A stretch of 64,000 nucleotides of DNA from a phage: the NCBI GenBank assembly GCA_024673055.1, contig GCA_024673055.1_4537.1; one strand, 5' to 3'. Made by a program: the position numbers and the translations under genes. Positions 1 to 64,000 of the stretch are shown piece after piece. Under the pieces are notes generated by a model. That model worked only from the letters and a program-made list of their open reading frames with translations. It was not told where the DNA came from and ran no database searches. Positions within the stretch are counted from its first letter, which is position 1, and each line of letters begins with the position of its first letter.

Positions 1-1
1 T

Positions 2-310
2 GCTATTGCTATAGCTCCTTTGGTAGATAATGATTTTAATAATTGTAAAAGTAATCTCAAAATCCTAGAAGCTGGAGCAAAGGGTATTCCGATTGTTTGT
101 TCTAAGGTATTACCTTATTTTAACCCTGTAGATGCTCGTGCTGTTGCTTACGCAGAGAACAAAGCAGAATGGCATTACGAAATTGTTAAGCTTCTTCGCA
201 ATCCAAACTATCGGGAAGATCGTGGCTTGTTCTTGGCTGAACATGTTCGAACACATTATAATCTGGCAGATGCAAATGAGTTGCGACGCCAGGTTATTGA
301 AAGTTTGTAG
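2..310 (+). CDS. Glycosyltransferase-like protein, C-terminal fragment (5' end lies outside window)
   Basis: Frame is open from the window edge (no stop upstream of 20). The ~100 aa C-terminus is clearly homologous to the C-terminus of the 318..1262 product (NNxKSNLKILEAGAKG ... VRTHY). Confidence 0.5.
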   Translation, partial: AIAIAPLVDNDFNNCKSNLKILEAGAKGIPIVCSKVLPYFNPVDARAVAYAENKAEWHYEIVKLLRNPNYREDRGLFLAEHVRTHYNLADANELRRQVIESL

Positions 311-317
311 GTGAAGT

Positions 318-1262
318 ATGGGACAAATAATTCTTGACAATCGTAACGGAATCAATTATAGTGTCTGCGATTTCCATAGGGTAGTGCTGCCTTACTCAAG
401 GCAGTTCTCTTCACAACCTAAATACAACGTTTTCGTTTTTAACGGAGTGCCAACAAAAGGTAAAGAGGGCTTTTTAGCCCTTAAAAACCTAGGCTTTAAA
501 ATGGTTATGGATTTGGATGACTCTTTAGTTATTCCAAAAGGACACATGTTAGAAGGTATTTTTGAATCAGGTATTCGTGAACATTTAAAATGGTTTTTAG
601 AGCACAGCGATCTTGTTACAACTACGACACCTGCTTTGCAAGTTGAACTTTCACAATACAATGATAATGTGCACATAATCCCTAATGGACTTCCTTACGA
701 TGAAGGTCAATTTGTGTTGACCCGTGATCGCTACTCCAAAACTCCATTAGTCTGGGCTGGAAGTGAAACACATAAACAAGATTTGGCTATCTTACCTGAT
801 TTTGGTAAAGATCTTACAATATGTGGTTTTCGTAGGGATTCTGAAGTTTTAAGTAGTCGTGAATGGTCTGTAATCAGAGAAAATGTAGCACCAACTTGTG
901 TTTATGAAGGTGTAAGACCATATGCCAACTACATGGAATCTTACGATGGTCATCAAATCAGTCTTGCGCCATTGATTGATAACGTGTTTAATAATGCAAA
1001 AAGCAATCTTAAAATTCTTGAGGCAGGTGCTAAGGGTTTACCTTTGATCTGTTCTCCTCGTGAGAATTATCATACGCAAGAGTTTAAAGATTTGTTATTC
1101 TTTGCTGAAACACCTTCCGAGTGGAAAGATATTACGGAATACTTATTAAGTGCTCCCGATGTTTGCATGGAGAAAGGATTAGCATTAGCTAAGTATGTCA
1201 GGACTCATTATCACATTGATGTGTTGAATGAGCGTCGTAGACTTTTATTTGAGGAGCTATAA
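318..1262 (+). CDS. Putative glycosyltransferase (GT-B / group-1-like), paralog of upstream partial gene
   Basis: 314 aa ORF with a GT-like C-terminal segment (KSNLKILEAGAKGLPLI) and tight operon packing. Family assignment is inferred. Confidence 0.45.
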   Translation: MGQIILDNRNGINYSVCDFHRVVLPYSRQFSSQPKYNVFVFNGVPTKGKEGFLALKNLGFKMVMDLDDSLVIPKGHMLEGIFESGIREHLKWFLEHSDLVTTTTPALQVELSQYNDNVHIIPNGLPYDEGQFVLTRDRYSKTPLVWAGSETHKQDLAILPDFGKDLTICGFRRDSEVLSSREWSVIRENVAPTCVYEGVRPYANYMESYDGHQISLAPLIDNVFNNAKSNLKILEAGAKGLPLICSPRENYHTQEFKDLLFFAETPSEWKDITEYLLSAPDVCMEKGLALAKYVRTHYHIDVLNERRRLLFEEL

Positions 1263-1540
1263 TGATTAACACTTTTGATTTTGAATACACCACTCGTAAC
1301 GGGAAAGCTTTAGTCGTGGAGGTGGATTACTATTATGAAGAGCCTAACCCGCTTTCTCGTGAAAGTGATTGGGATTACCACGGAGGGCTTTTAATTGACG
1401 GTATTCGTTTTTACGAAGGCTCTACAGAAGTTTTTGAAAAAGATTTAAATGTAACTGTAGCAGAAATTGCTTTCCAATTTAGAAAGCACATGGAAGAACT
1501 AGAAGCAGAATATATGATGGAGACTAACGAACCATTTTAA
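1262..1540 (+). CDS. Hypothetical protein
   Basis: 92 aa ORF whose start overlaps the upstream stop (ATAATGA); same-strand operon context. Confidence 0.5.
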   Translation: MINTFDFEYTTRNGKALVVEVDYYYEEPNPLSRESDWDYHGGLLIDGIRFYEGSTEVFEKDLNVTVAEIAFQFRKHMEELEAEYMMETNEPF

Positions 1541-1552
1541 CAGGAGAACAAA

Positions 1553-3331
1553 GTGTCGCACATTATAACTAAATATGGATTTGATGTTGATCTTAGCAAG
1601 GAAGGGCATACAGGTTGTCCGCGCTGCATGAAAAATGGCAAGGATCGCTCTCGTAATAACCTGATGGTTTATGGATTAGATTCTAATGGAGAGCATAAAG
1701 GTGCTAAGTGCTTTGCGTGTGAATACACTATTCCTAGCGTAGAATGGTTACGAGAAAATGGTGAAGTTTTAGAAGAAGAGGAGGAGATTGTGGGTTCGGA
1801 ATTTAATAAACAGATTCATCGTAAAATTGTTCAAGAAACATCAACCAACCCACGTGGTTATCGAGGCATTAAAGAAAAAGTTTCATCTTTCTATGGTGTT
1901 CGTTATGAATACCGTCAGGAAGGGGATCAGATGGTAGTAGAAAGTTGTTTATATCCAACTACTATCGGTAAAGAATTGGTTGGTTTTAAGCGTCGTATTC
2001 ATCCTAAAGATTTCAGTAAACCTATTGGTCAAGTAGGTAAAGATGTAGATCTTTTTGGACAAATTCGTTTTGCAGACCGTTCTCATACTGTGGTAATTAC
2101 AGGTGGTGAACACGATGCTCTGGCAGCTTATCAAATGCTGTCTGAAAACTTGGACAACAAATATGAACTTCCAGCAGTAGTTAGTGGCACAACTGGTGAA
2201 ACCAGTATGTATAAACAAGTTCAGGCACAATATCCTTTTTTTGAAAAATTTAAGAAGATTATTGTTTGCATGGATAATGACAAAGCAGGTAATGAGGCAT
2301 TTGAAAATATTGTTAAGGTGCTGCCTCGTAACAAAGTCTACCGTATGCAGATGGATCTTAAGGATGCCAATCAGTATCTGGAAGAAGGTCGTGCAAAGGA
2401 TTTCGTAAAAGCTTTTTGGAGTGCTCGTCTATACACCCCAGCAGGTGTTTATGCTTCTAATGTCTTGTATGAAGCTGCATTAGAATGCTTGGAATCCAAG
2501 ATGATTACCTTGCCTCCTTTTATGCGTGTTGCTGCAAATATGCTGGGTGGTGGTTTAGTAGAGGAAGAGATTACAGTCATCCTGGCAAAGACCAGTATCG
2601 GTAAAACTTTGATGGTGAACGAGATCACCAAACATATTATTGTTGCGCACCCAGAACATACCCTAGGTATTCTGTCCTTGGAAGCAACTTATAAGAAATA
2701 TTCTCGTAACCTGTTGTCCTCGTTCCTGCATATTCCTCTACACAGGAAAACACCGGAAGAGAAATTTCAAATCTTGGAAGAGAATAAAGAAAAAATCCTA
2801 GATTTTTACGAAAGAGAAGATGGATCACCACGTTTTTATGTATGTGATGATCGTGGAGCAGATGTGGAGTCTATCAAAGAAAAAGTTTTGGAGATGATCA
2901 TCTATTTTGGAGTAACAATTCTTGTTATCGACCCTTATTCTGATTTGCTTTCTGGTATGGATGTTCAAGCCCAGGAAGAGTTAGCAACATGGTTGAAGCG
3001 CATCATGAAAGAGTATGCTATAACTATTATCGTCATCTCACACGTTAAGAAATCGGCTAATGGTGGCAATGAACACTTAACAGAGGACGATGCAATGGGT
3101 AGTAGTTTCTTGGCTAAAGGTGCTGGTATTACCTTGGCTTTGGAACGAGATAAAGCCGCTGAAGACCCTGTAGAACGCAATACGACTCATTGCTTTATCC
3201 TAAAAAACCGTGAGTTTTCGGAAACTGGTCCGGCAGGGCAGTTTTACTATGACATTAGAACTGCAACTCTGCATGACAAAGAGCAGTATTTCAACAATCC
3301 TGCTAATTTGCCTACGGATAGCAACTATTAA
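1553..3331 (+). CDS. DNA primase/helicase (T7 gp4-like)
   Basis: N-terminal Cys4 zinc ribbon (CPRC...CFAC), TOPRIM-like segment (VVITGGEHDALAAY), DnaB-type Walker A (ILAKTSIGKT) and Walker B (LVIDPYSDL). GTG start preceded by CAGGAGA. Confidence 0.85.
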   Translation: MSHIITKYGFDVDLSKEGHTGCPRCMKNGKDRSRNNLMVYGLDSNGEHKGAKCFACEYTIPSVEWLRENGEVLEEEEEIVGSEFNKQIHRKIVQETSTNPRGYRGIKEKVSSFYGVRYEYRQEGDQMVVESCLYPTTIGKELVGFKRRIHPKDFSKPIGQVGKDVDLFGQIRFADRSHTVVITGGEHDALAAYQMLSENLDNKYELPAVVSGTTGETSMYKQVQAQYPFFEKFKKIIVCMDNDKAGNEAFENIVKVLPRNKVYRMQMDLKDANQYLEEGRAKDFVKAFWSARLYTPAGVYASNVLYEAALECLESKMITLPPFMRVAANMLGGGLVEEEITVILAKTSIGKTLMVNEITKHIIVAHPEHTLGILSLEATYKKYSRNLLSSFLHIPLHRKTPEEKFQILEENKEKILDFYEREDGSPRFYVCDDRGADVESIKEKVLEMIIYFGVTILVIDPYSDLLSGMDVQAQEELATWLKRIMKEYAITIIVISHVKKSANGGNEHLTEDDAMGSSFLAKGAGITLALERDKAAEDPVERNTTHCFILKNREFSETGPAGQFYYDIRTATLHDKEQYFNNPANLPTDSNY

Positions 3332-3350
3332 GGGCTTCGGCCCTTTTATT
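3331..3350 (+). terminator. Rho-independent terminator after primase-helicase
   Basis: Hairpin GGGC-TTCG-GCCC followed by TTTTATT immediately after the stop codon. Confidence 0.55.
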
Positions 3351-3361
3351 AAAAATACCTG

Positions 3362-3390
3362 TTGACAACTTTACGGAAGGGACTTATACT
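3362..3390 (+). promoter_or_regulatory. Sigma70-like promoter
   Basis: TTGACA, 17-bp spacer, TATACT; followed by an RBS (AGAGGAG) and ATG at 3423. Confidence 0.55.
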
Positions 3391-3422
3391 TGTCTCATCA
3401 ACCAAACAAGAGGAGAAGTAAA

Positions 3423-3854
3423 ATGCGTATGACAATCGATCTGAATGCAAAAGTTAAAGCTGCTGGTGCTCTGGGTGCTGGTGTTATTAAACACAAACAA
3501 GCGTTGGCATTTGCCATCCCACATATGATTGTTGAGGATCATCCTGAAGAGTTTGCTGTAAAAGTTGTTGAGAATAATGTCTCTGTTATTGAACATCTTC
3601 CAACTGGACGTTCTTACCGTGTTGTTTCTTCTAAAGGTTTCCGTTTCGATGTAAGCCCTTCTTTCACAAAAGGTGCTGGTCGTAGTAAAGTGGGTATTCT
3701 TTCTTACAAATATTATATCGATAAAGTTGCAGATGGTGTTGCCTTCTGTCGTGTAAGTGAAGGTAAAGTAGATATCATCTTTAAAAATACCAAAAACATG
3801 GTTATTTCTGACGATGGTAAAGTTGACCTCACTATTGAGTTCGCTAACAACTAA
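3423..3854 (+). CDS. Hypothetical protein
   Basis: ORF track frame 3390..3854; the ATG at 3423 with an upstream AGAGGAG RBS is preferred because the track start overlaps the -10 box. Confidence 0.5.
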   Translation: MRMTIDLNAKVKAAGALGAGVIKHKQALAFAIPHMIVEDHPEEFAVKVVENNVSVIEHLPTGRSYRVVSSKGFRFDVSPSFTKGAGRSKVGILSYKYYIDKVADGVAFCRVSEGKVDIIFKNTKNMVISDDGKVDLTIEFANN

Positions 3855-3863
3855 GGAGGACTA

Positions 3864-4658
3864 TTGAGCAAGTTGAACACACTTGATCAATATTACACTA
3901 ACCCCGCTTATGCGGGGTTCTTATGTGATAAGATCAAAGAAATTTTTGGAGAGGAAGCTAACTACGTAGAACCATCTGCGGGAGAAGGAGCTTTCTCTTC
4001 TTGTTTTAAAAACATAACTTCTTTTGATATTGACCCTAAGTTTGAAGATTGTATTGAGGCAGATTTTTTAGCTCAATCTGTTGAGTCTGTTGGTAGTGTA
4101 ACTGCTTTTGTCGGTAATCCCCCGTTTGGAAAAAATGCTAGTCTTGCCATTAAGTTCTTTAACCATTGTGCTGAAATGTTGGATAACGAAGGTGGTATTT
4201 GTTTTATCTTGCCTCGCACATTTCAAAAAATCTTTTTTGCACACAAACTAAATCCCCACATGCATCTTCTTTACGAAGAAGAATGTCCAAAAGGATCTTT
4301 TATTCTTCATGGAGAACCTTGGGATGTTCCTTGCGTATTCCAGATATGGATTAAACGCAATGAGAAGCGTTCTCCCGTTGTTTTAGGAGAGAATCGACTG
4401 TTCGTATTAGGTAACAGTAAAGACTACGATATAGCCGTTAGGAGAGCGGGAGCAAGTGCAGGTAAAGTGTTATCAGAAGAAGATTCTTTATCTGAAGCAT
4501 CCACCTATTTTTTAAAAGCCTTGACTTCTGATCTTAAAACGCGTATCATTGAGGCTTACCCGTTACTTAAAGCTGAAGCTAGTAAAACTGCGGGAGTAAG
4601 AAGTTTAAGTTTAAAAGAACTTCAGTGGGTTCTGGAGAACATTAGAAAGGAGGAATAG
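3864..4658 (+). CDS. DNA N6-adenine (or N4-cytosine) methyltransferase
   Basis: SAM-binding motif I (VEPSAGEGAF) followed closely by catalytic motif IV (GNPPFGKN); motif order I then IV suggests gamma-class. TTG start after AGGAGG. Confidence 0.8.
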   Translation: MSKLNTLDQYYTNPAYAGFLCDKIKEIFGEEANYVEPSAGEGAFSSCFKNITSFDIDPKFEDCIEADFLAQSVESVGSVTAFVGNPPFGKNASLAIKFFNHCAEMLDNEGGICFILPRTFQKIFFAHKLNPHMHLLYEEECPKGSFILHGEPWDVPCVFQIWIKRNEKRSPVVLGENRLFVLGNSKDYDIAVRRAGASAGKVLSEEDSLSEASTYFLKALTSDLKTRIIEAYPLLKAEASKTAGVRSLSLKELQWVLENIRKEE

Positions 4659-7600
4659 TGAGTAAGTTTACATGGGATATTGAAGCAAACGGATTGTTGA
4701 ATAATGACACTATTGATTATTTAGCTAGTCCTTATCGTCTCAAAGACACATTTCAAATGCACTGTATTGTCTTAGAGAACCATGAAACAGGAGAAATAGT
4801 AGCTTTCCACGATGGCCCTAAATACATCTTTGATGGGCGTCCTTATGAAGAGTCAGATGGTAAATACACATATGTTCTTAAAGAGTATGTGGCGCAAGAT
4901 TACACACATTTTCAACTAAAAGATTTCCCAGACTTTATTAATCATGAAGGTTATTTTAAAGATAAGCCTGAATATCTGGTTGAAATGGCTGTGGCTCACA
5001 ACGGTATCAACTACGACTGGTTGGCTACAAAACTGTTTTATGGCTTAGATTACAGTGTTAAATATAACACGTGGGGCAAAAATAAGGTAAAACTTATTGA
5101 CTCCTTGATTTTGAGTAAAGTGTTAAACCCAGATCGAAAGATTGAGGGCAAATCAGGACATAGTTTGGCAGCACTTTCTCGAAAGGCAGGTGGTGATGTA
5201 AAAATAGATTTCCGTAAAGAGATTCCAGAAGAAGATCGATTTAAGACTTTTGCTGCGGATATGCTTTATTACTGTATTTATGACAACAAAGCCAATACGA
5301 GCGTATATAATTACCTTATGGAAGAATGGGGCGATTATGATAAATGGGAAGGTCCATTTGAACTTGAACAACGTGTAGCAGACATTATTACACGCCAGGA
5401 ACACCGTGGGTTTGCTTTTAACATGAAGCAAGCAGAAGAGAACCTTGCTTTTTTGGATGCAGAAATGGAGCGTCTTCGTTTACTCGTTGAGCCTATTTTG
5501 CCACCTAAACCAGCAACAAAAGGTTATCTTAAGGCTTTTATTCCACCTAAGTTGCAAATTAAAAAGAACTTAGAGCCAACTAACCATATGATCAATTTTG
5601 CTAAGAAACATGATGGTCATTTGGAAGAGAGGGATGGCGATTGGTGGTTAGTTATGTTGGGGAAAGAGTGGAAACTGCCAGTTGCAGCAGATGAGCCTCT
5701 ATGTGATCCTAACATTCCTGCAACATTGAACGATACAACCCATATTAAAAACTGGCTCGTAGGATTAGGTTGGGTACCGTCTGAATATAAAGATAAAGAC
5801 TTGACGCTTAAATCTGGCACCAAAATTAAAAAGAGCGAGGAAGAACTTCAGAAAGGTATTAGAGCTTACGTTGAGCAAACTCTATCTTCTAATTTTTGTC
5901 AGGATCGTTGTGATCATCTGGAGTGCACACCGGAAACTTTGGAAAGGAAGATTCAAGAGCGTATAGCAAAAGGTAAAGGTCGCGGTCTTAAAGTATTGAC
6001 TAACCCATGTTTTACCAAAGGTCAGGAAAAAGAAATTTGTCCTAACCTGCAAGCTTTGGGTGAGAAATTTCCTTATGCTACACAGATTGTAGAATACTTA
6101 ACGTATAAGCATCGTAGGAACTCTATTTTAGGTGGCGGTGCTGATTGGGAAGAAGATGAAGAAGATCAAGAATACGATAAAGGTTTCTTAGCCGCAGTAA
6201 GGGCGGATGGGCGTATTCCTACACCAGCCGCTACATGTGATGCTGCAACCTCTCGTATGAAACATAGATCTGTAGCTAATATTCCTCGTGTCACATCTTT
6301 GTTTGGATGGGAGATGCGTAACTTGTTTGGTGTAGAGGTTCCTAAATACTTCCAGATTGGCTACGACTTCGACTCTTTGGAAGCAAAAATTGAATCGCAT
6401 TACTGTGTGCCGATGGATGCTCAAGCTTTGACTCGTAAAGGTTGGGTAGGATATCACGACCTGAAGGAAGGGGATGAGATTTTAGGGTACAATGCTGAAA
6501 CAGGTCTGAAAGAATGGACTAAAGTAAAAGGTAAGGTCTTCTATAAAAATAGTAAGACGTTTGAGATTAAAGGGAAATCACACACTTACCGTGCAACAGC
6601 AGATCACCGTTGGTATGTTAATACCCGTAGTAAAGGGAATACTTATGTGCCTAAAGTCAGAACAACTGCCGAGCTTTGCACAGGAGATAACATTATTTGT
6701 AATGCTCCATTTAACATGGAACAAGATCAGGTAAATAGTTTAACTTCTGTTCAACAGGGTAAATGGGATGTTCCGTGGGTAGAACGTGTAGTTAATATGT
6801 CTCATGCCGAGCGTGTAGCTTTCTTGGAAGGTTTCTTGATTGCAGATGGTTACTGGCACGAACATAAACAAAAACCTGTTTGGCGTTGGGCGCAGAACCC
6901 AGGTGAACTTTTTGAAGCAGCTTTAACTGCCTCGTACCTGGTGCATGGAGGCAATATCTCTGTAGCTTTCAATACAAAAGAGCAGAAAGTAAAAGTGGCA
7001 ACATTGACTAACCGCTCTCACATTCCTGTTCAAAGTTTGACTATTGAAGAGTGGGGTGTAGAAGATGTTTGGTGTCCACAAACAGAACTTGGTACGTGGG
7101 TCATGCGTCAGAAAGACTGCATTACCATCACAGGAAACTGTTGGCGGTACGAGCCGGAGCCACACGAATATTGTAACGCTCTGTTGTTAGAGAAACCTAA
7201 TGATGTTCACACAATGATGGCAAAACGTATCACTGAAACTATTGGACGTAAATTTGAACGTAGTCCTGCTAAATCTGTTAAGTATGGTATTACCTATGGT
7301 GCACAAGCCGACAAGGTTGCTAAAACAATTGGTAGCGACAAGTTTACAGGTCAATTGGTGTTCGATGCTTTCTGGGAAGCTGCATTCCCATTGGCGCGTC
7401 TTAAAGAACGTTTAAACGATTTCTGGGTTAAGACTGGTAAACAATATGTTTTGGGTATTGACGGTCGTAAGGTTCCTACTCGTTCTGCTCACGCGATTCT
7501 TAACTCTCTGTTCCAAAGCGGTGGGGTTATCTGTGCTAAACGTGCAATGGTTATTTATGATGACATGATCGAAGAAGAAGGGCTAAGTGTTGACTTCTTT

Positions 7601-7990
7601 AAAGATGACTGGAAGAATAAAGACTTCGTGCAACAAATGATTGCATATCACGATGAAGCCCAGCTTGAAGTTTCTCGTAACCTTGTAGAATTCAAATGGT
7701 TTTCACCGGAATCATTAGGTTGGAAGAAAGTAGACGATCCTGAAGAACAAAAGAAAATTGATAAAGAATGCCTTGCTAAAGTTGAAGAATGGAAGCATAA
7801 TAAGGAAAAAGAGACAGGGCAAATTTGGGCTAACATTCATGAATCTCCCAAAGGTGGATGGTTTACAGCTTATAGTCGGGCAGGTGAACTTGCTGCTTTA
7901 GCTGTTACTAAGGCTGGAGAATTTTACAATCTTAATGTTCAGCTTACTGCTGGATATGACGTGGGGAATTCCTGGGCCAGTTGTCACTGA
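4658..7990 (+). CDS. DNA polymerase, family A with 3'-5' exonuclease domain, interrupted by an intein
   Basis: Exo I (DIEANGL), Exo II (HNGINYDW) and Exo III (YYCIYD) motifs. Pol motif A (DFDSLEAKIESHY) is separated from motif B (KSVKYGITYGA) by a 245 aa insert with intein and LAGLIDADG signatures. Confidence 0.9.
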   Translation: MSKFTWDIEANGLLNNDTIDYLASPYRLKDTFQMHCIVLENHETGEIVAFHDGPKYIFDGRPYEESDGKYTYVLKEYVAQDYTHFQLKDFPDFINHEGYFKDKPEYLVEMAVAHNGINYDWLATKLFYGLDYSVKYNTWGKNKVKLIDSLILSKVLNPDRKIEGKSGHSLAALSRKAGGDVKIDFRKEIPEEDRFKTFAADMLYYCIYDNKANTSVYNYLMEEWGDYDKWEGPFELEQRVADIITRQEHRGFAFNMKQAEENLAFLDAEMERLRLLVEPILPPKPATKGYLKAFIPPKLQIKKNLEPTNHMINFAKKHDGHLEERDGDWWLVMLGKEWKLPVAADEPLCDPNIPATLNDTTHIKNWLVGLGWVPSEYKDKDLTLKSGTKIKKSEEELQKGIRAYVEQTLSSNFCQDRCDHLECTPETLERKIQERIAKGKGRGLKVLTNPCFTKGQEKEICPNLQALGEKFPYATQIVEYLTYKHRRNSILGGGADWEEDEEDQEYDKGFLAAVRADGRIPTPAATCDAATSRMKHRSVANIPRVTSLFGWEMRNLFGVEVPKYFQIGYDFDSLEAKIESHYCVPMDAQALTRKGWVGYHDLKEGDEILGYNAETGLKEWTKVKGKVFYKNSKTFEIKGKSHTYRATADHRWYVNTRSKGNTYVPKVRTTAELCTGDNIICNAPFNMEQDQVNSLTSVQQGKWDVPWVERVVNMSHAERVAFLEGFLIADGYWHEHKQKPVWRWAQNPGELFEAALTASYLVHGGNISVAFNTKEQKVKVATLTNRSHIPVQSLTIEEWGVEDVWCPQTELGTWVMRQKDCITITGNCWRYEPEPHEYCNALLLEKPNDVHTMMAKRITETIGRKFERSPAKSVKYGITYGAQADKVAKTIGSDKFTGQLVFDAFWEAAFPLARLKERLNDFWVKTGKQYVLGIDGRKVPTRSAHAILNSLFQSGGVICAKRAMVIYDDMIEEEGLSVDFFKDDWKNKDFVQQMIAYHDEAQLEVSRNLVEFKWFSPESLGWKKVDDPEEQKKIDKECLAKVEEWKHNKEKETGQIWANIHESPKGGWFTAYSRAGELAALAVTKAGEFYNLNVQLTAGYDVGNSWASCH
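6404..7138 (+). mobile_element. Intein with LAGLIDADG homing-endonuclease-like domain, inserted after Pol motif A
   Basis: Insert begins with Cys (CVPMDAQALTRKGW...GDEILGYN, block A-like), has a TxxH block B (TADHRWYV) and a LAGLIDADG-like motif (FLEGFLIADGYW), and ends ...ITGN with Cys at +1. The flanks rejoin into a contiguous Pol A motif region. Confidence 0.7.
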
Positions 7991-8009
7991 TCTAACGTAT
8001 TGTTTTATA

Positions 8010-8030
8010 AGGGGCTTCTGCCCCTTTATA
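8010..8030 (+). terminator. Terminator-like hairpin after DNA polymerase
   Basis: GGGGC-TTCT-GCCCC followed by TTTATA; the T-tract is short. Confidence 0.45.
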
Positions 8031-8039
8031 GGAGAAGAT

Positions 8040-8231
8040 ATGAGTTACGATTTAGATTGTTTTGGTATGCCTTATCTACCAGATGAATTTGAAGGTGAAG
8101 AAGAACGTGAATGGGACGATGGGGATATCCGTTGTTGGTCTTGTGGCAAAGATATGTCTTATGAACAACATATGCACAATGATGGTTTCTGCATACATTG
8201 TTATAATGAAATTGATCTGGAGGAAGATTAA
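8040..8231 (+). CDS. Small acidic Cys-rich (zinc-ribbon-like) protein
   Basis: ATG at 8040 after AGGAG. CxxC...CxxC pattern (CWSCGK...CIHCYNE) in an Asp/Glu-rich protein. Confidence 0.5.
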   Translation: MSYDLDCFGMPYLPDEFEGEEEREWDDGDIRCWSCGKDMSYEQHMHNDGFCIHCYNEIDLEED

Positions 8232-8398
8232 TGGGAAATGGTATCATGATTTGCTATAAAATTGTGCGTATTGTCGGAGACGAAATTACCACTCGGTATT
8301 TTATGATAGAGTCTCAAGCCGATGAGGTTTACAATGACTGGCTTGAAAAAGGTGGGTACGATTTTGTATCTAAAGAAACTTTCCGTTTAGAAGTATAA
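8231..8398 (+). CDS. Hypothetical small protein (56 aa)
   Basis: ORF not in the track (below 60 aa). Start overlaps the upstream stop (TAATG) and it fills an operon gap. Confidence 0.35.
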   Translation: MGNGIMICYKIVRIVGDEITTRYFMIESQADEVYNDWLEKGGYDFVSKETFRLEV

Positions 8399-8408
8399 GG
8401 AGAAAACA

Positions 8409-8627
8409 ATGCGTAAATTAGTGAGCTTTAATGTTTCAATTTTTGTTGATGAACAAAATGAAGATGTTATTAAGGGTCTTGCAAATAAGATTGCAGGTGG
8501 AATGACGGAAGCTGAAGTGTGGGAAGAATGTGCTCGACTTTATGAGGAAGGTGTTATTGAGGTCTTGGGGGATGAGATTAATATGGACGATGTTGTAAAA
8601 GTAACTGTGGAGCGTATCAATGACTAA
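8409..8627 (+). CDS. Hypothetical protein
   Basis: 72 aa ORF preceded by a GGAGAAAA RBS. Confidence 0.5.
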   Translation: MRKLVSFNVSIFVDEQNEDVIKGLANKIAGGMTEAEVWEECARLYEEGVIEVLGDEINMDDVVKVTVERIND

Positions 8628-9213
8628 ATCAAAACAAATCAATATTGCCAAAGAAATTCTTACCGTATTAAAGATCGCTGATCCTAATTCTGTCTTGGCT
8701 GGCGGTGCTGTTCGTGATTGGCGTATTCTTGATATTGCTGGACGTGATCTGGATTTCTATACATCCCTTCCTGCACATCGGACTGAAGAACAAATACAAG
8801 GATTAATTGCATCTGCTTTAATGGGAACCAATATTCGTAAACTAGGAAACAAAGAGGCTTCTGACAATTATGAAGGTGTTACTGGTCTTAAACACGTTTT
8901 TGAGTTTGAACGTGATGGTCAGCTTTGCAACCTTATGATTATGGAACCAAGCGTAATGACAACCTTTCTAAATGAGTTCGATCTGTCCATCTGCCAAGCT
9001 GCATTTGATGGGAAGGATTGTTATTATTCTAAAGATTTTGAAACAACCTTGGAAACAGGGATCTGCTTCTTGCACAAAGACGTTAGAGAAGATGCCAAAC
9101 ACGTTATTAAAATTGCTACACGTTTCCCATATCTTCGTTTTGTGAAAGAGGTTAAGGTTCCACGTCCACCTCAAGTAGATACCAGATTGGAAGAAGATGA
9201 TATTCCTTGGTAA
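8620..9213 (+). CDS. Pol-beta superfamily nucleotidyltransferase (CCA-adding / poly(A) polymerase head-domain-like)
   Basis: GGAVRD motif followed by DxD (LAGGAVRDWRILDIAGRDLDFY). The C-terminus ends EEDDIPW, resembling the SSB tip DDDIPF. Confidence 0.6.
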   Translation: MTKSKQINIAKEILTVLKIADPNSVLAGGAVRDWRILDIAGRDLDFYTSLPAHRTEEQIQGLIASALMGTNIRKLGNKEASDNYEGVTGLKHVFEFERDGQLCNLMIMEPSVMTTFLNEFDLSICQAAFDGKDCYYSKDFETTLETGICFLHKDVREDAKHVIKIATRFPYLRFVKEVKVPRPPQVDTRLEEDDIPW

Positions 9214-9220
9214 TTAAAGC

Positions 9221-9250
9221 TTGACAATATTAAACATTTTATGATAGGAT
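9221..9250 (+). promoter_or_regulatory. Candidate sigma70-like promoter
   Basis: TTGACA, ~18-bp spacer, TAGGAT, upstream of the ATG at 9259. Confidence 0.35.
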
Positions 9251-9258
9251 AGCATTCA

Positions 9259-9651
9259 ATGACTGAACGTTCTAAGATAGCTGTTGAAACTGTTTATGGA
9301 AACTATACCAGTTTGACACTAGTTGAGAAAAATGTTGTAGGTCTTGACAACTCTTTTTATTTTCAAATTTTGGTTATTCAAGGTGGAAACAAGAAGCTAA
9401 CTGCTCGTGTTGAAACATCTGAAATAATTGAAACCACTGTTACAAACAAAGAATTCATTTCACTGCAAGATACAATCCGAAACGTTATAGACGAAGAAGG
9501 CAAAGCTGCCACAATTAAACTCGGAGGTTTTCCAGTGCAAATAGTTCATTTCCCTAATGGTGAAATTGGAGTTGGAATAGGTAAAGGTAAATACCTGTTA
9601 GAGCAAGATGATATGGAAAGACTCCGCTCTTTCTGTGCAAAATTAATGTAA
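9259..9651 (+). CDS. Hypothetical protein
   Basis: 130 aa ORF in operon context. Confidence 0.5.
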   Translation: MTERSKIAVETVYGNYTSLTLVEKNVVGLDNSFYFQILVIQGGNKKLTARVETSEIIETTVTNKEFISLQDTIRNVIDEEGKAATIKLGGFPVQIVHFPNGEIGVGIGKGKYLLEQDDMERLRSFCAKLM

Positions 9652-9667
9652 TGTAGAGGAGATAATA

Positions 9668-10600
9668 ATGTCCGTAATTAATACTGAAACTGATCGTAAA
9701 GGCAAAACCGTAACTTATGCAACTGGTATCGTAGACTACGTTAAACTGGATAAATTCGCTGAACCTAAAACTTTTCATTGGGAAGGAAAAACGATTGTTT
9801 CAACTCACCGAGCTTCTCTTGTTCTGAAAGAGAAAGGTGCTAAACCAGATGAGAAAGGTGTTTGGATTTCTCTTGGTGACATTGAACTGAAAGAAGGTTA
9901 TGAAAACCTGCAAGTCAAAGAAGGTGATAATTGGATCACTATTGAAAAAGGTGTAGAAGTAAGTATTGATATTGATCGCGTTGATAATAAAGGCGGTAAA
10001 ACTTACTACAATACTAAAAAATCTCGTATTACAGTATTGTCTACCGATGGTGTTCAGAAGTCTAACAAATCTTCTGGCAATAAAGGTTCCAACGATGCTG
10101 CTCCTAAGCAATCCTATAAAAAACGTGATACTGTAGGTCTGGAAACTGGTCACGCAGTAAATGGTGCACTGGAACTGATTCGTAATGGTGTTAAAGGCGA
10201 TGCTTTCGATATCGCTGGGGTTGTTCAATCTGCAACTGTCACGCTGAAATCGGAAATTGCTGAATCTCGTGGCGTTGATATTAATGATTATGATCTTGGG
10301 GCATCTGTTGGTCACGCTATTCTTAATGCTTGTAAAGACCATACCATTAAGACTGTATCTGTAGAAGATCTGATTGACTCTGCTCGTAAAGTTCTAGCTC
10401 TGTCTGATAAAGTTGCTGCTGCCATTCGTGGTTCCGCAGAACAACCTAAGAAAGAAGAGAAGAAAGAAGTTAAAAAGCCTGAACCACAACCAGAACCAAC
10501 TCCAAGTAATCAAGAAGAACCTCCAATGGACTTCGACGATGATATTCCATTTGCTCCTATTGGACTGCAATATGGTCGAAACTTCCTGCATTGCTTCTAA
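9668..10600 (+). CDS. Putative single-stranded DNA-binding protein
   Basis: Acidic C-terminal region containing the E. coli SSB-type motif DFDDDIPF, Lys-rich linker, position in the replication module. Assignment is inferred. Confidence 0.45.
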   Translation: MSVINTETDRKGKTVTYATGIVDYVKLDKFAEPKTFHWEGKTIVSTHRASLVLKEKGAKPDEKGVWISLGDIELKEGYENLQVKEGDNWITIEKGVEVSIDIDRVDNKGGKTYYNTKKSRITVLSTDGVQKSNKSSGNKGSNDAAPKQSYKKRDTVGLETGHAVNGALELIRNGVKGDAFDIAGVVQSATVTLKSEIAESRGVDINDYDLGASVGHAILNACKDHTIKTVSVEDLIDSARKVLALSDKVAAAIRGSAEQPKKEEKKEVKKPEPQPEPTPSNQEEPPMDFDDDIPFAPIGLQYGRNFLHCF

Positions 10601-10640
10601 GGTTTGTTTCAAGTGTGTGAGGTTGAACGCTGAATAAAAG

Positions 10641-10670
10641 AAAGGAGCCATTTGGCTCCTTTTCTTATTT
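10641..10670. terminator. Bidirectional rho-independent terminator at the convergence of plus and minus gene blocks
   Basis: Perfect 9-bp inverted repeat AAAGGAGCC / GGCTCCTTT with a 4-nt loop, flanked by A-run and T-run; lies between the stops of convergent genes. Confidence 0.6.
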
Positions 10671-13337
10671 ATAATTGGAAGGAATGTTGTTATAATCAGA
10701 AAGTTTTGTGCAATACCTGAATAGGTAACTATTAGCTACTCCGCCTAATGTATTTGTTAATGTTGTTCCTGTTCCTGTAAGATTTGTGCATCCACTAAAG
10801 AAAGAAGATAATGCTCCACGTTTACCACAAACAGTTAACCCTGGGTTGTCATTAAAGATTTTATTAAAATCTGTAAGTGCTAAACAACCTTGGAATGTGG
10901 CTGTTAAAGAGGTCACTTTCGTTGGAATATTATCAAACATTCCTGCTGGAACTTCTGCAAGAGAGGTGCAATCTTTAAAGGTGTAAGAATATCTTGTAAC
11001 TTTTGATAGATTCTTAAATAAATCTGAAGGAATAGATGTTAAAGATGTACAACCTTCAAACGTGCTTGACATTGTTGTCATTGAAGGAAATAAAGCATCA
11101 CTGAATAATCCTTCAGGGATAGCTGTCAAACTTGTGCAGCCAGAGAAGATACCGCTTATAGATGTTCCGGTGTAAGATGTGTTACTAAAACAATCAGAAG
11201 TTATTCGTCTTAAGTTAGCACAACCTTTTAAGAATTGTGAGGCTGGGCTTGTAGAATAACCAATTCTGTTGCCGCCCCATAATTCTAAAAGATCTGGATT
11301 TGCTTCCATAGACACATCAACACTATTCACTACTGAAGCACTTGCAAATTCAATAGCCAGTCTATATTCTCCTGCTGGATAACTATCCACTGTAGAGAAA
11401 GCTTTATTTCTAAATATTACTTTATTTGAAGGTATTACAACGTCATCCACCTTAACTACAAAGTTAGCTGGTGTGACAGTACCCGATAAAATTGGGAACG
11501 TAATTGCCCCATCTGCCGAGTGGTTGAAATATCCGTTTAGAACCGTTAAACTACTACTCGGAGATGGAGCTAACTCCTTTCCCGCAACAGCGTTCACCGT
11601 TAAATAAGAACTATCAGAAGCGGTAACAACACCTTGATATGTAGCTGTGCAACCAATCCTACAACCACCATCACCAACACCAGTTATTACACCAGTTGTA
11701 GGATCTACTGTAGCAACACTAGGATCTGTAGTTGTATACTCAACAACCATACCAGGTAAGCTTGCTGCTCCTGTTGGTGTTATTTCTGCTACCATTGTTT
11801 GTGTTGTTCCTACATCCATCGCAGATAAGCTAGGGGTGTAAACACTCAATGTTGAAGCATACCCTCCAGAGGTATCTGATAAAGTTGTTCCTTCAGCGTT
11901 TAAGGCTGTCATACCTGCATCAAAACCACCTTCTGCATGGAAAGTCATTAAACCAGTAGATGATATTGTCATGTTTGCAGGGGCAGAAGAAGTGTATTTA
12001 ATATTGAAAAGTTTACCTCCTTCTGGGCTAACAGAATGTGTCAACTGTTTAGTTCCACCTACAATACAAATTCCTAAAGAATCTGTAGTTAAGCTAGTTG
12101 CCAGCACATCTCCCGTAATCACAGAGCTTGCTATCGGTGTGAATTTATTATAATTTAGACCACTGTTGAACAGATACGAGGCTTTCCCATCTTTCCAAAT
12201 ACCGGAATAATACATATCCCCGTTATAAACGAAAAAGGTTCCTTGATAACCTAATTGGTTAGTAATATCCATATTCAGCGTATGAACGCTTGTGAGCTTG
12301 TTTATATCCCAGGAACCCACTCCTTCAGGTTTAACTGGTTTTCCCACTTGGAGTGGATCTCCGCTCGCAGAATCATACCCCAAACCTAAGTTTGCAGTGT
12401 AGTTCTTACCAATAGCCCACAAGGAATTATTGATCCCAACGAAAAAAGAGTGGCGGCTTGGTGGAAATTTCCATGTTGAGAAACCTGCTGCAAAGGTGTC
12501 CAGTTTAGTGTAGGTTGTTTCTGTATTAGACCTAACATATAAGTAGTTTACTGTACCCGTGCCGCCGGAGGTATCTCCTACAACTATTGTCTGGGAAACT
12601 GTATTGATGTAATCTTTGACATACACTGTTTCAGTAGTGGATATCGTGGCATTGACAAAAGCGGTTGTTGTGTTATTATTACCTGCTAAACCTTTACTAG
12701 CTCCACAAACACGCAAGGTTCCCACATTGTTGACATAAGAGCATTGGTTGTAACCTGCATCAAAAGCAACTGCTGAACTTGTTATCTGACGAGGAGTAGA
12801 AACTTCGTTAGTAGTGCTTGCACCTAAACTACCTACTGTGTTTTGACCCGATCCATAAAGAACACCACTATTCATTAACCAGAGAGTATTGTTATACCCT
12901 CCTTTAACCTCTTTAAGATTGGCTAAAGAAATAGTCCCTGTTATTACAGATGGAAAGCTGGTCCAAGTAGTTACACATGCATCCGTACCACCTGCTGCTA
13001 TAGATCCTACCAACCCTGCTGTCAATCCTGAATATTGCCATCCCCCACTATTAGTTTTAATAACAAAACAACGATCTGCGGTAAACACATCCGCTACTAC
13101 AGTAGAAGCTAAGTGGAAATTATTGAATCGTGCACTACGAGTTCCATCTGCAATCTCACCAAAGAGGTTTGCGCCTTGAGTAAACAATCTACCATCATTA
13201 AGCAAAATTGCTAAACTACTGTTAGAATTACCAGCGTTATCTGGGTAATCTAAAGTAATTACTTTTTTAACAATACCTGCTGGCAGAGGAACGACACCAG
13301 TACTGGTCATAATAGTAAATATTGGAATTGGAAACAT
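10665..13337 (-). CDS. Receptor-binding tail protein with Ig-like (Big_2-like) and BspA-type leucine-rich-repeat C-terminal domains
   Basis: C-terminal tandem repeats F-x-GC-TSLT-x-IP-x-x-LF (five or more copies), a Big_2-like segment (VAEITPTGAASLPGMVVEYTTTDPSVATVD) and N-terminal RCC1-like G-x-N-x-x-G-x-LG motifs. Confidence 0.6.
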   Translation of the reverse strand: MFPIPIFTIMTSTGVVPLPAGIVKKVITLDYPDNAGNSNSSLAILLNDGRLFTQGANLFGEIADGTRSARFNNFHLASTVVADVFTADRCFVIKTNSGGWQYSGLTAGLVGSIAAGGTDACVTTWTSFPSVITGTISLANLKEVKGGYNNTLWLMNSGVLYGSGQNTVGSLGASTTNEVSTPRQITSSAVAFDAGYNQCSYVNNVGTLRVCGASKGLAGNNNTTTAFVNATISTTETVYVKDYINTVSQTIVVGDTSGGTGTVNYLYVRSNTETTYTKLDTFAAGFSTWKFPPSRHSFFVGINNSLWAIGKNYTANLGLGYDSASGDPLQVGKPVKPEGVGSWDINKLTSVHTLNMDITNQLGYQGTFFVYNGDMYYSGIWKDGKASYLFNSGLNYNKFTPIASSVITGDVLATSLTTDSLGICIVGGTKQLTHSVSPEGGKLFNIKYTSSAPANMTISSTGLMTFHAEGGFDAGMTALNAEGTTLSDTSGGYASTLSVYTPSLSAMDVGTTQTMVAEITPTGAASLPGMVVEYTTTDPSVATVDPTTGVITGVGDGGCRIGCTATYQGVVTASDSSYLTVNAVAGKELAPSPSSSLTVLNGYFNHSADGAITFPILSGTVTPANFVVKVDDVVIPSNKVIFRNKAFSTVDSYPAGEYRLAIEFASASVVNSVDVSMEANPDLLELWGGNRIGYSTSPASQFLKGCANLRRITSDCFSNTSYTGTSISGIFSGCTSLTAIPEGLFSDALFPSMTTMSSTFEGCTSLTSIPSDLFKNLSKVTRYSYTFKDCTSLAEVPAGMFDNIPTKVTSLTATFQGCLALTDFNKIFNDNPGLTVCGKRGALSSFFSGCTNLTGTGTTLTNTLGGVANSYLFRYCTKLSDYNNIPSNYK

Positions 13338-13344
13338 TTAAACC

Positions 13345-13376
13345 CTCCATAAAAAGAAAGCCCCTTTCGGGGCTTC
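13345..13376 (-). terminator. Rho-independent terminator (minus strand)
   Basis: AAGCCCC-TTTC-GGGGCTT hairpin with a T-run on the minus strand, downstream of the collagen-like fibre gene. Confidence 0.45.
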
Positions 13377-13378
13377 TG

Positions 13379-15403
13379 TTATCGTGTTACAACAACCATG
13401 TCCACGACATTACCCACACCAGGATACGTTAATTGCAAAATTGTTACTGCGTTAGCAGTAGTTGCTATTTCTGTATCATTCAGTGCTCCATAAGACGCAT
13501 CTAGTGTAACCGTGTGTCCCGTTGTATCTTGAATCAAATAAATCATTGCTGAAAACGCTTTAGGCTTTGTAGAGCCAGTGACACCAGGCCATGCTCCAAC
13601 TGTTAAAGCATCGGTTACTGTAACAACATACATATTGGAAGTTCCAGAAGGAGTCCAAGATGCTCCAGAGTTGGCAGTAGTTGTTTCAAGTTCCATGAAA
13701 CCTGCTGTAACTCTAGTTGGTGTTATAGCTTCCGTAGGATCTGATCCTGATATTTCAATCCAGTTCCCATCAGAACGACCATACGTCAAGCCGTCTTGAG
13801 GTGCTTCTGGTATACTAGGAAGAGTTCCTATAAGTGTCCAAGTAGAAGAATCTGTTTTCTTGAACACTGCTCCAGTGGTAGTATTGAAGGCGTAATCATT
13901 GATAACACCGTCTCCTGCGACTGGATTAGTTGTTGCTACAAACCACTGTGCGCCGTCCTTACCGTTGGTCCCATCAGTACCGTTGGTTCCGTTTGTTCCA
14001 GGATCACCCTTATCTCCTTTATCCCCTTTTTCACCTTTGTCGCCTTTAATACTTCCCATGTCAATAAAAGATGCGGAATTGGTGTCTTGATCGTAGGTAT
14101 AGATGTAAAGATTACTAGTGTCTTCAGTTAAATAGGCATCGCCATAGTTATTATAAACAGGGAGAGCTTCACTGTTCGGAACATGACCTTTAGCTGTAAT
14201 TGATGTTCCTCCAAGACTGCCAACATTCATCCATTCCGTAGCATCTTGAACCCAAACATATAAATCATTATTAATTTTATATGCATCACCCACTTCTCCG
14301 GTAGGAGGAAGTTCAGCTTCACTGTTCAGAACCCCGATAATATCTAAGCCTGATCCTGTTGCACCCACTGGTCCTTGTGGACCTAGTTCACCTTGTGGAC
14401 CTCGCTCTCCTTGATCACCCTTGTCTCCTTTTGGACCTTTAAGTGAGGCAATAAAATCTACTTCTGTCCCTTCATTACCAGCATCCAGCCAACTTTGATA
14501 TGCAGATTTCCCTTCATCTCCATCTGTTCCATCAAGACCGTCTTTACCTGCCTCACCTTGTGGACCTTGAGGACCAACAATATTACCCATGTTGACCCAA
14601 GCTGTCCCATTAGAAACATAAAGATTACCATTGATAGAATAAGCTTGACTTACGTTTTCAGAGTTTGGTTGTGGTAAGTTACTTGTAGAAGGCAAATCCC
14701 CACGATAATCAAAACCGTTGGCGTTAACACCAGGTGCTCCCTGTGGCCCTGTAGGACCAACATCACCTTTATCACCTTTTATAGAGGTAAGAAAATCATA
14801 AACAGATCCTGTATTACCATCTGCCAACCATACCTCGTAAGCTGATTTACCTTCTGGCCCAAGAGAAGAAATAAGTTTCCAAACAGAACCATCCCAAGCG
14901 TAGATTACATCACCTACGATATAACCATCCCCTGCAACGTTACCTGTGGATGGTAGTTCACTAGTGCTTGCTAATGATCCTTTAATATTAAGTTGAGCAC
15001 CAGTATCCCCTTTCAAAGAAGCAAGCCATTGTGCTTCTGTTCCAACAAAACCATTATCAAGCGCGATCTGATAAGCCGATTTACCAGCTTCAGGTATTGT
15101 TTCCGACAGATCATCAATCTGTTGCTGCATTGCCGTAAACTTGGCATTGATAATTGCTATATCATCAGCGGTCCCAACACTTTGCCATGCAAGGGAAGAA
15201 ATACCACCTGTGGTGGCTGGCGTAGAGTTTGCTGGAACAACTTTAGGAAAAGTTCCTTTCCATTGGTAATAATTCCCTTCTGCTGCTAACAGCAAAACTT
15301 CACGGGAATTACGTAATGTAAAACCTGCCTCAAAGCTGCGACGTTTTCGATAAGTAGCTTCTACCAGATCGGCTATCGCACTATTAGGTCTTGTTAAATT
15401 CAT
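13379..15403 (-). CDS. Tail fibre protein with collagen-like Gly-X-Y repeats
   Basis: Several G-X-Y runs (GPQGPQGEAGKDGLDGTDG; KGDKGEKGDKGDKGDPGTNGTNGTDG), a thrice-repeated module KSAY..WL..G..G...DF..SLKG, and a conserved fibre N-terminal motif (YQWKGTFPKVVPANSTPATTGG). Confidence 0.7.
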   Translation of the reverse strand: MNLTRPNSAIADLVEATYRKRRSFEAGFTLRNSREVLLLAAEGNYYQWKGTFPKVVPANSTPATTGGISSLAWQSVGTADDIAIINAKFTAMQQQIDDLSETIPEAGKSAYQIALDNGFVGTEAQWLASLKGDTGAQLNIKGSLASTSELPSTGNVAGDGYIVGDVIYAWDGSVWKLISSLGPEGKSAYEVWLADGNTGSVYDFLTSIKGDKGDVGPTGPQGAPGVNANGFDYRGDLPSTSNLPQPNSENVSQAYSINGNLYVSNGTAWVNMGNIVGPQGPQGEAGKDGLDGTDGDEGKSAYQSWLDAGNEGTEVDFIASLKGPKGDKGDQGERGPQGELGPQGPVGATGSGLDIIGVLNSEAELPPTGEVGDAYKINNDLYVWVQDATEWMNVGSLGGTSITAKGHVPNSEALPVYNNYGDAYLTEDTSNLYIYTYDQDTNSASFIDMGSIKGDKGEKGDKGDKGDPGTNGTNGTDGTNGKDGAQWFVATTNPVAGDGVINDYAFNTTTGAVFKKTDSSTWTLIGTLPSIPEAPQDGLTYGRSDGNWIEISGSDPTEAITPTRVTAGFMELETTTANSGASWTPSGTSNMYVVTVTDALTVGAWPGVTGSTKPKAFSAMIYLIQDTTGHTVTLDASYGALNDTEIATTANAVTILQLTYPGVGNVVDMVVVTR

Positions 15404-15437
15404 TTATCTCTCCTATCATTAGACCATTCTATTGGAA

Positions 15438-15460
15438 GAAGAGGGGGAATCCCCCCTCTA
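15438..15460 (-). terminator. Terminator-like hairpin (minus strand)
   Basis: AGAGGGGG / CCCCCTCT inverted repeat between the tailspike and fibre genes. Confidence 0.35.
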
Positions 15461-15465
15461 TTCCA

Positions 15466-18400
15466 TTAGGTTGTTGGCACATCTACTACTGGCGTTGGGC
15501 GAATAACCGCAGTATTACCTACAGAAACATTACTGGAATCATTAGGTATGGTTTTAATTCTAACTCCAGCACTTGTAGGCGTTACAATTGGATCTGCAAT
15601 GTCTATTTTAACTGGGTTAGTCCACGTATCATTATCTTGATAAGGTGCACGAGTAATAACTGTGTCCAAATCTGCTCCACCTACACCAGCGCCAGGAATA
15701 CGGATACGTGTCCCTGCTGACAGAGGGTAATGATACAACCAAGAAGCATTTGTTGCTGTCCCGTTAGGAGTCAAGTTCTGTGTCAGGAAGGTATCTCCTG
15801 CCTGTGTAGCTCGAATACCGAAAGCTGGAATATCTGGAATATATGCCCCACTTGTTGTTACAAGGAAGAACGTATTATCCGCCTTGACTATCATATCACC
15901 TTTGTCAAACTCTTTCCCTGTTGGGAAATGCATTCCATCAATGTTTCGACTAGGATTAGGCTCTAAGTAATAAACTTTGCCCGTTGTCCCTACAATAGCT
16001 CCAATACCACCTGCGATATTGGTATACATATTAGCTTCAACATTACAGTTGACACGATGAATATCCGAGTAACGGCAACGGCTCCACTGTGGACGACCAG
16101 TAACCATCGTCTTGCCATCTGGGTAACAGTTTACGTTAACCATTTCAAGAACAGATTTTTCTCTACGGAAGAATCCATCATAAAATGTCCCTGGACCAGA
16201 TTCAGGTTGACCAACACAATCGAAGATATTACAGGTGATATTAGACATTGAAAGCCAAGAAGCTATACCGAACAACTGCAATGCAGCGCAACGAATATTT
16301 TCAAAGCTAACTCTGTTTTCATAACCTGGCCCAGCGGAAACTCCCGCAAAAACACGCCCAGTTTTGGTGTGAATGTTACGAACAGAATAGTTAAAACATG
16401 GATTTGAAGGTCTGCCCTGTGCCGGAACTACCGGATTACCCTCTTCGTCCAGAACTGCGTTAGTTCCCCACTCCAAATAAATCATACGGATATTACTTGC
16501 AAGTGTGCTACCGTCTGTTTTAGGCTCTCCATAAACACCGTCAATCGTAAAATCTTTACTTCCGTACATTACAACTGCGCCAGTTGCCAAACCTGTCCCA
16601 ACAGATACAGTCTGATCTGGATCGCCATGAATGTTTTCGATAGAGATATTACGACCAACTTCTACGTGGACAATCTGACGACAACGTTTTGCAAAAACGT
16701 TACGAATTGTAATATTCTTGCAATATTGATCATCAGGGATTCCGTAACCATATGGTCCTTTACCAGCTACACCGATACCGATACCCCAGTTGGACAGAGG
16801 AATAGGAGCGTTAGTCCCATCGATATTAGACAGGTAAATATTCTCAATCACACAACCATCGTCATAATGTTTATTGATGACGTTCAGTTCTATTGCATCA
16901 CCTTGCATGTCCATGAAGGTAAGGTTACGGAAGACACCACGTGTTACTGGTTCCCCTGTTCCTTGTTGAAGGATGCCATACAACCCGTTTTTAAAAGTAC
17001 AGTTATCAATTTCAAAAGTACCTGATATTGGGTTGCCTTGGAATACCAAGCTACCAACTTGACCTGCGCGAGGAGCACCGTCCCACAAACAATCGAACAT
17101 GCGCACAGCACCACCCCAATACATAACACGAGAGTTACGGAAAGTTGTGCCTTCTACTGTAGCATTTTGCACACGATAGTCGCGTTGACCACGGAACACA
17201 CCCCCACGCAAAGTGATACCTTGAATATCAAAAGAGCTTGTCGTGAAAGTCATATCGCAACCGTAAGCATCGAGAATCTTGCTTTTCGAAGCTTTTGCTG
17301 CTAACAGTGCCGCTTGGAAAGCTGCTTCTGGTGTGGTATAGGTAGTTGTATTGTTAGCAAATTCGGACAAGTAGACAACATCGAATAAATCGTTGTATGT
17401 TCCACCACGAGGGGTTAACAGTCCTTCTGTATTAGTCAGAACCCATGCATTTGGACCTAATCCTCCGCTCGTCTCCAAGGTATCGGAAGCCAAAATACTT
17501 TTTGGTAAACTTCCAGCCCAACGATAACGACCAGCGCCACGTCCAATCGTCTGATTTTTAGCTGTCAGAGTTACATTATTACCAAAGCTTGTAGGCAAAT
17601 GAACAAACTGTCCACGCTCAACAGCCAGTGCAGAAAGGTCTACAGATCCTCCAGAATAAGTCATTACTCCAGAAATAGACAAGGATGTTAAAGTGCCTGT
17701 AATGTTAGGAGGTAATGTGTAGGAAGACTGCGCTACCGGATCATACAGAGCTTTAATCCCTGTTAACGATTGACCTGCTGTTGCGTAAGCCACCTCATCA
17801 TCTAACAAACCATACTTACGAGCAATAGTTTGCAGAGGGACTTTATCCATGCTTTCTGTTAGTTCTTCCGTTTTTGTTTCTAAACTAACAAGACGGTTCT
17901 CTAGATTAGGATCTGTATCTGCTGAAGCTACGATTTTGCCAATATAAGCAAAAAGTTTGTTTGGCAGTCCTGTTGCAGGATCGTGTCCCAAAGGTTCAGA
18001 TAAGATGATCTTACTATCTTCTATACGGAAAGCTTCCCCCAGAACCTGAATAACACCATTGATCGTAACAATAGCACTATCAAAGATGTAAGGAGGACTA
18101 ATTACTGTTTCATAACCAGTTGCACCAGAATATACCCAAGGGGTGACTTCTGTTGCCAATTGTTCTGTCTTCAGTCCCCACAATACCCAGTTGTTATCTC
18201 CTACTGGAGTCCCTTGCATAGGGATTGGGTTAACCAATGTAGCGTTAGGGGCATAGTAATAACCGCTCAATACTCCATTCTGGAAATAACGAAGTTGGTT
18301 AAAAACTGTTTCGTTTGTGCCTTGCGCCCAATCCAATGGGCTTTTAAAGAAAAAGTTGTCAACAAGGGCTTTTCTCAGGGTTGGTATCAACCCTGATTCT

Positions 18401-18519
18401 GTTTCAATACTCTCTGTAGCACTTCCATTAATAACATCATGGAGTTGGTTAGATGAGAAAATAACCAGGTCTACGCCCTGTTCGAGAGACGTTGCTGGAT
18501 ATGTTGGGAATGTTGCCAT
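15466..18519 (-). CDS. Tailspike / depolymerase-like protein (right-handed beta-helix-like)
   Basis: 1017 aa with repetitive N/G/T-rich beta-helix-like segments (NITIRNVFAKRCRQIVHVEVGRNISIENIHGD). Fold is inferred. Confidence 0.6.
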   Translation of the reverse strand: MATFPTYPATSLEQGVDLVIFSSNQLHDVINGSATESIETESGLIPTLRKALVDNFFFKSPLDWAQGTNETVFNQLRYFQNGVLSGYYYAPNATLVNPIPMQGTPVGDNNWVLWGLKTEQLATEVTPWVYSGATGYETVISPPYIFDSAIVTINGVIQVLGEAFRIEDSKIILSEPLGHDPATGLPNKLFAYIGKIVASADTDPNLENRLVSLETKTEELTESMDKVPLQTIARKYGLLDDEVAYATAGQSLTGIKALYDPVAQSSYTLPPNITGTLTSLSISGVMTYSGGSVDLSALAVERGQFVHLPTSFGNNVTLTAKNQTIGRGAGRYRWAGSLPKSILASDTLETSGGLGPNAWVLTNTEGLLTPRGGTYNDLFDVVYLSEFANNTTTYTTPEAAFQAALLAAKASKSKILDAYGCDMTFTTSSFDIQGITLRGGVFRGQRDYRVQNATVEGTTFRNSRVMYWGGAVRMFDCLWDGAPRAGQVGSLVFQGNPISGTFEIDNCTFKNGLYGILQQGTGEPVTRGVFRNLTFMDMQGDAIELNVINKHYDDGCVIENIYLSNIDGTNAPIPLSNWGIGIGVAGKGPYGYGIPDDQYCKNITIRNVFAKRCRQIVHVEVGRNISIENIHGDPDQTVSVGTGLATGAVVMYGSKDFTIDGVYGEPKTDGSTLASNIRMIYLEWGTNAVLDEEGNPVVPAQGRPSNPCFNYSVRNIHTKTGRVFAGVSAGPGYENRVSFENIRCAALQLFGIASWLSMSNITCNIFDCVGQPESGPGTFYDGFFRREKSVLEMVNVNCYPDGKTMVTGRPQWSRCRYSDIHRVNCNVEANMYTNIAGGIGAIVGTTGKVYYLEPNPSRNIDGMHFPTGKEFDKGDMIVKADNTFFLVTTSGAYIPDIPAFGIRATQAGDTFLTQNLTPNGTATNASWLYHYPLSAGTRIRIPGAGVGGADLDTVITRAPYQDNDTWTNPVKIDIADPIVTPTSAGVRIKTIPNDSSNVSVGNTAVIRPTPVVDVPTT

Positions 18520-18522
18520 TAA

Positions 18523-18858
18523 TTACCCCTTATTCTGTGTACGTTTAACTATGTCATCTAGCATCATTTGGATAGTCGCATTCTTGAGGTCCATAATCTT
18601 TTCAATTTTTTGCTCAAGGGTGTTATTATTTGCCATTAATGTAGAGTTAATTTGATTTAGCATCTGGGTAAGTTCGGCTTTAGTTGCATAAGTTGATTCA
18701 ACAAAGACCAACTTCTTCTCTAGCTCTCGACTTTTCTCCTCCATTTCCTCAAGATCAGAGCCGAATTTATCCATTTTTTGTTTGAAAAAGAACCAGATGA
18801 CTCCGATTAAAGGGATTATTGCATCCTTTGCAAGTCCCCATGCTTCTTGAAATTCCAT
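18523..18858 (-). CDS. Hypothetical membrane-anchored coiled-coil protein
   Basis: N-terminal hydrophobic helix (IIPLIGVIWFFF) followed by a charged coiled-coil-like region. Confidence 0.45.
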   Translation of the reverse strand: MEFQEAWGLAKDAIIPLIGVIWFFFKQKMDKFGSDLEEMEEKSRELEKKLVFVESTYATKAELTQMLNQINSTLMANNNTLEQKIEKIMDLKNATIQMMLDDIVKRTQNKG

Positions 18859-18867
18859 AGTGATCCC

Positions 18868-19413
18868 TTATTTTGTCGGTAATGTAGGCCAATCTATAGC
18901 GTAAGGATAGTCTTTTTGAAGCGGAACACGATTTAGTTTAACTACATAAACTTGAAGATTTTTAAGATAAGCTAATTCGTCTTCAGTAGCCATTTCTAAA
19001 TCTTTAGCATACTGTAAAGGTGTTATAAGTGCTACCGCTGTTTCTTGTAAAGAGCGAATTTTTGCACTAGCTTGTGTCATCAACTCTTCACGGGAATACT
19101 CTTTATCCTTAAGAGTTAAGGTTTCTAAATCCAGAACCTTGTTCCTAATATCCTCAAAAGTATCTATATTAAAGTCTACTTGTGCTATAGAAAGATCTTC
19201 AGGGCAAAGTAGTGTAGGATCAGTATTCCAAAACACAATACGATTTTGATCATCAAAAACGACTTTCATTTTATCGTTATTGAATTCTGTGCTACGTAAA
19301 TCATACCAATCGTAACCTTGATCGCAACGAAGAAAAAGAATGTTCTCTGCTTCTACCAATTCTTTTAGTTCAGGGTCTTCAGGAATATATTTTTTAAAGT
19401 TTGTAAATATCAT
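18868..19413 (-). CDS. Putative tail fibre assembly protein (chaperone)
   Basis: Lies immediately downstream of a tail fibre gene; Tfa-like C-terminus (YVVKLNRVPLQKDYPYAIDWPTLP). Confidence 0.45.
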   Translation of the reverse strand: MIFTNFKKYIPEDPELKELVEAENILFLRCDQGYDWYDLRSTEFNNDKMKVVFDDQNRIVFWNTDPTLLCPEDLSIAQVDFNIDTFEDIRNKVLDLETLTLKDKEYSREELMTQASAKIRSLQETAVALITPLQYAKDLEMATEDELAYLKNLQVYVVKLNRVPLQKDYPYAIDWPTLPTK

Positions 19414-20475
19414 TTAGCCTCCAATATCGTACCAGTTTCCGTTAACGTTGCGCTGGAGGCGTTTGAAGTAAACCCCACCGATGTTATCCGCAGAGCTACG
19501 TCCTGTTTCCTGTACGATAATACCAGAAAGAACATAACCAGAAGAACAGATATAAGTCCAAGAAACTTCGTTCCCTGGTGGATAATACACACCTTGGCTA
19601 GTATAACGAATATCTCTTACAAAGGTTCCGTTAGCATAATTGTAGTTATTTGTAATCTGATTTTGATGATTACTTTCTACATTGTTTATACGGGAAGAGA
19701 GGTTGCTGTTAACACTATTCAGGTTGTTTTGAACAGTGTTAATATTCGTCTGCAATGTGTTCTGAAGAGAAGTCAAACGAGAATTCAGATAATCTAAGCG
19801 AACTAAAGCGTTTCCGTTAGAAGTATCTTGTCCACTGTTTGATCTTGGACTGTCTATTAGAACATAACCTGCATCATATAAACGAACACCTGCCGATACA
19901 TTACCTGTGCTAGGATTTCTACGATAGATGTAAAGCTGACCTCCGCTTTGATACTCGGCAGAAATCTCACCATTTGTTTGTCCTGCGAAGTTTTTGAAGA
20001 ACAGTGTTGCAGGATCTGTTGTGGAAGTACCGTTAACATAAACATCGCCACCATAAATAGCACCACCCGCATCACGTTTTACCAGCACGTTTGGTGTTAC
20101 TGTTGAACTAGTGGCATCTGTAATGTTTGCCGACAAGTGATTATGACTGTTATCTTGAACCTGGATAGATAAAGTAACTTCTTTGTTACCGTTCCAAGTA
20201 GCCTCACCAGTAGCATCACCTGCCATTGTAATCTTAGTTCCCACTAAAGGCAAGTAAGTATCAGGTAAAGTTGGAAGAAAGTCATCCACCAAATAGCGAA
20301 TCCATAAACCGATATTATTAAGAATCCAGTTCATTTCTTCGCAAGTCATGATTTGACCATAATCCATACCAACTGTGCGGATGGTTTCTTTAGGTCTAAT
20401 TTTGTTTGTGTTTAAAGTTCCTGGGAGCGTTACAGTTTGTGTAGCCCAGTCAGGATAATATATTGGCTTCGCCAT
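19414..20475 (-). CDS. Tail fibre protein
   Basis: 353 aa with an N/Q/S-rich coiled-coil-like segment (LQNTLQTNINTVQNNLNSVNSNLSSRINNVESN); sits between baseplate genes and the assembly chaperone. Confidence 0.5.
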   Translation of the reverse strand: MAKPIYYPDWATQTVTLPGTLNTNKIRPKETIRTVGMDYGQIMTCEEMNWILNNIGLWIRYLVDDFLPTLPDTYLPLVGTKITMAGDATGEATWNGNKEVTLSIQVQDNSHNHLSANITDATSSTVTPNVLVKRDAGGAIYGGDVYVNGTSTTDPATLFFKNFAGQTNGEISAEYQSGGQLYIYRRNPSTGNVSAGVRLYDAGYVLIDSPRSNSGQDTSNGNALVRLDYLNSRLTSLQNTLQTNINTVQNNLNSVNSNLSSRINNVESNHQNQITNNYNYANGTFVRDIRYTSQGVYYPPGNEVSWTYICSSGYVLSGIIVQETGRSSADNIGGVYFKRLQRNVNGNWYDIGG

Positions 20476-20484
20476 TTAAACTCC

Positions 20485-21114
20485 TTAATCTATTTGCTTG
20501 AGAAGCGTACACATGCGTCCTGTTTCATCCCCAGTAGATTCCATGTACAGGGAACCTAAACCACCAATACCATGAGGCGGTTTGGTAGCATAATAAGAAC
20601 TAAAACCAAAAGCTGATCCTGCTTTTGCTCCAAGACGGTAGCTACTAATAATAGGGAAAACACTTAGCAACTGCTCTAAAGCTTGATCAGATTGAAGACA
20701 CAGGTTGTAGAAAAACACATCAAAGGTTTTATTCAAACCTACGTAAGTATTAAGCGTTTCACGTTCTGTTCCTGTGAAACGGGCGAAGATATCAATTATG
20801 TCACCACGAGTCCCCGATGAGGCTACGCGGTAAGCCCTGATTTTTAATATTGTTCTATACTCTTCATCATCAGAGCCATTACGTTCGATCCCCATTTCTT
20901 CCCCTAGAATATCTAGGTATTTGCCTGTGGCTGTAGAGATCAAGCGGTGTTTAGCAAGATAGATCATTGCCTGATCTATCTTTTGCTTTTCACTGGATAC
21001 GATGTAGAGGAGCTTGACAATGTTAGGAGAAGATTTAAAATCTTCAATCAGAAGGTTTTTAACGTCTTCATTGATACTGGCCCAAGTTGTTACATGGTCA
21101 ACACTCACTGCCAT
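20485..21114 (-). CDS. Putative baseplate / tail protein
   Basis: Position between the baseplate J-like gene and the tail fibre gene (P2 gpI-like slot). Confidence 0.35.
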   Translation of the reverse strand: MAVSVDHVTTWASINEDVKNLLIEDFKSSPNIVKLLYIVSSEKQKIDQAMIYLAKHRLISTATGKYLDILGEEMGIERNGSDDEEYRTILKIRAYRVASSGTRGDIIDIFARFTGTERETLNTYVGLNKTFDVFFYNLCLQSDQALEQLLSVFPIISSYRLGAKAGSAFGFSSYYATKPPHGIGGLGSLYMESTGDETGRMCTLLKQID

Positions 21115-21116
21115 TT

Positions 21117-22604
21117 TTACACTCCATACTCGTAAGAAATGTTATCAAGGTCAAAAGAAGGGACAACATTATAAGCAGGAACTATATTATTCTCTGTATA
21201 TTTACTGTCATCCTCAGTATTAAGTTTAACATAAACACGAAGAGAAGTCAAGCGTCCAAAAGCAAGTGCTGCATAAATAACACCTTTGATTTGATCGTTC
21301 GTTACTGAAGAACCTAATTCAAAGTAAGCTTGCAGGTTTTGTAAAGCTTCTACGATGTTTTGTTTTTCTGTTCCACTTAAAGTTGTTCCGTTGACAGTTT
21401 GATAAACAAGTTTTACAGAATACATAGCAGAAGCACCAGGAGAGAAGCGAATAATTTCTTGTCCTCCATCTTCTGTTGTAACTGTTATGTTAGTTGTTCC
21501 GTGTGTCAAAGTGTTGATTGGTTTGGTTTTATAGATAACATTTGCAATTTCTTCTGCACTGCCACCATAAACTATGGTCTGGAAAGTCATAGCTGGAGCA
21601 TGTTCTTGATCGTGTAATGTGGGGTTATCGTAGATTTTCACTTTGGTAACACCATCTGTAAGCAGTAGTGCTTTCACAATAGCTGCTCGTGTCCCCGCAT
21701 TAGCTTCATCAACGTTGTCATTGAAACGAGAGCGGAATTCTGCGTCTGTCTCAACATCCCGACCAGGAGAAAATGAATAAAAGTTACCACTGTCAAGATA
21801 ACCTGTAAAGGTAGAAGATATCCCTGTAATAGACTCCACACCAACAGGATTGTATCCTTTCTCTGCTGCAACTACTGGAATTTCACTCCATTTGGTTCCA
21901 ACTGGAACACTGGCATAAAATTTGATAGGAGTTACTAGTCCCACTGGAGTATCGCTGGTTAAAGAAGTAAAACCAATTGATAAGTTACCTGAATCAGAAA
22001 ATACAAGACTACGATCAGCTTCTGTTAAATTCGCCTTGATAAAAGTTTCAAGATCGGCTATAAATGTAGAAGAACCAGGTGCAAGTGTTTTACTGTTTAA
22101 TCCTCCGTCTACCGCACTTTGTGCATAAAAAGTAATATTTGGAACACCTGTAGCAGTTGCATTAGCACGAGAGATTTGATAAGCTGCAATCTTAGCATTC
22201 AACATAGTTGGTGTGCTAACATAGTAGTTCATATCACTGTCAGAGTTGAAGTAAATATCCGTGCCTAGTTCATAAGTCCAAGCTGCTTTGTTATTACTCT
22301 TAACATATGCATAACCTGTACTTGCTGCTGCACCTGCTCGATAGAAACCGCGTTTAGAAAAGATTTCATCAAGATAAATACCTTCTGCACCATCCAGTGT
22401 TTGAGTATTATAAACACCTTGCATACCTTCCCACAATGTGTAATCTGTGTATGCAATTATTCTAAACAGTTGTCCGATCACAGTATCTTCCGAAGTGGCT
22501 GCATCTGCACCAAATGTGTTTTTTACTGCTGTCATGTAGTTGTTTAAAACATCGTCAAAAGTCGGGATTACAAATCCCGCATCTGTCAAACCATATTCGT
22601 CCAT
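21117..22604 (-). CDS. Putative baseplate J-like protein
   Basis: 495 aa; size and position are typical of baseplate wedge (gpJ / gp6 family). Inferred. Confidence 0.4.
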   Translation of the reverse strand: MDEYGLTDAGFVIPTFDDVLNNYMTAVKNTFGADAATSEDTVIGQLFRIIAYTDYTLWEGMQGVYNTQTLDGAEGIYLDEIFSKRGFYRAGAAASTGYAYVKSNNKAAWTYELGTDIYFNSDSDMNYYVSTPTMLNAKIAAYQISRANATATGVPNITFYAQSAVDGGLNSKTLAPGSSTFIADLETFIKANLTEADRSLVFSDSGNLSIGFTSLTSDTPVGLVTPIKFYASVPVGTKWSEIPVVAAEKGYNPVGVESITGISSTFTGYLDSGNFYSFSPGRDVETDAEFRSRFNDNVDEANAGTRAAIVKALLLTDGVTKVKIYDNPTLHDQEHAPAMTFQTIVYGGSAEEIANVIYKTKPINTLTHGTTNITVTTEDGGQEIIRFSPGASAMYSVKLVYQTVNGTTLSGTEKQNIVEALQNLQAYFELGSSVTNDQIKGVIYAALAFGRLTSLRVYVKLNTEDDSKYTENNIVPAYNVVPSFDLDNISYEYGV

Positions 22605-22846
22605 TAGTCATCCTCTTTGGTAGATTGTGATCTGCCCCAGCGTAAATCAATAAGATTTTTCATGAGGCGAGAAGGAGTTATCATGAAAACAAAAGCCCAA
22701 CCCATCCATTCAGGAATTTCTTTTTCTATTCCTAAAAAGATAAACATGCCTGTCATAACCGACATGCCTACAGCGTTCCAGACTTTCGTAGAACTGACTT
22801 TATTATCAGGATATGTACAGAACATACCTATTAAAAATTTTCTCAT
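22604..22846 (-). CDS. Small membrane protein (two predicted TM helices)
   Basis: Hydrophobic segments (VMTGMFIFLGI; WMGWAFVFMITP); start overlaps the adjacent gene. Confidence 0.4.
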   Translation of the reverse strand: MRKFLIGMFCTYPDNKVSSTKVWNAVGMSVMTGMFIFLGIEKEIPEWMGWAFVFMITPSRLMKNLIDLRWGRSQSTKEDD

Positions 22847-23151
22847 AGTGCGTTCCCATTACTTTTTAAATCACGAGATACAGCTAATTCCCCAAGGTCT
22901 ACAGAACCCGCTGAATGCACAAGTACAGCAGCACTAAGACTAATGGCAGTAATACCTGAGGCAATATCAGCAGGTAGGGAATACGCCCTTTGCGTCTCCT
23001 TATCATAGATAACCTTATACCCACCCAAATCCACACCAACTGAGAAGTAAACAACCTCAGATTGTTTGACTCCAAAGTAACGGGCTACTGCTTGTTTATT
23101 GGTTAAGATTCCGGTTGAACCTTTACCACCTTGGGAGAACATTTCGTTCAC
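22843..23151 (-). CDS. Hypothetical structural protein
   Basis: 102 aa ORF in the late operon. Confidence 0.4.
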   Translation of the reverse strand: MNEMFSQGGKGSTGILTNKQAVARYFGVKQSEVVYFSVGVDLGGYKVIYDKETQRAYSLPADIASGITAISLSAAVLVHSAGSVDLGELAVSRDLKSNGNAL

Positions 23152-23390
23152 AACAACCTCTTTGTTTTTCTAAGTAAGCCCCTCTTTGGAGGGGCTTGCA
23201 GTGGTAGTGACAACACTTTGAGTTAGTACGATAGTAACTAAAGACAAGATTAACCCTGCTACGATATGTTTTCATCATTTTATCACATGGCGATGAGATT
23301 CGCTTGCAGGACATAGTTTGTGTGAGTCGTAATGAAGTCCATGATGTCACATTTATAATTTCCCCGCCGAAGCGGGGTTATTGTTTGCTC

Positions 23391-25490
23391 TTACATACTG
23401 CTTATGAACTCAAGCTCGTAAAGCTGAACACGGTCTGTTGTGATATTTGCCTCAAAGTACGTTCCATCGTAGCTAGCAAGTTTCACATCATTTATATGCC
23501 CAGCATAGGCATCATCATACATAAAAATAACCTGACCTGTTCCTTTACCTACATACTTACACGTCCAGGTTCCTAGGGTTGTAGTGTTATTCGCCAGAGC
23601 GATTGTTGTCTCTACACCGCCTGTAGCGATAACTCCATATGCAGTGTTAGCTACATATTTAATACCAAAGTAGTTACCTGACGCGACAGAGCCACAAACC
23701 AGATAACCCGCTAAGGCTGTGACACCTGATGGTATGGCAAATGCCACTGCAAATCCAAGGTAGTTAGAGTTCTCAAACTGCCTTACCAAACGACGCTCTC
23801 GCTTATATCTCTGGATTGCAGTACCCCCAGCAGTACCAGCTCGAACAACTAAGCCACCTTCTACATAGTATTCGATACCAGATCCAGTACCGGTTACAGT
23901 ATTGGTGAACTTGTCATAATCCTGAAATTGCGTATGGTGGCGGGTGGTATCTAGTCTGAAAGAGGATGTCACACCGTTGATGGATTTGGTGGCTGTTTCT
24001 ATAATGACTCCAGCCTGTACACCATCAACCCGTGATTGTGCCACTTTACCTATTGCCATACCAAGGTCATTAGCGATTATTGTCCCGCCGATAGCCACTG
24101 CTACCCACGATTTGAGCACACCAGACATAGGAGCTAAAGCACTACCAATGCGAGTGGAGTTTGACATGATGGTCCCACCATGTTTAACCACCATACCCTT
24201 GTCATTTATATCTGTCCCAAAATCACAACCTTCAACACTGATAGTAGAGTTATATGCCTCTATACACTTGTCGACTCCAACACCATTGAAAGAGCATTTA
24301 TTAACGGCCCCGCTAGTGCAACCGTAAAATTCAACTGAACAATTCTCGTCGCTGTGGGTTCGATTGGTAAAGTTCAGGTTTTCTAAGTTAGGTGAGTAAG
24401 GCGTACCACCGCAAGAAAATACTTGTGCAGATCTGTAACTTACTTTTGTGCGGTCTTTGGATTTACTGGTAATAACCAAAATAGCCTGTTGACCGGACTC
24501 AGGCGGGAAGTTTGGAGTACACCCTCGTTTATTACGAATCACAAGGTCTTCATCGTAGGTTCCATCGGAAACCTGAATAGTAATAAATTGCCAGTAGTTG
24601 TCCGGCACCGCGTCAATGGCGGCCTGCATAGTAGGGTAGTCCTCTGGCACGTTTACCGTAACGTTGTAGGTGTAGACGCCAGGGACGGTAGAGGAATCAA
24701 CCCCGTATTGTTTGATATAGTTACGATACGGATCACCCCCGCCAATTGAGTTGATAAAACCCTCAATGCGAACTTTATTTGTTGTTGAGTATATATATCC
24801 GTTTTCACCTACATCTACGCGGAAAAGACGCGGGATTGTCAAATCCTCTTTAATCTCAACAGGGACATTAATGTAAACGCGACCACGACCACTTGCTATA
24901 GCTCGCTTTAATGCCTGAGTATAGTCTGGAGCGATGGGATCGCCGTCTCTAACGTAAGCACGAATGTCATCGTTAACTTCATCTCGCCCACCTATAAGGG
25001 TGAATCCTTTGCTGCTAGTTAATTCGTTTCGCAATGAAGCATTACCAACACTAACCCATGCACCTGTTCCAACACCACCTGTTGATGTAGGGGTTGAGTC
25101 AGCGGGAACAGCTTTAGGGAAAGCACCATCCCATGTATAGCACTGTCCACCAGCAATGTGCCAAACAGCATCGGTTGAACTATTGGCTGTCGCCCCTTCT
25201 TCAAAGCTACCATCAACAAGAGTTAACCCAGCCTCGGCAAGACTACGACACCACTGTTCACGATCATTAAGAAGATTGTTATTCAACTCTTCCTGAACAG
25301 TATTACCATTTGAGGATTGTATTAAATCTGCTCCATCTGTATCTTTCAACTGGGTGGCTAAAACCACCCCAGTGTCAGTAAGAAATTTGGAAACTGTGCT
25401 TTTAACAGTCTTATCAGGTTGGTCTAAAACCAGGTAATCAGAATCATTAACTTTTGATGTTTCGGGTAAATTAGTAATTGTAGTTGACAT
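23391..25490 (-). CDS. Tailspike / tail fibre protein
   Basis: Shares the motif Y-x-W-x-G-x-FPK-x-VPA-x-STP-x-x-TGG...AW-x-SVG with the 13379..15403 fibre; 699 aa with beta-rich repeats. Confidence 0.6.
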   Translation of the reverse strand: MSTTITNLPETSKVNDSDYLVLDQPDKTVKSTVSKFLTDTGVVLATQLKDTDGADLIQSSNGNTVQEELNNNLLNDREQWCRSLAEAGLTLVDGSFEEGATANSSTDAVWHIAGGQCYTWDGAFPKAVPADSTPTSTGGVGTGAWVSVGNASLRNELTSSKGFTLIGGRDEVNDDIRAYVRDGDPIAPDYTQALKRAIASGRGRVYINVPVEIKEDLTIPRLFRVDVGENGYIYSTTNKVRIEGFINSIGGGDPYRNYIKQYGVDSSTVPGVYTYNVTVNVPEDYPTMQAAIDAVPDNYWQFITIQVSDGTYDEDLVIRNKRGCTPNFPPESGQQAILVITSKSKDRTKVSYRSAQVFSCGGTPYSPNLENLNFTNRTHSDENCSVEFYGCTSGAVNKCSFNGVGVDKCIEAYNSTISVEGCDFGTDINDKGMVVKHGGTIMSNSTRIGSALAPMSGVLKSWVAVAIGGTIIANDLGMAIGKVAQSRVDGVQAGVIIETATKSINGVTSSFRLDTTRHHTQFQDYDKFTNTVTGTGSGIEYYVEGGLVVRAGTAGGTAIQRYKRERRLVRQFENSNYLGFAVAFAIPSGVTALAGYLVCGSVASGNYFGIKYVANTAYGVIATGGVETTIALANNTTTLGTWTCKYVGKGTGQVIFMYDDAYAGHINDVKLASYDGTYFEANITTDRVQLYELEFISSM

Positions 25491-25498
25491 TTTTACTC

Positions 25499-27652
25499 CT
25501 ATATATAAAATTTTTGTGTTGTTACTAAATCTTCTCCAGATTTAGTAGCTAATGTAATTCCACTTATGGTAGCAATCTCAACATTTGCTTGTTTAAGAGT
25601 GATATCTTGCAAATAACAATTCAAAGGCACATTACCCATATAGAAAACTTGGGATTGAGAATTAACTACCGTGATAGAATCGTGCATTATTTGAGGATAG
25701 GCCCATATATATTGTGTAAGTCCATTGAACTTATTGGCGTTCAACACTATGTTACCTATAATCATTTTCCAAAGATACGTGCGGTAGTTTGATTCAGGAT
25801 CAAAGCCATACAAAGGTGCAAGAGTAGCATCTGGAACAAAACCTGCAAGATAGTGAATATCAGAATATTCAAAACCTAATTTTTCATGTGGTATGGTAAT
25901 TGCATCAAATGCTTTCATCATTTTACCTTCCAGAAGCCAGTCGTAACACTCCGAACAGTAAAAATCAAAAGCTTCAGGAATGTAGTAATCAGACGGAAAG
26001 TTAACTTTCTCCATCAATCCGTTGCCAATAATTGATGGTAAGAATGGAAGCAATGTTACTTTAGCTCCTGGATAAGTTGCTCTGGTGTCTGTTGCAAACT
26101 TTGTAACTCTTAACCCTAGTTTACGAGACAAAAATGCATAGTATTCGTCAAATGGTGTTCCTGTTTTATAATTATCTATTGTTCCTGCATCTTGTGCAAA
26201 TAAGCCTGTTTCTGTATTGAATGCCAGTTTGGTAGTGTAATCATATATACAAGGCATTTTACTTGCTGTATTATACCACCACCAAGGTTCACCAATTTGA
26301 ATTACGACTGGAATATTGTTAGCTTGAGAAATAGATGCTATTTTGTTAATAACATTTTGCAAATATTCCATGCCTTCGTCAATAGTTGGAGACAACACGT
26401 AACTAGGAGGCTTATACCCTGTTGCTGCAAGAGCATCGTTCCAATCATGCTGGACCCATTCAACAGGACAAACTGTGCTCATCAACTCAAAACTTAAAGA
26501 GTTCATTATTGTGTAACCCTTCTCGTTCGCTATAGAATGGAAACTATTTAGCCAAGCTTCTGTAGCTGGATTCAGGAAGACAGATCTATTTAAAGCCCAA
26601 GATGTTCCGTTCCATGAGAACTCATAATAGTGAGACATTCCGTTGTAATGGTTAATCATTCCACGATAACCTAGTGCATATGTATTATAAATAACTCTCT
26701 CTGGAGTCAGGTTATACATATCATCATAAGATGTGCACATGCGAATATCATGTTCAGGCTGGACAAGGTTGCTGACTTTCATCATACTGTAACCAGAAGT
26801 AGGTTCAAGAAGAGTGAAAGTAAACCAAGCCTCTTGACTGGCAATAGGTACAATCTCTTCTATTTCTTCATACCTTGCTGTAATCAAAGAGAAGAAAATA
26901 TTATCTACAGCACTCATATCCAAAGGAATATCATTATTAGGGCCAGAAAAGATATTACCAAAATCTAACTTTATTGTGGCTGTTTTACCATCTTCTGAAA
27001 TATCTGAAGCGTAGAATCCTAAACTGACATAATGAACACTTTTATCCAGGAGAGTTACAGTCAAAGTCGGCACCAAAGGTTCTTCTTTAAAACCTGGCAT
27101 GTTTTGACTAATTTCCATTTTAAACCAAAGTTTCTCTGAACTTAAATCTGTGTGAGGCAAATACCCAACACCTTTATGGTCATATTTGTCAACTGTACTC
27201 CAGATAACCCCTGCCAAACCTGCTGTTGTTCTGTTTACAAATCTTGCAGTAAAAGAGTCTCCATGAGATACAATAGAACAACTTTCCGTTGCTTGAGAAT
27301 CTATTGTCCAATACATAGGAGAGAACATTTTAACGTCTTTTGTAGTCCAAGTTATTGGAGTAGTATTTTCTTGGATAGTAGTTATAATACAATTGATGGT
27401 TGTTTCAACCATCATGTTATTTTGACTAATCCCTGAAACTTGGAGGGAGAAGTTAAGATCTATTGAGTTCTTTGGTCGTTCAAATACTTCAACCACAATA
27501 GTAGCAGAATCAGCATCATCAGGGAACACAAGTGTTCCCGATTTTGCAATATAATCTCTACCAGCGACTGCTGTTCCGTCAACAGTCGTGTAGTTAAATG
27601 AACTCGCATTTACTCTCTTGTCTCGCGTGACAGTAAATATAGCTTGTTTCAT
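25499..27652 (-). CDS. Large structural protein, possible polysaccharide-degrading tail protein
   Basis: 717 aa in the baseplate/fibre region; aromatic-rich segments (GEPWWWYN). Function inferred. Confidence 0.4.
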   Translation of the reverse strand: MKQAIFTVTRDKRVNASSFNYTTVDGTAVAGRDYIAKSGTLVFPDDADSATIVVEVFERPKNSIDLNFSLQVSGISQNNMMVETTINCIITTIQENTTPITWTTKDVKMFSPMYWTIDSQATESCSIVSHGDSFTARFVNRTTAGLAGVIWSTVDKYDHKGVGYLPHTDLSSEKLWFKMEISQNMPGFKEEPLVPTLTVTLLDKSVHYVSLGFYASDISEDGKTATIKLDFGNIFSGPNNDIPLDMSAVDNIFFSLITARYEEIEEIVPIASQEAWFTFTLLEPTSGYSMMKVSNLVQPEHDIRMCTSYDDMYNLTPERVIYNTYALGYRGMINHYNGMSHYYEFSWNGTSWALNRSVFLNPATEAWLNSFHSIANEKGYTIMNSLSFELMSTVCPVEWVQHDWNDALAATGYKPPSYVLSPTIDEGMEYLQNVINKIASISQANNIPVVIQIGEPWWWYNTASKMPCIYDYTTKLAFNTETGLFAQDAGTIDNYKTGTPFDEYYAFLSRKLGLRVTKFATDTRATYPGAKVTLLPFLPSIIGNGLMEKVNFPSDYYIPEAFDFYCSECYDWLLEGKMMKAFDAITIPHEKLGFEYSDIHYLAGFVPDATLAPLYGFDPESNYRTYLWKMIIGNIVLNANKFNGLTQYIWAYPQIMHDSITVVNSQSQVFYMGNVPLNCYLQDITLKQANVEIATISGITLATKSGEDLVTTQKFYI

Positions 27653-27660
27653 TTTACCCC

Positions 27661-30537
27661 TTACTCGGTAACGTCCACACTAATGTTTGCCATTGTCAAA
27701 ACAGTAAGTGCAGGAATATTGCTCGAATCCAAAACAGGTGATGCATTTTGGGGATTAAGTTTTTTGTATAAAGCATACAACCCAAAACCACGTAACAACT
27801 CTCCAGCGTGGAAGCCAAAGAAGACTCCGTTATCACTGTCTGGTCTAGGAGCAGCACTCCAACAACCATTCATAACGTGATTAGGACCAAGAACAATATA
27901 GTTTTCCTGAATAAGTTCAAAACAGCGGTCTGCTACTATTTTAATGTTAGGAATTTCTGAATCATATCCAGCCATCCCCATTATAGCACATCCCGCCATA
28001 AAGAGCGCAGACATGTGACTTGTAAAGTCATCTACAGGCGCAGCCACTTCTCCGTTGGGATAAAATATTGTTGGTGTTCTTCCTTCGTTGTTATCTTGGA
28101 ACCACTTCAGGTAGTTGATCCAGTTTTTACAAACTGTTAAAAGTTTTTCAGGAACTTCGGCTCCTCGTCGCTTTAGTTCGTATACCGTATGACACGCACA
28201 GAAGAATGCTCGTGCTTCATAACCATCCCAAGCTTTATCGTTCCAATGATACATTGTGAACTCATTTTTGTTTCCATATTTATGAGCATCCCAACGATCC
28301 CAAACATAAGCTTGTGCCATTGGCCCAGGCATTACAGGGGCAAACTTATTATAAAACCACATTTGTGAATCATATAAAAAGTCTATACTGTTGTTCATAC
28401 GAACCCAGTCAATATCTCTCCCTTTAAAACAATATAAGGATGGGTATTGATAACCTGGGTAAGGAATACCACGCCAACCGTCATATAATGCTGTGTTAGG
28501 ATCACTAATATTGGAAAATGGAATGATTCCTGGAGTATAATTCAAACTGTCAAGTTTGTAGTCCAGTATTGTACAATCTCCAAGTTTTGCTGTATAAGGA
28601 TTTTCAGATGAAACTGTAACCCTGAAATACATTGTGTAATCATCACCAGCGGCTGAAGAATACAAAGATGGGATATCGTTAACACAATAAAAATCGATTG
28701 CCCCTGTCAAGCCATTTGCAGGTTCAGAATCCAATGCAATGTTGATCTGATCAACAGCAGTCAGGTTTATTGACGAAGGTTTTGTCTCTGTGTCGTTATG
28801 ATCGGGTTGCCAAGTGCTTAATTTGAAATCAGCAGGACTTAAAGCTTTAGTAACCCATGTAGAATTTGTTTTTTCTAACATGGCCCACCATCTCCAACCT
28901 GCGGAATCCGTAATAGTGATGTTAAAATCATCTGCGTATGAACGATATGTAATAGATTTTAAATTGGCTGTTTTAGTTGGTGTTAACCAAAACCCAACAG
29001 TAAAACCACCATCTGAATCCATATTAGCAGAAACTATCTGATCACTATTTGTCCCAGCAATACCAGTTGCATATTTATATTGTATCACAGTATTGCTTCC
29101 CCAGTCAACAATAATTCTGGGTTCAGCAATAATATATACACCACCTCCAGGAGGTTCTGTGCGCATAAAACTAGATAAAGGTATATCCATCTTAGTCATA
29201 TTAGCTGCACCAAGAGGTAAGCCACAACGATATGTCACTGTGTCTGTTTCACTCTTAGTTTTGCTTAATTCTAGCTCTGGACGGAAAAGAACACCTTCCC
29301 CTGCATCATCTACACCTTGAAACTCAATACGCAGTTTTGAATTCTGATCTACTCTGAACCAAACTGCCTGTTGTTCTAGAGTTGTTTGTGCTGAAACATC
29401 TTGGCGAATTACTGTGTATCCTAATTCGTCACGAGAATATTTAGGTATTGCTGTAGATGGGTATGAGTAATCATACGAGATACCATCTGTAAAAGGAATT
29501 ATTGCTGTCGTAGATCTACGGAAGAATTTATCAAACATATCGATGTTTGAGTAGTCTTGACACAACAATAAAGAAGATTGCCAGCAAAGCCAGTATTTTC
29601 TCTCTCCTGTGATCTGATACATCAAGTAGTTTGCATCACACCACCACGTTTCAGCATCGGAAGCATTATCTTGATAACCTAACCCTACCGGAACGTTTAC
29701 AGGACGGTTATGCCACATCTCATTACGCTTAAGCAGATATCCACCGTGTTCTACAGGGTTGCATGTAGCGTAGTTGAATTTATAATCACCGTTCACAGAA
29801 GCATTTTTAAGTTGCACTGTTCCATATTCTGCGAAGCTGTGACCTGTAGATAAAATGTTACCATCCCAATCAACTTTACGTCCTAGACGATCTATAATCC
29901 ATTCAACGTCCCACTGATCTCCGTATTCTTTCCAGTTGGTTGAACCATCTGGATTAGTTGCATAAACTGTTGCGTTAACGGAGTTCCAACCAAGATTGCC
30001 ATTGAAAGCAAACCAAGCTTTATCTAAGTATTCCCCCCAATGCGGTGCACCTTTAGGAATAACAGTCCTTCCGTTAATCCAAGTCATCATGCTACCTTTG
30101 AACCCACCGTGCGTAGGATACCCATCATCTGTGAGAGGGTAATGTGCTAAACGTGGTTCTTTACCATTGATGATCCAGTTGGGACGATACTTAGCCGGAG
30201 GATCAGGAATAGGTTGGCCCCCGAAGAAGTGATCTATATAGGCTTGCCAATACTTCTCGGCAGATTCAAGATATTTTTTATCCCCTGTAGCCAAATATGC
30301 ATAAGCAAAACCAGTGATAAGCACAGATTGACCTTCGGTAGTAGCGTCACCGTTTGGTTGCCCTTCCTGCGCTGTCCAGTTAATAAAGTGTCTGTTGTTC
30401 GCCAATACGTTTTGTGGGTTGATAATGTAATGCTGAACCGTAGGATCTATGGTAAGCCCAGTATTTCTTTCCAAAAACTGAACCAACCCTTCAATCAACT
30501 GAAACGTGTTGTCAATATTGTGCTTAACTCTTGACAT
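27661..30537 (-). CDS. Large structural protein with (alpha/alpha)6-like glycoside hydrolase signature
   Basis: 958 aa; segment ITGFAYAYLATGDKKYLESAEKYWQAY resembles six-hairpin glycosidase cores. Inferred. Confidence 0.4.
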   Translation of the reverse strand: MSRVKHNIDNTFQLIEGLVQFLERNTGLTIDPTVQHYIINPQNVLANNRHFINWTAQEGQPNGDATTEGQSVLITGFAYAYLATGDKKYLESAEKYWQAYIDHFFGGQPIPDPPAKYRPNWIINGKEPRLAHYPLTDDGYPTHGGFKGSMMTWINGRTVIPKGAPHWGEYLDKAWFAFNGNLGWNSVNATVYATNPDGSTNWKEYGDQWDVEWIIDRLGRKVDWDGNILSTGHSFAEYGTVQLKNASVNGDYKFNYATCNPVEHGGYLLKRNEMWHNRPVNVPVGLGYQDNASDAETWWCDANYLMYQITGERKYWLCWQSSLLLCQDYSNIDMFDKFFRRSTTAIIPFTDGISYDYSYPSTAIPKYSRDELGYTVIRQDVSAQTTLEQQAVWFRVDQNSKLRIEFQGVDDAGEGVLFRPELELSKTKSETDTVTYRCGLPLGAANMTKMDIPLSSFMRTEPPGGGVYIIAEPRIIVDWGSNTVIQYKYATGIAGTNSDQIVSANMDSDGGFTVGFWLTPTKTANLKSITYRSYADDFNITITDSAGWRWWAMLEKTNSTWVTKALSPADFKLSTWQPDHNDTETKPSSINLTAVDQINIALDSEPANGLTGAIDFYCVNDIPSLYSSAAGDDYTMYFRVTVSSENPYTAKLGDCTILDYKLDSLNYTPGIIPFSNISDPNTALYDGWRGIPYPGYQYPSLYCFKGRDIDWVRMNNSIDFLYDSQMWFYNKFAPVMPGPMAQAYVWDRWDAHKYGNKNEFTMYHWNDKAWDGYEARAFFCACHTVYELKRRGAEVPEKLLTVCKNWINYLKWFQDNNEGRTPTIFYPNGEVAAPVDDFTSHMSALFMAGCAIMGMAGYDSEIPNIKIVADRCFELIQENYIVLGPNHVMNGCWSAAPRPDSDNGVFFGFHAGELLRGFGLYALYKKLNPQNASPVLDSSNIPALTVLTMANISVDVTE

Positions 30538-31010
30538 TAAATAACTCCTGCTAAAACTAAGCTACCTGTCCAAGTTGCACCATTATCATAACTGATAAAC
30601 TCAAAAGTGTCTGTTGCACCTTGACGATAACTCAAAACTGGGGAACGACCAAAACTCCATTTTACAGAAGAAGGCCATACGACTTTATTTGCGCCACTTC
30701 CTTGACGCAAAGCTAAAGTAAAGTTTAAAACTGCATTCGTTGCTACTGGAATATTAGTAAAACTAATTGTGCATGTTGCAGAAGATAAAGTTGCCGAAAA
30801 ATATTCTGCTGAACTAATATCTAATGCCAAGGTGCTAGTTACTGTTCCACGTGCATTTAAACGGTTTCTAGTTACCCCTGCACCACTCAACAGCACTTTC
30901 AAAGAAGTCTTCTTTGTTATTCCAGCCTGATCTGTTACAAAGAAATCTGTATCAGATACAGAGGTTGTTTGTGTAAGATCAGAAACTTTGATCGTAGTTA
31001 AATCTGCCAT
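30537..31010 (-). CDS. Hypothetical tail/baseplate protein
   Basis: 157 aa ORF with overlapping stop/start in the late operon. Confidence 0.45.
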   Translation of the reverse strand: MADLTTIKVSDLTQTTSVSDTDFFVTDQAGITKKTSLKVLLSGAGVTRNRLNARGTVTSTLALDISSAEYFSATLSSATCTISFTNIPVATNAVLNFTLALRQGSGANKVVWPSSVKWSFGRSPVLSYRQGATDTFEFISYDNGATWTGSLVLAGVI

Positions 31011-31636
31011 TATTCTTCTACTCCTGTCATAGCTGTTATACCGAAATTATTGTTTGTAGCTAATGCATCACCTTTTTCGTTAACCATGATTCTTTCCCCT
31101 GCTGACTCTGTAGACCATTCATTCCACCAAGTAGAGTAGGTATCACGTGGCAAACCAACAAAGTTGATAAAGCGATAAAGTCTATTCGAATTCTCAACAA
31201 TACTGTAAGCTTCACAAATGATCGCTGCATTGTCTTCACCAGCTTCAGGGTAAATAAACTCTTCAGAAGGTTGAGTATTGAATATGGATGTTACTGTATC
31301 TGCTCCAACTGTCACCATAACTGTCATTGAGTAATAACGTTGGTCCATGTCATAAGCAGATTTATAACTGTTTATTGTATCTATGTAAACGTTTTTGGCA
31401 ATCTCCGCTAAAAATATTCTGTCTACAATATCTTTCTTTCTAGCAACACCAATAATCTCTTGTAAGTAAGGAACACCGAAGTTAGTATTTAAAAACCACT
31501 CTCCACGATACGTGTTCAGAGTTATCCCAAGAGTTTGTGCTGCAATTTCTGTTCTGGTTGTGGTGAGGACCAAATCCCCATCATCCATGATGAGGTCGTT
31601 GTTTGGTCCAAGTTTTAAGTCAAAAGGGATTCCCAT
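31010..31636 (-). CDS. Putative baseplate protein
   Basis: 208 aa; adjacent to the spike gene. Confidence 0.4.
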   Translation of the reverse strand: MGIPFDLKLGPNNDLIMDDGDLVLTTTRTEIAAQTLGITLNTYRGEWFLNTNFGVPYLQEIIGVARKKDIVDRIFLAEIAKNVYIDTINSYKSAYDMDQRYYSMTVMVTVGADTVTSIFNTQPSEEFIYPEAGEDNAAIICEAYSIVENSNRLYRFINFVGLPRDTYSTWWNEWSTESAGERIMVNEKGDALATNNNFGITAMTGVEE

Positions 31637-31637
31637 G

Positions 31638-32372
31638 TTAGGCTCCTGTTGGTTTTAAGGACTCGGCACTTGAGCTACCGCTCTGAATGTTACGAACCGT
31701 GTGCGTGTGAGTATGGAATCCGATGCCATTACCATCTGTCATCAAACCGTTCTGATCTATTTTAAGACCATTGATATCTGCTACGCCGCCTTTGAAAGTT
31801 AAATTACCACCTTTTAGATCCAAAGTCCCTGTGCCATCTGTAATAGTAATACCAGAGGTAGTAATATCTATTTTCATCCCTTGACTATTCCATATTGAAA
31901 TATTACCTGTAGGGTCGAAAGAAGCGTACGTGTTTTTGTTATTAGAAATAACTACCTTTTCAGAATCTACAGCTTCTGTTGAATCTGTTCCTGTAGCTAT
32001 TTTGGGAATAAAACAAATAGGGTATAATCCACAAGGCTGCATAAAAGTGGATGATGAAGAGGTTTCCCCACTAGTTTGCAGTGCATTAGAAGGATCTCTT
32101 TCAGAAAATATAACAGTTCCTAAATCACCAGCTTTAATAGGGAATGAGATTCTTCCTGTCCCCCCGCCATTAACCATAAAAGGAACATCTTCAAAAGTAG
32201 GGTAATCTATTTCATCTTCACTAGATCGTGTGTTTTTAACAATAGATTCTAAAGTGACAGTTTTAGCACCATAATTAACGCCAGTCACACGGACTGGCAA
32301 GGCTGTATGGACTTCTGCTAATTGTTCTGTCATTAAGCCACGCATTGCTGTGACAAAATTCAATGCATCCAT
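31638..32372 (-). CDS. Putative baseplate central spike protein (gpV / gp5-like)
   Basis: C-terminal Gly-rich beta-helix-like repeats ending in an HTHTHT (HxH) motif, typical of metal-binding spike apex. Confidence 0.5.
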   Translation of the reverse strand: MDALNFVTAMRGLMTEQLAEVHTALPVRVTGVNYGAKTVTLESIVKNTRSSEDEIDYPTFEDVPFMVNGGGTGRISFPIKAGDLGTVIFSERDPSNALQTSGETSSSSTFMQPCGLYPICFIPKIATGTDSTEAVDSEKVVISNNKNTYASFDPTGNISIWNSQGMKIDITTSGITITDGTGTLDLKGGNLTFKGGVADINGLKIDQNGLMTDGNGIGFHTHTHTVRNIQSGSSSAESLKPTGA

Positions 32373-33382
32373 TATTTCTCCTTAGTCATTATTTCAGACA
32401 CGGATACACACTCCACTTCAGTAACCCACTCTTTACCCTCTTTATCACCATTGTGAGAAACAGAGACAACTTTAAATGGACCATCATAATCTCGGCTTTT
32501 TAACCAGATTGTTTTTTCTGGTAAAATTGCACCGTTCATTTGGCATTTAAATTTAACACCATCTGTAGGTTTCTTTGCCTTCTTAGAGGACTTGGTAACT
32601 TTTTTAGTAGGTTTTATATCGTTGTGGAATGGTTCTGGACTTCCTATCAGACCAGTTTCAGGGCTAATATAGGCGCTACGTGCACTAGACATTTGTGAAC
32701 GAGGAGTGACATAAACAGATCCATCTTGTATTGACACATTGTGATCAATACTTTTACAAATATGTTCTAGGTAATGTGAAGTGTTTCCACACATAGCTGT
32801 TGCTGAGGATAAGGTTTGATCATTATCTACGTGTATATTACCTTCTGTAGTTCCTAAATCCTTTACCAAATCTGTCACAACACGTTTGATTTTAGTTCCT
32901 TTTGGATAACTGCGGCTTGTTCTTGCTTCTGCAATGTTAATACCGCCATCCAAACAGTGTAAAGTGGTTTTCCTGTCTACCGAGTCAAAAGTATCACTAA
33001 CCCACTGGATAGTTCCTTTGAAGACCATAACCAACTCTTCACCTTCGTATCCTACCGCTAAAGCAACAGCCAAGTTATTTCGGATACCACGGTTTATATA
33101 GTTAACAGTATCATCCGAAAGGTTATAAACTACAATCTCTGCTTGGTTAGGATCTTTGTTATTATCTTTCTTAATACTGAAGGTTATTTGATGGTCTTGC
33201 AACAAATACAAATTAGAAGAGGATTTTTCTGTTGTTCCTAACTTGGTATCCAAATCTACTGTAGATTTAAATGCCGAGTTCTTAGTTCTCTTCTGTATTG
33301 TGTTTGTGGCAGAACCAATTAATAATTTGTATGCCCTGTTTAAATTAGGGGCAGGAGCTTTTGTATACTCTCTTTCTGCCAT
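32372..33382 (-). CDS. Hypothetical tail protein
   Basis: 336 aa ORF in the late operon. Confidence 0.4.
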   Translation of the reverse strand: MAEREYTKAPAPNLNRAYKLLIGSATNTIQKRTKNSAFKSTVDLDTKLGTTEKSSSNLYLLQDHQITFSIKKDNNKDPNQAEIVVYNLSDDTVNYINRGIRNNLAVALAVGYEGEELVMVFKGTIQWVSDTFDSVDRKTTLHCLDGGINIAEARTSRSYPKGTKIKRVVTDLVKDLGTTEGNIHVDNDQTLSSATAMCGNTSHYLEHICKSIDHNVSIQDGSVYVTPRSQMSSARSAYISPETGLIGSPEPFHNDIKPTKKVTKSSKKAKKPTDGVKFKCQMNGAILPEKTIWLKSRDYDGPFKVVSVSHNGDKEGKEWVTEVECVSVSEIMTKEK

Positions 33383-33391
33383 ATTATCTCC

Positions 33392-33805
33392 TTACGCCTG
33401 ATTAGGTTTGTTATCAATATAAACCAATACAAAACGTTTATCTCGACCTGTAGTTGTATACCCAGGACGACCATTAATCTTAACTGTATCTACTATATAC
33501 AATTGACCATCTGGCACACTTTCAAGATATTTATAAGGTTTAAGAAGATCTAAACCATTTGTAACTTTGAAACTTATACTTGGATCATCTCCAGATAATC
33601 CCATCTGACATTGCCAAGATTCGTCCCTAGTGTTCCACCTTAAACGAATGTCATAATCAACTCCATCCAATGTAACTGTATATGTTTGATCAGGATACTC
33701 TTCAGTTTTCAGATACCATGCAAAATAAGTAGAATGGTCCTCCAGATAAACTGCACTGTAGCCTGTATTACTTGTAGACCTTGTTGTTTTAGAATAAGTT
33801 GTCAC
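33392..33805 (-). CDS. Hypothetical tail protein
   Basis: 137 aa ORF in the late operon. Confidence 0.45.
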   Translation of the reverse strand: MTTYSKTTRSTSNTGYSAVYLEDHSTYFAWYLKTEEYPDQTYTVTLDGVDYDIRLRWNTRDESWQCQMGLSGDDPSISFKVTNGLDLLKPYKYLESVPDGQLYIVDTVKINGRPGYTTTGRDKRFVLVYIDNKPNQA

Positions 33806-33807
33806 TA

Positions 33808-34509
33808 TTAACCTCCGTTGTTTGTTGGGGTATTAGTAGCTTCAGCAGTTCTTACTGTAATATCTGACTTAGGACCATTCGAAGCAACTTGACCTTTCAC
33901 ATCACCACCAGTTGACTTATTTGGTGCTGTTTTTACAGCAATAGCGTTAGTAGTGGCCTTAGAAACGAGACGGATTTGTTCAAACTCTAAATCAAATTGC
34001 ATAGCAAATTCAGATTTATAATCATACGAATAACCTTTGAGAATAACATTTTCAAAAGTTCTGTGTTCTGTCAAAAGAACTATTGGTTGTCTTGACTCAA
34101 ATATTTGATCTAGATACTCTATTGCTTGAGAAATCCTAGCACCATTTACACCTGCACTGTATAATTGATCTCGCATAAGCCGAATTGGTGTTTCGGTAAT
34201 TATACCTGAAAGTTTAAATCTGTTGTTTTTTATTTGAACGTGGTCACTTACATCCGATCCTGATTCTACTGGAAAACTTGTGACATCTGCCTCACGAGTT
34301 ACACCTATTTCAGGGACTGAATCGAAAGTAATTGCTTTAAAGTTTTGAATGTATTGATCACTTGAACTATTATAAACACTTGCTAAAATGCAGAAACCAT
34401 TATCACCCTTTACAGTAGATGCCGAGGTATTTTTATTCTCGGTAGAGTTGATTTCCTGTTCTGCCTTATAGACGGCTCTCACCGACTGTTGTGGAGTCAT
34501 TGCTGCCAT
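33808..34509 (-). CDS. Hypothetical tail protein
   Basis: 233 aa ORF; first gene after an internal promoter. Confidence 0.45.
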   Translation of the reverse strand: MAAMTPQQSVRAVYKAEQEINSTENKNTSASTVKGDNGFCILASVYNSSSDQYIQNFKAITFDSVPEIGVTREADVTSFPVESGSDVSDHVQIKNNRFKLSGIITETPIRLMRDQLYSAGVNGARISQAIEYLDQIFESRQPIVLLTEHRTFENVILKGYSYDYKSEFAMQFDLEFEQIRLVSKATTNAIAVKTAPNKSTGGDVKGQVASNGPKSDITVRTAEATNTPTNNGG

Positions 34510-34539
34510 GATAACCTCGTAGTAATGATAATGCCAAAA

Positions 34540-34558
34540 GGAAGATGCAAGATCTTCC
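34540..34558 (-). promoter_or_regulatory. 5'-proximal stem-loop in leader (stabiliser or attenuator candidate)
   Basis: GGAAGAT-CTTGC-ATCTTCC hairpin then UUUUGG, between the predicted transcription start and the RBS of 33808..34509. Confidence 0.35.
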
Positions 34559-34568
34559 CATATTGATT

Positions 34569-34598
34569 ATTGTAACACATATAGAAACTTCGTGTCAA
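34569..34598 (-). promoter_or_regulatory. Sigma70-like promoter (minus strand)
   Basis: On the minus strand TTGACA, 17 bp, TACAAT, immediately downstream of the tape-measure terminator. Confidence 0.55.
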
Positions 34599-34600
34599 GG

Positions 34601-34628
34601 GAAACGAAAAAACCCCGCCGAAGCGAGG
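34601..34628 (-). terminator. Rho-independent terminator (minus strand) after tape-measure gene
   Basis: On the minus strand CCUCGC-UUCG-GCGGGG followed by UUUUUUCGUUUC. Confidence 0.6.
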
Positions 34629-34635
34629 TATTTTA

Positions 34636-36624
34636 TTAACCACCAGTGTTAGATTGTCCACTTAGAGTTGAAAGAGACAAACGTTGGAAAATGCTATTTC
34701 CGCTATTTTGAATTCTTGCATCAAGAATATTTCCAAACTCGGAAGAAGGACTGATCGTAACTTTGATAAGATCACTTGGTATTGCTACCGTATTCTCAAC
34801 AACAGGTTGATTACGAGCCAAACTTACGTTAGGTGTATAGGCTGATTCACGTAAATCTTCAAGAGGATTACCAAATCCAAAAGCACGTGTCCTTGTTTGT
34901 TCTCCTCTCCACATACGACCAATATCTTGTGTATCAATGCCTGTTAAATTGTACAACCAATCTGCTACAGGATTGCTGTCTCCACTTTGCGTTGCCTCGT
35001 ATGCTTTTTGTGCCATAGATTTATTAGGATCTGTGTTGTCTCCGAATGTATCTGGGAATGTTTCTTTAAGCCAATTGGTAAAAGATCCGAAACCATCTCC
35101 CAATTCTTTAGCAAAACCTCCTAATTGAACTGTTGTCTTACCGAGTTCTTCACCTAAATCTTTGGCAAACTGATCTAACACTTTAACGTTATCCAACCAA
35201 GAATCATCTTTAGGTAACGCTTTCACAAAACCCTCTAAGAAGTGGTTCTGCATACCTTGACCTACAAGCTGAACTGTTGCAGCAAAACGAGTAAACTCCT
35301 TAGAAGCATCTATTTGTTCTTGAGTTAATGTTGCACCTGTTCTTTGAAGCATTTTCAATACTTCATTGTATCCTTCGCCGTTTTTACTAAACATACGTTG
35401 GTAGTGCATAAGGTCATCACCAAGGTTTTCAAGAAGTCGCCCGATTTGAGCAGAGTTCATACCTCGACGCTCACCTTCATTAACAGTAGCCTGAATAAAA
35501 GCTAAAGGATCGTTCTGTAAAGGTTTAAGCTGTTCTGGATTCCATCCAAACAAGTTCATAATGTCAGTTATGCCATTATCACCGCCTTTCCACTTCCCTT
35601 CTTTCTCATTCCACTTTGCAGCTAAAACGGTATTACCAAGACGTTCACGAACGTCTTTAATATTATCTATTGATTTAATAATATTTGCAGAGTCTACACC
35701 GTTCTGTTCACCCCAAGCTGTCATTGCCAAAATAGCGTTGGCGTTTGTCTGAACGTTTTCAGCGCCACGACTTACAAGCTTAATTCTTTCGTTAGTATTC
35801 ATCAACGTGTTACCAACTACAGAACCACCTGCAAACAACCCAGCACCTATTAAAGAGGATGCAATCATGCGTGGATTAAGACCTGCTGCACCTTCTTTTA
35901 ATTGTCCGTATCTACGATCACGATCACGTTTTTGTTGCGCTAATTCACGCTTACGGTTGCGTTCTATATCTCTAAGTTCACGATTTCGCATACGTATACG
36001 CATTTTAGCTTCTGCTTCTAGCTCTCTACGAATACGGCGACGACCGCGAACCTCGTCTTCTATTTCAGCATTCTTTTCACGATGAGATCTGCGTAAGGCA
36101 TCTAACTGGTGAGCAAGAGCTTGGTTCATACGTTGAAGAGTTATTTCACCCTTTTTGTATTGCTCTACAGCTTTACCCATAACGTCTCTAGCTTCTTGCA
36201 TAGCGCCAGGACTAGCTTTACTAAATGCTCTTGCTCGATAGTTAAAGTTCTGCAAACGAAGATTACCTAAATCTTCCCTACGTGCTGCTGCTTTAGCTTC
36301 GCGTTCAGCAGCTTTACGAGCTTTTTCTTCTTCTCTTCCTTGCGGGGTTTTAGGAGTTCTAGGTCTACCAGATCCACCTACAGGAGCACCCGCTCCAGCG
36401 GGAGTAGGTGCTCGCATAGGTTTTTGACTTTGAGTTTGAGCTTTCTTAAGTTCACGCTCAATCTCTTTCATTTGTTGTCTAAACTTGGTCATGTTCATAG
36501 TGGGTTGCATTTTATTTGCAAACTTCTGAACACTCAACACGGCATCTTTTGCTTCCTTGAGACTGTTCTTGTCCACCTTAAACGTAACCACGTTACTAAT
36601 TTTGGAGGCGTTAATTTCTAACAA
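34636..36624 (-). CDS. Tail tape measure protein
   Basis: 662 aa, extended Arg/Lys/Glu-rich coiled-coil regions, Gly-rich hydrophobic segment (LIGAGLFAGGSVVGN); follows the chaperone genes. Confidence 0.6.
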   Translation of the reverse strand: MLEINASKISNVVTFKVDKNSLKEAKDAVLSVQKFANKMQPTMNMTKFRQQMKEIERELKKAQTQSQKPMRAPTPAGAGAPVGGSGRPRTPKTPQGREEEKARKAAEREAKAAARREDLGNLRLQNFNYRARAFSKASPGAMQEARDVMGKAVEQYKKGEITLQRMNQALAHQLDALRRSHREKNAEIEDEVRGRRRIRRELEAEAKMRIRMRNRELRDIERNRKRELAQQKRDRDRRYGQLKEGAAGLNPRMIASSLIGAGLFAGGSVVGNTLMNTNERIKLVSRGAENVQTNANAILAMTAWGEQNGVDSANIIKSIDNIKDVRERLGNTVLAAKWNEKEGKWKGGDNGITDIMNLFGWNPEQLKPLQNDPLAFIQATVNEGERRGMNSAQIGRLLENLGDDLMHYQRMFSKNGEGYNEVLKMLQRTGATLTQEQIDASKEFTRFAATVQLVGQGMQNHFLEGFVKALPKDDSWLDNVKVLDQFAKDLGEELGKTTVQLGGFAKELGDGFGSFTNWLKETFPDTFGDNTDPNKSMAQKAYEATQSGDSNPVADWLYNLTGIDTQDIGRMWRGEQTRTRAFGFGNPLEDLRESAYTPNVSLARNQPVVENTVAIPSDLIKVTISPSSEFGNILDARIQNSGNSIFQRLSLSTLSGQSNTGG

Positions 36625-36644
36625 AGTATGTTCCTCGTGTTGGA

Positions 36645-36863
36645 TTAAACAAGTTTCTTAAACAAATCTGACATTTTATTTGTCTGGTTTTGATGTTTTC
36701 TCTTTATTGAAGTGTCTTTAACATACATGGCTTCAACATACTCTTCGTATGTTAAATACTCATATAGTTTTAAAAGATAATCTACACCGTAGTTATCCAA
36801 TGTTTTCAGTGTTTCCGAGGTATCTTTAACGACTTTGCAAAGAATAACCTCATACCACTTCAA
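36645..36863 (-). CDS. Tail assembly chaperone, frameshift-extension ORF
   Basis: The -1 frame after a slippery site in 36911..37393 reads through without a stop into this ORF. Confidence 0.5.
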   Translation of the reverse strand: MKWYEVILCKVVKDTSETLKTLDNYGVDYLLKLYEYLTYEEYVEAMYVKDTSIKRKHQNQTNKMSDLFKKLV

Positions 36864-36910
36864 AGTAAGGGTTTTCGTTGCTGTGTCGATAGCATGTTCA
36901 ATCGCAGGTG

Positions 36911-37393
36911 TTAATTTGCTGCTAAACTCGTCATCGCCTGAAGCTGTGTGAACAGTTTTCCGAAACCTCGTTTGAAAAAAGGGCCGTAGTTTACCTCCAG
37001 AACTTTAGCAGTAAGATCTAACACTAGTTCTGGGTGAGCCATAAATAATTCATCAAAATTTTCTGCAACGTTATAACCGTCTTGAGTATAAACCTCATCT
37101 AAAATTTTACGCAAAAAGACAGTTAAATTCTTTTCTTCCAAACCTGCAAAAAGTTGGATCAGTGCCATAGCAATACGCGACTCAAGGTCTTCGTCTGCGG
37201 ACATTGTTGCTGTGCTATACATAGTCATAGGAACAACCAGAACACTACCTAATTCTGGAATCCTGTCAAACACTTTAGATGGACTCCACTTCATAATACG
37301 GAAAGTAACAGATCTGTTTCCATCTAACGGAATCTCAACTACTTCTTCTGGTCGAGCATATTTTTGAATTGTGTTATCTTGTTCTTGTGACAT
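36911..37393 (-). CDS. Tail assembly chaperone
   Basis: 160 aa acidic protein between the tube gene and the tape-measure gene, with a frameshift signature. Confidence 0.5.
   Translation of the reverse strand: MSQEQDNTIQKYARPEEVVEIPLDGNRSVTFRIMKWSPSKVFDRIPELGSVLVVPMTMYSTATMSADEDLESRIAMALIQLFAGLEEKNLTVFLRKILDEVYTQDGYNVAENFDELFMAHPELVLDLTAKVLEVNYGPFFKRGFGKLFTQLQAMTSLAAN
36974..36980 (-). other. Candidate programmed -1 ribosomal frameshift site (slippery heptamer U UUU UUC)
   Basis: In-frame codons CCU UUU UUC about 25 codons before the chaperone stop; the -1 frame is open into the downstream 72 aa ORF. Confidence 0.45.
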
Positions 37394-37411
37394 ATTTTCC
37401 TCTCTAATGAT

Positions 37412-37435
37412 AAAAAGGGCATTTCTGCCCTTTAT
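37412..37435 (-). terminator. Rho-independent terminator (minus strand) after tail tube gene
   Basis: AGGGCA-TTTC-TGCCCT hairpin with a T-rich tract on the minus strand. Confidence 0.5.
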
Positions 37436-37438
37436 TTA

Positions 37439-37918
37439 TTATTGAATTGTCAGAGCAGAGATTGAGTTAAGGGTGCTCAAACCTACACCAACTTCATTAC
37501 GCAGAAGGCTTGCATCTTTAAGACCAATAACCCATTGGTTCTCTGTAATCATTTCGCCAATAGTATCTTCAGGCTGACTTTGAATCCATCCAATCGTGCT
37601 AATGTAATAGCCACGTGGGTCTTCTAAATAAACACTGAACGCTACTTGACGAGTAGAATACATTGTTTGTGCATATGTTGCAAGTACTTCGTTAGCTGGA
37701 GATGTGCGTTGCAAAGACATTGTGAGTGTTCCCAAACGGTTACGACTCAAAGCTAGTGAAACGTCGCCATCAGTCCCTGCATAAGGGTTGATAATATCGT
37801 TAGATTTAGCAATAACGATTTTAGTATCAGCCGCAAAACCCCACGGTTCCCAACCACCTAATGAAAGGATAACTTGAGATGGGTCGTAGGCCATTACGCC
37901 AGTAAGCATTTTATCCAT
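37439..37918 (-). CDS. Putative tail tube protein
   Basis: 159 aa ORF directly after the sheath-size gene and followed by a terminator. Inferred from synteny. Confidence 0.4.
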   Translation of the reverse strand: MDKMLTGVMAYDPSQVILSLGGWEPWGFAADTKIVIAKSNDIINPYAGTDGDVSLALSRNRLGTLTMSLQRTSPANEVLATYAQTMYSTRQVAFSVYLEDPRGYYISTIGWIQSQPEDTIGEMITENQWVIGLKDASLLRNEVGVGLSTLNSISALTIQ

Positions 37919-37964
37919 TATAGATCCTCTTTATTTTGATAACGGGGGCTTAACCCCCGCCGTA

Positions 37965-39338
37965 TTAGTTTGCAGTACGGTTAGTCAGGACGTTGACCTG
38001 AACTTTAACGTAATGGAAGAAGCCAGCGTAAACATATTCAATCTTCATCCCATCTACCAGACGAGCATTGATTTGCGCATCAGTCATATCGGCACGAGAA
38101 GGAATATAAACAATAGGTTTCAGATCGACACGCAAACCAGTCTCTTCAGAAGTAACAACTTCATTAGCGATGGAACCGTTGAGGATACCTACTTGGATCG
38201 GGTTAGCCAGAACAGCTTGTCGAATCAAAGCCAGACCGTTTGAAGTAGCACGAACACCACCACCCAGCATAGACTGTTGTTTAAACAGTGTAAACAGTGA
38301 TTCTTCTGTGCGAGCTTTAAACCACAAAGCATGAACAACATAGTCAACAAAGAAACCGCTAACCATCAATCCATCACGATAGAACAGAGTTCCATGCTCT
38401 TTACGATAGATGTTACCGTTCTGTTGAACAATATTGTTTTCCGAAGTCTGATCCAGTTTCTCGATCTCTACACCTACCAGTGTTTTACCGTGAAGAGTAG
38501 TTAAACCAGGTTGACGAGAACAGATTGCACCAACAACTGCTGCTTCTGGGAATACAGAATCTGCATCGGTCATCCACAAAGCAAAGCAAGTGTTATTATA
38601 ACCGAGGTCATTCAGTCGTTCCAGAACGTTATCTTCTGCTTTCGTTTTAATTCCAGGTTCAGAGCTAGAGAAGAAGTAAACTTTATCATTCTCTTCTACC
38701 CATGCAGCCAAAGCTAGAACATCTTCTGTTTCATGGGAATCTGAAAGGGTCCAGAACCAGCTACTATCAATATCATGCAGAGCAGCGATATCTTCCGTAA
38801 TAGCATTAGCATAGACAGTTTCTTGAGTGAAACCTGTGCTGTCAATAGAACCAAACTTACCTTCTACTGGAGTGAAAGTCATTGCAGCGCCGTTGTTAGC
38901 TACTGTAAACAGTGGGCCATAAACAAGATCTGCATTGATCATTTCAGTCAGACCAACTACAATCTCTTGTGCAGTTGCAGTGTCATCAGCAATGAATTTA
39001 AATTCTTTTTTCTTGGTACCATTTTTGATGGTAATTGTGTAAGTTGCACTATCTTCTACGATTGGAGTTAGAGTAAAGTTTGTAACTTCACGCTTACCAA
39101 CCATAACTTGATCTGGTGGGAACAAACCGTTAAACAGTTTGACTGCCATAATATACGCTGGATCATTTAATCCATAACCTGCTTCCAAAAGTGCATCGGA
39201 AGAAGAGTAATATTGAATCGCTTCGCCAGTTACGTTCTGACCTGTAAGGATCAGGGGAATATCGAACTGGGTTTCACGAATTGATGTAGCACCATACAGT
39301 AAAGTTACGGTTGCTACCTTTTCACGAAAAGTTGCCAT
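37965..39338 (-). CDS. Putative tail sheath protein
   Basis: 457 aa ORF upstream of tube/chaperone/tape-measure genes. Inferred from synteny. Confidence 0.4.
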   Translation of the reverse strand: MATFREKVATVTLLYGATSIRETQFDIPLILTGQNVTGEAIQYYSSSDALLEAGYGLNDPAYIMAVKLFNGLFPPDQVMVGKREVTNFTLTPIVEDSATYTITIKNGTKKKEFKFIADDTATAQEIVVGLTEMINADLVYGPLFTVANNGAAMTFTPVEGKFGSIDSTGFTQETVYANAITEDIAALHDIDSSWFWTLSDSHETEDVLALAAWVEENDKVYFFSSSEPGIKTKAEDNVLERLNDLGYNNTCFALWMTDADSVFPEAAVVGAICSRQPGLTTLHGKTLVGVEIEKLDQTSENNIVQQNGNIYRKEHGTLFYRDGLMVSGFFVDYVVHALWFKARTEESLFTLFKQQSMLGGGVRATSNGLALIRQAVLANPIQVGILNGSIANEVVTSEETGLRVDLKPIVYIPSRADMTDAQINARLVDGMKIEYVYAGFFHYVKVQVNVLTNRTAN

Positions 39339-39372
39339 TTATGCTCCTGTTAGAAACTTAATTCCAATGAGT

Positions 39373-40032
39373 TTATTCGGTAGGGTTGTTAAATAATGAT
39401 CCATTTTGATTGACTGACGAGTATTCGCCTGGAACCAAAGTAATTGCATAAACCCTGTTTAGAATTAAATCTAAAGGGATAGGATCATTGTAACTATCTC
39501 TGAATGAACGGATGTGCATGTTGATTGCTTCTATTGGTGTAGTAGCAATATCTTCAATACTCATACGAGTGTTGAACGTCATAACCATACGCGCTCTTAA
39601 TTCAGTCTTATCTCCGTCTACAATTGTATTGGCTTGAGCTATATTGGAGGCTCCTAAAAAACCAAGACCTTTAGAATAGAGATGTTTGTATTTTAATTCC
39701 TCTGCACCACGGAGAGCAGCCAGAACATAGCTCATCAAAGTGGTAGGTCTTCCACGATAGGCTACAAGTTCAATCTCGTAGGTATTATCCATCTCGTAGG
39801 AATACATGTCATTTTGAATAGAGCTTCGGTAAGACCAACCTCCAGAATCGCTGGAAGTGATAATACGTAGTGCTAGGTAAGGAGTATCCGGTTTAATGAA
39901 TGGCTTATCCATAACATAGACTGGCAACCCCACTAATTCTTGAAGGAAGCCACCTATATTTAAGTAGATGGCATTTTCGTATGCTTCTATTTGTTGGTAA
40001 ATATTAGCCAAAGTTCCCTCCTTCTGTTCCAT
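39373..40032 (-). CDS. Hypothetical head-tail joining / tail completion protein
   Basis: 219 aa ORF between capsid and sheath genes. Confidence 0.45.
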   Translation of the reverse strand: MEQKEGTLANIYQQIEAYENAIYLNIGGFLQELVGLPVYVMDKPFIKPDTPYLALRIITSSDSGGWSYRSSIQNDMYSYEMDNTYEIELVAYRGRPTTLMSYVLAALRGAEELKYKHLYSKGLGFLGASNIAQANTIVDGDKTELRARMVMTFNTRMSIEDIATTPIEAINMHIRSFRDSYNDPIPLDLILNRVYAITLVPGEYSSVNQNGSLFNNPTE

Positions 40033-40453
40033 AAGACCAGGAGTTGTTTTGATCGTCTAATATTGCAACACAGTGATGATGGACTAAGAAAGATGTTCTG
40101 GTCCAATCTTTAAGGGAATAAACAGAATACCATTTACCATCTATCAATATTTGATCTGATAACTGTTCTGTTCCTTGTTGTAACCCCTTCATTTCTGTTT
40201 TAGTCCAGAAACTATATTGAGCCTTAGATCTGTAACCTTCGGGTAGTGCATTCAGTGTTTTACCAGATATCGGTTGTAAGCTTGCCGCTTCAATAGTAAA
40301 TGGTTCATATTCTACACTACTTTCTAAGTTAGCAATAACTGAACCAACAGCCTCTTTGTAGACTCGTCTACGACCTTGGTATTCAGTTAGATCAAGGAGA
40401 GTAAATTGATCTAGTAACACTTGTATCTCCTTTTTAGTATACATCAAAAACAA
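40004..40453 (-). CDS. Hypothetical head-tail joining protein
   Basis: 149 aa ORF; small overlap with the downstream gene. Confidence 0.45.
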   Translation of the reverse strand: MFLMYTKKEIQVLLDQFTLLDLTEYQGRRRVYKEAVGSVIANLESSVEYEPFTIEAASLQPISGKTLNALPEGYRSKAQYSFWTKTEMKGLQQGTEQLSDQILIDGKWYSVYSLKDWTRTSFLVHHHCVAILDDQNNSWSYGTEGGNFG

Positions 40454-40465
40454 AGTTTATGCAAG

Positions 40466-40954
40466 TTATTTTTTAGACTTGCTTTTTGTGATTTTTGTTT
40501 CGATTGCATTTATCATGTGTGCCGTATCTATTAAGATATGATTAGAATAGTTGCCTTTATCTTGTCGTATCTTAATTGTCACAGGAGATAAAGGACGATA
40601 ACGTTGCATTGCAATCGCTTGAGCTATTCCTTCTCTAGAGGCTCTCGCTATAGGCTCAAAAACAGCTAACCCGACATTATTCATTAAGTAATTTGCAAAC
40701 ACCTGCTTCATCTTTTTAGCGATATTGTTCTGTGAGATAACAGCACCATCTGTTATAAAAGGGCGAGCAGGTATGTTATTTGTTTCATTACCATATTGTT
40801 GAATAGCTGCTATTGCAGGAATAGTGAGATCTGATTCAGGATGCCTTTTGTTTGTTAAAAAACCAGCTTCGATTTGAACTTGTTCAAGGTCCATCATCTT
40901 TTTGATAATGGTTTCCCAATCTGTATCGTCACCTGGTAAGATCTCACTTTCCAT
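40466..40954 (-). CDS. Hypothetical head-tail joining protein
   Basis: 162 aa ORF. Confidence 0.45.
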   Translation of the reverse strand: MESEILPGDDTDWETIIKKMMDLEQVQIEAGFLTNKRHPESDLTIPAIAAIQQYGNETNNIPARPFITDGAVISQNNIAKKMKQVFANYLMNNVGLAVFEPIARASREGIAQAIAMQRYRPLSPVTIKIRQDKGNYSNHILIDTAHMINAIETKITKSKSKK

Positions 40955-41502
40955 TATTTGTCCCTACGATAAAAAGAAACAGGTCCGTAATTTCGCAAAT
41001 AATTAACGTTGCGTGTATTACGATCAACACTTGCAACATTACCAAGACCATTTACAGAGTTAGGATCACTGTTTACTCGATCAATCTCACGAGCATCAAC
41101 ACCACCAATAAGAACTTTACTGGTTGCTCCTCGTCCTGCCGTGCACCCAGGGATCACCATAAGACCATTTAAATAGTTATGATAGATATCTTCCCACGGA
41201 GATTTATAAGTGACTTGACCGTTGTTAAATTTAACTTCAACTTCGACTTCACCCATCTTTTCTCTGCGGGACATAGCTCCTCCTGTTTGAGTATTGTTGT
41301 TAAGAACATCGTTGTTCCATAAATACTCTAAAACAGAAATCAAGCTGTTCCACAATACTGCACACTTATCCTTATCTTCATTCCCTATAATATCAATCCA
41401 AGTTTGGATGATCTGAATCAGCATTGCATCTGGCAATACTTCTTGAGAAGGGTTATAAACAAGAATTCGGATCAGTGGTGCCAACTCTACCGCATTCAGC
41501 AT
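40954..41502 (-). CDS. Hypothetical head-tail joining protein
   Basis: 182 aa ORF with overlapping start/stop. Confidence 0.45.
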   Translation of the reverse strand: MLNAVELAPLIRILVYNPSQEVLPDAMLIQIIQTWIDIIGNEDKDKCAVLWNSLISVLEYLWNNDVLNNNTQTGGAMSRREKMGEVEVEVKFNNGQVTYKSPWEDIYHNYLNGLMVIPGCTAGRGATSKVLIGGVDAREIDRVNSDPNSVNGLGNVASVDRNTRNVNYLRNYGPVSFYRRDK

Positions 41503-41511
41503 AAGCCCACC

Positions 41512-41910
41512 TTATTTTTTACGAAGGGAACGTTTTTTAGCTGGAGTGTCTACCGCTTCTACTTTTAAAACTTCTTCTTTGATTTTTACAGGTGCATAGT
41601 CTTCGTAACTTACAAGATAGTAACCCATGTGTTCTTCACTTGCAAAAGGATGCACAAGAATACCTGTTTCTTCTCTCAAACGCGTGAGGAAGTGAATGAA
41701 GTTTCCACCTAATGCAATACGACCATCTTTCAGATAGAAAGACATTGGTGGCGCAGATACTAATGTTTTATCAGCATCAATCAGTGGTGAAAGCGATTCG
41801 AAATCACGAATCATTTCGTGATAACTAAAGTAACGTTTCAATTCTGGGTTTGACATATCAATCTCCTCATTGTAAACTCTTATTGTAAACAGAAAAGGCT
41901 CGCCCATCAC
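41512..41910 (-). CDS. Hypothetical protein
   Basis: 132 aa ORF downstream of the capsid gene. Confidence 0.45.
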   Translation of the reverse strand: MMGEPFLFTIRVYNEEIDMSNPELKRYFSYHEMIRDFESLSPLIDADKTLVSAPPMSFYLKDGRIALGGNFIHFLTRLREETGILVHPFASEEHMGYYLVSYEDYAPVKIKEEVLKVEAVDTPAKKRSLRKK

Positions 41911-41920
41911 GGACGAGCCT
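41896..41920 (-). terminator. Terminator-like hairpin after major capsid gene (minus strand)
   Basis: AGGCTCG...CGAGCCT inverted repeat followed on the minus strand by UUUUCUGUUU. Confidence 0.45.
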
Positions 41921-41940
41921 CTAATATTAACAGAGTTCTA

Positions 41941-42942
41941 TTAAGCCGTAGTCAGTTTAACTACCAGTTCTGGACGGGTGTTAACTGCGAGCAGCGAGAA
42001 TTCAGACTGAAGCTGAATAGTGCGGTGCTGGCTGATCATGAAGGTATACAGTTCACGAGCCTGGGTGTTAGCCAGTTCTGGAGTATCCGCAGGAGCGTAG
42101 TGCGCCTGGAACATACCTTCGATACCCATAGGCAGAACATATGCTTCACCAGCAGGGATGTTACCGTGGATATCTTCAATGTAAGTTACACCGTTCCATT
42201 CGAACACCTGAACATCCATGTTACCGCTAAGGCGGTCACGCAGAAGGTTAGGAGTTCCCTGGAAATACTGATATGCCTGGCGAACAAATGGAGAGTTAAC
42301 CAGAGATGCGAAAAATTCACGAGAACACAGAGCTACGATACGGGTAGCGGTAGAGCCATCTTGTTTAGTATCGATGATGTAAGCACGAGCTTCTTGTTCG
42401 ATAGTGGCTGCTGGAGAAACAGTGGTAGAAGCAAAGTCTACAGCAACAGATTTCTGGGTAGCACCCCATTCGGTATACCAGTTGTATGCAGAGTTAGCTG
42501 CACCACCTACGCCGTTATAGGCACGACCCATAACTGCTTCTGCAAAGATTTTCTCTTTGGTTTTTGCTACGTCACGCAGAATCTGGGACATATAGCGGTT
42601 AACAACTTCAGCGTCTGTGCGCAGAGAGTCATTGATTCCTGCCATTGCAAAGCTACGGAAAGATTGAATATCTTGAGCTTTGATGTTTTTATCCAGAGGG
42701 AAGAACGGAATGCGGAACGCTTTCAGTTCTGGATTTTTCATGGTCAGGAAGTTACGCTCACCACCACGCTCACGAGCGGAGATCAGAGCATCTTCAGCTT
42801 TTTCTTTACCGATTTCAATAGCGGTAGTTGAATGATAGTCAACACTGAACAGATTCAGGCTGGCAATCAGTGTATCAGGGGAATCCTGAAGTTCGATCAT
42901 AGGGCTGAAATCTACAACCTGATCTAAAATTACTGCTGGCAT
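41941..42942 (-). CDS. Major capsid protein (lambda gpE-like family)
   Basis: 333 aa, C-terminal NTQAR motif region resembling lambda gpE, follows a decoration-like gene, high GC and codon bias. Confidence 0.7.
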   Translation of the reverse strand: MPAVILDQVVDFSPMIELQDSPDTLIASLNLFSVDYHSTTAIEIGKEKAEDALISARERGGERNFLTMKNPELKAFRIPFFPLDKNIKAQDIQSFRSFAMAGINDSLRTDAEVVNRYMSQILRDVAKTKEKIFAEAVMGRAYNGVGGAANSAYNWYTEWGATQKSVAVDFASTTVSPAATIEQEARAYIIDTKQDGSTATRIVALCSREFFASLVNSPFVRQAYQYFQGTPNLLRDRLSGNMDVQVFEWNGVTYIEDIHGNIPAGEAYVLPMGIEGMFQAHYAPADTPELANTQARELYTFMISQHRTIQLQSEFSLLAVNTRPELVVKLTTA

Positions 42943-42963
42943 TATATTAATCTCCTATTAAAA

Positions 42964-43362
42964 TTAAGAAGTGAAAACGACTTTTTCGGTCAGTTTCAGA
43001 TCATGTGTTTCCAGTGCTGCTACGCCAGCGTCATCTACCAGGGAGCCATCTTTGTAGTATACTGCAAAGCGGTTCAGAGTAAGATCACGTACGCCAACAA
43101 CTGCGGTGAAAGTGTCACCTACTGCTACATCGTCAATACCGAACAGAGCATCAGTCCAAATCAGAACTTTAGCAGCATCGGCAGCTTCAGCTTTAGCAGC
43201 TTCAGTGTTGTCAGCTTTCAGGATAGAACCAATTTTCATGGTTGCTGTTTTAACCAGGTTAACTTCACGTACACAGTGTCCAAGGTCAGAGCTAAACACT
43301 CCACCCAGAACCAGGTGTCCGAATTCCTGGCGAGAGTTAGATAAAGTAATTCCTTTAGCCAT
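42964..43362 (-). CDS. Putative head decoration protein (gpD-like)
   Basis: 132 aa ORF immediately upstream of the capsid gene in the lambda D-E order. Confidence 0.4.
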   Translation of the reverse strand: MAKGITLSNSRQEFGHLVLGGVFSSDLGHCVREVNLVKTATMKIGSILKADNTEAAKAEAADAAKVLIWTDALFGIDDVAVGDTFTAVVGVRDLTLNRFAVYYKDGSLVDDAGVAALETHDLKLTEKVVFTS

Positions 43363-43381
43363 TTAATTTAATCTCCTAAGA

Positions 43382-44497
43382 TTATTGTTTCTGGGCTTTT
43401 TTAAGTTCAGCAGCTTTCTGACTAATCAGTTCAGAAGAAGATTTAGCTACAGGTTGAGTATTGATCACGTCAACACCACGTTCTGTTCCAAATTCTTTCT
43501 TAACTGCGTCCACTTCTGCACGTGCTTTTTCGAATGCTTTGACGATAGTTTCAGCAATATCTTTATTGTCTACCAGATATTTAACGAGAGCTTCAACTTT
43601 GTCTTCTTCTACGAAAGAATAGGATTTAACAACAGTTGTATATTCTTCTTCGATACGAGCTTGTTCAGCTTTACGAAGTTCTTCTGCTTCCTGTTCTGCC
43701 TTAGCGATTTTTTCCTGTGCTTCAAGTTCTGCGGCTGCACGTGCATCTGCTGCTGCTTTTTCTACAGCTTCAGCGATCTGTGCTTTCATCAGTTCTTGGA
43801 ATTCAGCAGATTTCAGGAATTCTTCTTTGTTGATATTTTCCAAAGGGGTTTCTCCTTTATTGATTCCAGTTGTGTTTGCAGATTTATCACCTGCGGGGTT
43901 AGCCTCTGCATCCACAGAGTTTGTATTAGCTTTAGCGTGAGCTTTCACTAAATAATCTTTAACTTGACTTTGTTTCAAGGAACTCTTAACGAGATTACTC
44001 AAAGCATCGTCTAAAACGTCCTCAAAGAAATCAATGGAGATCATTACATCACCATCAACAACTTGATAATCAGTAACACGAACAACAGGTTTAGCAACCT
44101 CTTCAACTTCAACATTCAGTCCGTCAACTTTAAAGCCAACAGAGAACATACCGTTATCTGAACAGAAAATTGCAACGTTCGCATCGAAGTCAGCATCAAT
44201 AACGTAAACCCAATCCCAACCAGCTTCAAATTTTTCACGCACTTTTTCAGAAATGCGATCCATCACTTGTTGAATATAGCTTTTACGTAACTCTGTAACA
44301 TCTTCTCCCATTTTAGTGAGAGCTTCTAACTTTTCAAAAGTTATGTCTGGAGATCCGTCTGACTTAAATAAAAGGGGGGTATTATAACCAGATGCCGCTC
44401 CACCTTGAAAATCAAAAGTGTAAGCAATATGAGCACCTAGTGACTCTTCCGTAGCTTTTCCAGAAAAGTCTACGTTAGTTAAATATGTATTTGCCAC
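43382..44497 (-). CDS. Putative head scaffolding protein
   Basis: 371 aa with a long Ala/Glu/Lys-rich coiled-coil C-terminal half (AAADARAAAELEAQEKIAKAEQEAEELRKAEQ). Confidence 0.45.
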   Translation of the reverse strand: MANTYLTNVDFSGKATEESLGAHIAYTFDFQGGAASGYNTPLLFKSDGSPDITFEKLEALTKMGEDVTELRKSYIQQVMDRISEKVREKFEAGWDWVYVIDADFDANVAIFCSDNGMFSVGFKVDGLNVEVEEVAKPVVRVTDYQVVDGDVMISIDFFEDVLDDALSNLVKSSLKQSQVKDYLVKAHAKANTNSVDAEANPAGDKSANTTGINKGETPLENINKEEFLKSAEFQELMKAQIAEAVEKAAADARAAAELEAQEKIAKAEQEAEELRKAEQARIEEEYTTVVKSYSFVEEDKVEALVKYLVDNKDIAETIVKAFEKARAEVDAVKKEFGTERGVDVINTQPVAKSSSELISQKAAELKKAQKQ

Positions 44498-44499
44498 GA

Positions 44500-44979
44500 T
44501 TAGTCCTTCTTGACTTTAACGCCCATTGCGCCTATACTCAAACCTTTAAGAACGCCGTCTTTACGAGCTTGATATAATTCAGGGTCGTTGAATTGGATTT
44601 TAACGAGGGGAGTTCCTTCCACAACGAGTTCGTCACCAATGTAACAATCGACTTCATTTACCCAAGCTTTAATTGGAGAAAACTTATCGGTGTTCTTCAT
44701 GTGACCAAGATTACCACTAATGTTGGTAATATTCTCATTGAAGTTGTCAACCATCTTCCTGATTTCCAAATCAGACATGCGCTCTCCGTGGAGATCGTCT
44801 TCTTCAGGTGGACAATACAAGACCTCAATAACCTGCATCTTTTCTTCATCAAATTTATTTTGTTTGACTAGAGTTTCAGGTTTTTGAGATGGTATAGAAT
44901 CTTGTTGGGATTCAGAATTCTCTTTAAAACCAGCGAAGGTTTTGAAGAGTTCCCACAGTGTATCTTTATTGAGTTCCAT
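44500..44979 (-). CDS. Hypothetical head morphogenesis protein
   Basis: 159 aa ORF between the portal and scaffold genes. Confidence 0.45.
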   Translation of the reverse strand: MELNKDTLWELFKTFAGFKENSESQQDSIPSQKPETLVKQNKFDEEKMQVIEVLYCPPEEDDLHGERMSDLEIRKMVDNFNENITNISGNLGHMKNTDKFSPIKAWVNEVDCYIGDELVVEGTPLVKIQFNDPELYQARKDGVLKGLSIGAMGVKVKKD

Positions 44980-45015
44980 TTGAAACCTCTTAAAAACAGA
45001 TATCCCATAAATCTT

Positions 45016-45044
45016 AGTCTACAGGATATTTGTTGTTTTGTCAA
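45016..45044 (-). promoter_or_regulatory. Sigma70-like promoter (minus strand) upstream of head genes
   Basis: On the minus strand CTATTGACAA (-35), 17 bp, TAGACT; shares the AACTATTGACAA-type -35 with the tRNA promoters. Confidence 0.45.
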
Positions 45045-45072
45045 TAGAAAAATTAAAAAATATTAAATATTT

Positions 45073-46638
45073 TTAATTCGACAGATTTTGTGCTGAAGGA
45101 TCTAAAGCAGAAACAGTATCAGACGTTCCAGTTCCCGCTGTAGCTAAACCATCTCCTGATCGTGAAGTTTTGTCAGGCATATAGTTATCCATGAATTCAA
45201 AGAATTTCTCTTTATTGGCAACAATATCGTCAGGGATACGATATTCAAAACCAATTTTTTCAAGGAACTCGTTAATAACTTCTGGGGTTAAAGGTATTGC
45301 ACCAGAGGCTACCAACTGCTGAATAGCTTTAGCATTTACTTCAATATCAGGATCACCCATTTCACCACTGACAAACTTAGGCATATCTTCATCAGAAAGG
45401 AAGATATTGTTTAGTCGTAGTGTTTGAGGGATCAGTTGAGAGTTTATAGCTTCTACAACAATATCTACATCTCGCTCAATAAAATGAGACAATAGTGTTT
45501 GTTTGTTGTCAGAAAGCGCAAAACTTCCTGCATCACCATCACCCATAATCAACACACCCGCACCAAAGCGGTTATAAATATCTAGCTTGCGTTGTTTGAT
45601 TAGTGCTTGAGTGTCAAACTGTTTACCTGTGCCATCAACACCTTGGAATACAAGATCGTATTGACGCATCACTGTGCCTTCATAAACGTCTGAAGGCAAC
45701 ACCATGTAGGCTTGCTCACCAGAGTGCAGGTTAGCGATGTTGGCTTGGAGAACTCGAAGAGATTGTGCTTCATCCCCCGCAGGATCTAAAGATGCCCTGT
45801 TTAGAATGTCACTTGGAACCTTAAGAACTGGCATACCGCCTAAATCTTTAGATACCCCAATAACCTCAAATTCCTGAATAAGAGATTTTTCACGCCAGCT
45901 ACGATATACAGCTAAAAGCGGACTAACTCCTAATGGGTTATTCTCTGTAATGTTGCTACCAACAAATAAAACTTTACTGAAAGGAATTTCTTTAATACCC
46001 GTTTCTAAAGTTGTATTACCTGGAGCTAACATCGTATTGGTGATATTCTGGTTAACAGATAGAATAGAACGTCCGTCTGCCGAATATGTAAAAGGTTGAG
46101 CCATGTGAAGAGTGTCTTGTGGTCTAAAAGCCAGTTTGGTTAATCGCCAATACCCAAAGTAAGGACTTTTAGGATCTTCATCCAACTCATAAACTTTCTC
46201 TGCGAATGCAAAACCATATTGCTTATATGTCAAAAGTGATCTAACATATTGACGTAGAGGGGCTTGCATATTGCGCAACATGTAATCAATAAACTTAGCA
46301 GCTTTTCTTGACTTTGCCGAGTTTACATTGTATTTTATCTTGAAATCAAAGAATGCTCTATCTACAAAGATATATGTAGCGTCAAGAGCAGTAGCTACAT
46401 CAGGGTCTTCACCCATCTCTTTAAAAGTGCGAATACATTCTGGGAAACGAGTCTCATAAGGTTGCATGAAATTCGTAAATGCTTTGATTGAGTTTAATCC
46501 GATCGTTCCTATTTCAGGTGACAGGAGTAACGTTTTCTCTTTCTCTGCTTCTTTTGTTGGAGAGAGAGCAGCTTTATTTGCAGCACCTTTGTCCCAGTAT
46601 TCTGACTTTTTAGTGTACGTTCTTTTTCCTGTTGACAC
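45073..46638 (-). CDS. Putative portal protein
   Basis: 521 aa ORF immediately downstream of the large terminase gene. Confidence 0.55.
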   Translation of the reverse strand: MSTGKRTYTKKSEYWDKGAANKAALSPTKEAEKEKTLLLSPEIGTIGLNSIKAFTNFMQPYETRFPECIRTFKEMGEDPDVATALDATYIFVDRAFFDFKIKYNVNSAKSRKAAKFIDYMLRNMQAPLRQYVRSLLTYKQYGFAFAEKVYELDEDPKSPYFGYWRLTKLAFRPQDTLHMAQPFTYSADGRSILSVNQNITNTMLAPGNTTLETGIKEIPFSKVLFVGSNITENNPLGVSPLLAVYRSWREKSLIQEFEVIGVSKDLGGMPVLKVPSDILNRASLDPAGDEAQSLRVLQANIANLHSGEQAYMVLPSDVYEGTVMRQYDLVFQGVDGTGKQFDTQALIKQRKLDIYNRFGAGVLIMGDGDAGSFALSDNKQTLLSHFIERDVDIVVEAINSQLIPQTLRLNNIFLSDEDMPKFVSGEMGDPDIEVNAKAIQQLVASGAIPLTPEVINEFLEKIGFEYRIPDDIVANKEKFFEFMDNYMPDKTSRSGDGLATAGTGTSDTVSALDPSAQNLSN

Positions 46639-46707
46639 TTGTTCCTCCAGTCAGGTATAAAATCGTTAAGGCAAGGCTGTATTATATACAACCTCACCTA
46701 TCTAGTT

Positions 46708-46736
46708 ATAATACACTTTAAAGTGACTTTTGTCAA
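46708..46736 (-). promoter_or_regulatory. Sigma70-like promoter (minus strand) upstream of portal gene
   Basis: On the minus strand TTGACA, 17 bp, TATTAT, in the terminase-portal intergenic region. Confidence 0.5.
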
Positions 46737-46739
46737 CAA

Positions 46740-48815
46740 TTATCTTTTACGGACACTATACGGTTGGTGAAATCCGCTGTTCATTCTACTGTATCCTGTA
46801 GGAGCATTTGTTGTTGTAGGGATAGCTACTGCTTTGAAAGTATTCTCTTTTGACAGAGTATTAAAACAAGAGGCAGCAGCATCGGGAATGTCATCTTTAA
46901 TAGTGGCTGTAGATCTTTCACCATTGAAAGATTCCAATTCTTTATAAAAGTGGGTTAAAGTTTCCACATTAGGGAAAGAATCTTCAACAATATAAACAAA
47001 ACCGTTTTGACACGCACTACTAAAAGGCATAAAACGCTGAAGCTTTTTCTTGTTACCTGGCATAGCATCTGGTTTAACAACAAAACCTTCTAGAATAAGT
47101 TTCTTTGCAGACTCTGTGTATTCTATTGTCCCAGCACCAGATGGGTCTTTAGGAAGCACTACTGTAACTTCTGGTCCATCAATCTTACATTGATTTAGAA
47201 TCAGGTTATCCCTTTCCCCAGGTAGTCTTCGAAACCTTCCGAAAATTTTACTTTTCTCATCCACAGCATCATAATCATAGTCGCCAAAGATGTAGATATT
47301 ACCATCTTGATCTTTACCCATTTTGACAGATGTTGTATAGTCTGGATAACGGTAAGTTTCTGTAGGAACTGAAACAGCTTTATCCCATGCTCGCATTAGT
47401 TTAAGATTGTTAGGAACATCTTTATAAGATATTTTATGTAACCATTCACGTTGAAAGAAAGATTCTTTCTGGATACGTGCAAACCAACAACCGTCCAGAA
47501 GCTGTGCTCTTTTGATAGCTGTTTGTGATTTAAGCTGTGCTAAGTAATTAGGGTTAAGCCTAATGAGTTCTGGGTTATCAAATATTGTCCCACCAATAAA
47601 TACGAAAGTTTGTGGTTCAATAACAACTGTCTCCCCTGTATTAGGGTTTTCCATGAAACAGTTTTCTGGATATTTTTCTTTCAGTTCTTCAGGTGTGTCA
47701 GCAAAAACAGGTTCATCGTTAACAATGATGAAATATTTTTGTTTACCACACATATCTTCTCTAGGATAACCACCCTCATCAAGATAAGGTAACACCCAAT
47801 TCAAAACCCAACTATCTGCGTCAGGGTTACATGTGCACAACATGAAACTTGTTTCTGACTCTGAACGCATACGTCCCAGAAGATAGAGCATTTCATATTG
47901 TGTGAAGTGGGTTAACTCGTCAAAACCTACCATTGAATACTGTGTACCCTGATGGTTTGTTTCTGCTGTTACGTTATCATTTTCCAAATGGTCAAATTTG
48001 AGGGTTCCACCACCAGTGGCTTCAAAAATGATATCCATTGTACTTTCTTTTACGTGTGGTTGTAAAGGAAGATACAAACGTTTTGCTTCTGTAAACAGAC
48101 CACCTGGTTTACGGTGAGCAGTGGTGTTCTTACGGAAAAGTATTCCACCAAACAAAGGGTCTTTGTAGGCGTATTTTAAAGCTTTCAGCAATAGCAGACG
48201 AGACTTGCCGCTATTCCCAGTAACGAAGCAGTGATCGCCACGTCTAAAGACAATATAGCTGCTTGGAGTCTCAAAACAATATTTCTTATCATCTGTTGAA
48301 ATAACCTCGTGTATTTTTAAGTAAGTGCTCTTTTTACCAGGTATGTTAAAAGGAACACGTTTACCGAATGGATTTTCTACATAACCTTGCAGGGGTTTTC
48401 CTATTTGCTGTAATGCAATAAGATCTCCTACAAGAATCTCGAAATGTTTCTTTGATTTCTTTTTCTTATAGAATACAAAACGGTGTTCCATACTAAGTTC
48501 TTGGAATAATCCTACACCATTTGTTATTCTGTATAGGTTATCTCCATTTAAATCGTATTCTACAAAATAAGGTGTTACCAATTCTAAACGCTTATTCTTA
48601 GGATTGTATTGGTAAATATCCTCTCCCGAATATTCACTAATCTGCCTCCAACCATCTTTTGTAAGATATTCCGTTTCAGCAGAAACACATCCAGCGGCAC
48701 CACCATAAATCATAACTTCTGGCATTAAATCCATTGCAAGAGTCTGTTTACCTGGTTGAGCCTTTACCTCAATATCTACTCCAGCTAAACTACCTGCTGC
48801 CTTTTTCTTTGCCAC
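46740..48815 (-). CDS. Terminase large subunit, interrupted by a mini-intein in the Walker A P-loop
   Basis: P-loop split as ...IYGGAAG [159 aa insert] SGKSRLL...; Walker B-like MVGFDELTHF; GTG start. Confidence 0.85.
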   Translation of the reverse strand: MAKKKAAGSLAGVDIEVKAQPGKQTLAMDLMPEVMIYGGAAGCVSAETEYLTKDGWRQISEYSGEDIYQYNPKNKRLELVTPYFVEYDLNGDNLYRITNGVGLFQELSMEHRFVFYKKKKSKKHFEILVGDLIALQQIGKPLQGYVENPFGKRVPFNIPGKKSTYLKIHEVISTDDKKYCFETPSSYIVFRRGDHCFVTGNSGKSRLLLLKALKYAYKDPLFGGILFRKNTTAHRKPGGLFTEAKRLYLPLQPHVKESTMDIIFEATGGGTLKFDHLENDNVTAETNHQGTQYSMVGFDELTHFTQYEMLYLLGRMRSESETSFMLCTCNPDADSWVLNWVLPYLDEGGYPREDMCGKQKYFIIVNDEPVFADTPEELKEKYPENCFMENPNTGETVVIEPQTFVFIGGTIFDNPELIRLNPNYLAQLKSQTAIKRAQLLDGCWFARIQKESFFQREWLHKISYKDVPNNLKLMRAWDKAVSVPTETYRYPDYTTSVKMGKDQDGNIYIFGDYDYDAVDEKSKIFGRFRRLPGERDNLILNQCKIDGPEVTVVLPKDPSGAGTIEYTESAKKLILEGFVVKPDAMPGNKKKLQRFMPFSSACQNGFVYIVEDSFPNVETLTHFYKELESFNGERSTATIKDDIPDAAASCFNTLSKENTFKAVAIPTTTNAPTGYSRMNSGFHQPYSVRKR
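48213..48689 (-). mobile_element. Mini-intein (159 aa) inserted in terminase P-loop
   Basis: Insert starts with Cys (CVSAETEYLTKDGWRQISEYSGEDIYQYN, block A-like), has an (S/T)xxH block B (SMEHRF), ends ...FVTGN with Ser at +1; excision would restore GGAAGSGKS. Confidence 0.75.
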
Positions 48816-48824
48816 ATTCCCTCC

Positions 48825-49169
48825 TTATTCAGCAATAATACCTTTTTCTTGCAGTGTTTTAATATATGTTTGTAAACCTAAAACCTTTCGTCTATCTTGC
48901 TCCCAAAGAGCATTGTTTTGAGTTTGGTTGTTAACAACTTCAGATCTACTAACCCCTTTTGCAATTTGATTTTTAGTGTATGGCACAGGTGTCGATACTT
49001 TATCCATCAAGTCCGAATCTGGACCTTTAACCTTTTCTATGGCTACAGCCTTACACTCATCAATAAGAACTGGGGAAACTTTTGTTGATGATGAACAACC
49101 CGTCATCATTAGGGGCAAAGCAAGACATACTGCCAGAATTAGTTTTTGCATAATTCGTTGTATCCTCAT
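48825..49169 (-). CDS. Putative o-spanin (outer-membrane lipoprotein, Rz1-like)
   Basis: Signal peptide with lipobox (LPLMMTGC); overlaps the 3' part of the upstream coiled-coil membrane protein gene. Confidence 0.55.
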   Translation of the reverse strand: MRIQRIMQKLILAVCLALPLMMTGCSSSTKVSPVLIDECKAVAIEKVKGPDSDLMDKVSTPVPYTKNQIAKGVSRSEVVNNQTQNNALWEQDRRKVLGLQTYIKTLQEKGIIAE

Positions 49170-49452
49170 TGATCGTTTGTTTCTTCTTCTCTAAATCTGC
49201 TTTTAATTGTGCATTGTTTTTAGACAAGTTGTTTATTTGAGTATTTAATAATGCTCTTTCTTCATCTGCTCTTTTTTGAAGAACATCAAAATCTTGTTTT
49301 GCTTTTGCTTGGGCTGCTTGATATACTTGCGTTTGATAGGCAACACCATCTTTGTAGCCAGACTCACGTATCTTGTTATAAGCAAACATTCCGGCAAGAA
49401 TAAGAACAACAATTAAAACAAAACTTAATACAGTTTTAGTCTTTAGATTCAT
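49060..49452 (-). CDS. Putative i-spanin (Rz-like)
   Basis: N-terminal TM helix (VLSFVLIVVLILAGMFAY) and coiled-coil periplasmic domain; 110-nt out-of-frame overlap with the lipoprotein gene. Confidence 0.55.
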   Translation of the reverse strand: MNLKTKTVLSFVLIVVLILAGMFAYNKIRESGYKDGVAYQTQVYQAAQAKAKQDFDVLQKRADEERALLNTQINNLSKNNAQLKADLEKKKQTINEDTTNYAKTNSGSMSCFAPNDDGLFIINKSFPSSY

Positions 49453-49651
49453 TATCTTCTACTTCCTCATAAAATTTTATTTTAGGAAGAGAAGGGGCGT
49501 TGTTAACTATCTTCTTCACTTCCATCGGTTGAGCCTCCGCTAGGATCTCTTCCCACGTCTTCTCTGTCATCATAAAGTTCTTCCTCCAAGTTCCAAGCCC
49601 GTGTGTAATCATTCTTTTTATCTTTATGATAAGAAGAACGGTTAAAATCAT
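49436..49651 (-). CDS. Hypothetical protein (uncertain frame)
   Basis: Track ORF of 71 aa; an alternative 56 aa ORF in another frame (49503..49673) has a stronger RBS (GAGGAGG). Confidence 0.3.
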   Translation of the reverse strand: MILTVLLIIKIKRMITHGLGTWRKNFMMTEKTWEEILAEAQPMEVKKIVNNAPSLPKIKFYEEVEDNESKD

Positions 49652-49694
49652 TTTTAACTACAAAATTGCGCATATTTTATCCTCCTCATATCTG

Positions 49695-49724
49695 ATCTTA
49701 TCACAAAATGATATACAATTGCAA
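49695..49724 (-). promoter_or_regulatory. Candidate sigma70-like promoter (minus strand) for the lysis/packaging operon
   Basis: On the minus strand TTGCAA, 18 bp, TAAGAT, followed by a GAGGAGG RBS. Confidence 0.4.
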
Positions 49725-49730
49725 GCATTA

Positions 49731-49764
49731 AAAATAAAAAAGCCCCTAACCTTTCGGAGAGGGG
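49731..49764 (-). terminator. Rho-independent terminator (minus strand)
   Basis: On the minus strand CCCCUCUCC-GAAA-GGUUAGGGG hairpin followed by CUUUUUUAUUUUU; a second GGGGC-AAA-GCCCC hairpin is adjacent. Confidence 0.5.
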
Positions 49765-49813
49765 TGTTAAAAATAACAAGGAGGAGGGGCAAAGCCCCAA
49801 GAGAGGAGAGGGA

Positions 49814-50110
49814 TTAGATTACGATCTTTTTAGGAACGTCATCTGTATTCTGCACGGCAGGGGTTTCTTCTTCCATAGCTTCATAATGTTCTTCTAACCA
49901 TTCTTCTACTTGCTCTTTAATAGCTTTAGCTGCTTGGAAGCGGAGAGGTTTTGCTGCATCCTTATCATTAACAAGTTCAACAATATACCGCATAGCTTCT
50001 AAATAATGCTCTGCAAATAATTCTTTTACACTTGCTTGCGCCGCATCCATTGCGTAAATCTGTTGCATTTCGGCTGTTGGTCTTCCACGACCACGTTTTA
50101 GTTTAGGCAT
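49814..50110 (-). CDS. Putative DNA-binding protein, possible terminase small subunit
   Basis: N-terminal KRGRGRPT motif (AT-hook-like, common in TerS N-termini), acidic helical remainder, own promoter and terminator. Confidence 0.3.
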   Translation of the reverse strand: MPKLKRGRGRPTAEMQQIYAMDAAQASVKELFAEHYLEAMRYIVELVNDKDAAKPLRFQAAKAIKEQVEEWLEEHYEAMEEETPAVQNTDDVPKKIVI

Positions 50111-50131
50111 AATAAAATCCTCCTAAACTTT

Positions 50132-50160
50132 ATCTTAACATATAAAAAATAATAAGTCAA
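50132..50160 (-). promoter_or_regulatory. Sigma70-like promoter (minus strand)
   Basis: On the minus strand TTGACT, 17 bp, TAAGAT, then a TAGGAGGA RBS. Confidence 0.5.
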
Positions 50161-50176
50161 GTTTTATTCAATAGAT

Positions 50177-50202
50177 AGCAAAAAGCCTCCAATAAGGAGG
50201 CT
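50177..50202 (-). terminator. Rho-independent terminator (minus strand) ending the tRNA operon
   Basis: On the minus strand AGCCUCC-UUAUU-GGAGGCU followed by UUUUUGCU. Confidence 0.55.
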
Positions 50203-50315
50203 AATAAATACTGTTAATTTGAAATGCTTTATTATAATTGTGCGTTAAGGAGTCGCACCCCTCCCTCTTAGAAGGAACCAGGCAAGGTCTTCAAAGATAC
50301 CGCTGGCGCGATATT

Positions 50316-50394
50316 TGGAGGCGGGAATCGGATTCGAACCGATGATCTCCAGCATATGAAACTGGCGAGGACGACCAGACTCCTCTATCCCGCT
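50316..50394 (-). tRNA. tRNA-Met (anticodon CAT), CCA encoded
   Basis: Hand-folded cloverleaf: T-arm ATCGG-TTCGAAT-CCGAT, anticodon stem CCAGT/GCTGG with loop TTCATAT, D-stem GAGG/CCTC; the 1-72 pair is A-C (unpaired). Confidence 0.6.
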
Positions 50395-50400
50395 ATTATG

Positions 50401-50470
50401 TATCCCGTGCTGGATTCGAACCAGCATCACAATAAGTTGTGGAACTCTTATCCTGTAAGTCTAACGGGAA
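50401..50470 (-). tRNA. tRNA-like element with aberrant anticodon arm (possible pseudo-tRNA)
   Basis: Good T-arm (GCTGG-TTCGAAT-CCAGC) and near-complementary acceptor, but the anticodon region folds only as CACAA-CTTA-TTGTG (4-nt loop). Confidence 0.3.
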
Positions 50471-50472
50471 AC

Positions 50473-50546
50473 TGGTTGTTTCGACAAGAATCGAACTTGT
50501 GTCTCACGATTATCAGTCGTGGGTTCTACCATTGAACTACGAAACA
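50473..50546 (-). tRNA. tRNA-Ile (anticodon GAT), CCA encoded
   Basis: Acceptor TGTTTCG/CGAAACA, D-arm GTTC-AATGGTA-GAAC, anticodon stem CACGA/TCGTG with loop CTGATAA, T-arm ACAAG-TTCGATT-CTTGT. Confidence 0.7.
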
Positions 50547-50552
50547 TTTGAT

Positions 50553-50629
50553 TGGTCGGAATTGCAGGATTCGAACCTGCGACCCTACGCTCCCAAAGCG
50601 TATGCTCTACCAAACTGAGCTAAATTCCG
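50553..50629 (-). tRNA. tRNA-Pro (anticodon TGG), CCA encoded
   Basis: Acceptor CGGAATT/AATTCCG, D-arm GCTC...GAGC, anticodon stem TACGC/GCGTA with loop TTTGGGA, T-arm GCAGG-TTCGAAT-CCTGC. Confidence 0.7.
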
Positions 50630-50634
50630 TTATA

Positions 50635-50710
50635 TGGCTGGTCTGTCTGGATTTGAACCAAACCTACGACAGTCAAAGTGTCGTGTGCTACCGGACTACA
50701 CTACAAACCA
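50635..50710 (-). tRNA. tRNA-Gln (anticodon TTG), CCA encoded
   Basis: Acceptor TGGTTTG/CAGACCA (one GU pair), anticodon stem CGACA/TGTCG with loop CTTTGAC, T-arm TTTGG-TTCAAAT-CCAGA. Confidence 0.65.
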
Positions 50711-50808
50711 ATAAATCATTTAATGAAGGGCAACCAGAAGAGGTGTGAGAGAAGGAGAAAACCATGAGTAAAAGAGAAAGTTTTCTGGCAACCCTTTATT
50801 AAATAATT

Positions 50809-50882
50809 TGGAGCGTTCTACGAGGATCGAACTCGTGCCGCCGACTTGGAAGGACGGAATGCTACCGCTACACCAAGAACGC
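50809..50882 (-). tRNA. tRNA-Gly (anticodon TCC), CCA encoded
   Basis: Acceptor GCGTTCT/AGAACGC, anticodon loop CTTCCAA (stem has one U-U mismatch), T-arm ACGAG-TTCGATC-CTCGT. Confidence 0.6.
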
Positions 50883-50893
50883 CCTACATCTTT

Positions 50894-50923
50894 ACTATAC
50901 TACATTTTACTATTGGTTGTCAA
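50894..50923 (-). promoter_or_regulatory. Sigma70-like promoter (minus strand) for downstream tRNAs
   Basis: On the minus strand AACTATTGACAA, 18 bp, TATAGT, just upstream of tRNA-Gly. Confidence 0.5.
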
Positions 50924-51383
50924 TAGTTTTATTGAGTGGGACAGTGACGAGTATCCCGTTGGGTGACTAGCCCTACGTTCGGTAAGCTAACTTAAAATAA
51001 TACAAAACCAAAGTCAAATATTATTCTTCGTTGCTGTCGATGGGAGAGCCGCTTCTTCTTTTGCCCCATCCAACCCTACTCCGGTCAAGTTTCAGGTAAC
51101 TCTTTTTGTGATCAACACAATACTAAGAACACTGTCTTTCGAGCAGACCTTGTGCACAGGATACGACGATCAATCACAGTGCTCTTAATGTTGTGTTGTG
51201 AATACTAACCTCGGAACTCATTACCGCGTTTTGGCTCGACCTTACTACAGGTTAGTGAATGTCTTTCGTCCGCTTACATTCAATAAGTTTGCTTTCTTCA
51301 CAACGATAAGAACACTTAACAGAAGATAGGTCTGATTGCCTCGGATGATTTCTCAGTAGCCTAAATGTTCTTACCTGTTATGT

Positions 51384-51458
51384 TGGTGCTCCCACTCTGA
51401 ATCGAACAGAGATCCACGGATTACAAAACCGTTGTAATAGCCATTATACTATAGGAGC
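51384..51458 (-). tRNA. tRNA-Thr (anticodon TGT), CCA encoded
   Basis: Acceptor GCTCCTA/TGGGAGC, anticodon loop TTTGTAA (stem with one U-U mismatch), T-arm CTCTG-TTCGATT-CAGAG. Confidence 0.55.
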
Positions 51459-51464
51459 AAAGCT

Positions 51465-51541
51465 GGGACTCGGCAGGATTCGATACCTGCAATTTCAGAA
51501 GCCTCTTGGCGACTGGGGGTTTACCTTAACTCTACAAGTCC
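51465..51541 (-). tRNA. tRNA-like element, non-canonical (8-nt T-loop, no foldable anticodon arm)
   Basis: Acceptor GGACTTG/CGAGTCC and T-arm-like GCAGG-TATCGAAT-CCTGC, but no 5/7/5 anticodon arm could be found by hand. Confidence 0.3.
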
Positions 51542-51548
51542 ATAATTC

Positions 51549-51634
51549 TGGCGATGAGTATAGGATTTGAACCTATATCGTTCTTTCGAACACGGATTAA
51601 CAGTCCGCCGCTTAAACCATTCAGCCAACTCATC
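51549..51634 (-). tRNA. tRNA with anticodon GTT (Asn codons) on a long-variable-arm, Tyr-like body; CCA encoded
   Basis: Perfect acceptor GATGAGT/ACTCATC, anticodon arm GCGGA-CTGTTAA-TCCGT, 15-nt variable arm (GTTC-GAAA-GAAC), T-arm ATAGG-TTCAAAT-CCTAT; lies adjacent to tRNA-Tyr. Confidence 0.5.
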
Positions 51635-51640
51635 TTAATT

Positions 51641-51728
51641 TGGTGGTGAGTGATGGAGTCGAACCACCCGAATCGCAATGATAACAGATTTACAGTCTGC
51701 CCCGCTACCCCTACGGAATTAACTCACC
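51641..51728 (-). tRNA. tRNA-Tyr (anticodon GTA), type II, CCA encoded
   Basis: Acceptor GGTGAGT/ACTCACC, anticodon arm GCAGA-CTGTAAA-TCTGT, long variable arm, T-arm GGTGG-TTCGACT-CCATC. Confidence 0.65.
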
Positions 51729-51858
51729 TAAATACTAATATTTAAATTCTTTTTAAAATAGCCAGTGTTCACACCACTAACTATGAGTTATCGGTAAGAT
51801 GGTGGGGGCCATCTGCCGAAAGTTTACTCTATTAAAGTAAGCTATATTAAAAAGAACT

Positions 51859-51944
51859 TGGCGGTAGATGTAGGACTCGAACCTACATGCCGTTTCCGAC
51901 TACAGTTTAGCAAACTGTCGTGGCTACCATTTCACCAATCTACC
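51859..51944 (-). tRNA. tRNA-Ser (anticodon GCT), type II, CCA encoded
   Basis: Acceptor GGTAGAT/ATCTACC, anticodon arm ACAGT-TTGCTAA-ACTGT, long variable arm, T-arm GTAGG-TTCGAGT-CCTAC. Confidence 0.65.
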
Positions 51945-51948
51945 AATC

Positions 51949-52039
51949 TGGCGGAAGGAGGGAGAGTCGAACTCCCAAGGCTCTTTCAAGCTCGGCGGTT
52001 TTCAAGACCGTTTTCGTCGCCACGTCGATTTGCCCTTCC
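51949..52039 (-). tRNA. tRNA-Ser (anticodon TGA), type II, CCA encoded
   Basis: Acceptor GGAAGGG/TCCTTCC, anticodon loop CTTGAAA, long variable arm, T-arm GGGAG-TTCGACT-CTCCC. Confidence 0.55.
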
Positions 52040-52047
52040 ATACTTAT

Positions 52048-52077
52048 AATCTAACATAAAATAATGTTAGTTGTCAA
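52048..52077 (-). promoter_or_regulatory. Sigma70-like promoter (minus strand) inside the tRNA cluster
   Basis: On the minus strand AACTATTGACAA, 18 bp, TAGATT, upstream of tRNA-Ser(TGA). Confidence 0.45.
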
Positions 52078-52273
52078 TAGTTTTTTAAAACATTTTACCA
52101 TGAATGGTGACTCCACCAACCCCCGTTCTCAACGAACGGTGCTCTTCGAGCATTTATGTCTTCTAATATAACCGTGGCCTTTGTTTATAATGTCTGACAT
52201 ACTTGCCTCATTCTCTGCCACCATGATCAGTAGTGGGTTCAAATCACTTGAGCTAATTCATGTTAAAATGTTC

Positions 52274-52348
52274 TGGTGTCTTTACAAGGAATCGAACCTT
52301 GACTAAGAGTTTAGAAGACTCCTGTGCTATCCATTACACCATAAAGAC
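52274..52348 (-). tRNA. tRNA-Arg (anticodon TCT), CCA encoded
   Basis: Acceptor GTCTTTA/TAAAGAC, anticodon arm GGAGT-CTTCTAA-ACTCT, T-arm CAAGG-TTCGATT-CCTTG. Confidence 0.7.
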
Positions 52349-52350
52349 GT

Positions 52351-52425
52351 TGGTGGCCCTGGCTGGTTTCGATCCAGCTACCTATCGGTTATGAGCCGAC
52401 AGCTCTCCCATTGAGCTACAGGGCC
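52351..52425 (-). tRNA. tRNA with anticodon CAT (Met, or Ile if lysidine-modified), CCA encoded
   Basis: Acceptor GGCCCTG/CAGGGCC, D-arm GCTC-AATGGGA-GAGC, anticodon arm GTCGG-CTCATAA-CCGAT, T-arm GCTGG-ATCGAAA-CCAGC. Confidence 0.65.
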
Positions 52426-52630
52426 ATAAATGTGGTAACAGAGACGCTGACGATTGTAGAGAACCGCTACATTCTCTAAGACCAAGCCCAACTTTCAGCG
52501 TAAAAGTTCTTGAGCCGAGACTATTCCTTTTCCTCTTTGGTAGCTAACCTCTGAAGAAGTAGTCTCTAACACTACCGCAGTGCAAGCCCCTCTTAACAAA
52601 AGTCAACGACCCTGTTACCACACTTGATGA

Positions 52631-52664
52631 ACGTATCCTAACATATGAAGGATACGTTTGTCAA
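52631..52664 (-). promoter_or_regulatory. Sigma70-like promoter (minus strand) for the tRNA cluster, overlapped by a 9-bp perfect inverted repeat
   Basis: On the minus strand AACTATTGACAA, 18 bp, TAGGAT; palindrome ACGTATCCT-N9-AGGATACGT (52631-52657) covers the -10 and spacer. Confidence 0.5.
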
Positions 52665-52671
52665 TAGTTAT

Positions 52672-52986
52672 TTAAGCATATTCTGCTACTTCTTCACTAT
52701 CTTTCTTTTCCAGAAGAGCAACAACCAAAGCTTCTGCGTTAAAAGTATTAATTTCAAGATCCATCTCTCGCATCAGAGCCAAGAAATCAATAACTTTAAC
52801 ATCTTTAGTGATTACAATAGAAGTTGTACCATTGTTTTCAGATGTGTATTTTTCTGGATGGAAAAGAAAAACTGCATTGCCGTTACCATCTTCAAACACG
52901 TGTTTTTCTAATAGAGACATTGTTCCTCCTAATCTGTTAGTTGTTCGTCCTCTACCAAGTTTGACACGAGAACGTCTGTTATACAT
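52672..52986 (-). CDS. Hypothetical protein
   Basis: 104 aa ORF upstream of the tRNA promoter in the minus-strand block. Confidence 0.45.
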   Translation of the reverse strand: MYNRRSRVKLGRGRTTNRLGGTMSLLEKHVFEDGNGNAVFLFHPEKYTSENNGTTSIVITKDVKVIDFLALMREMDLEINTFNAEALVVALLEKKDSEEVAEYA

Positions 52987-53180
52987 TGATGCTGATAAAC
53001 CCTTTCGGGACTATCATCAAAAGCCAAACCTGTGCAAATAGAACAGAGGTCTGATTCCTTGATGACTCCATTTTTATCACGTCTGGAGTGGTTTGTCAAA
53101 TGCCTATTACAAGCACGGCACCTAAAATAAAAGCTATTTTGCATATATCCTTCGAACCCCAAATGGGGAGTGATCGGCAT
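52929..53180 (-). CDS. Hypothetical Cys-rich (zinc-ribbon-like) protein
   Basis: 83 aa with CRAC...CSIC pattern. Confidence 0.4.
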   Translation of the reverse strand: MPITPHLGFEGYMQNSFYFRCRACNRHLTNHSRRDKNGVIKESDLCSICTGLAFDDSPERVYQHQCITDVLVSNLVEDEQLTD

Positions 53181-53217
53181 CTCCTCACTTCTAGTTTAGC
53201 ACGAAGGATATCTTAAG

Positions 53218-53403
53218 TCAACTAGGAATAATTTTATCCTTTTTGGTTTCATAACCAGTCCAATCTAAATCCTCCCAGCCTTCATCATCGTCTAACACAT
53301 TGTCATCATCGTAAGATGCAATGTTATAAATAGAACGTGGATTACAAGACATACAATCTTTAATAGGCACATGATGCCATTTGCACGGATTCTCGCTAAT
53401 CAT
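53218..53403 (-). CDS. Hypothetical small protein
   Basis: 61 aa ORF; first gene of the minus-strand block, preceded by a GGAGGTG RBS. Confidence 0.4.
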   Translation of the reverse strand: MISENPCKWHHVPIKDCMSCNPRSIYNIASYDDDNVLDDDEGWEDLDWTGYETKKDKIIPS

Positions 53404-53430
53404 TGCACACCTCCATTCTTGTTAAGATGT

Positions 53431-53632
53431 TCCGTACTGTACTTCATACTGATCTATAGATCAAGTATTATTTATAATAATTTATTATTTTATTTTTAAT
53501 TGATAGAAGTTGATCTGTACGTACCAGTTCTGATACACTGTACCTGTTTGTTAGATCTAATAATTATTTATTATTAATATTTAATAATTATTAATCTAGT
53601 ACAGAGTACAGTACTTGAGTACAGAGTACTAC
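53431..53632. repeat. AT-rich divergent control region with clustered GATC/GTAC palindromes and direct repeats (origin or operator candidate)
   Basis: 14-bp palindrome TGATCTATAGATCA, GTACGTAC, inverted pair GTACTGTAC / GTACAGTAC about 170 bp apart, direct repeat AGTACAGAGTAC x2, long A/T runs; no ORF. Confidence 0.5.
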
Positions 53633-53884
53633 ATCAACAACCTAAAACCTTAACTCGCTGCGCTCGTTAATAGATTTCTAGGGTAGCATACTTCGAACAC
53701 AAAAGTCAAGAGTTTTATTAAAAATTATTTTCTGTGTGCAAAAACCTTGCTTAAACAGGTAGCAATAGTATAGCCTATAACATAAGCTTCATAAGAGGCT
53801 CGTAGAGCAAGTTCACTTACTAGGTAAGGTGATTTATCATCTTATATATAAAAAGTGCGTCAGAGACGCGTTTAGGAGGCTAGA

Positions 53885-54208
53885 ATGAGATTTACAAGAC
53901 AAGAGGTAGTTGTGCTGGACGAAGCAATGACAATGATCGTCTTTTACTATGAGGATATCTTCTGTGCAGCATATCATTTAAATGACATTCAGATTGAATG
54001 GCAGCAGATAGCATTCCTGTTGGACAAGAGTAATCATTTGGATGGTTTTGAGTATTTGGAGTGGGATGGTGCAAAGGAAGTTAAAATTGTAGGGTTAAAT
54101 CACGATCAGATTGTTGACATGCAATGTAAGTTGTGTCATTATCAGTTCTCAAACAAAGTCAAACTCGAAAGGCAATTGGAGGTGGTTAAAGATGATAGCA
54201 CTAATTAG
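53885..54208 (+). CDS. Hypothetical early protein
   Basis: 107 aa ORF after a TAGGAGG RBS; first plus-strand gene after the divergent region. Confidence 0.5.
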   Translation: MRFTRQEVVVLDEAMTMIVFYYEDIFCAAYHLNDIQIEWQQIAFLLDKSNHLDGFEYLEWDGAKEVKIVGLNHDQIVDMQCKLCHYQFSNKVKLERQLEVVKDDSTN

Positions 54209-54308
54209 TGAGAATCCAGTCCTGACAACAATTGTTCTGATTTTTGCCATGTGTGTGGTTCACGATATTCTGGTAAGTTATTTTGACAACAAAGGAGGTA
54301 AGAAATGA
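54192..54308 (+). CDS. Hypothetical small membrane protein (39 aa)
   Basis: Internal ATG with GGAGGTGG RBS in the track frame 54111..54308; single hydrophobic helix. Confidence 0.3.
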   Translation: MIALISENPVLTTIVLIFAMCVVHDILVSYFDNKGGKK

Positions 54309-54499
54309 AAGACGTTATTCAAATGGTATTCCGTGTAACTCTAGATGGTATACACGTTGTTAAAGGCACACAGAACTACACAGAAGCGAAAGAACACTTC
54401 TTAGAGTGGATTGATACACTGAAGACACAAGATGTGTCCTACAGCCGTGTTACGCTTACTGGCGACCATACCCCAATCATGGAGTACGTAAAGAAATGA
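54305..54499 (+). CDS. Hypothetical early protein
   Basis: 64 aa ORF, RBS AAGGAGG, overlapping stop/start. Confidence 0.5.
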   Translation: MKDVIQMVFRVTLDGIHVVKGTQNYTEAKEHFLEWIDTLKTQDVSYSRVTLTGDHTPIMEYVKK

Positions 54500-54735
54500 G
54501 CAACTATCCAATTACAGGCGTAACCTATTCTTGTGTAGCAAAAGGTGGTTTATATACAGTAGTGGAATTTCCAAAACCTGCCGGAATATCTAAAGTGTTT
54601 GATCCTGTGGTTATCTATGAAGATCTTAGAACAGGTCAACGTTACTGGAGATTTGTGAATGACTTTTTAGATCGTATGGAGGTAGTAAGTGGCGAAAACA
54701 CCGAAGAAGTTATCAAAGCCAAAGAACGTTACTAA
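54496..54735 (+). CDS. Hypothetical early protein
   Basis: 79 aa ORF in the operon. Confidence 0.5.
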   Translation: MSNYPITGVTYSCVAKGGLYTVVEFPKPAGISKVFDPVVIYEDLRTGQRYWRFVNDFLDRMEVVSGENTEEVIKAKERY

Positions 54736-55042
54736 GAAACCGAAAAACGAGGTTCTCAAAGTAGCTAAATCAGTTCCTAAGAAAGATAAATTTGATACGG
54801 AGGCATTCGTCTTTGACACACCAATCGAGAAGATTGAAGAAGCGTTGCAACGTCTTGAGGAGCAGGAGGCAGATCCAATGGCTGAACCACTCACGGCAGA
54901 CCAAATTTATTGGTTCGGATGGTGGACACTCAATCTTCCAGAAGCAAAAAGAAGAGGAATGACTTCAGTTCCTACTTGTGCAAAAGAAGCGGCTGTGTTA
55001 GGTTTGTATGAGAAATCTAAAAAGAGGAGCAAAAAGAAATGA
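54689..55042 (+). CDS. Hypothetical Lys-rich protein (possible nucleic-acid binding)
   Basis: GTG start after GGAGGT; N-terminus highly basic (KTPKKLSKPKNVTKKPK). Confidence 0.45.
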   Translation: MAKTPKKLSKPKNVTKKPKNEVLKVAKSVPKKDKFDTEAFVFDTPIEKIEEALQRLEEQEADPMAEPLTADQIYWFGWWTLNLPEAKRRGMTSVPTCAKEAAVLGLYEKSKKRSKKK

Positions 55043-55320
55043 TCAAGACTTTTCTGAAGTGTGTAAAAGCAACAGATAATGAGTGGTACTCTGGATTATT
55101 CACTGCTGGCAAGAAATACGAGATCCTCAACGGGACAGGCAAGAAGTTTTCTCTCGTTGTAAACGATGAAGGCACGAAGCAAATGGTATTTGCTGAAAGT
55201 TCTGTTTATGGTATCTTTGAAGTAGTGCAAGAAGGCTCTCCAATGATTCTGGAGTATCATGGCACTAATAAACCATATACTGCTATGGATGTTATCAACA
55301 ACAAGAGGAATGCAAAATGA
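55039..55320 (+). CDS. Hypothetical early protein
   Basis: 93 aa ORF. Confidence 0.5.
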   Translation: MIKTFLKCVKATDNEWYSGLFTAGKKYEILNGTGKKFSLVVNDEGTKQMVFAESSVYGIFEVVQEGSPMILEYHGTNKPYTAMDVINNKRNAK

Positions 55321-55499
55321 TTTTACTCTATTCCGGTAAGGCAAAATACATGCAAGGTGTTAAACGTGTAGAGGTTACTAAGACAGTAACAATCGGGAAA
55401 TCTTTTATCGTTTATTATTTCCTTGTTAATGGGAAGGAGTATGCTGTAGCAAAGACCTTGGTTGATAAGGGTAAAACGTGGAAAGTGGAGGCACTATGA
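55317..55499 (+). CDS. Hypothetical early protein
   Basis: 60 aa ORF with overlapping stop/start. Confidence 0.45.
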   Translation: MILLYSGKAKYMQGVKRVEVTKTVTIGKSFIVYYFLVNGKEYAVAKTLVDKGKTWKVEAL

Positions 55500-55702
55500 T
55501 CCCTGTAGCTGGGTGGGTGGTATTGGCAACACTTAATGGGAATGTTACTGTGGAGACTAAAACCATCTTCAAAGCACCAGAAGATTGCTATAACTCCTTG
55601 GTAACTTGGCCTCGTGATGAGGATGATAAGGCAGAGTATCAGTGTTTTTACATTGAGGGTAAGCCTGTAGAATTTGAGGTTAAAGTGAAGGAGGAAAAAT
55701 GA
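55496..55702 (+). CDS. Hypothetical early protein
   Basis: ATG at 55496 (ATGA overlap with upstream stop) after GTGGAGG; in-frame part of track ORF 55478..55702. Confidence 0.45.
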   Translation: MIPVAGWVVLATLNGNVTVETKTIFKAPEDCYNSLVTWPRDEDDKAEYQCFYIEGKPVEFEVKVKEEK

Positions 55703-56169
55703 GAATTAAAGTAACTAAAGCTTACGATGATAACCCGAAGTTTATCTCTTTGAATAAGAGTTATGGTGTCGAAAACGGCGATGAGTTCGAGGTTATCGAT
55801 CTTTTTGAGGATCACGGGTATATTGTCAAAGCCCCAATCACAGAGCAGGCTATTATCATCTTACGCACAGAGGCTGTTGAGGTAGGTTCTGATGAACCTC
55901 AATATGACAGCCCATACATGACAGAGTGGATTGTGGCTGTAGATGTTGGAGGCAGGGTTTCTGTATTGAAAGCTCCTAATCTCCATCCTAGTTTTACAGA
56001 GAACGGTTTGACAGCTTTGGATTATGGGTTGCCAGAAGATGTTGAGAATACACCGCCAGGTATGTACCGTTGGATTTGCTCTTTCCATGAAGAGAAGGAT
56101 TGGGAATCAGGACTTGTTGATGATTGGCATTTTGAAGTGGAAAGTTCTTTTTTGATCATGCCAGCTTAA
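55699..56169 (+). CDS. Hypothetical early protein
   Basis: 156 aa ORF. Confidence 0.5.
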   Translation: MRIKVTKAYDDNPKFISLNKSYGVENGDEFEVIDLFEDHGYIVKAPITEQAIIILRTEAVEVGSDEPQYDSPYMTEWIVAVDVGGRVSVLKAPNLHPSFTENGLTALDYGLPEDVENTPPGMYRWICSFHEEKDWESGLVDDWHFEVESSFLIMPA

Positions 56170-56179
56170 AGGAGGCTAT

Positions 56180-56524
56180 ATGAAAGTTTGGATAGATGAT
56201 ATGCGGAACCCAGCCGACTATGGACAGGAAGATGCAATTTGGTTTAAAACGTCACAAGAAGCTATGGCCTTTCTCAATGATCCTGCTAAACTGTATCGAA
56301 GAGTAACCGAGTGGTCTTTTGACAATGATTTAGGTATGGAGTCAGACCAAGATGGGTATGATGTTTTCCTGCACCTGGAAGAACTTCTGGCGTTTGGTAA
56401 ACCTTGCTTTGGTTCACCTACCATTTTCGTGCATACTTCTAATCCCGCCGCTGGGGATAAATTCATGCTTGCAAAAGAATCCATGCTGCGTTATGGTATT
56501 AAAATGATTCGTGTGCACTACTAA
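56180..56524 (+). CDS. Hypothetical early protein
   Basis: 114 aa ORF after an AAAGGAGG RBS. Confidence 0.5.
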   Translation: MKVWIDDMRNPADYGQEDAIWFKTSQEAMAFLNDPAKLYRRVTEWSFDNDLGMESDQDGYDVFLHLEELLAFGKPCFGSPTIFVHTSNPAAGDKFMLAKESMLRYGIKMIRVHY

Positions 56525-56533
56525 GGAGAAAAC

Positions 56534-56677
56534 ATGCATCATTCGGTTTGGTCGGAACAAGAAGAGGACGAAGGTTACTTTATCTACCGAGAAGAAGAGG
56601 ATTGGCCCGACACAAGTAATGATCTTTTACTTCCAGACACTAGTTTTTTCGAGGATAACTTAAGAGAGGAGGATTAG
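56534..56677 (+). CDS. Hypothetical small highly acidic protein (47 aa)
   Basis: Not in the track (below 60 aa); RBS AAGGAGAAAAC; about 40% Asp/Glu. Confidence 0.35.
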   Translation: MHHSVWSEQEEDEGYFIYREEEDWPDTSNDLLLPDTSFFEDNLREED

Positions 56678-56683
56678 GAAACA

Positions 56684-57040
56684 ATGAGTGGTATTGAAAA
56701 CAACATTTGTTACCAACCTCTTACCTGGATTGGTGAGGGTCATTATGCGCAACGTGTTATCGTCTGTGCTGCGAATAAGTATATTTTGAATAATGGTGAA
56801 GAGTTAATTATTCCTTGTGTTCGACATGCAAATCCTGTACTATATGCACAGTTAAGCGTGTTGAAAGAAGCAGGTGTAATCAACAAAACTTTGTGCACAC
56901 CAGATAATCAAGGCTTTATCGATCAGTATTACAATTGGTGGAGTCGTGCGGATGCTTACATCATCGCGGAAAATGCTGACCAGATCGACCATGAGCGTAA
57001 TGGTCACGACCATGAATTATTTAGCGAGGGATTATACTAA
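56684..57040 (+). CDS. Hypothetical protein
   Basis: 118 aa ORF immediately upstream of the RNA repair cassette. Confidence 0.5.
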   Translation: MSGIENNICYQPLTWIGEGHYAQRVIVCAANKYILNNGEELIIPCVRHANPVLYAQLSVLKEAGVINKTLCTPDNQGFIDQYYNWWSRADAYIIAENADQIDHERNGHDHELFSEGLY

Positions 57041-57591
57041 TGTTTATTACAAGCGATTTGCATTTTATGCATAAACGTATTCGAGAGTTTGCTCCTGAAT
57101 ATCGTCCGTGGGAAGATATGGACCACATGACAGAAGCCTTGATCGAAGCATGGAACAAATGTGCTACTACTCCTGGTGTTAAGATGTGGCATTTGGGCGA
57201 CTTCTGTTTCGGAACTGAAGAAGATACCCGTAAAATTGCTTCCCGTCTCCAAGGAGATATCACCTACTGTGTTGGGAACCATGACTACAGCAAACACCGA
57301 GAAGTGCTTGCAGAGTATGGAGAAGTGGTGTATTATGACGAAGTGAAATATCAGAAGCTGTTCTTCGTCTTAAGCCATTACCCTATGGCCTCCTGGAATA
57401 AACAAGGTCGTGGATCAATCATGCTACACGGGCATTCCCACGGATCTTTCCCTGATGAAGCTTATGGTAAAATGTTAGATGTGGGTTGGGATGCACACGG
57501 AAAAATCTTGCATTTTGATGAGATAATTTCTATGATGAGTAAACGAGATATCGTGACTGTAGACCATCACAAAATAATCAAAGGAGAATAA
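57040..57591 (+). CDS. Calcineurin-like metallophosphoesterase (candidate RNA 3'-end healing phosphatase)
   Basis: Motifs DxH (TSDLHF), GD (HLGDFCFG), GNHD (CVGNHDYS) and GHxH (LHGHSHG) in canonical order. Confidence 0.7.
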   Translation: MFITSDLHFMHKRIREFAPEYRPWEDMDHMTEALIEAWNKCATTPGVKMWHLGDFCFGTEEDTRKIASRLQGDITYCVGNHDYSKHREVLAEYGEVVYYDEVKYQKLFFVLSHYPMASWNKQGRGSIMLHGHSHGSFPDEAYGKMLDVGWDAHGKILHFDEIISMMSKRDIVTVDHHKIIKGE

Positions 57592-57592
57592 T

Positions 57593-58525
57593 GTGGCTAA
57601 ATTTAATTGCGACGATTTGGTTGAAAAAGGTTTAGTTCATAAGAAAACATATAAAGAAGGAGAGTATTCTGGTCTATCTGTTCTTAAGTATAAGAACAAA
57701 GTTTTCTGGGATAACTTATGGAGCATTGATTCTCGTCTTCTAGAATGTCGCGGAATCGTTGTTGATGCTGATGACAATGTTGTTATTTGGCCTTTCACTA
57801 AGATTTTTAATCGTTTTGAGAATGGCACAGATCTACCAGCGGATGAACTTGTAGATGTGGTTCGTAAAGTAAATGGTTTTATGGCCTCTGTAGGTGTATA
57901 TAAAGGTCAACTTATTGTATCGACAACAGGAAGCCTTGAATCAGATTTTGCAAGTATTGCAAAGAATCATATTGTTTCAGAGTGTGATGACATAGAACAT
58001 TTCATCAAATGGACAGAGAGTGCAAAAGCAACTTTCCTTTTTGAAATCTGTGATCCTTCTGATCCGCATATTGTCGAAGAAGAACCAGGTGCATACTTAA
58101 TTGGTGCCAGAATTCAAAATCCTGATGGGACAAGTTTTATGTTACCTGAAGGTGCTCTTGATGGAATTGCTTCTGTCACCAAATTTAAGCGTCCTGAAGT
58201 TCATCCAATGGTTAAGTTTTCAGATGTTGTTGAAATGTCTAAACATTGTAAACACGAAGGGTTTGTAGTTCGTGAAACAAACTATCCGTTCAACTTACTT
58301 TTAAAAATTAAATCACCACACTATCTTACTAAGAAGTTTCTTATGCGCGGTGGAGATAAAAAGTGGGATCTGATTTGGGATAATCCAAAAAATGCCAAAC
58401 AAATGGTTGACGAAGAATATTACGCTTTGTTAGAATGGATTCGAAATAATTTTACGAAGATTCAATGGGCTGCTTTAAATCAGCAAGAGCGACGTGAAAA
58501 AATCGAAAACTTTTTTGGAGGATAA
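57593..58525 (+). CDS. Putative RNA ligase (covalent nucleotidyltransferase superfamily)
   Basis: Motif I-like KVNG (VRKVNGFMASV), motif IV EGFVVR, motif V LLKIKSPHY; flanked by phosphoesterase and polynucleotide kinase genes. Confidence 0.6.
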   Translation: MAKFNCDDLVEKGLVHKKTYKEGEYSGLSVLKYKNKVFWDNLWSIDSRLLECRGIVVDADDNVVIWPFTKIFNRFENGTDLPADELVDVVRKVNGFMASVGVYKGQLIVSTTGSLESDFASIAKNHIVSECDDIEHFIKWTESAKATFLFEICDPSDPHIVEEEPGAYLIGARIQNPDGTSFMLPEGALDGIASVTKFKRPEVHPMVKFSDVVEMSKHCKHEGFVVRETNYPFNLLLKIKSPHYLTKKFLMRGGDKKWDLIWDNPKNAKQMVDEEYYALLEWIRNNFTKIQWAALNQQERREKIENFFGG

Positions 58526-58930
58526 ATGAAACAACTTATCATTTTACGTGGTGTTTCAGGTGCTGGTAAATCTACAGTAGCAGAAATTATTTCTGAAGGT
58601 TATTGGCCTATCTGTGAGGCAGATCAATATCATTACACAGAGAGTGGTGTTTACGATTGGAAGCCAGAAAATGTAGGTAAAGCACACGCATGGTGTCAGG
58701 GTATTGTTCGTGATGCTATGGCATCTAATCTTAACAAGATTATTGTTTCTAATACTTCAACCACAGAGAAAGAACTTAAACCTTATCTAGCTCTTGCTGA
58801 AGAGTTTGGTTATCAAGTTATCTCTTTAGTTGTTGAAAATAGGCACGGTAATGATTCAATTCACGAGGTTCCACAATATATCCGTGATCAGCAAGAGAAA
58901 CGTCTTCGTGGTTCACTTAAACTTCAATAA
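58526..58930 (+). CDS. Polynucleotide 5'-kinase (T4 Pnk kinase-domain-like)
   Basis: P-loop LIILRGVSGAGKST; overall pattern parallels the T4 Pnk kinase domain (IIVSNTST; LAEEFGYQV). Confidence 0.7.
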   Translation: MKQLIILRGVSGAGKSTVAEIISEGYWPICEADQYHYTESGVYDWKPENVGKAHAWCQGIVRDAMASNLNKIIVSNTSTTEKELKPYLALAEEFGYQVISLVVENRHGNDSIHEVPQYIRDQQEKRLRGSLKLQ

Positions 58931-58939
58931 GGAGAAATA

Positions 58940-59266
58940 ATGCAGATTTATACAGATGATCGTAAATATGAGACAATTTTAGATGAAGATACTGGACGAA
59001 TTACCGTTCTCCGTCACGGTGAAGAGTGGCGTGATGAAACGGGAGACAATTATATCTTGTCTCTGATTCATCTTATTGAACAAATGCGTGATGATTACGC
59101 TGAACTGCATTATGAAAATGAGGCTAATAAAGTAAAATTTGAAAATGAATTAGAAGAGAAAGAATCCGAAATGGTATATCTAAAAGAAGAGATCTCCCGT
59201 TTGGAGGAAGAGATTGATGCTCTTCAAGAAGAGATTTACGAACTCAACAACGAACTTAACGCTTAA
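58940..59266 (+). CDS. Hypothetical coiled-coil protein
   Basis: 108 aa; C-terminal heptad-like region (YLKEEISRLEEEIDALQEEIYELNNEL). Confidence 0.5.
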   Translation: MQIYTDDRKYETILDEDTGRITVLRHGEEWRDETGDNYILSLIHLIEQMRDDYAELHYENEANKVKFENELEEKESEMVYLKEEISRLEEEIDALQEEIYELNNELNA

Positions 59267-59275
59267 GGAGGGATT

Positions 59276-59467
59276 ATGAAAAAAGATATCGTTGTTGTTG
59301 GTTGGCTGACTTGCCCTTGTGGTAGTAATGACATAACTGTAAACACAGAGGGTGATAAAAATTATTTATTCTACGGGGATAAAATCACTTGCAATACCTG
59401 CGGACGTGTTGGTATTATAGAAACCGATGATTGTTGTGCTTTTGAATCTTGGGATGAAGAAGAATGA
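59276..59467 (+). CDS. Hypothetical zinc-ribbon protein
   Basis: 63 aa with CPCG...CNTCG Cys pairs. Confidence 0.45.
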   Translation: MKKDIVVVGWLTCPCGSNDITVNTEGDKNYLFYGDKITCNTCGRVGIIETDDCCAFESWDEEE

Positions 59468-59685
59468 GTACTGCATTTTATGTTCGTAGCGGAGACGAGG
59501 ATTTTTTAGCTACTTTTGATGACGGTGATCTTGAAGATATGTATGAAGATATGCTTGACTATGCCAAAGGGCAAGGTTTCACAAGCATTGATTACATGTT
59601 GGCAACATCTACAACGTTACTCGACGCAGATTTGGATGAAGTGTGTAACAGATTGAAAATTTCAGTTTTTAAATGGGAGGACTAA
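59464..59685 (+). CDS. Hypothetical acidic protein
   Basis: 73 aa, Asp/Glu-rich. Confidence 0.45.
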   Translation: MSTAFYVRSGDEDFLATFDDGDLEDMYEDMLDYAKGQGFTSIDYMLATSTTLLDADLDEVCNRLKISVFKWED

Positions 59686-60800
59686 TGCAACAAACAAATC
59701 AAACGCTGTATGGTAAAGATTCAAAAGGAAAACTTAAACAGTGGACAGTGTATACAGATGGTGCAGTTGTTACTGTAGCTCATGGAAGAGTAGGTGGAAA
59801 AATCACAGAAAAATCTTATACAGCAGAAGCAAAAAACATTGGTCGCTCCAATGAAACAACACCGGAAGAACAAGCTGAACTTGAAGCTTTTGCCAAATGG
59901 ACAAAACAGTTAAAGAATGGTTATTATAAAACAAAAGAAGAAGCTGAAAACCATGTTCCTTCCACACCAATGAAATGCCAGGATTATAAAGATTATCCTG
60001 AAAGGGTTGTGTTCCCTGGTTATGCACAATACAAACTGAACGGGTTACGTTCTATGATTAACATGAAAGGAGAGTGTTTATCAAAAGCTGGGGAAGTGTA
60101 TAACCTGCCACCTCATTGGAAAGGTATTCCAAACTTTATTAGTGAAGTTGTTGGTCATCCTCTTGATGGTGAAGTGTTTGCTGGGTTAGGTGTCCTTAGT
60201 CTGCAACAAATTAACAGCGCCTGGAAGAAGCATAATGCAAATACACCTTTGCTGAATTATTACGTATACGATATTCCAGTTCCAGATCTACCGTTTGAAA
60301 AACGTGTTGATGTTCTTGCTGCTCTTAAGGCAGTAGTTGAAGATTATGGTCTTAATGAGCTTATTTGTGTAGTTCATACAGAGTATATTGAAAACCAAGA
60401 ACAGTTTGATGCTTTCTATGAAAAAGCTTTACTTGAGAAAGCTGAAGGTGTAGTATATCGTAATGCTCACGGAGTTTACGAATTTGATAAACGTTCTTAT
60501 GACGTTATTAAACGTAAGCCTCGCCATACCCTTGAAGTTAAAGTAACAAATTCAAAAAGTGATAAAAATGGCGATGGAGTGTTGACAGGTGAGATGGAAA
60601 ATGGTAAAGTAGTCGAATTCTTAATGCGTAAAGATGCTCATGAGACTATCAATTATCGTAAAGCAGAGAATGCTTCTACCTTGATTAATCAGTTTGTTGA
60701 AATAGAGTATGAAGAATTTTCAGATGAAGGTATTCCAACAAAACCTGTTGGTGTTCGTATTCGAGAAATGATCCCAGGCACTTGGGAACCAGCAGAATAA
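59685..60800 (+). CDS. ATP-dependent DNA ligase
   Basis: Motif I KLNGLR, motif III PLDGEVFAG, motif IIIa YVYDI, motif IV EGVVYR, motif V VIKRKP; ATG at 59685 after GGGAGGA. Confidence 0.75.
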   Translation: MQQTNQTLYGKDSKGKLKQWTVYTDGAVVTVAHGRVGGKITEKSYTAEAKNIGRSNETTPEEQAELEAFAKWTKQLKNGYYKTKEEAENHVPSTPMKCQDYKDYPERVVFPGYAQYKLNGLRSMINMKGECLSKAGEVYNLPPHWKGIPNFISEVVGHPLDGEVFAGLGVLSLQQINSAWKKHNANTPLLNYYVYDIPVPDLPFEKRVDVLAALKAVVEDYGLNELICVVHTEYIENQEQFDAFYEKALLEKAEGVVYRNAHGVYEFDKRSYDVIKRKPRHTLEVKVTNSKSDKNGDGVLTGEMENGKVVEFLMRKDAHETINYRKAENASTLINQFVEIEYEEFSDEGIPTKPVGVRIREMIPGTWEPAE

Positions 60801-60809
60801 GGAGGAAAA

Positions 60810-61004
60810 ATGTTCTTAGCCATTTTAATCGTTTTCAGTGTGCTTTCTTTTTATTGTATGAATGCTTCGGAAAGCTTTCCTAAGAATTCAAAGAAAAGAA
60901 CCGTATGTATTGCGATTGATTCATGTATGTCTGGAGTTGGGTATGCGGTAGTTTCTTGTTTCTTAGCTTATCATTGTGCAAAATACCTGGAGGCATTTTT
61001 ATGA
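60810..61004 (+). CDS. Hypothetical small membrane protein
   Basis: 64 aa; N-terminal hydrophobic helix (FLAILIVFSVLSFY). Confidence 0.4.
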   Translation: MFLAILIVFSVLSFYCMNASESFPKNSKKRTVCIAIDSCMSGVGYAVVSCFLAYHCAKYLEAFL

Positions 61005-61183
61005 TAATTTTAGCAACAATTCTTATGATGTTGATAGCCATTGCTATTGTAATTCTGGCATCTTTTCCGGCGGATAAATGGTATTTCAATATTCCACGTA
61101 TGCTTGTTTTCGGTTTCGCAGGAATTTACATGGGTGAGACTGTAGTAAATATTAGCAACTTTCTAGAAAGCTATTTTAAATAA
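61001..61183 (+). CDS. Hypothetical small membrane protein (two TM helices)
   Basis: ATG at 61001 after CCTGGAGG; hydrophobic segments IILATILMMLIAIAIVILA and LVFGFAGIYMG. Confidence 0.4.
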   Translation: MIILATILMMLIAIAIVILASFPADKWYFNIPRMLVFGFAGIYMGETVVNISNFLESYFK

Positions 61184-61192
61184 GGAGTTATA

Positions 61193-61918
61193 ATGATCGA
61201 GAATTTTTTTAAAGATATTAAATTCGATACTGAATTTTTCAAAAATGCAGCAAAGCACGTAATTGATTGGAATGCCAAAGCACGAGGTGGTGAACAACCT
61301 GAATTCACTCAAGAGTTATTTATGTCCCAAATCGGGTTCGTTCGTGAAGAGCTTAAAGAGTATGAAACAGCCGCGAAAGTAAACGATCATGTAGAACTCT
61401 TGGATGCAGCAGCGGATATTTTTGTAGTATCTAGTTATCTTACTTACATGTTCTTTGGTGAAGAACATACGCTGAATTTCTTGGACTATGCTGTAGGCGA
61501 TGTTTTTACTCCAACTGTGTATACCGATTTCGATGCTTTGGAACAAACATTTACAGAGCCAGTTCAAATGGCGCTAATGGCTGCTGGTATTATGCGTATG
61601 TCTCGTGACACTCTGATCCGTTCAAAATATCCAGAAAAGAAAGTTATTAAAGAGGTATTGAAAAGTAATGATTCCAAGTATCCAACTAAACAACAGTTGC
61701 TGAAAACTTGGAAAACTTCAGATATCGATTCAGCCATTGCACAAGAATGCGCTGCAATTGAAGAACGAAATGCCAATCGTCCAGAAGGGGCATACACTGG
61801 TGTTCATGCCGTTTATAATGAAAAACAGAAAGTGTATGTGTTCTTTGATGATAAAGGTAAGATCATGAAGTGGTCAGGTTTCATTAAACCTAATATCGCA
61901 GGTATTATTAACAAGTAA
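61193..61918 (+). CDS. Hypothetical protein, possibly MazG-like NTP pyrophosphohydrolase
   Basis: Glu-rich helical motif (VREELKEYETAAKVNDHVELLDAAADIF) resembling the MazG EExxE...D core. Weak inference. Confidence 0.35.
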   Translation: MIENFFKDIKFDTEFFKNAAKHVIDWNAKARGGEQPEFTQELFMSQIGFVREELKEYETAAKVNDHVELLDAAADIFVVSSYLTYMFFGEEHTLNFLDYAVGDVFTPTVYTDFDALEQTFTEPVQMALMAAGIMRMSRDTLIRSKYPEKKVIKEVLKSNDSKYPTKQQLLKTWKTSDIDSAIAQECAAIEERNANRPEGAYTGVHAVYNEKQKVYVFFDDKGKIMKWSGFIKPNIAGIINK

Positions 61919-61974
61919 TGTTGTAAGCAGCCCTTTACGGGCGGTAATGTGAGATGTATTAAATAGGAGGAAAC

Positions 61975-62853
61975 ATGTTTGTAAAATCTTTTAAATCTGC
62001 TCTGCCTATGGTTGTTGGTGACGATGCTTCTGTAGCATCCCTTAACAGCATTACAGATATTCCTCTGGAATTTGTAACAGCAGAAGGCTCCCAGTCACAC
62101 ACTATCGGTCTTGTTCGTTTCGAAGATGACTCTAAATTTGTAAAAGAGTTTTCAGATCTTGAACTGCTTAATGTAGGTCAATCTGTGAAGAAGGTAGATA
62201 AAAAGAAAGTTAAACGTATTCTGAATGAACGTCTAGAAGAAATGCGTCAGGACATGGAGAGCGAAGGTAAAGAGTTTTATGTCGATAAAGAAGTAGTCAA
62301 AGCAATGAAGGAAGATATTGAATTTGCACTATTGCCTGAAACAGAACCTGAAGATTTCTTTAACTATGTTGTCTTGGATAAAACTACGAATCTTCTTTAT
62401 GTTCTTAATGGAAGTAAAAAGGTCGCAGAAGAGATTACTTCTTTCCTCCGTTCCGTTCTGGGGACTTTCCCTTCGGTAGGTTTTAGTGTGCACGAAGAAG
62501 CTATTGTAAAAGGTTTTGGTGAATTGCTGGAGAATCATGAAGCAGATCGTATTACTCTCGGAAATTATATCAAAATGGAGGATAGCGAGGGCGTTGTTGT
62601 TTGGAGTAAAGAATCCCTATACGAGTCTAAAGCTGTCGAACTAAAAGAGGATGGTAAAGATGTGGTTGCAATCGGTCTTGAATATGACGGTGTTGTAGAT
62701 TTTGTAGTGGATAAAGAGTTTAAACTTTCTAAACTACGTTTTCCGAAATATTTTGCAGACGAAGAAGGTAGTATTGAAGCTTCAGTCCTTCTGTGCTTCA
62801 ATGAGATTCGAGGTCTGATGGAAGATTTAACCAAAGCAACAATCCTTAAATAA
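61975..62853 (+). CDS. Hypothetical protein
   Basis: 292 aa ORF after an AGGAGGAAAC RBS. Confidence 0.5.
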   Translation: MFVKSFKSALPMVVGDDASVASLNSITDIPLEFVTAEGSQSHTIGLVRFEDDSKFVKEFSDLELLNVGQSVKKVDKKKVKRILNERLEEMRQDMESEGKEFYVDKEVVKAMKEDIEFALLPETEPEDFFNYVVLDKTTNLLYVLNGSKKVAEEITSFLRSVLGTFPSVGFSVHEEAIVKGFGELLENHEADRITLGNYIKMEDSEGVVVWSKESLYESKAVELKEDGKDVVAIGLEYDGVVDFVVDKEFKLSKLRFPKYFADEEGSIEASVLLCFNEIRGLMEDLTKATILK

Positions 62854-62857
62854 GTTC

Positions 62858-62886
62858 TTGACTTGCGGGATTAGTTATGATATTAT
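62858..62886 (+). promoter_or_regulatory. Sigma70-like promoter
   Basis: TTGACT, 17 bp, TATTAT. Confidence 0.55.
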
Positions 62887-62915
62887 GCCTACCTACTTAA
62901 TGAGGTAGGCTTTTT
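62887..62915 (+). promoter_or_regulatory. 5'-terminal stem-loop in leader (stabiliser or attenuator candidate)
   Basis: GCCTACCTAC-TTAATGA-GGTAGGC followed by TTTTT, lying between the -10 box and the AGGAGG RBS. Confidence 0.4.
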
Positions 62916-62925
62916 AGGAGGCGTT

Positions 62926-63135
62926 ATGAAAAAGATTCTGACAGTCGTTCTTTTAGCTTTTAGTTTCACAGTAGCAGCAGGTCAAATTACTTTAATCTTG
63001 TCTGATTCTGAAGTTAATGGCAACACAAAATATTGCTACTATTCTAACGCTAACCAAGATGAAGTTATAGCAATCCCGAAAAGTCGTCAATGTCCGTATA
63101 CTAAAACATTCTCAACAGAGGATGACGATGAATAA
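62926..63135 (+). CDS. Hypothetical secreted small protein
   Basis: 69 aa with N-terminal signal-peptide-like segment (MKKILTVVLLAFSFTVAAGQ). Confidence 0.5.
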   Translation: MKKILTVVLLAFSFTVAAGQITLILSDSEVNGNTKYCYYSNANQDEVIAIPKSRQCPYTKTFSTEDDDE

Positions 63136-63147
63136 TTAGGGGGAAAT

Positions 63148-64000
63148 ATTAGCGGTTATATTTTAATTAAACCTGAAGATCTTCATTTATATGTCAACGA
63201 AGAAACAATAGCTGCAATTGATTATGATCAGATCGCTTTCCAAGCAGCGTCTGCATTAGAGAAAAGAACAATCATTGCGAAGCACATCCCTTCAGGTGCT
63301 CAAAAGGAATTTAAAAATAAGACAGAGTTTTGGGGTAAAAGTAAGACTAAAATTGGAGGTTGGCTAGGAGATACAAATGCAGAAAGAGCCTCCAAAAACA
63401 AACGTCCCTTCACAAAGGAAGAGTTCGAAATTATTGATAAGCAATACCCGCCAGAAGATATCGGACACACCTTCCAAGCAGCTAAAACAAAAGTCTTAGG
63501 TATTCTAAAACATCTACGTTTAGAAAAATATTGCGGAGTTATTGGCGTAGGAAAAACTTTCAGACACGCCTTCAAAATGCCTGTAGAATATAAGTCTGAA
63601 CGATTAGATATCAAACCACTTCAGCTTTCAGAAACCAAAGATTATCTTGTGGAGTTCCACAATGGTGATGTTGTTACTGTAATAGAGGCTGACGATGAGT
63701 TAGAGAAGTATGGTTTCCAAGGTTATAAAGATTATAAAAGGACGGGTAAATTTTCTTATATCGTAGTGTCTATAGATAAAGATAGTTTACATACTCCTAG
63801 TATCCTTTTTAATTTCTACAAAGAGGATGGAGTATTTAAAAATCCAGATATAATTCTTATTGACGAGTCTATTGGCGACATATGGATCGTAGATAAAGGT
63901 AAAAAGAAAGAAGTTAAAGGTTGGGGAAGTTATTGGTTAGCCTATCAGATGCTAATGGGAGATAAAACAGATAGTATCCGACCTTATCAAGATTTTGATA
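63148..64000 (+). CDS. 5'-3' exonuclease / flap endonuclease (T4 RNase H-like), 3' end outside window; apparent non-ATG start
   Basis: Open frame from the upstream in-frame stop (63133-63135) to the window end, not in the track because it has no stop. Motifs parallel T4 RNase H (IAAIDYDQIAF; IEADDE; SIDKD; MGDKTDSI). Nearest plausible start is ATT at 63148 after GGGGGA. Confidence 0.55.
   Translation, partial: MSGYILIKPEDLHLYVNEETIAAIDYDQIAFQAASALEKRTIIAKHIPSGAQKEFKNKTEFWGKSKTKIGGWLGDTNAERASKNKRPFTKEEFEIIDKQYPPEDIGHTFQAAKTKVLGILKHLRLEKYCGVIGVGKTFRHAFKMPVEYKSERLDIKPLQLSETKDYLVEFHNGDVVTVIEADDELEKYGFQGYKDYKRTGKFSYIVVSIDKDSLHTPSILFNFYKEDGVFKNPDIILIDESIGDIWIVDKGKKKEVKGWGSYWLAYQMLMGDKTDSIRPYQDFD

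Follow-up and report, generated by a model that had tools for sequence, protein, structure and literature searches.

Three contiguous plus-strand genes in a 64,000-nucleotide stretch of phage DNA (hereafter, the window), encoding a metallophosphoesterase, an RNA ligase and a P-loop kinase, probably constitute a phage 'heal-and-seal' RNA repair unit. The open reading frame coordinates and every motif listed for the three genes in the initial annotation were verified in the translations. The cassette is real, widely conserved, already annotated and described by comparative genomics, identifying it as an ordinary rather than a new feature of phage genomes. The window is from a Phapecoctavirus and its cassette is 100% identical to that of Escherichia phage Mt1B1_P17; the match to this phage is not exact throughout the window, identity being 97.5-99.5% with indels, so that record coordinates convert only locally. 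In sister genomes the trio already carries the gene names phosphoesterase, RNA ligase and polynucleotide kinase.

Gene organisation of the cassette

The cassette opens with a stand-alone binuclear metallophosphoesterase of the aq_1665-like clade (183 aa; 57040..57591, ATG start), followed by an ATP-dependent RNA ligase of the Rnl1 (T4 RnlA / fungal Trl1) clade (310 aa; 57593..58525, GTG start) and a stand-alone P-loop kinase, predicted to be a polynucleotide 5'-OH kinase (134 aa; 58526..58930, ATG start). All three are co-directional on the plus strand, with spacings of -1, 1 and 0 bases before the phosphoesterase, ligase and kinase reading frames, respectively: the phosphoesterase ATG is overlapped by the stop codon of the preceding reading frame (TAATG), and a GGAG-type ribosome-binding site is found at each of the 1- and 0-base gaps. 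We propose that the trio is transcribed as one tightly coupled unit. A promoter scan returned a count no different from that of shuffled sequence, and a terminator scan returned 11 candidates against 6.2 ± 2.7, a small excess without interpretable meaning; no candidate separates the three genes. PADLOC defence models gave no meaningful match.

The reading frame immediately upstream (118 aa; 56684-57040) encodes a homologue of T4 arn.3, itself uncharacterised, and was suspected as a fourth component because of its label, 'anti-restriction nuclease', and its stop codon overlapping the phosphoesterase start. None of the other eight loci has it, and it was rejected as a conserved part of the cassette. 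Homologues of T4 arn.3 occur mainly in T4-like phages.

The three enzymes

The ligase carries the motifs K92VNG95, HE222G223FVVR and LLK238IK240SPHY, and matches Pfam RNA_lig_T4_1 (PF09511) at 56.8 bits (cut-off 28.3, E 3.8e-15) with profile positions 1-227 fully covered, as well as the PHROG family phrog_562 'RNA ligase' (3.4e-70). Used singly, the ligase sequence retrieved nothing from the PDB and the kinase sequence retrieved only P-loop noise, whereas profiles built from nine phage homologues returned T4 Rnl1 as the best match to the ligase (E 6.3e-16); T4 Rnl1 was also the closest solved ligase to the predicted fold. Residues R53, K70, F72, K92 and G95 align with T4 R54, K75, F77, K99 and G102, and E151, E222/G223 and K238/K240 align with T4 E159, E227/G228 and K240/K242. 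The residues of nucleotidyltransferase motifs I, III, IV and V are invariant in 61 ligase homologues. From mutagenesis work on T4 Rnl1, we take Arg54, Lys75, Phe77 and Lys119 to be the residues specific to, or essential in, that enzyme; the equivalents of the first three (R53, K70 and F72) are conserved, and the position of Lys119 is occupied by an invariant Thr (T112) in the ligase family. Profile matches and predicted fold alike place the 310-aa protein in the T4 Rnl1 / fungal Trl1 clade of RNA ligases; the initial annotation had proposed an RNA ligase, and no placement in a non-ligase family was seen. Its score against TIGR02308, the NCBIfam T4 RnlA equivalog, was 24.1 bits against a cut-off of 242.25, marking it as a member of a distinct subfamily rather than a T4 RnlA equivalog. 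The C-terminal part of the model comprises six short helices (residues 242-307, ~66 aa) in which E274/E275 and R300 are invariant; this is about half the length of the all-helical C-terminal domain of T4 Rnl1 (about 120 aa), which confers specificity or preference for tRNA.

The kinase P-loop, GxxGxGK(S/T), reads G9VSGAGK15S16T, with G12, G14 and K15 invariant. The protein matches Pfam AAA_33 at 41.1 bits (cut-off 27, E 2.7e-10) and the PHROG families phrog_2071 'ATPase' (2e-56) and phrog_505 'polynucleotide kinase' (7.9e-8), and the best PDB matches of its profile were T4 Pnk over its full length (3.1e-7), PSTK (3.1e-6), Pnkp1 (3.6e-6) and CthPnk (9.2e-5). K15, the general-base Asp D33 and T77 are invariant in the family, T77 being the equivalent of T4 Thr86 and the counterpart of the Thr that anchors the first phosphodiester. 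[quoted passage not shown] The window kinase lacks this Arg, which is common to T4 and bacterial RNA-repair kinases and essential in the T4 and Cth enzymes, and instead has D33-Q-Y-H36; among close relatives at least 90% have His at this position, and distant relatives vary there. No HAD/DxDxT 3'-phosphatase domain is fused to the kinase, the 120 closest homologues of which are all 82-145 aa, in agreement with the earlier claim that phosphatase and kinase are separate here, unlike in T4 PnkP. Among the 150 best of 13,127 kinase relatives, we found fusions to ligase in both domain orders, ligase-kinase and kinase-ligase (P0486, P0443 and P0381), the ligase in both being of Rnl1 type, alongside fusions to 2',3'-phosphoesterase domains, namely three HD-kinase proteins (the HD-Pnk architecture) and one kinase-CNPase protein. 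Together, the solved relatives, the best of which are polynucleotide or RNA 5'-kinases, and the fused relatives argue for the T4 Pnk-like assignment made previously, and a polynucleotide/RNA 5'-kinase is the well-supported prediction for the 134-aa protein.

The phosphoesterase translation contains the motifs SD6LH8, G53D54, G79N80H81D and GH132SH134, and matches Pfam Metallophos (PF00149) at 24.9 bits (cut-off 21.5, E 3.1e-5) and phrog_547 'phosphoesterase' (6.5e-56), so that all three cassette proteins score above their Pfam cut-offs. Residues D6, H8, D54, N80, H81, H113, H132 and H134 are invariant in 65 sequences, and the two-metal site is intact, with motifs DxH, GD, GNH(D/E), H, GH and GHxH supplying seven metal/phosphate ligands. 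A calcineurin-like fold was confirmed on the predicted structure, to which the nearest solved structure is Aquifex aeolicus aq_1665 (PDB 1xm7), a structural-genomics protein of unassigned function that supplies no information on substrate. No fusion to kinase or ligase was found among the 120 best relatives of the phosphoesterase. Purely from its conserved gene linkage, we propose that it is the 3'-end-healing enzyme, acting on 2',3'-cyclic phosphate or 3'-phosphate; this assignment is the weakest link in the reading of the cassette.

A role for the phosphoesterase in the NAD+ reconstitution operon (NARP1) was considered and rejected: the phosphatase that extends this operon is experimentally a Macro-domain protein, not a member of the phosphoesterase's family, and the lineage of the window is without NARP1. 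NARP1 genes are frequent neighbours of the phosphoesterase family.

Conservation and linkage of the three genes

In eight out of eight distantly related phages (Mydo, HdK5, PAK_P2, RSP15, Pontus, 2L372X, phiPsa300 and Aci01-1) the trio falls within ~2.5 kb, with gene order and orientation differing between loci, a figure that describes sampled loci rather than a distance count over all 50,697 phage genomes. The same genes are linked in a metagenomic contig (L018), with reading frames that overlap or abut as they do in the window. Proteins of Mydo and HdK5 share 35-75% identity with those of the window. This linkage across distant phages places the 183-aa phosphoesterase in a nucleic-acid context, in keeping with the initial annotation. 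In Listeria phage P100, a member of the phosphoesterase family lies ~1 kb from an annotated 'RNA ligase' and 3.5 kb from a 'tRNA splicing ligase'. The phyletic distributions of ligase and kinase are near-identical: the families occur in 728 and 625 of the 50,697 phage records, respectively, with matches by genus of 199/198 in Escherichia, 177/173 in Pseudomonas, 36/36 in Klebsiella and 24/24 in Acinetobacter. With families of this size, and with the genes already annotated, the description of the cassette as a less common phage arrangement was overstated, as was its novelty, the neighbourhood type having been described by Iyer et al. 2022 (PMC9503650).

Proposed repair pathway and neighbouring genes

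[quoted passage not shown] The 134-aa kinase would move a phosphate from an NTP to the 5'-OH, with Asp33 as general base and Lys15 in the P-loop, and the two-metal phosphoesterase would remove the cyclic phosphate to yield a 3'-OH, possibly after or together with a cREC protein encoded upstream. The Rnl1-type ligase would then self-adenylate on Lys92, transfer AMP to the 5'-phosphate and seal the break. Analogy with T4 suggests that tRNA is probably the substrate and that an anticodon nuclease may be the cause of damage. Several observations run against this pathway, namely the breadth and solo occurrence of the phosphoesterase family, His36 of the kinase, the score and short C-terminal part of the ligase, and a DNA ligase gene nearby. 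The literature searched yielded no biochemical work on the cassette proteins or on phAPEC8-type RNA ligases.

The cREC gene, overlooked in the initial annotation, lies 0.5 kb upstream of the cassette (56180..56524, plus strand) and encodes a receiver-like domain of 114 aa (PF20274 cREC_REC, 62.4 bits, E 6.7e-17). Its homologues directly adjoin the ligase gene in Mydo (57% identity) and HdK5 (52% identity), and cREC proteins are predicted to process cyclic phosphates (PMC7824862, PMC9503650); it is a probable accessory of the cassette. A large tRNA cluster had been reported nearby, and ARAGORN indeed identified 10 tRNA genes on the minus strand (50316..52425), 4.6 kb upstream of the cassette. 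HdK5 and RSP15 likewise have tRNA clusters, at 2.5-4 kb from their cassettes, and such genes may provide both its context and possible substrates. Downstream, a MazG-type nucleotide pyrophosphohydrolase (61193..61918, plus strand; PRA-PH 28.1 bits, phrog_671 3.1e-27) has homologues in the Mydo and HdK5 loci.

No fewer than about 600 sequenced phages carry this type of cassette, their hosts being Escherichia, Klebsiella, Pseudomonas, Vibrio, Acinetobacter and Aeromonas; many of these phages are in therapeutic use or have been proposed for it. Cleavage of tRNA by defences such as PrrC, RloC, retron-linked nucleases, PARIS and Cas13 (as collateral cleavage) is a growing theme in phage-host conflict and, to our knowledge, phage countermeasures beyond T4 Pnkp/Rnl1 and substitute tRNAs are barely characterised. 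If active, the cassette could decide whether a phage escapes RNA-targeting abortive-infection systems, and it offers a simple route to the functions of aq_1665-like phosphoesterases and cREC. As the computational case is already published, its value lies in experiments rather than in discovery of the locus.

Alternative explanations

The breadth of the phosphoesterase family invites a different division of labour, in which the ligase and kinase alone would carry out RNA repair and the phosphoesterase would have a general counter-defence role against small phosphoesters, with ADP-ribose cyclic phosphate, cyclic-nucleotide immune signals and nucleotides as candidate substrates; 3' ends would be healed by cREC or another enzyme, for example a NinI-like phosphatase elsewhere in the genome. 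A related reference genome encodes just such a lambda-type NinI-like phosphatase, and the phosphoesterase family is represented in 1,410 phage records, roughly double the 625-728 of the kinase and ligase families, and occurs without a nearby ligase in several phage groups (Vibrio phage D386, Staphylococcus phage P108 and Streptomyces phage Stigma). Its structural neighbours include the nucleotide and lipid-nucleotide hydrolases LpxH, YfcE and MJ0936. On contig L020, the phosphoesterase gene sits between Adps-like and NAMPT-like genes, with a separate 787-aa fusion of kinase, lambda-type Metallophos and Rnl1 domains 4 kb away, and Iyer et al. allow both roles for the calcineurin-like enzyme (PMC9503650). 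Nevertheless, the phosphoesterase stays with the other two genes in all eight phages and the metagenomic contig L018 despite shuffled gene order, in reading frames that overlap or abut in L018 and the window; the window's lineage lacks any Adps or Namat genes, and the phosphatase extending NARP1 belongs to another family. We consider this division of labour unlikely, and RNA repair by all three proteins remains our preferred explanation. A distinctly more doubtful variant is that the cassette lies at the centre of a repair route resembling that of yeast rather than that of T4, an idea involving a sirtuin that was raised without tests in PMC9503650. Here, cREC would open the 2',3'-cyclic phosphate to a 2'-phosphate, the Trl1-like ligase would seal the break and leave the 2'-phosphate at the junction, a phage sirtuin would remove it with NAD+, as Tpt1 does, and the metallophosphoesterase and a Poa1p-like Macro protein would clear ADP-ribose cyclic-phosphate by-products. 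The plus-strand reading frames scanned between 53885 and 62853 gave no Sir2 match, the sirtuin being unlinked in the window's lineage: in the near-identical reference Mt1B1_P17, a Sir2 orthologue is encoded at 130637-131452, ~28 kb from the cassette and beyond the window. The yeast-like route is still compatible with the data because this reference genome encodes both Sir2 and an Adpp-like Macro protein, and the window's lineage has no Adps, Namat or NAD+ reconstitution genes. If true, it would provide the first biochemical roles for aq_1665-like phosphoesterases and cREC, and would make the sirtuin an RNA 2'-phosphotransferase.

An ATP-dependent DNA ligase gene (59673-60800) located 0.75 kb downstream makes action of the cassette on DNA ends possible, with kinase and phosphoesterase healing 5'-OH and 3'-phosphate ends for this ligase as a module for repair of DNA nicks or breaks. 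DNA ligase homologues lie near the cassette in Mydo, HdK5, PAK_P2 and phiPsa300, the T4 Pnkp and HD-Pnk enzymes accept DNA as well as RNA, and the phosphoesterase weakly matches the NCBIfam family of ligase-associated PdeM (E 0.0034, far under the cut-off). However, no DNA ligase was detected within ~4-5 kb on each side in RSP15, Pontus or Aci01-1, and in the window three small genes separate the DNA ligase from the cassette. The gene between the two healing enzymes encodes an Rnl1/Trl1-clade RNA ligase, the type to which the kinase family is fused in both orders, and the phyletic pattern of the kinase follows that of the RNA ligase. We therefore regard a DNA-repair module as very unlikely. 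It is scarcely credible that the 310-aa protein is mainly a tail-fibre attachment factor with unrelated neighbours. This function appears in its PHROG/GenBank label, 'RNA ligase and tail fiber protein attachment catalyst', which is inherited by transfer from T4 gp63, yet every catalytic residue of the ligase is invariant, the gene belongs to a run of plus-strand genes for nucleic-acid enzymes, the minus-strand structural genes being on the other side of the tRNA cluster, and attachment of tail fibres gives no rationale for linkage and fusion to a kinase.

Comparison with known repair systems

Iyer, Burroughs, Anantharaman and Aravind 2022 read the V5/Mydo-type sirtuin-linked neighbourhood, to which MazG belongs, as a system for RNA-end clean-up and ligation (PMC9503650). 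[quoted passage not shown] In contrast to that neighbourhood, the window cassette has no sirtuin in or near it, its cREC gene is upstream of the phosphoesterase rather than between ligase and kinase, and the phosphoesterase, reported as 'occasional' (PMC9503650), was present in every locus examined here.

Compared with T4, where Pnkp and Rnl1 counter PrrC, the window kinase stands alone, a separate two-metal phosphoesterase replaces the HAD/DxDxT domain, and the repair genes are adjacent, which those for Pnkp and Rnl1 in T4 are not known to be. The combination of kinase, binuclear metallophosphoesterase and ligase is that of bacterial Pnkp-Hen1 from Clostridium thermocellum, but CthPnkp is a single polypeptide and the window encodes three; the 787-aa kinase-Metallophos-Rnl1 protein of the phage-like contig L020 extends this likeness. 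The annotation shows no methyltransferase that might act as a Hen1-like partner for ~9 kb to each side of the cassette. Fungal Trl1, a ligase-kinase-cyclic phosphodiesterase, differs in using a 2H cyclic phosphodiesterase and in leaving a 2'-phosphate that is removed by Tpt1. The HD-Pnk/ligase cluster of Runella slithyformis additionally encodes Tpt1 and a methyltransferase-HIT protein, and differs from the window in that the phosphoesterase here is an unfused metallophosphoesterase. It shares with the window an end-healing kinase and 2',3'-phosphoesterase, an adjacent ligase and overlapping reading frames, a likeness that extends to the HD-kinase fusions among the relatives of the window kinase.

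Organisation of the cassette and its closest relatives

Three plus-strand ORFs encode a phosphoesterase (57040-57591, 183 aa), an RNA ligase (57593-58525, 310 aa, GTG start) and a kinase (58526-58930, 134 aa), exactly where the initial annotation had placed a three-gene cassette at 57040-58930, and every phosphoesterase, ligase and kinase motif that it quoted was found in the translations. The HMM searches it had suggested gave matches far beyond chance for all three proteins: in Pfam the ligase matched RNA_lig_T4_1 (56.8 bits, E = 3.8e-15), the kinase AAA_33 (41.1 bits, E = 2.7e-10) and the phosphoesterase Metallophos (24.9 bits, slightly over the cut-off of 21.5), with PHROG family matches of 1e-56 to 1e-70. 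The first ATG is overlapped by the stop codon of the preceding ORF (TAATG), and at the later two junctions the genes lie 1 and 0 bases apart, with a GGAG-type ribosome-binding site before each, a packing that is that of a translationally coupled unit. The overlapping stop belongs to a 118-aa ORF (56684-57040, +) that is annotated as 'anti-restriction nuclease' but is homologous to arn.3 of T4, which is uncharacterised. Relatives occur in 1,526 phage records, most of them T4-like; no Pfam family covers the ORF, and its position next to the cassette is not conserved in the other loci.

Across the cassette region, identity is 100% to Escherichia phage Mt1B1_P17 and phages WPEC1/2/4/6, and 99% or more to ~26 Phapecoctavirus records. 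At full length, identity to Mt1B1_P17 is 97.5-99.5% with several indels, so the window represents a close relative and not necessarily that isolate. In near-identical records the first gene is already labelled 'phosphoesterase/metallophosphatase', the second 'RNA ligase (and tail fiber attachment catalyst)' and the third either 'ATPase' or 'putative polynucleotide kinase'; the finding is correct but unsurprising. The nearby tRNA cluster was also recovered, as ten tRNA genes at 50316-52425 on the strand opposite to the cassette (ARAGORN). Mt1B1_P17 has 11 annotated tRNAs, two of them 'pseudo' (CAT and GTA), and the two clusters differ by an internal indel near window position 51198-51366. The plus-strand block holding the cassette begins at ~53885, just past the tRNAs, and GC skew flips sign at ~52400-53900 and ~10000-12000, matching switches of coding strand.

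Ligase and kinase families

A single-sequence PDB search with the ligase returned no match. A profile built from nine phage homologues aligned with T4 RNA ligase 1 (E = 6.3e-16) across the nucleotidyltransferase domain, pairing R53, K70/F72, K92/G95, E151, E222/G223 and K238/K240 with T4 Rnl1 R54, K75/F77, K99/G102, E159, E227/G228 and K240/K242, respectively, and all of these residues are invariant across 61 homologues. Lys119, an essential residue of T4 Rnl1, is replaced in this family by an invariant Thr. Comparison of the predicted fold gave 23.3 for T4 Rnl1 (266 residues aligned), 21.7-22.1 for fungal Trl1 ligase domains, ~16 for Rnl3-type ligases, 14 for Rnl2, at most 11 for DNA ligases and 8.0 for bacterial Pnkp ligase, a ranking that identifies the 310-aa protein as a predicted RNA ligase of the tRNA-ligase clade. 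Its helical C-terminal part spans merely ~66 aa, and at 24 bits against the T4 RnlA equivalog profile (cut-off 242) it does not have equivalog status.

By profile, the best solved relative of the kinase is T4 polynucleotide kinase (3.1e-7, full length), followed by L-seryl-tRNA(Sec) kinase, Pnkp1 of the Pnkp1-Rnl-Hen1 repair complex and the Clostridium thermocellum Pnkp kinase domain, each of which phosphorylates RNA. The P-loop, D33 (aligned to the T4 general base Asp35) and T77 (aligned to T4 Thr86) are invariant in the family. His36 takes the place of the essential Arg in the Asp-x-x-Arg motif common to the RNA-repair kinases of phages, bacteria and baculoviruses (PMC3902929). Unlike T4 Pnkp, and as initially described, the kinase stands alone with no HAD phosphatase domain, the metallophosphoesterase being a separate gene; it is a divergent stand-alone family member.

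The strongest functional evidence for the kinase comes from domain fusions among the best 150 of 13,127 relatives found by exhaustive profile search. These include an Rnl1-type ligase + kinase protein of 444 aa, equal to 310 + 134 (P0486), the reverse order (P0443), a truncated ligase + kinase (P0381), two kinase modules with a CNPase (P0509), and three HD + kinase proteins (P0401, P0457, P0501) with the architecture of HD-Pnk, a characterised end-healing enzyme. The window's ligase and kinase genes share one frame with zero gap, an arrangement that parallels P0486.

Conserved linkage

Ligase neighbourhoods were fetched from eight distantly related phages: Proteus Mydo and E. coli HdK5 (Vequintavirinae), Pseudomonas PAK_P2 (Pakpunavirus), Ralstonia RSP15 (its record files under Ackermannviridae), Vibrio Pontus (Demerecviridae), Aeromonas 2L372X (Plateaulakevirus), Pseudomonas phiPsa300 (Otagovirus) and Acinetobacter Aci01-1 (Saclayvirus). 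All eight carry homologues of the three genes within ~2.5 kb, in varying order and even orientation, and in a ninth case, a metagenomic phage contig, the kinase, ligase and phosphoesterase reading frames overlap. Across 50,697 phage records the ligase family occurs in 728, the kinase family in 625 and the phosphoesterase family in 1,410. Ligase and kinase counts per genus are almost identical and the phosphoesterase ranges more broadly; ligase and kinase therefore form a tight unit, with the phosphoesterase a frequent but not exclusive partner.

About 0.5 kb upstream of these genes lies cREC, a receiver-like domain protein (56180-56524, +; PF20274, E = 6.7e-17), whose homologue is wedged between ligase and kinase in Mydo and follows the ligase in HdK5, with the segments WxDDxR, DNDLG and HTSNP conserved in both. 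cREC was predicted by Aravind's group to resolve cyclic phosphates (PMC7824862, PMC9503650). This neighbourhood type was described for phages V5 and Mydo by Iyer et al. 2022, who read it as serving to clean up cyclic-phosphate RNA ends and ligate them (PMC9503650), and our cassette is a member, minus the adjacent sirtuin. Its predicted function resembles that of the T4 pathway, but lacking a HAD domain it is not a member; in composition it is similar to bacterial Pnkp, from which it differs in consisting of separate polypeptides and in having a phosphoesterase and a ligase of other clades. We found no biochemical study of the cassette in the literature searched.

Proposed mechanism and alternatives

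Given the families, fold, catalytic residues, linkage and fusions observed here, a split heal-and-seal pathway is the best-supported reading and probably the right one. The kinase would phosphorylate the 5'-OH, the phosphoesterase, perhaps together with cREC, would turn the 2',3'-cyclic phosphate into a 3'-OH, and the ligase would seal the break via a Lys92-AMP intermediate. By analogy with T4 Pnkp/Rnl1 acting against PrrC, these activities, the phosphoesterase substrate, a tRNA target and a provoking anticodon nuclease are all putative.

The phosphoesterase has a two-metal centre whose seven or eight ligands are all invariant across 65 homologues, and its structure is confidently predicted (pLDDT 95.3). 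In Listeria P100 a family member is again close to one gene annotated 'RNA ligase' and another annotated 'tRNA splicing ligase'. The main alternative concerns this enzyme, which might hydrolyse small phosphoesters and leave healing to cREC or another enzyme; we consider this unlikely. The family extends beyond the ligase/kinase range, to phages of Staphylococcus, Enterococcus, Listeria and Bacillus and to a far larger number of Vibrio phages; no ligase lies nearby in Vibrio D386, Staphylococcus P108 or Streptomyces Stigma. On contig L020 it is flanked by NAD+-salvage-type genes, with a separate kinase + lambda-type Metallophos + Rnl1 fusion of 787 aa 4 kb away. A yeast-like route, in which a sirtuin removes the 2'-phosphate from the junction, is less probable still. 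The orthologous sirtuin of this lineage (56% identical to that of Mydo) lies ~28 kb off, beyond the window. An ATP-dependent DNA ligase downstream (59673-60800, +, 375 aa) could use ends healed by kinase and phosphoesterase, which we regard as improbable; a MazG-type pyrophosphohydrolase (61193-61918, +, 241 aa) and an RdgC-like protein (292 aa, +, within 59673-62853) are also encoded there. A main role for the ligase in attaching tail fibres, as in the label carried over from T4 gp63, is very improbable.

Additional genomic observations

The 787-aa fusion (L020:3351-5714, metagenome-assembled contig JAVQIP010037035.1) has the domain order of bacterial Pnkp but a T4-type ligase (Rnl1). The contig is phage-like, and the neighbours of the fusion gene are a Band_7/SPFH gene and the NAD+-salvage-type genes. 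RNA-repair genes directly adjoin NAD+ reconstitution genes (Adps-like PRPP synthetase, Namat-like NAMPT and Macro-type phosphatase) in PAK_P2, Pontus, phiPsa300 and Mydo (loci L004, L006, L008 and L002), groupings that look like a counter-defence island. These NAD+ genes are missing from the window's lineage: Adps/Namat genes of the NAD+ reconstitution operon NARP1 are absent from the reference genome, which does encode an Adpp-like Macro protein. The NARP1-associated phosphatase has been shown to be of that Macro family, not of the window's phosphoesterase family.

Two further differences separate the window from Mt1B1_P17. The DNA polymerase I ORF (4658-7990, +) carries a 245-codon in-frame insertion at 6404-7138 that begins with Cys (…SHY|CVPMDAQALT…) and ends …ITGN|C; from these boundaries it looks like an intein, with no Pfam intein match at E 1e-3. 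A region of ~2.8 kb (22792-25603) has no counterpart in Mt1B1_P17 and contains a 699-aa tail spike (23391-25490, -) with Tail_spike_N and a weak pectinesterase-like match; it is probably a receptor-binding module that has been exchanged.
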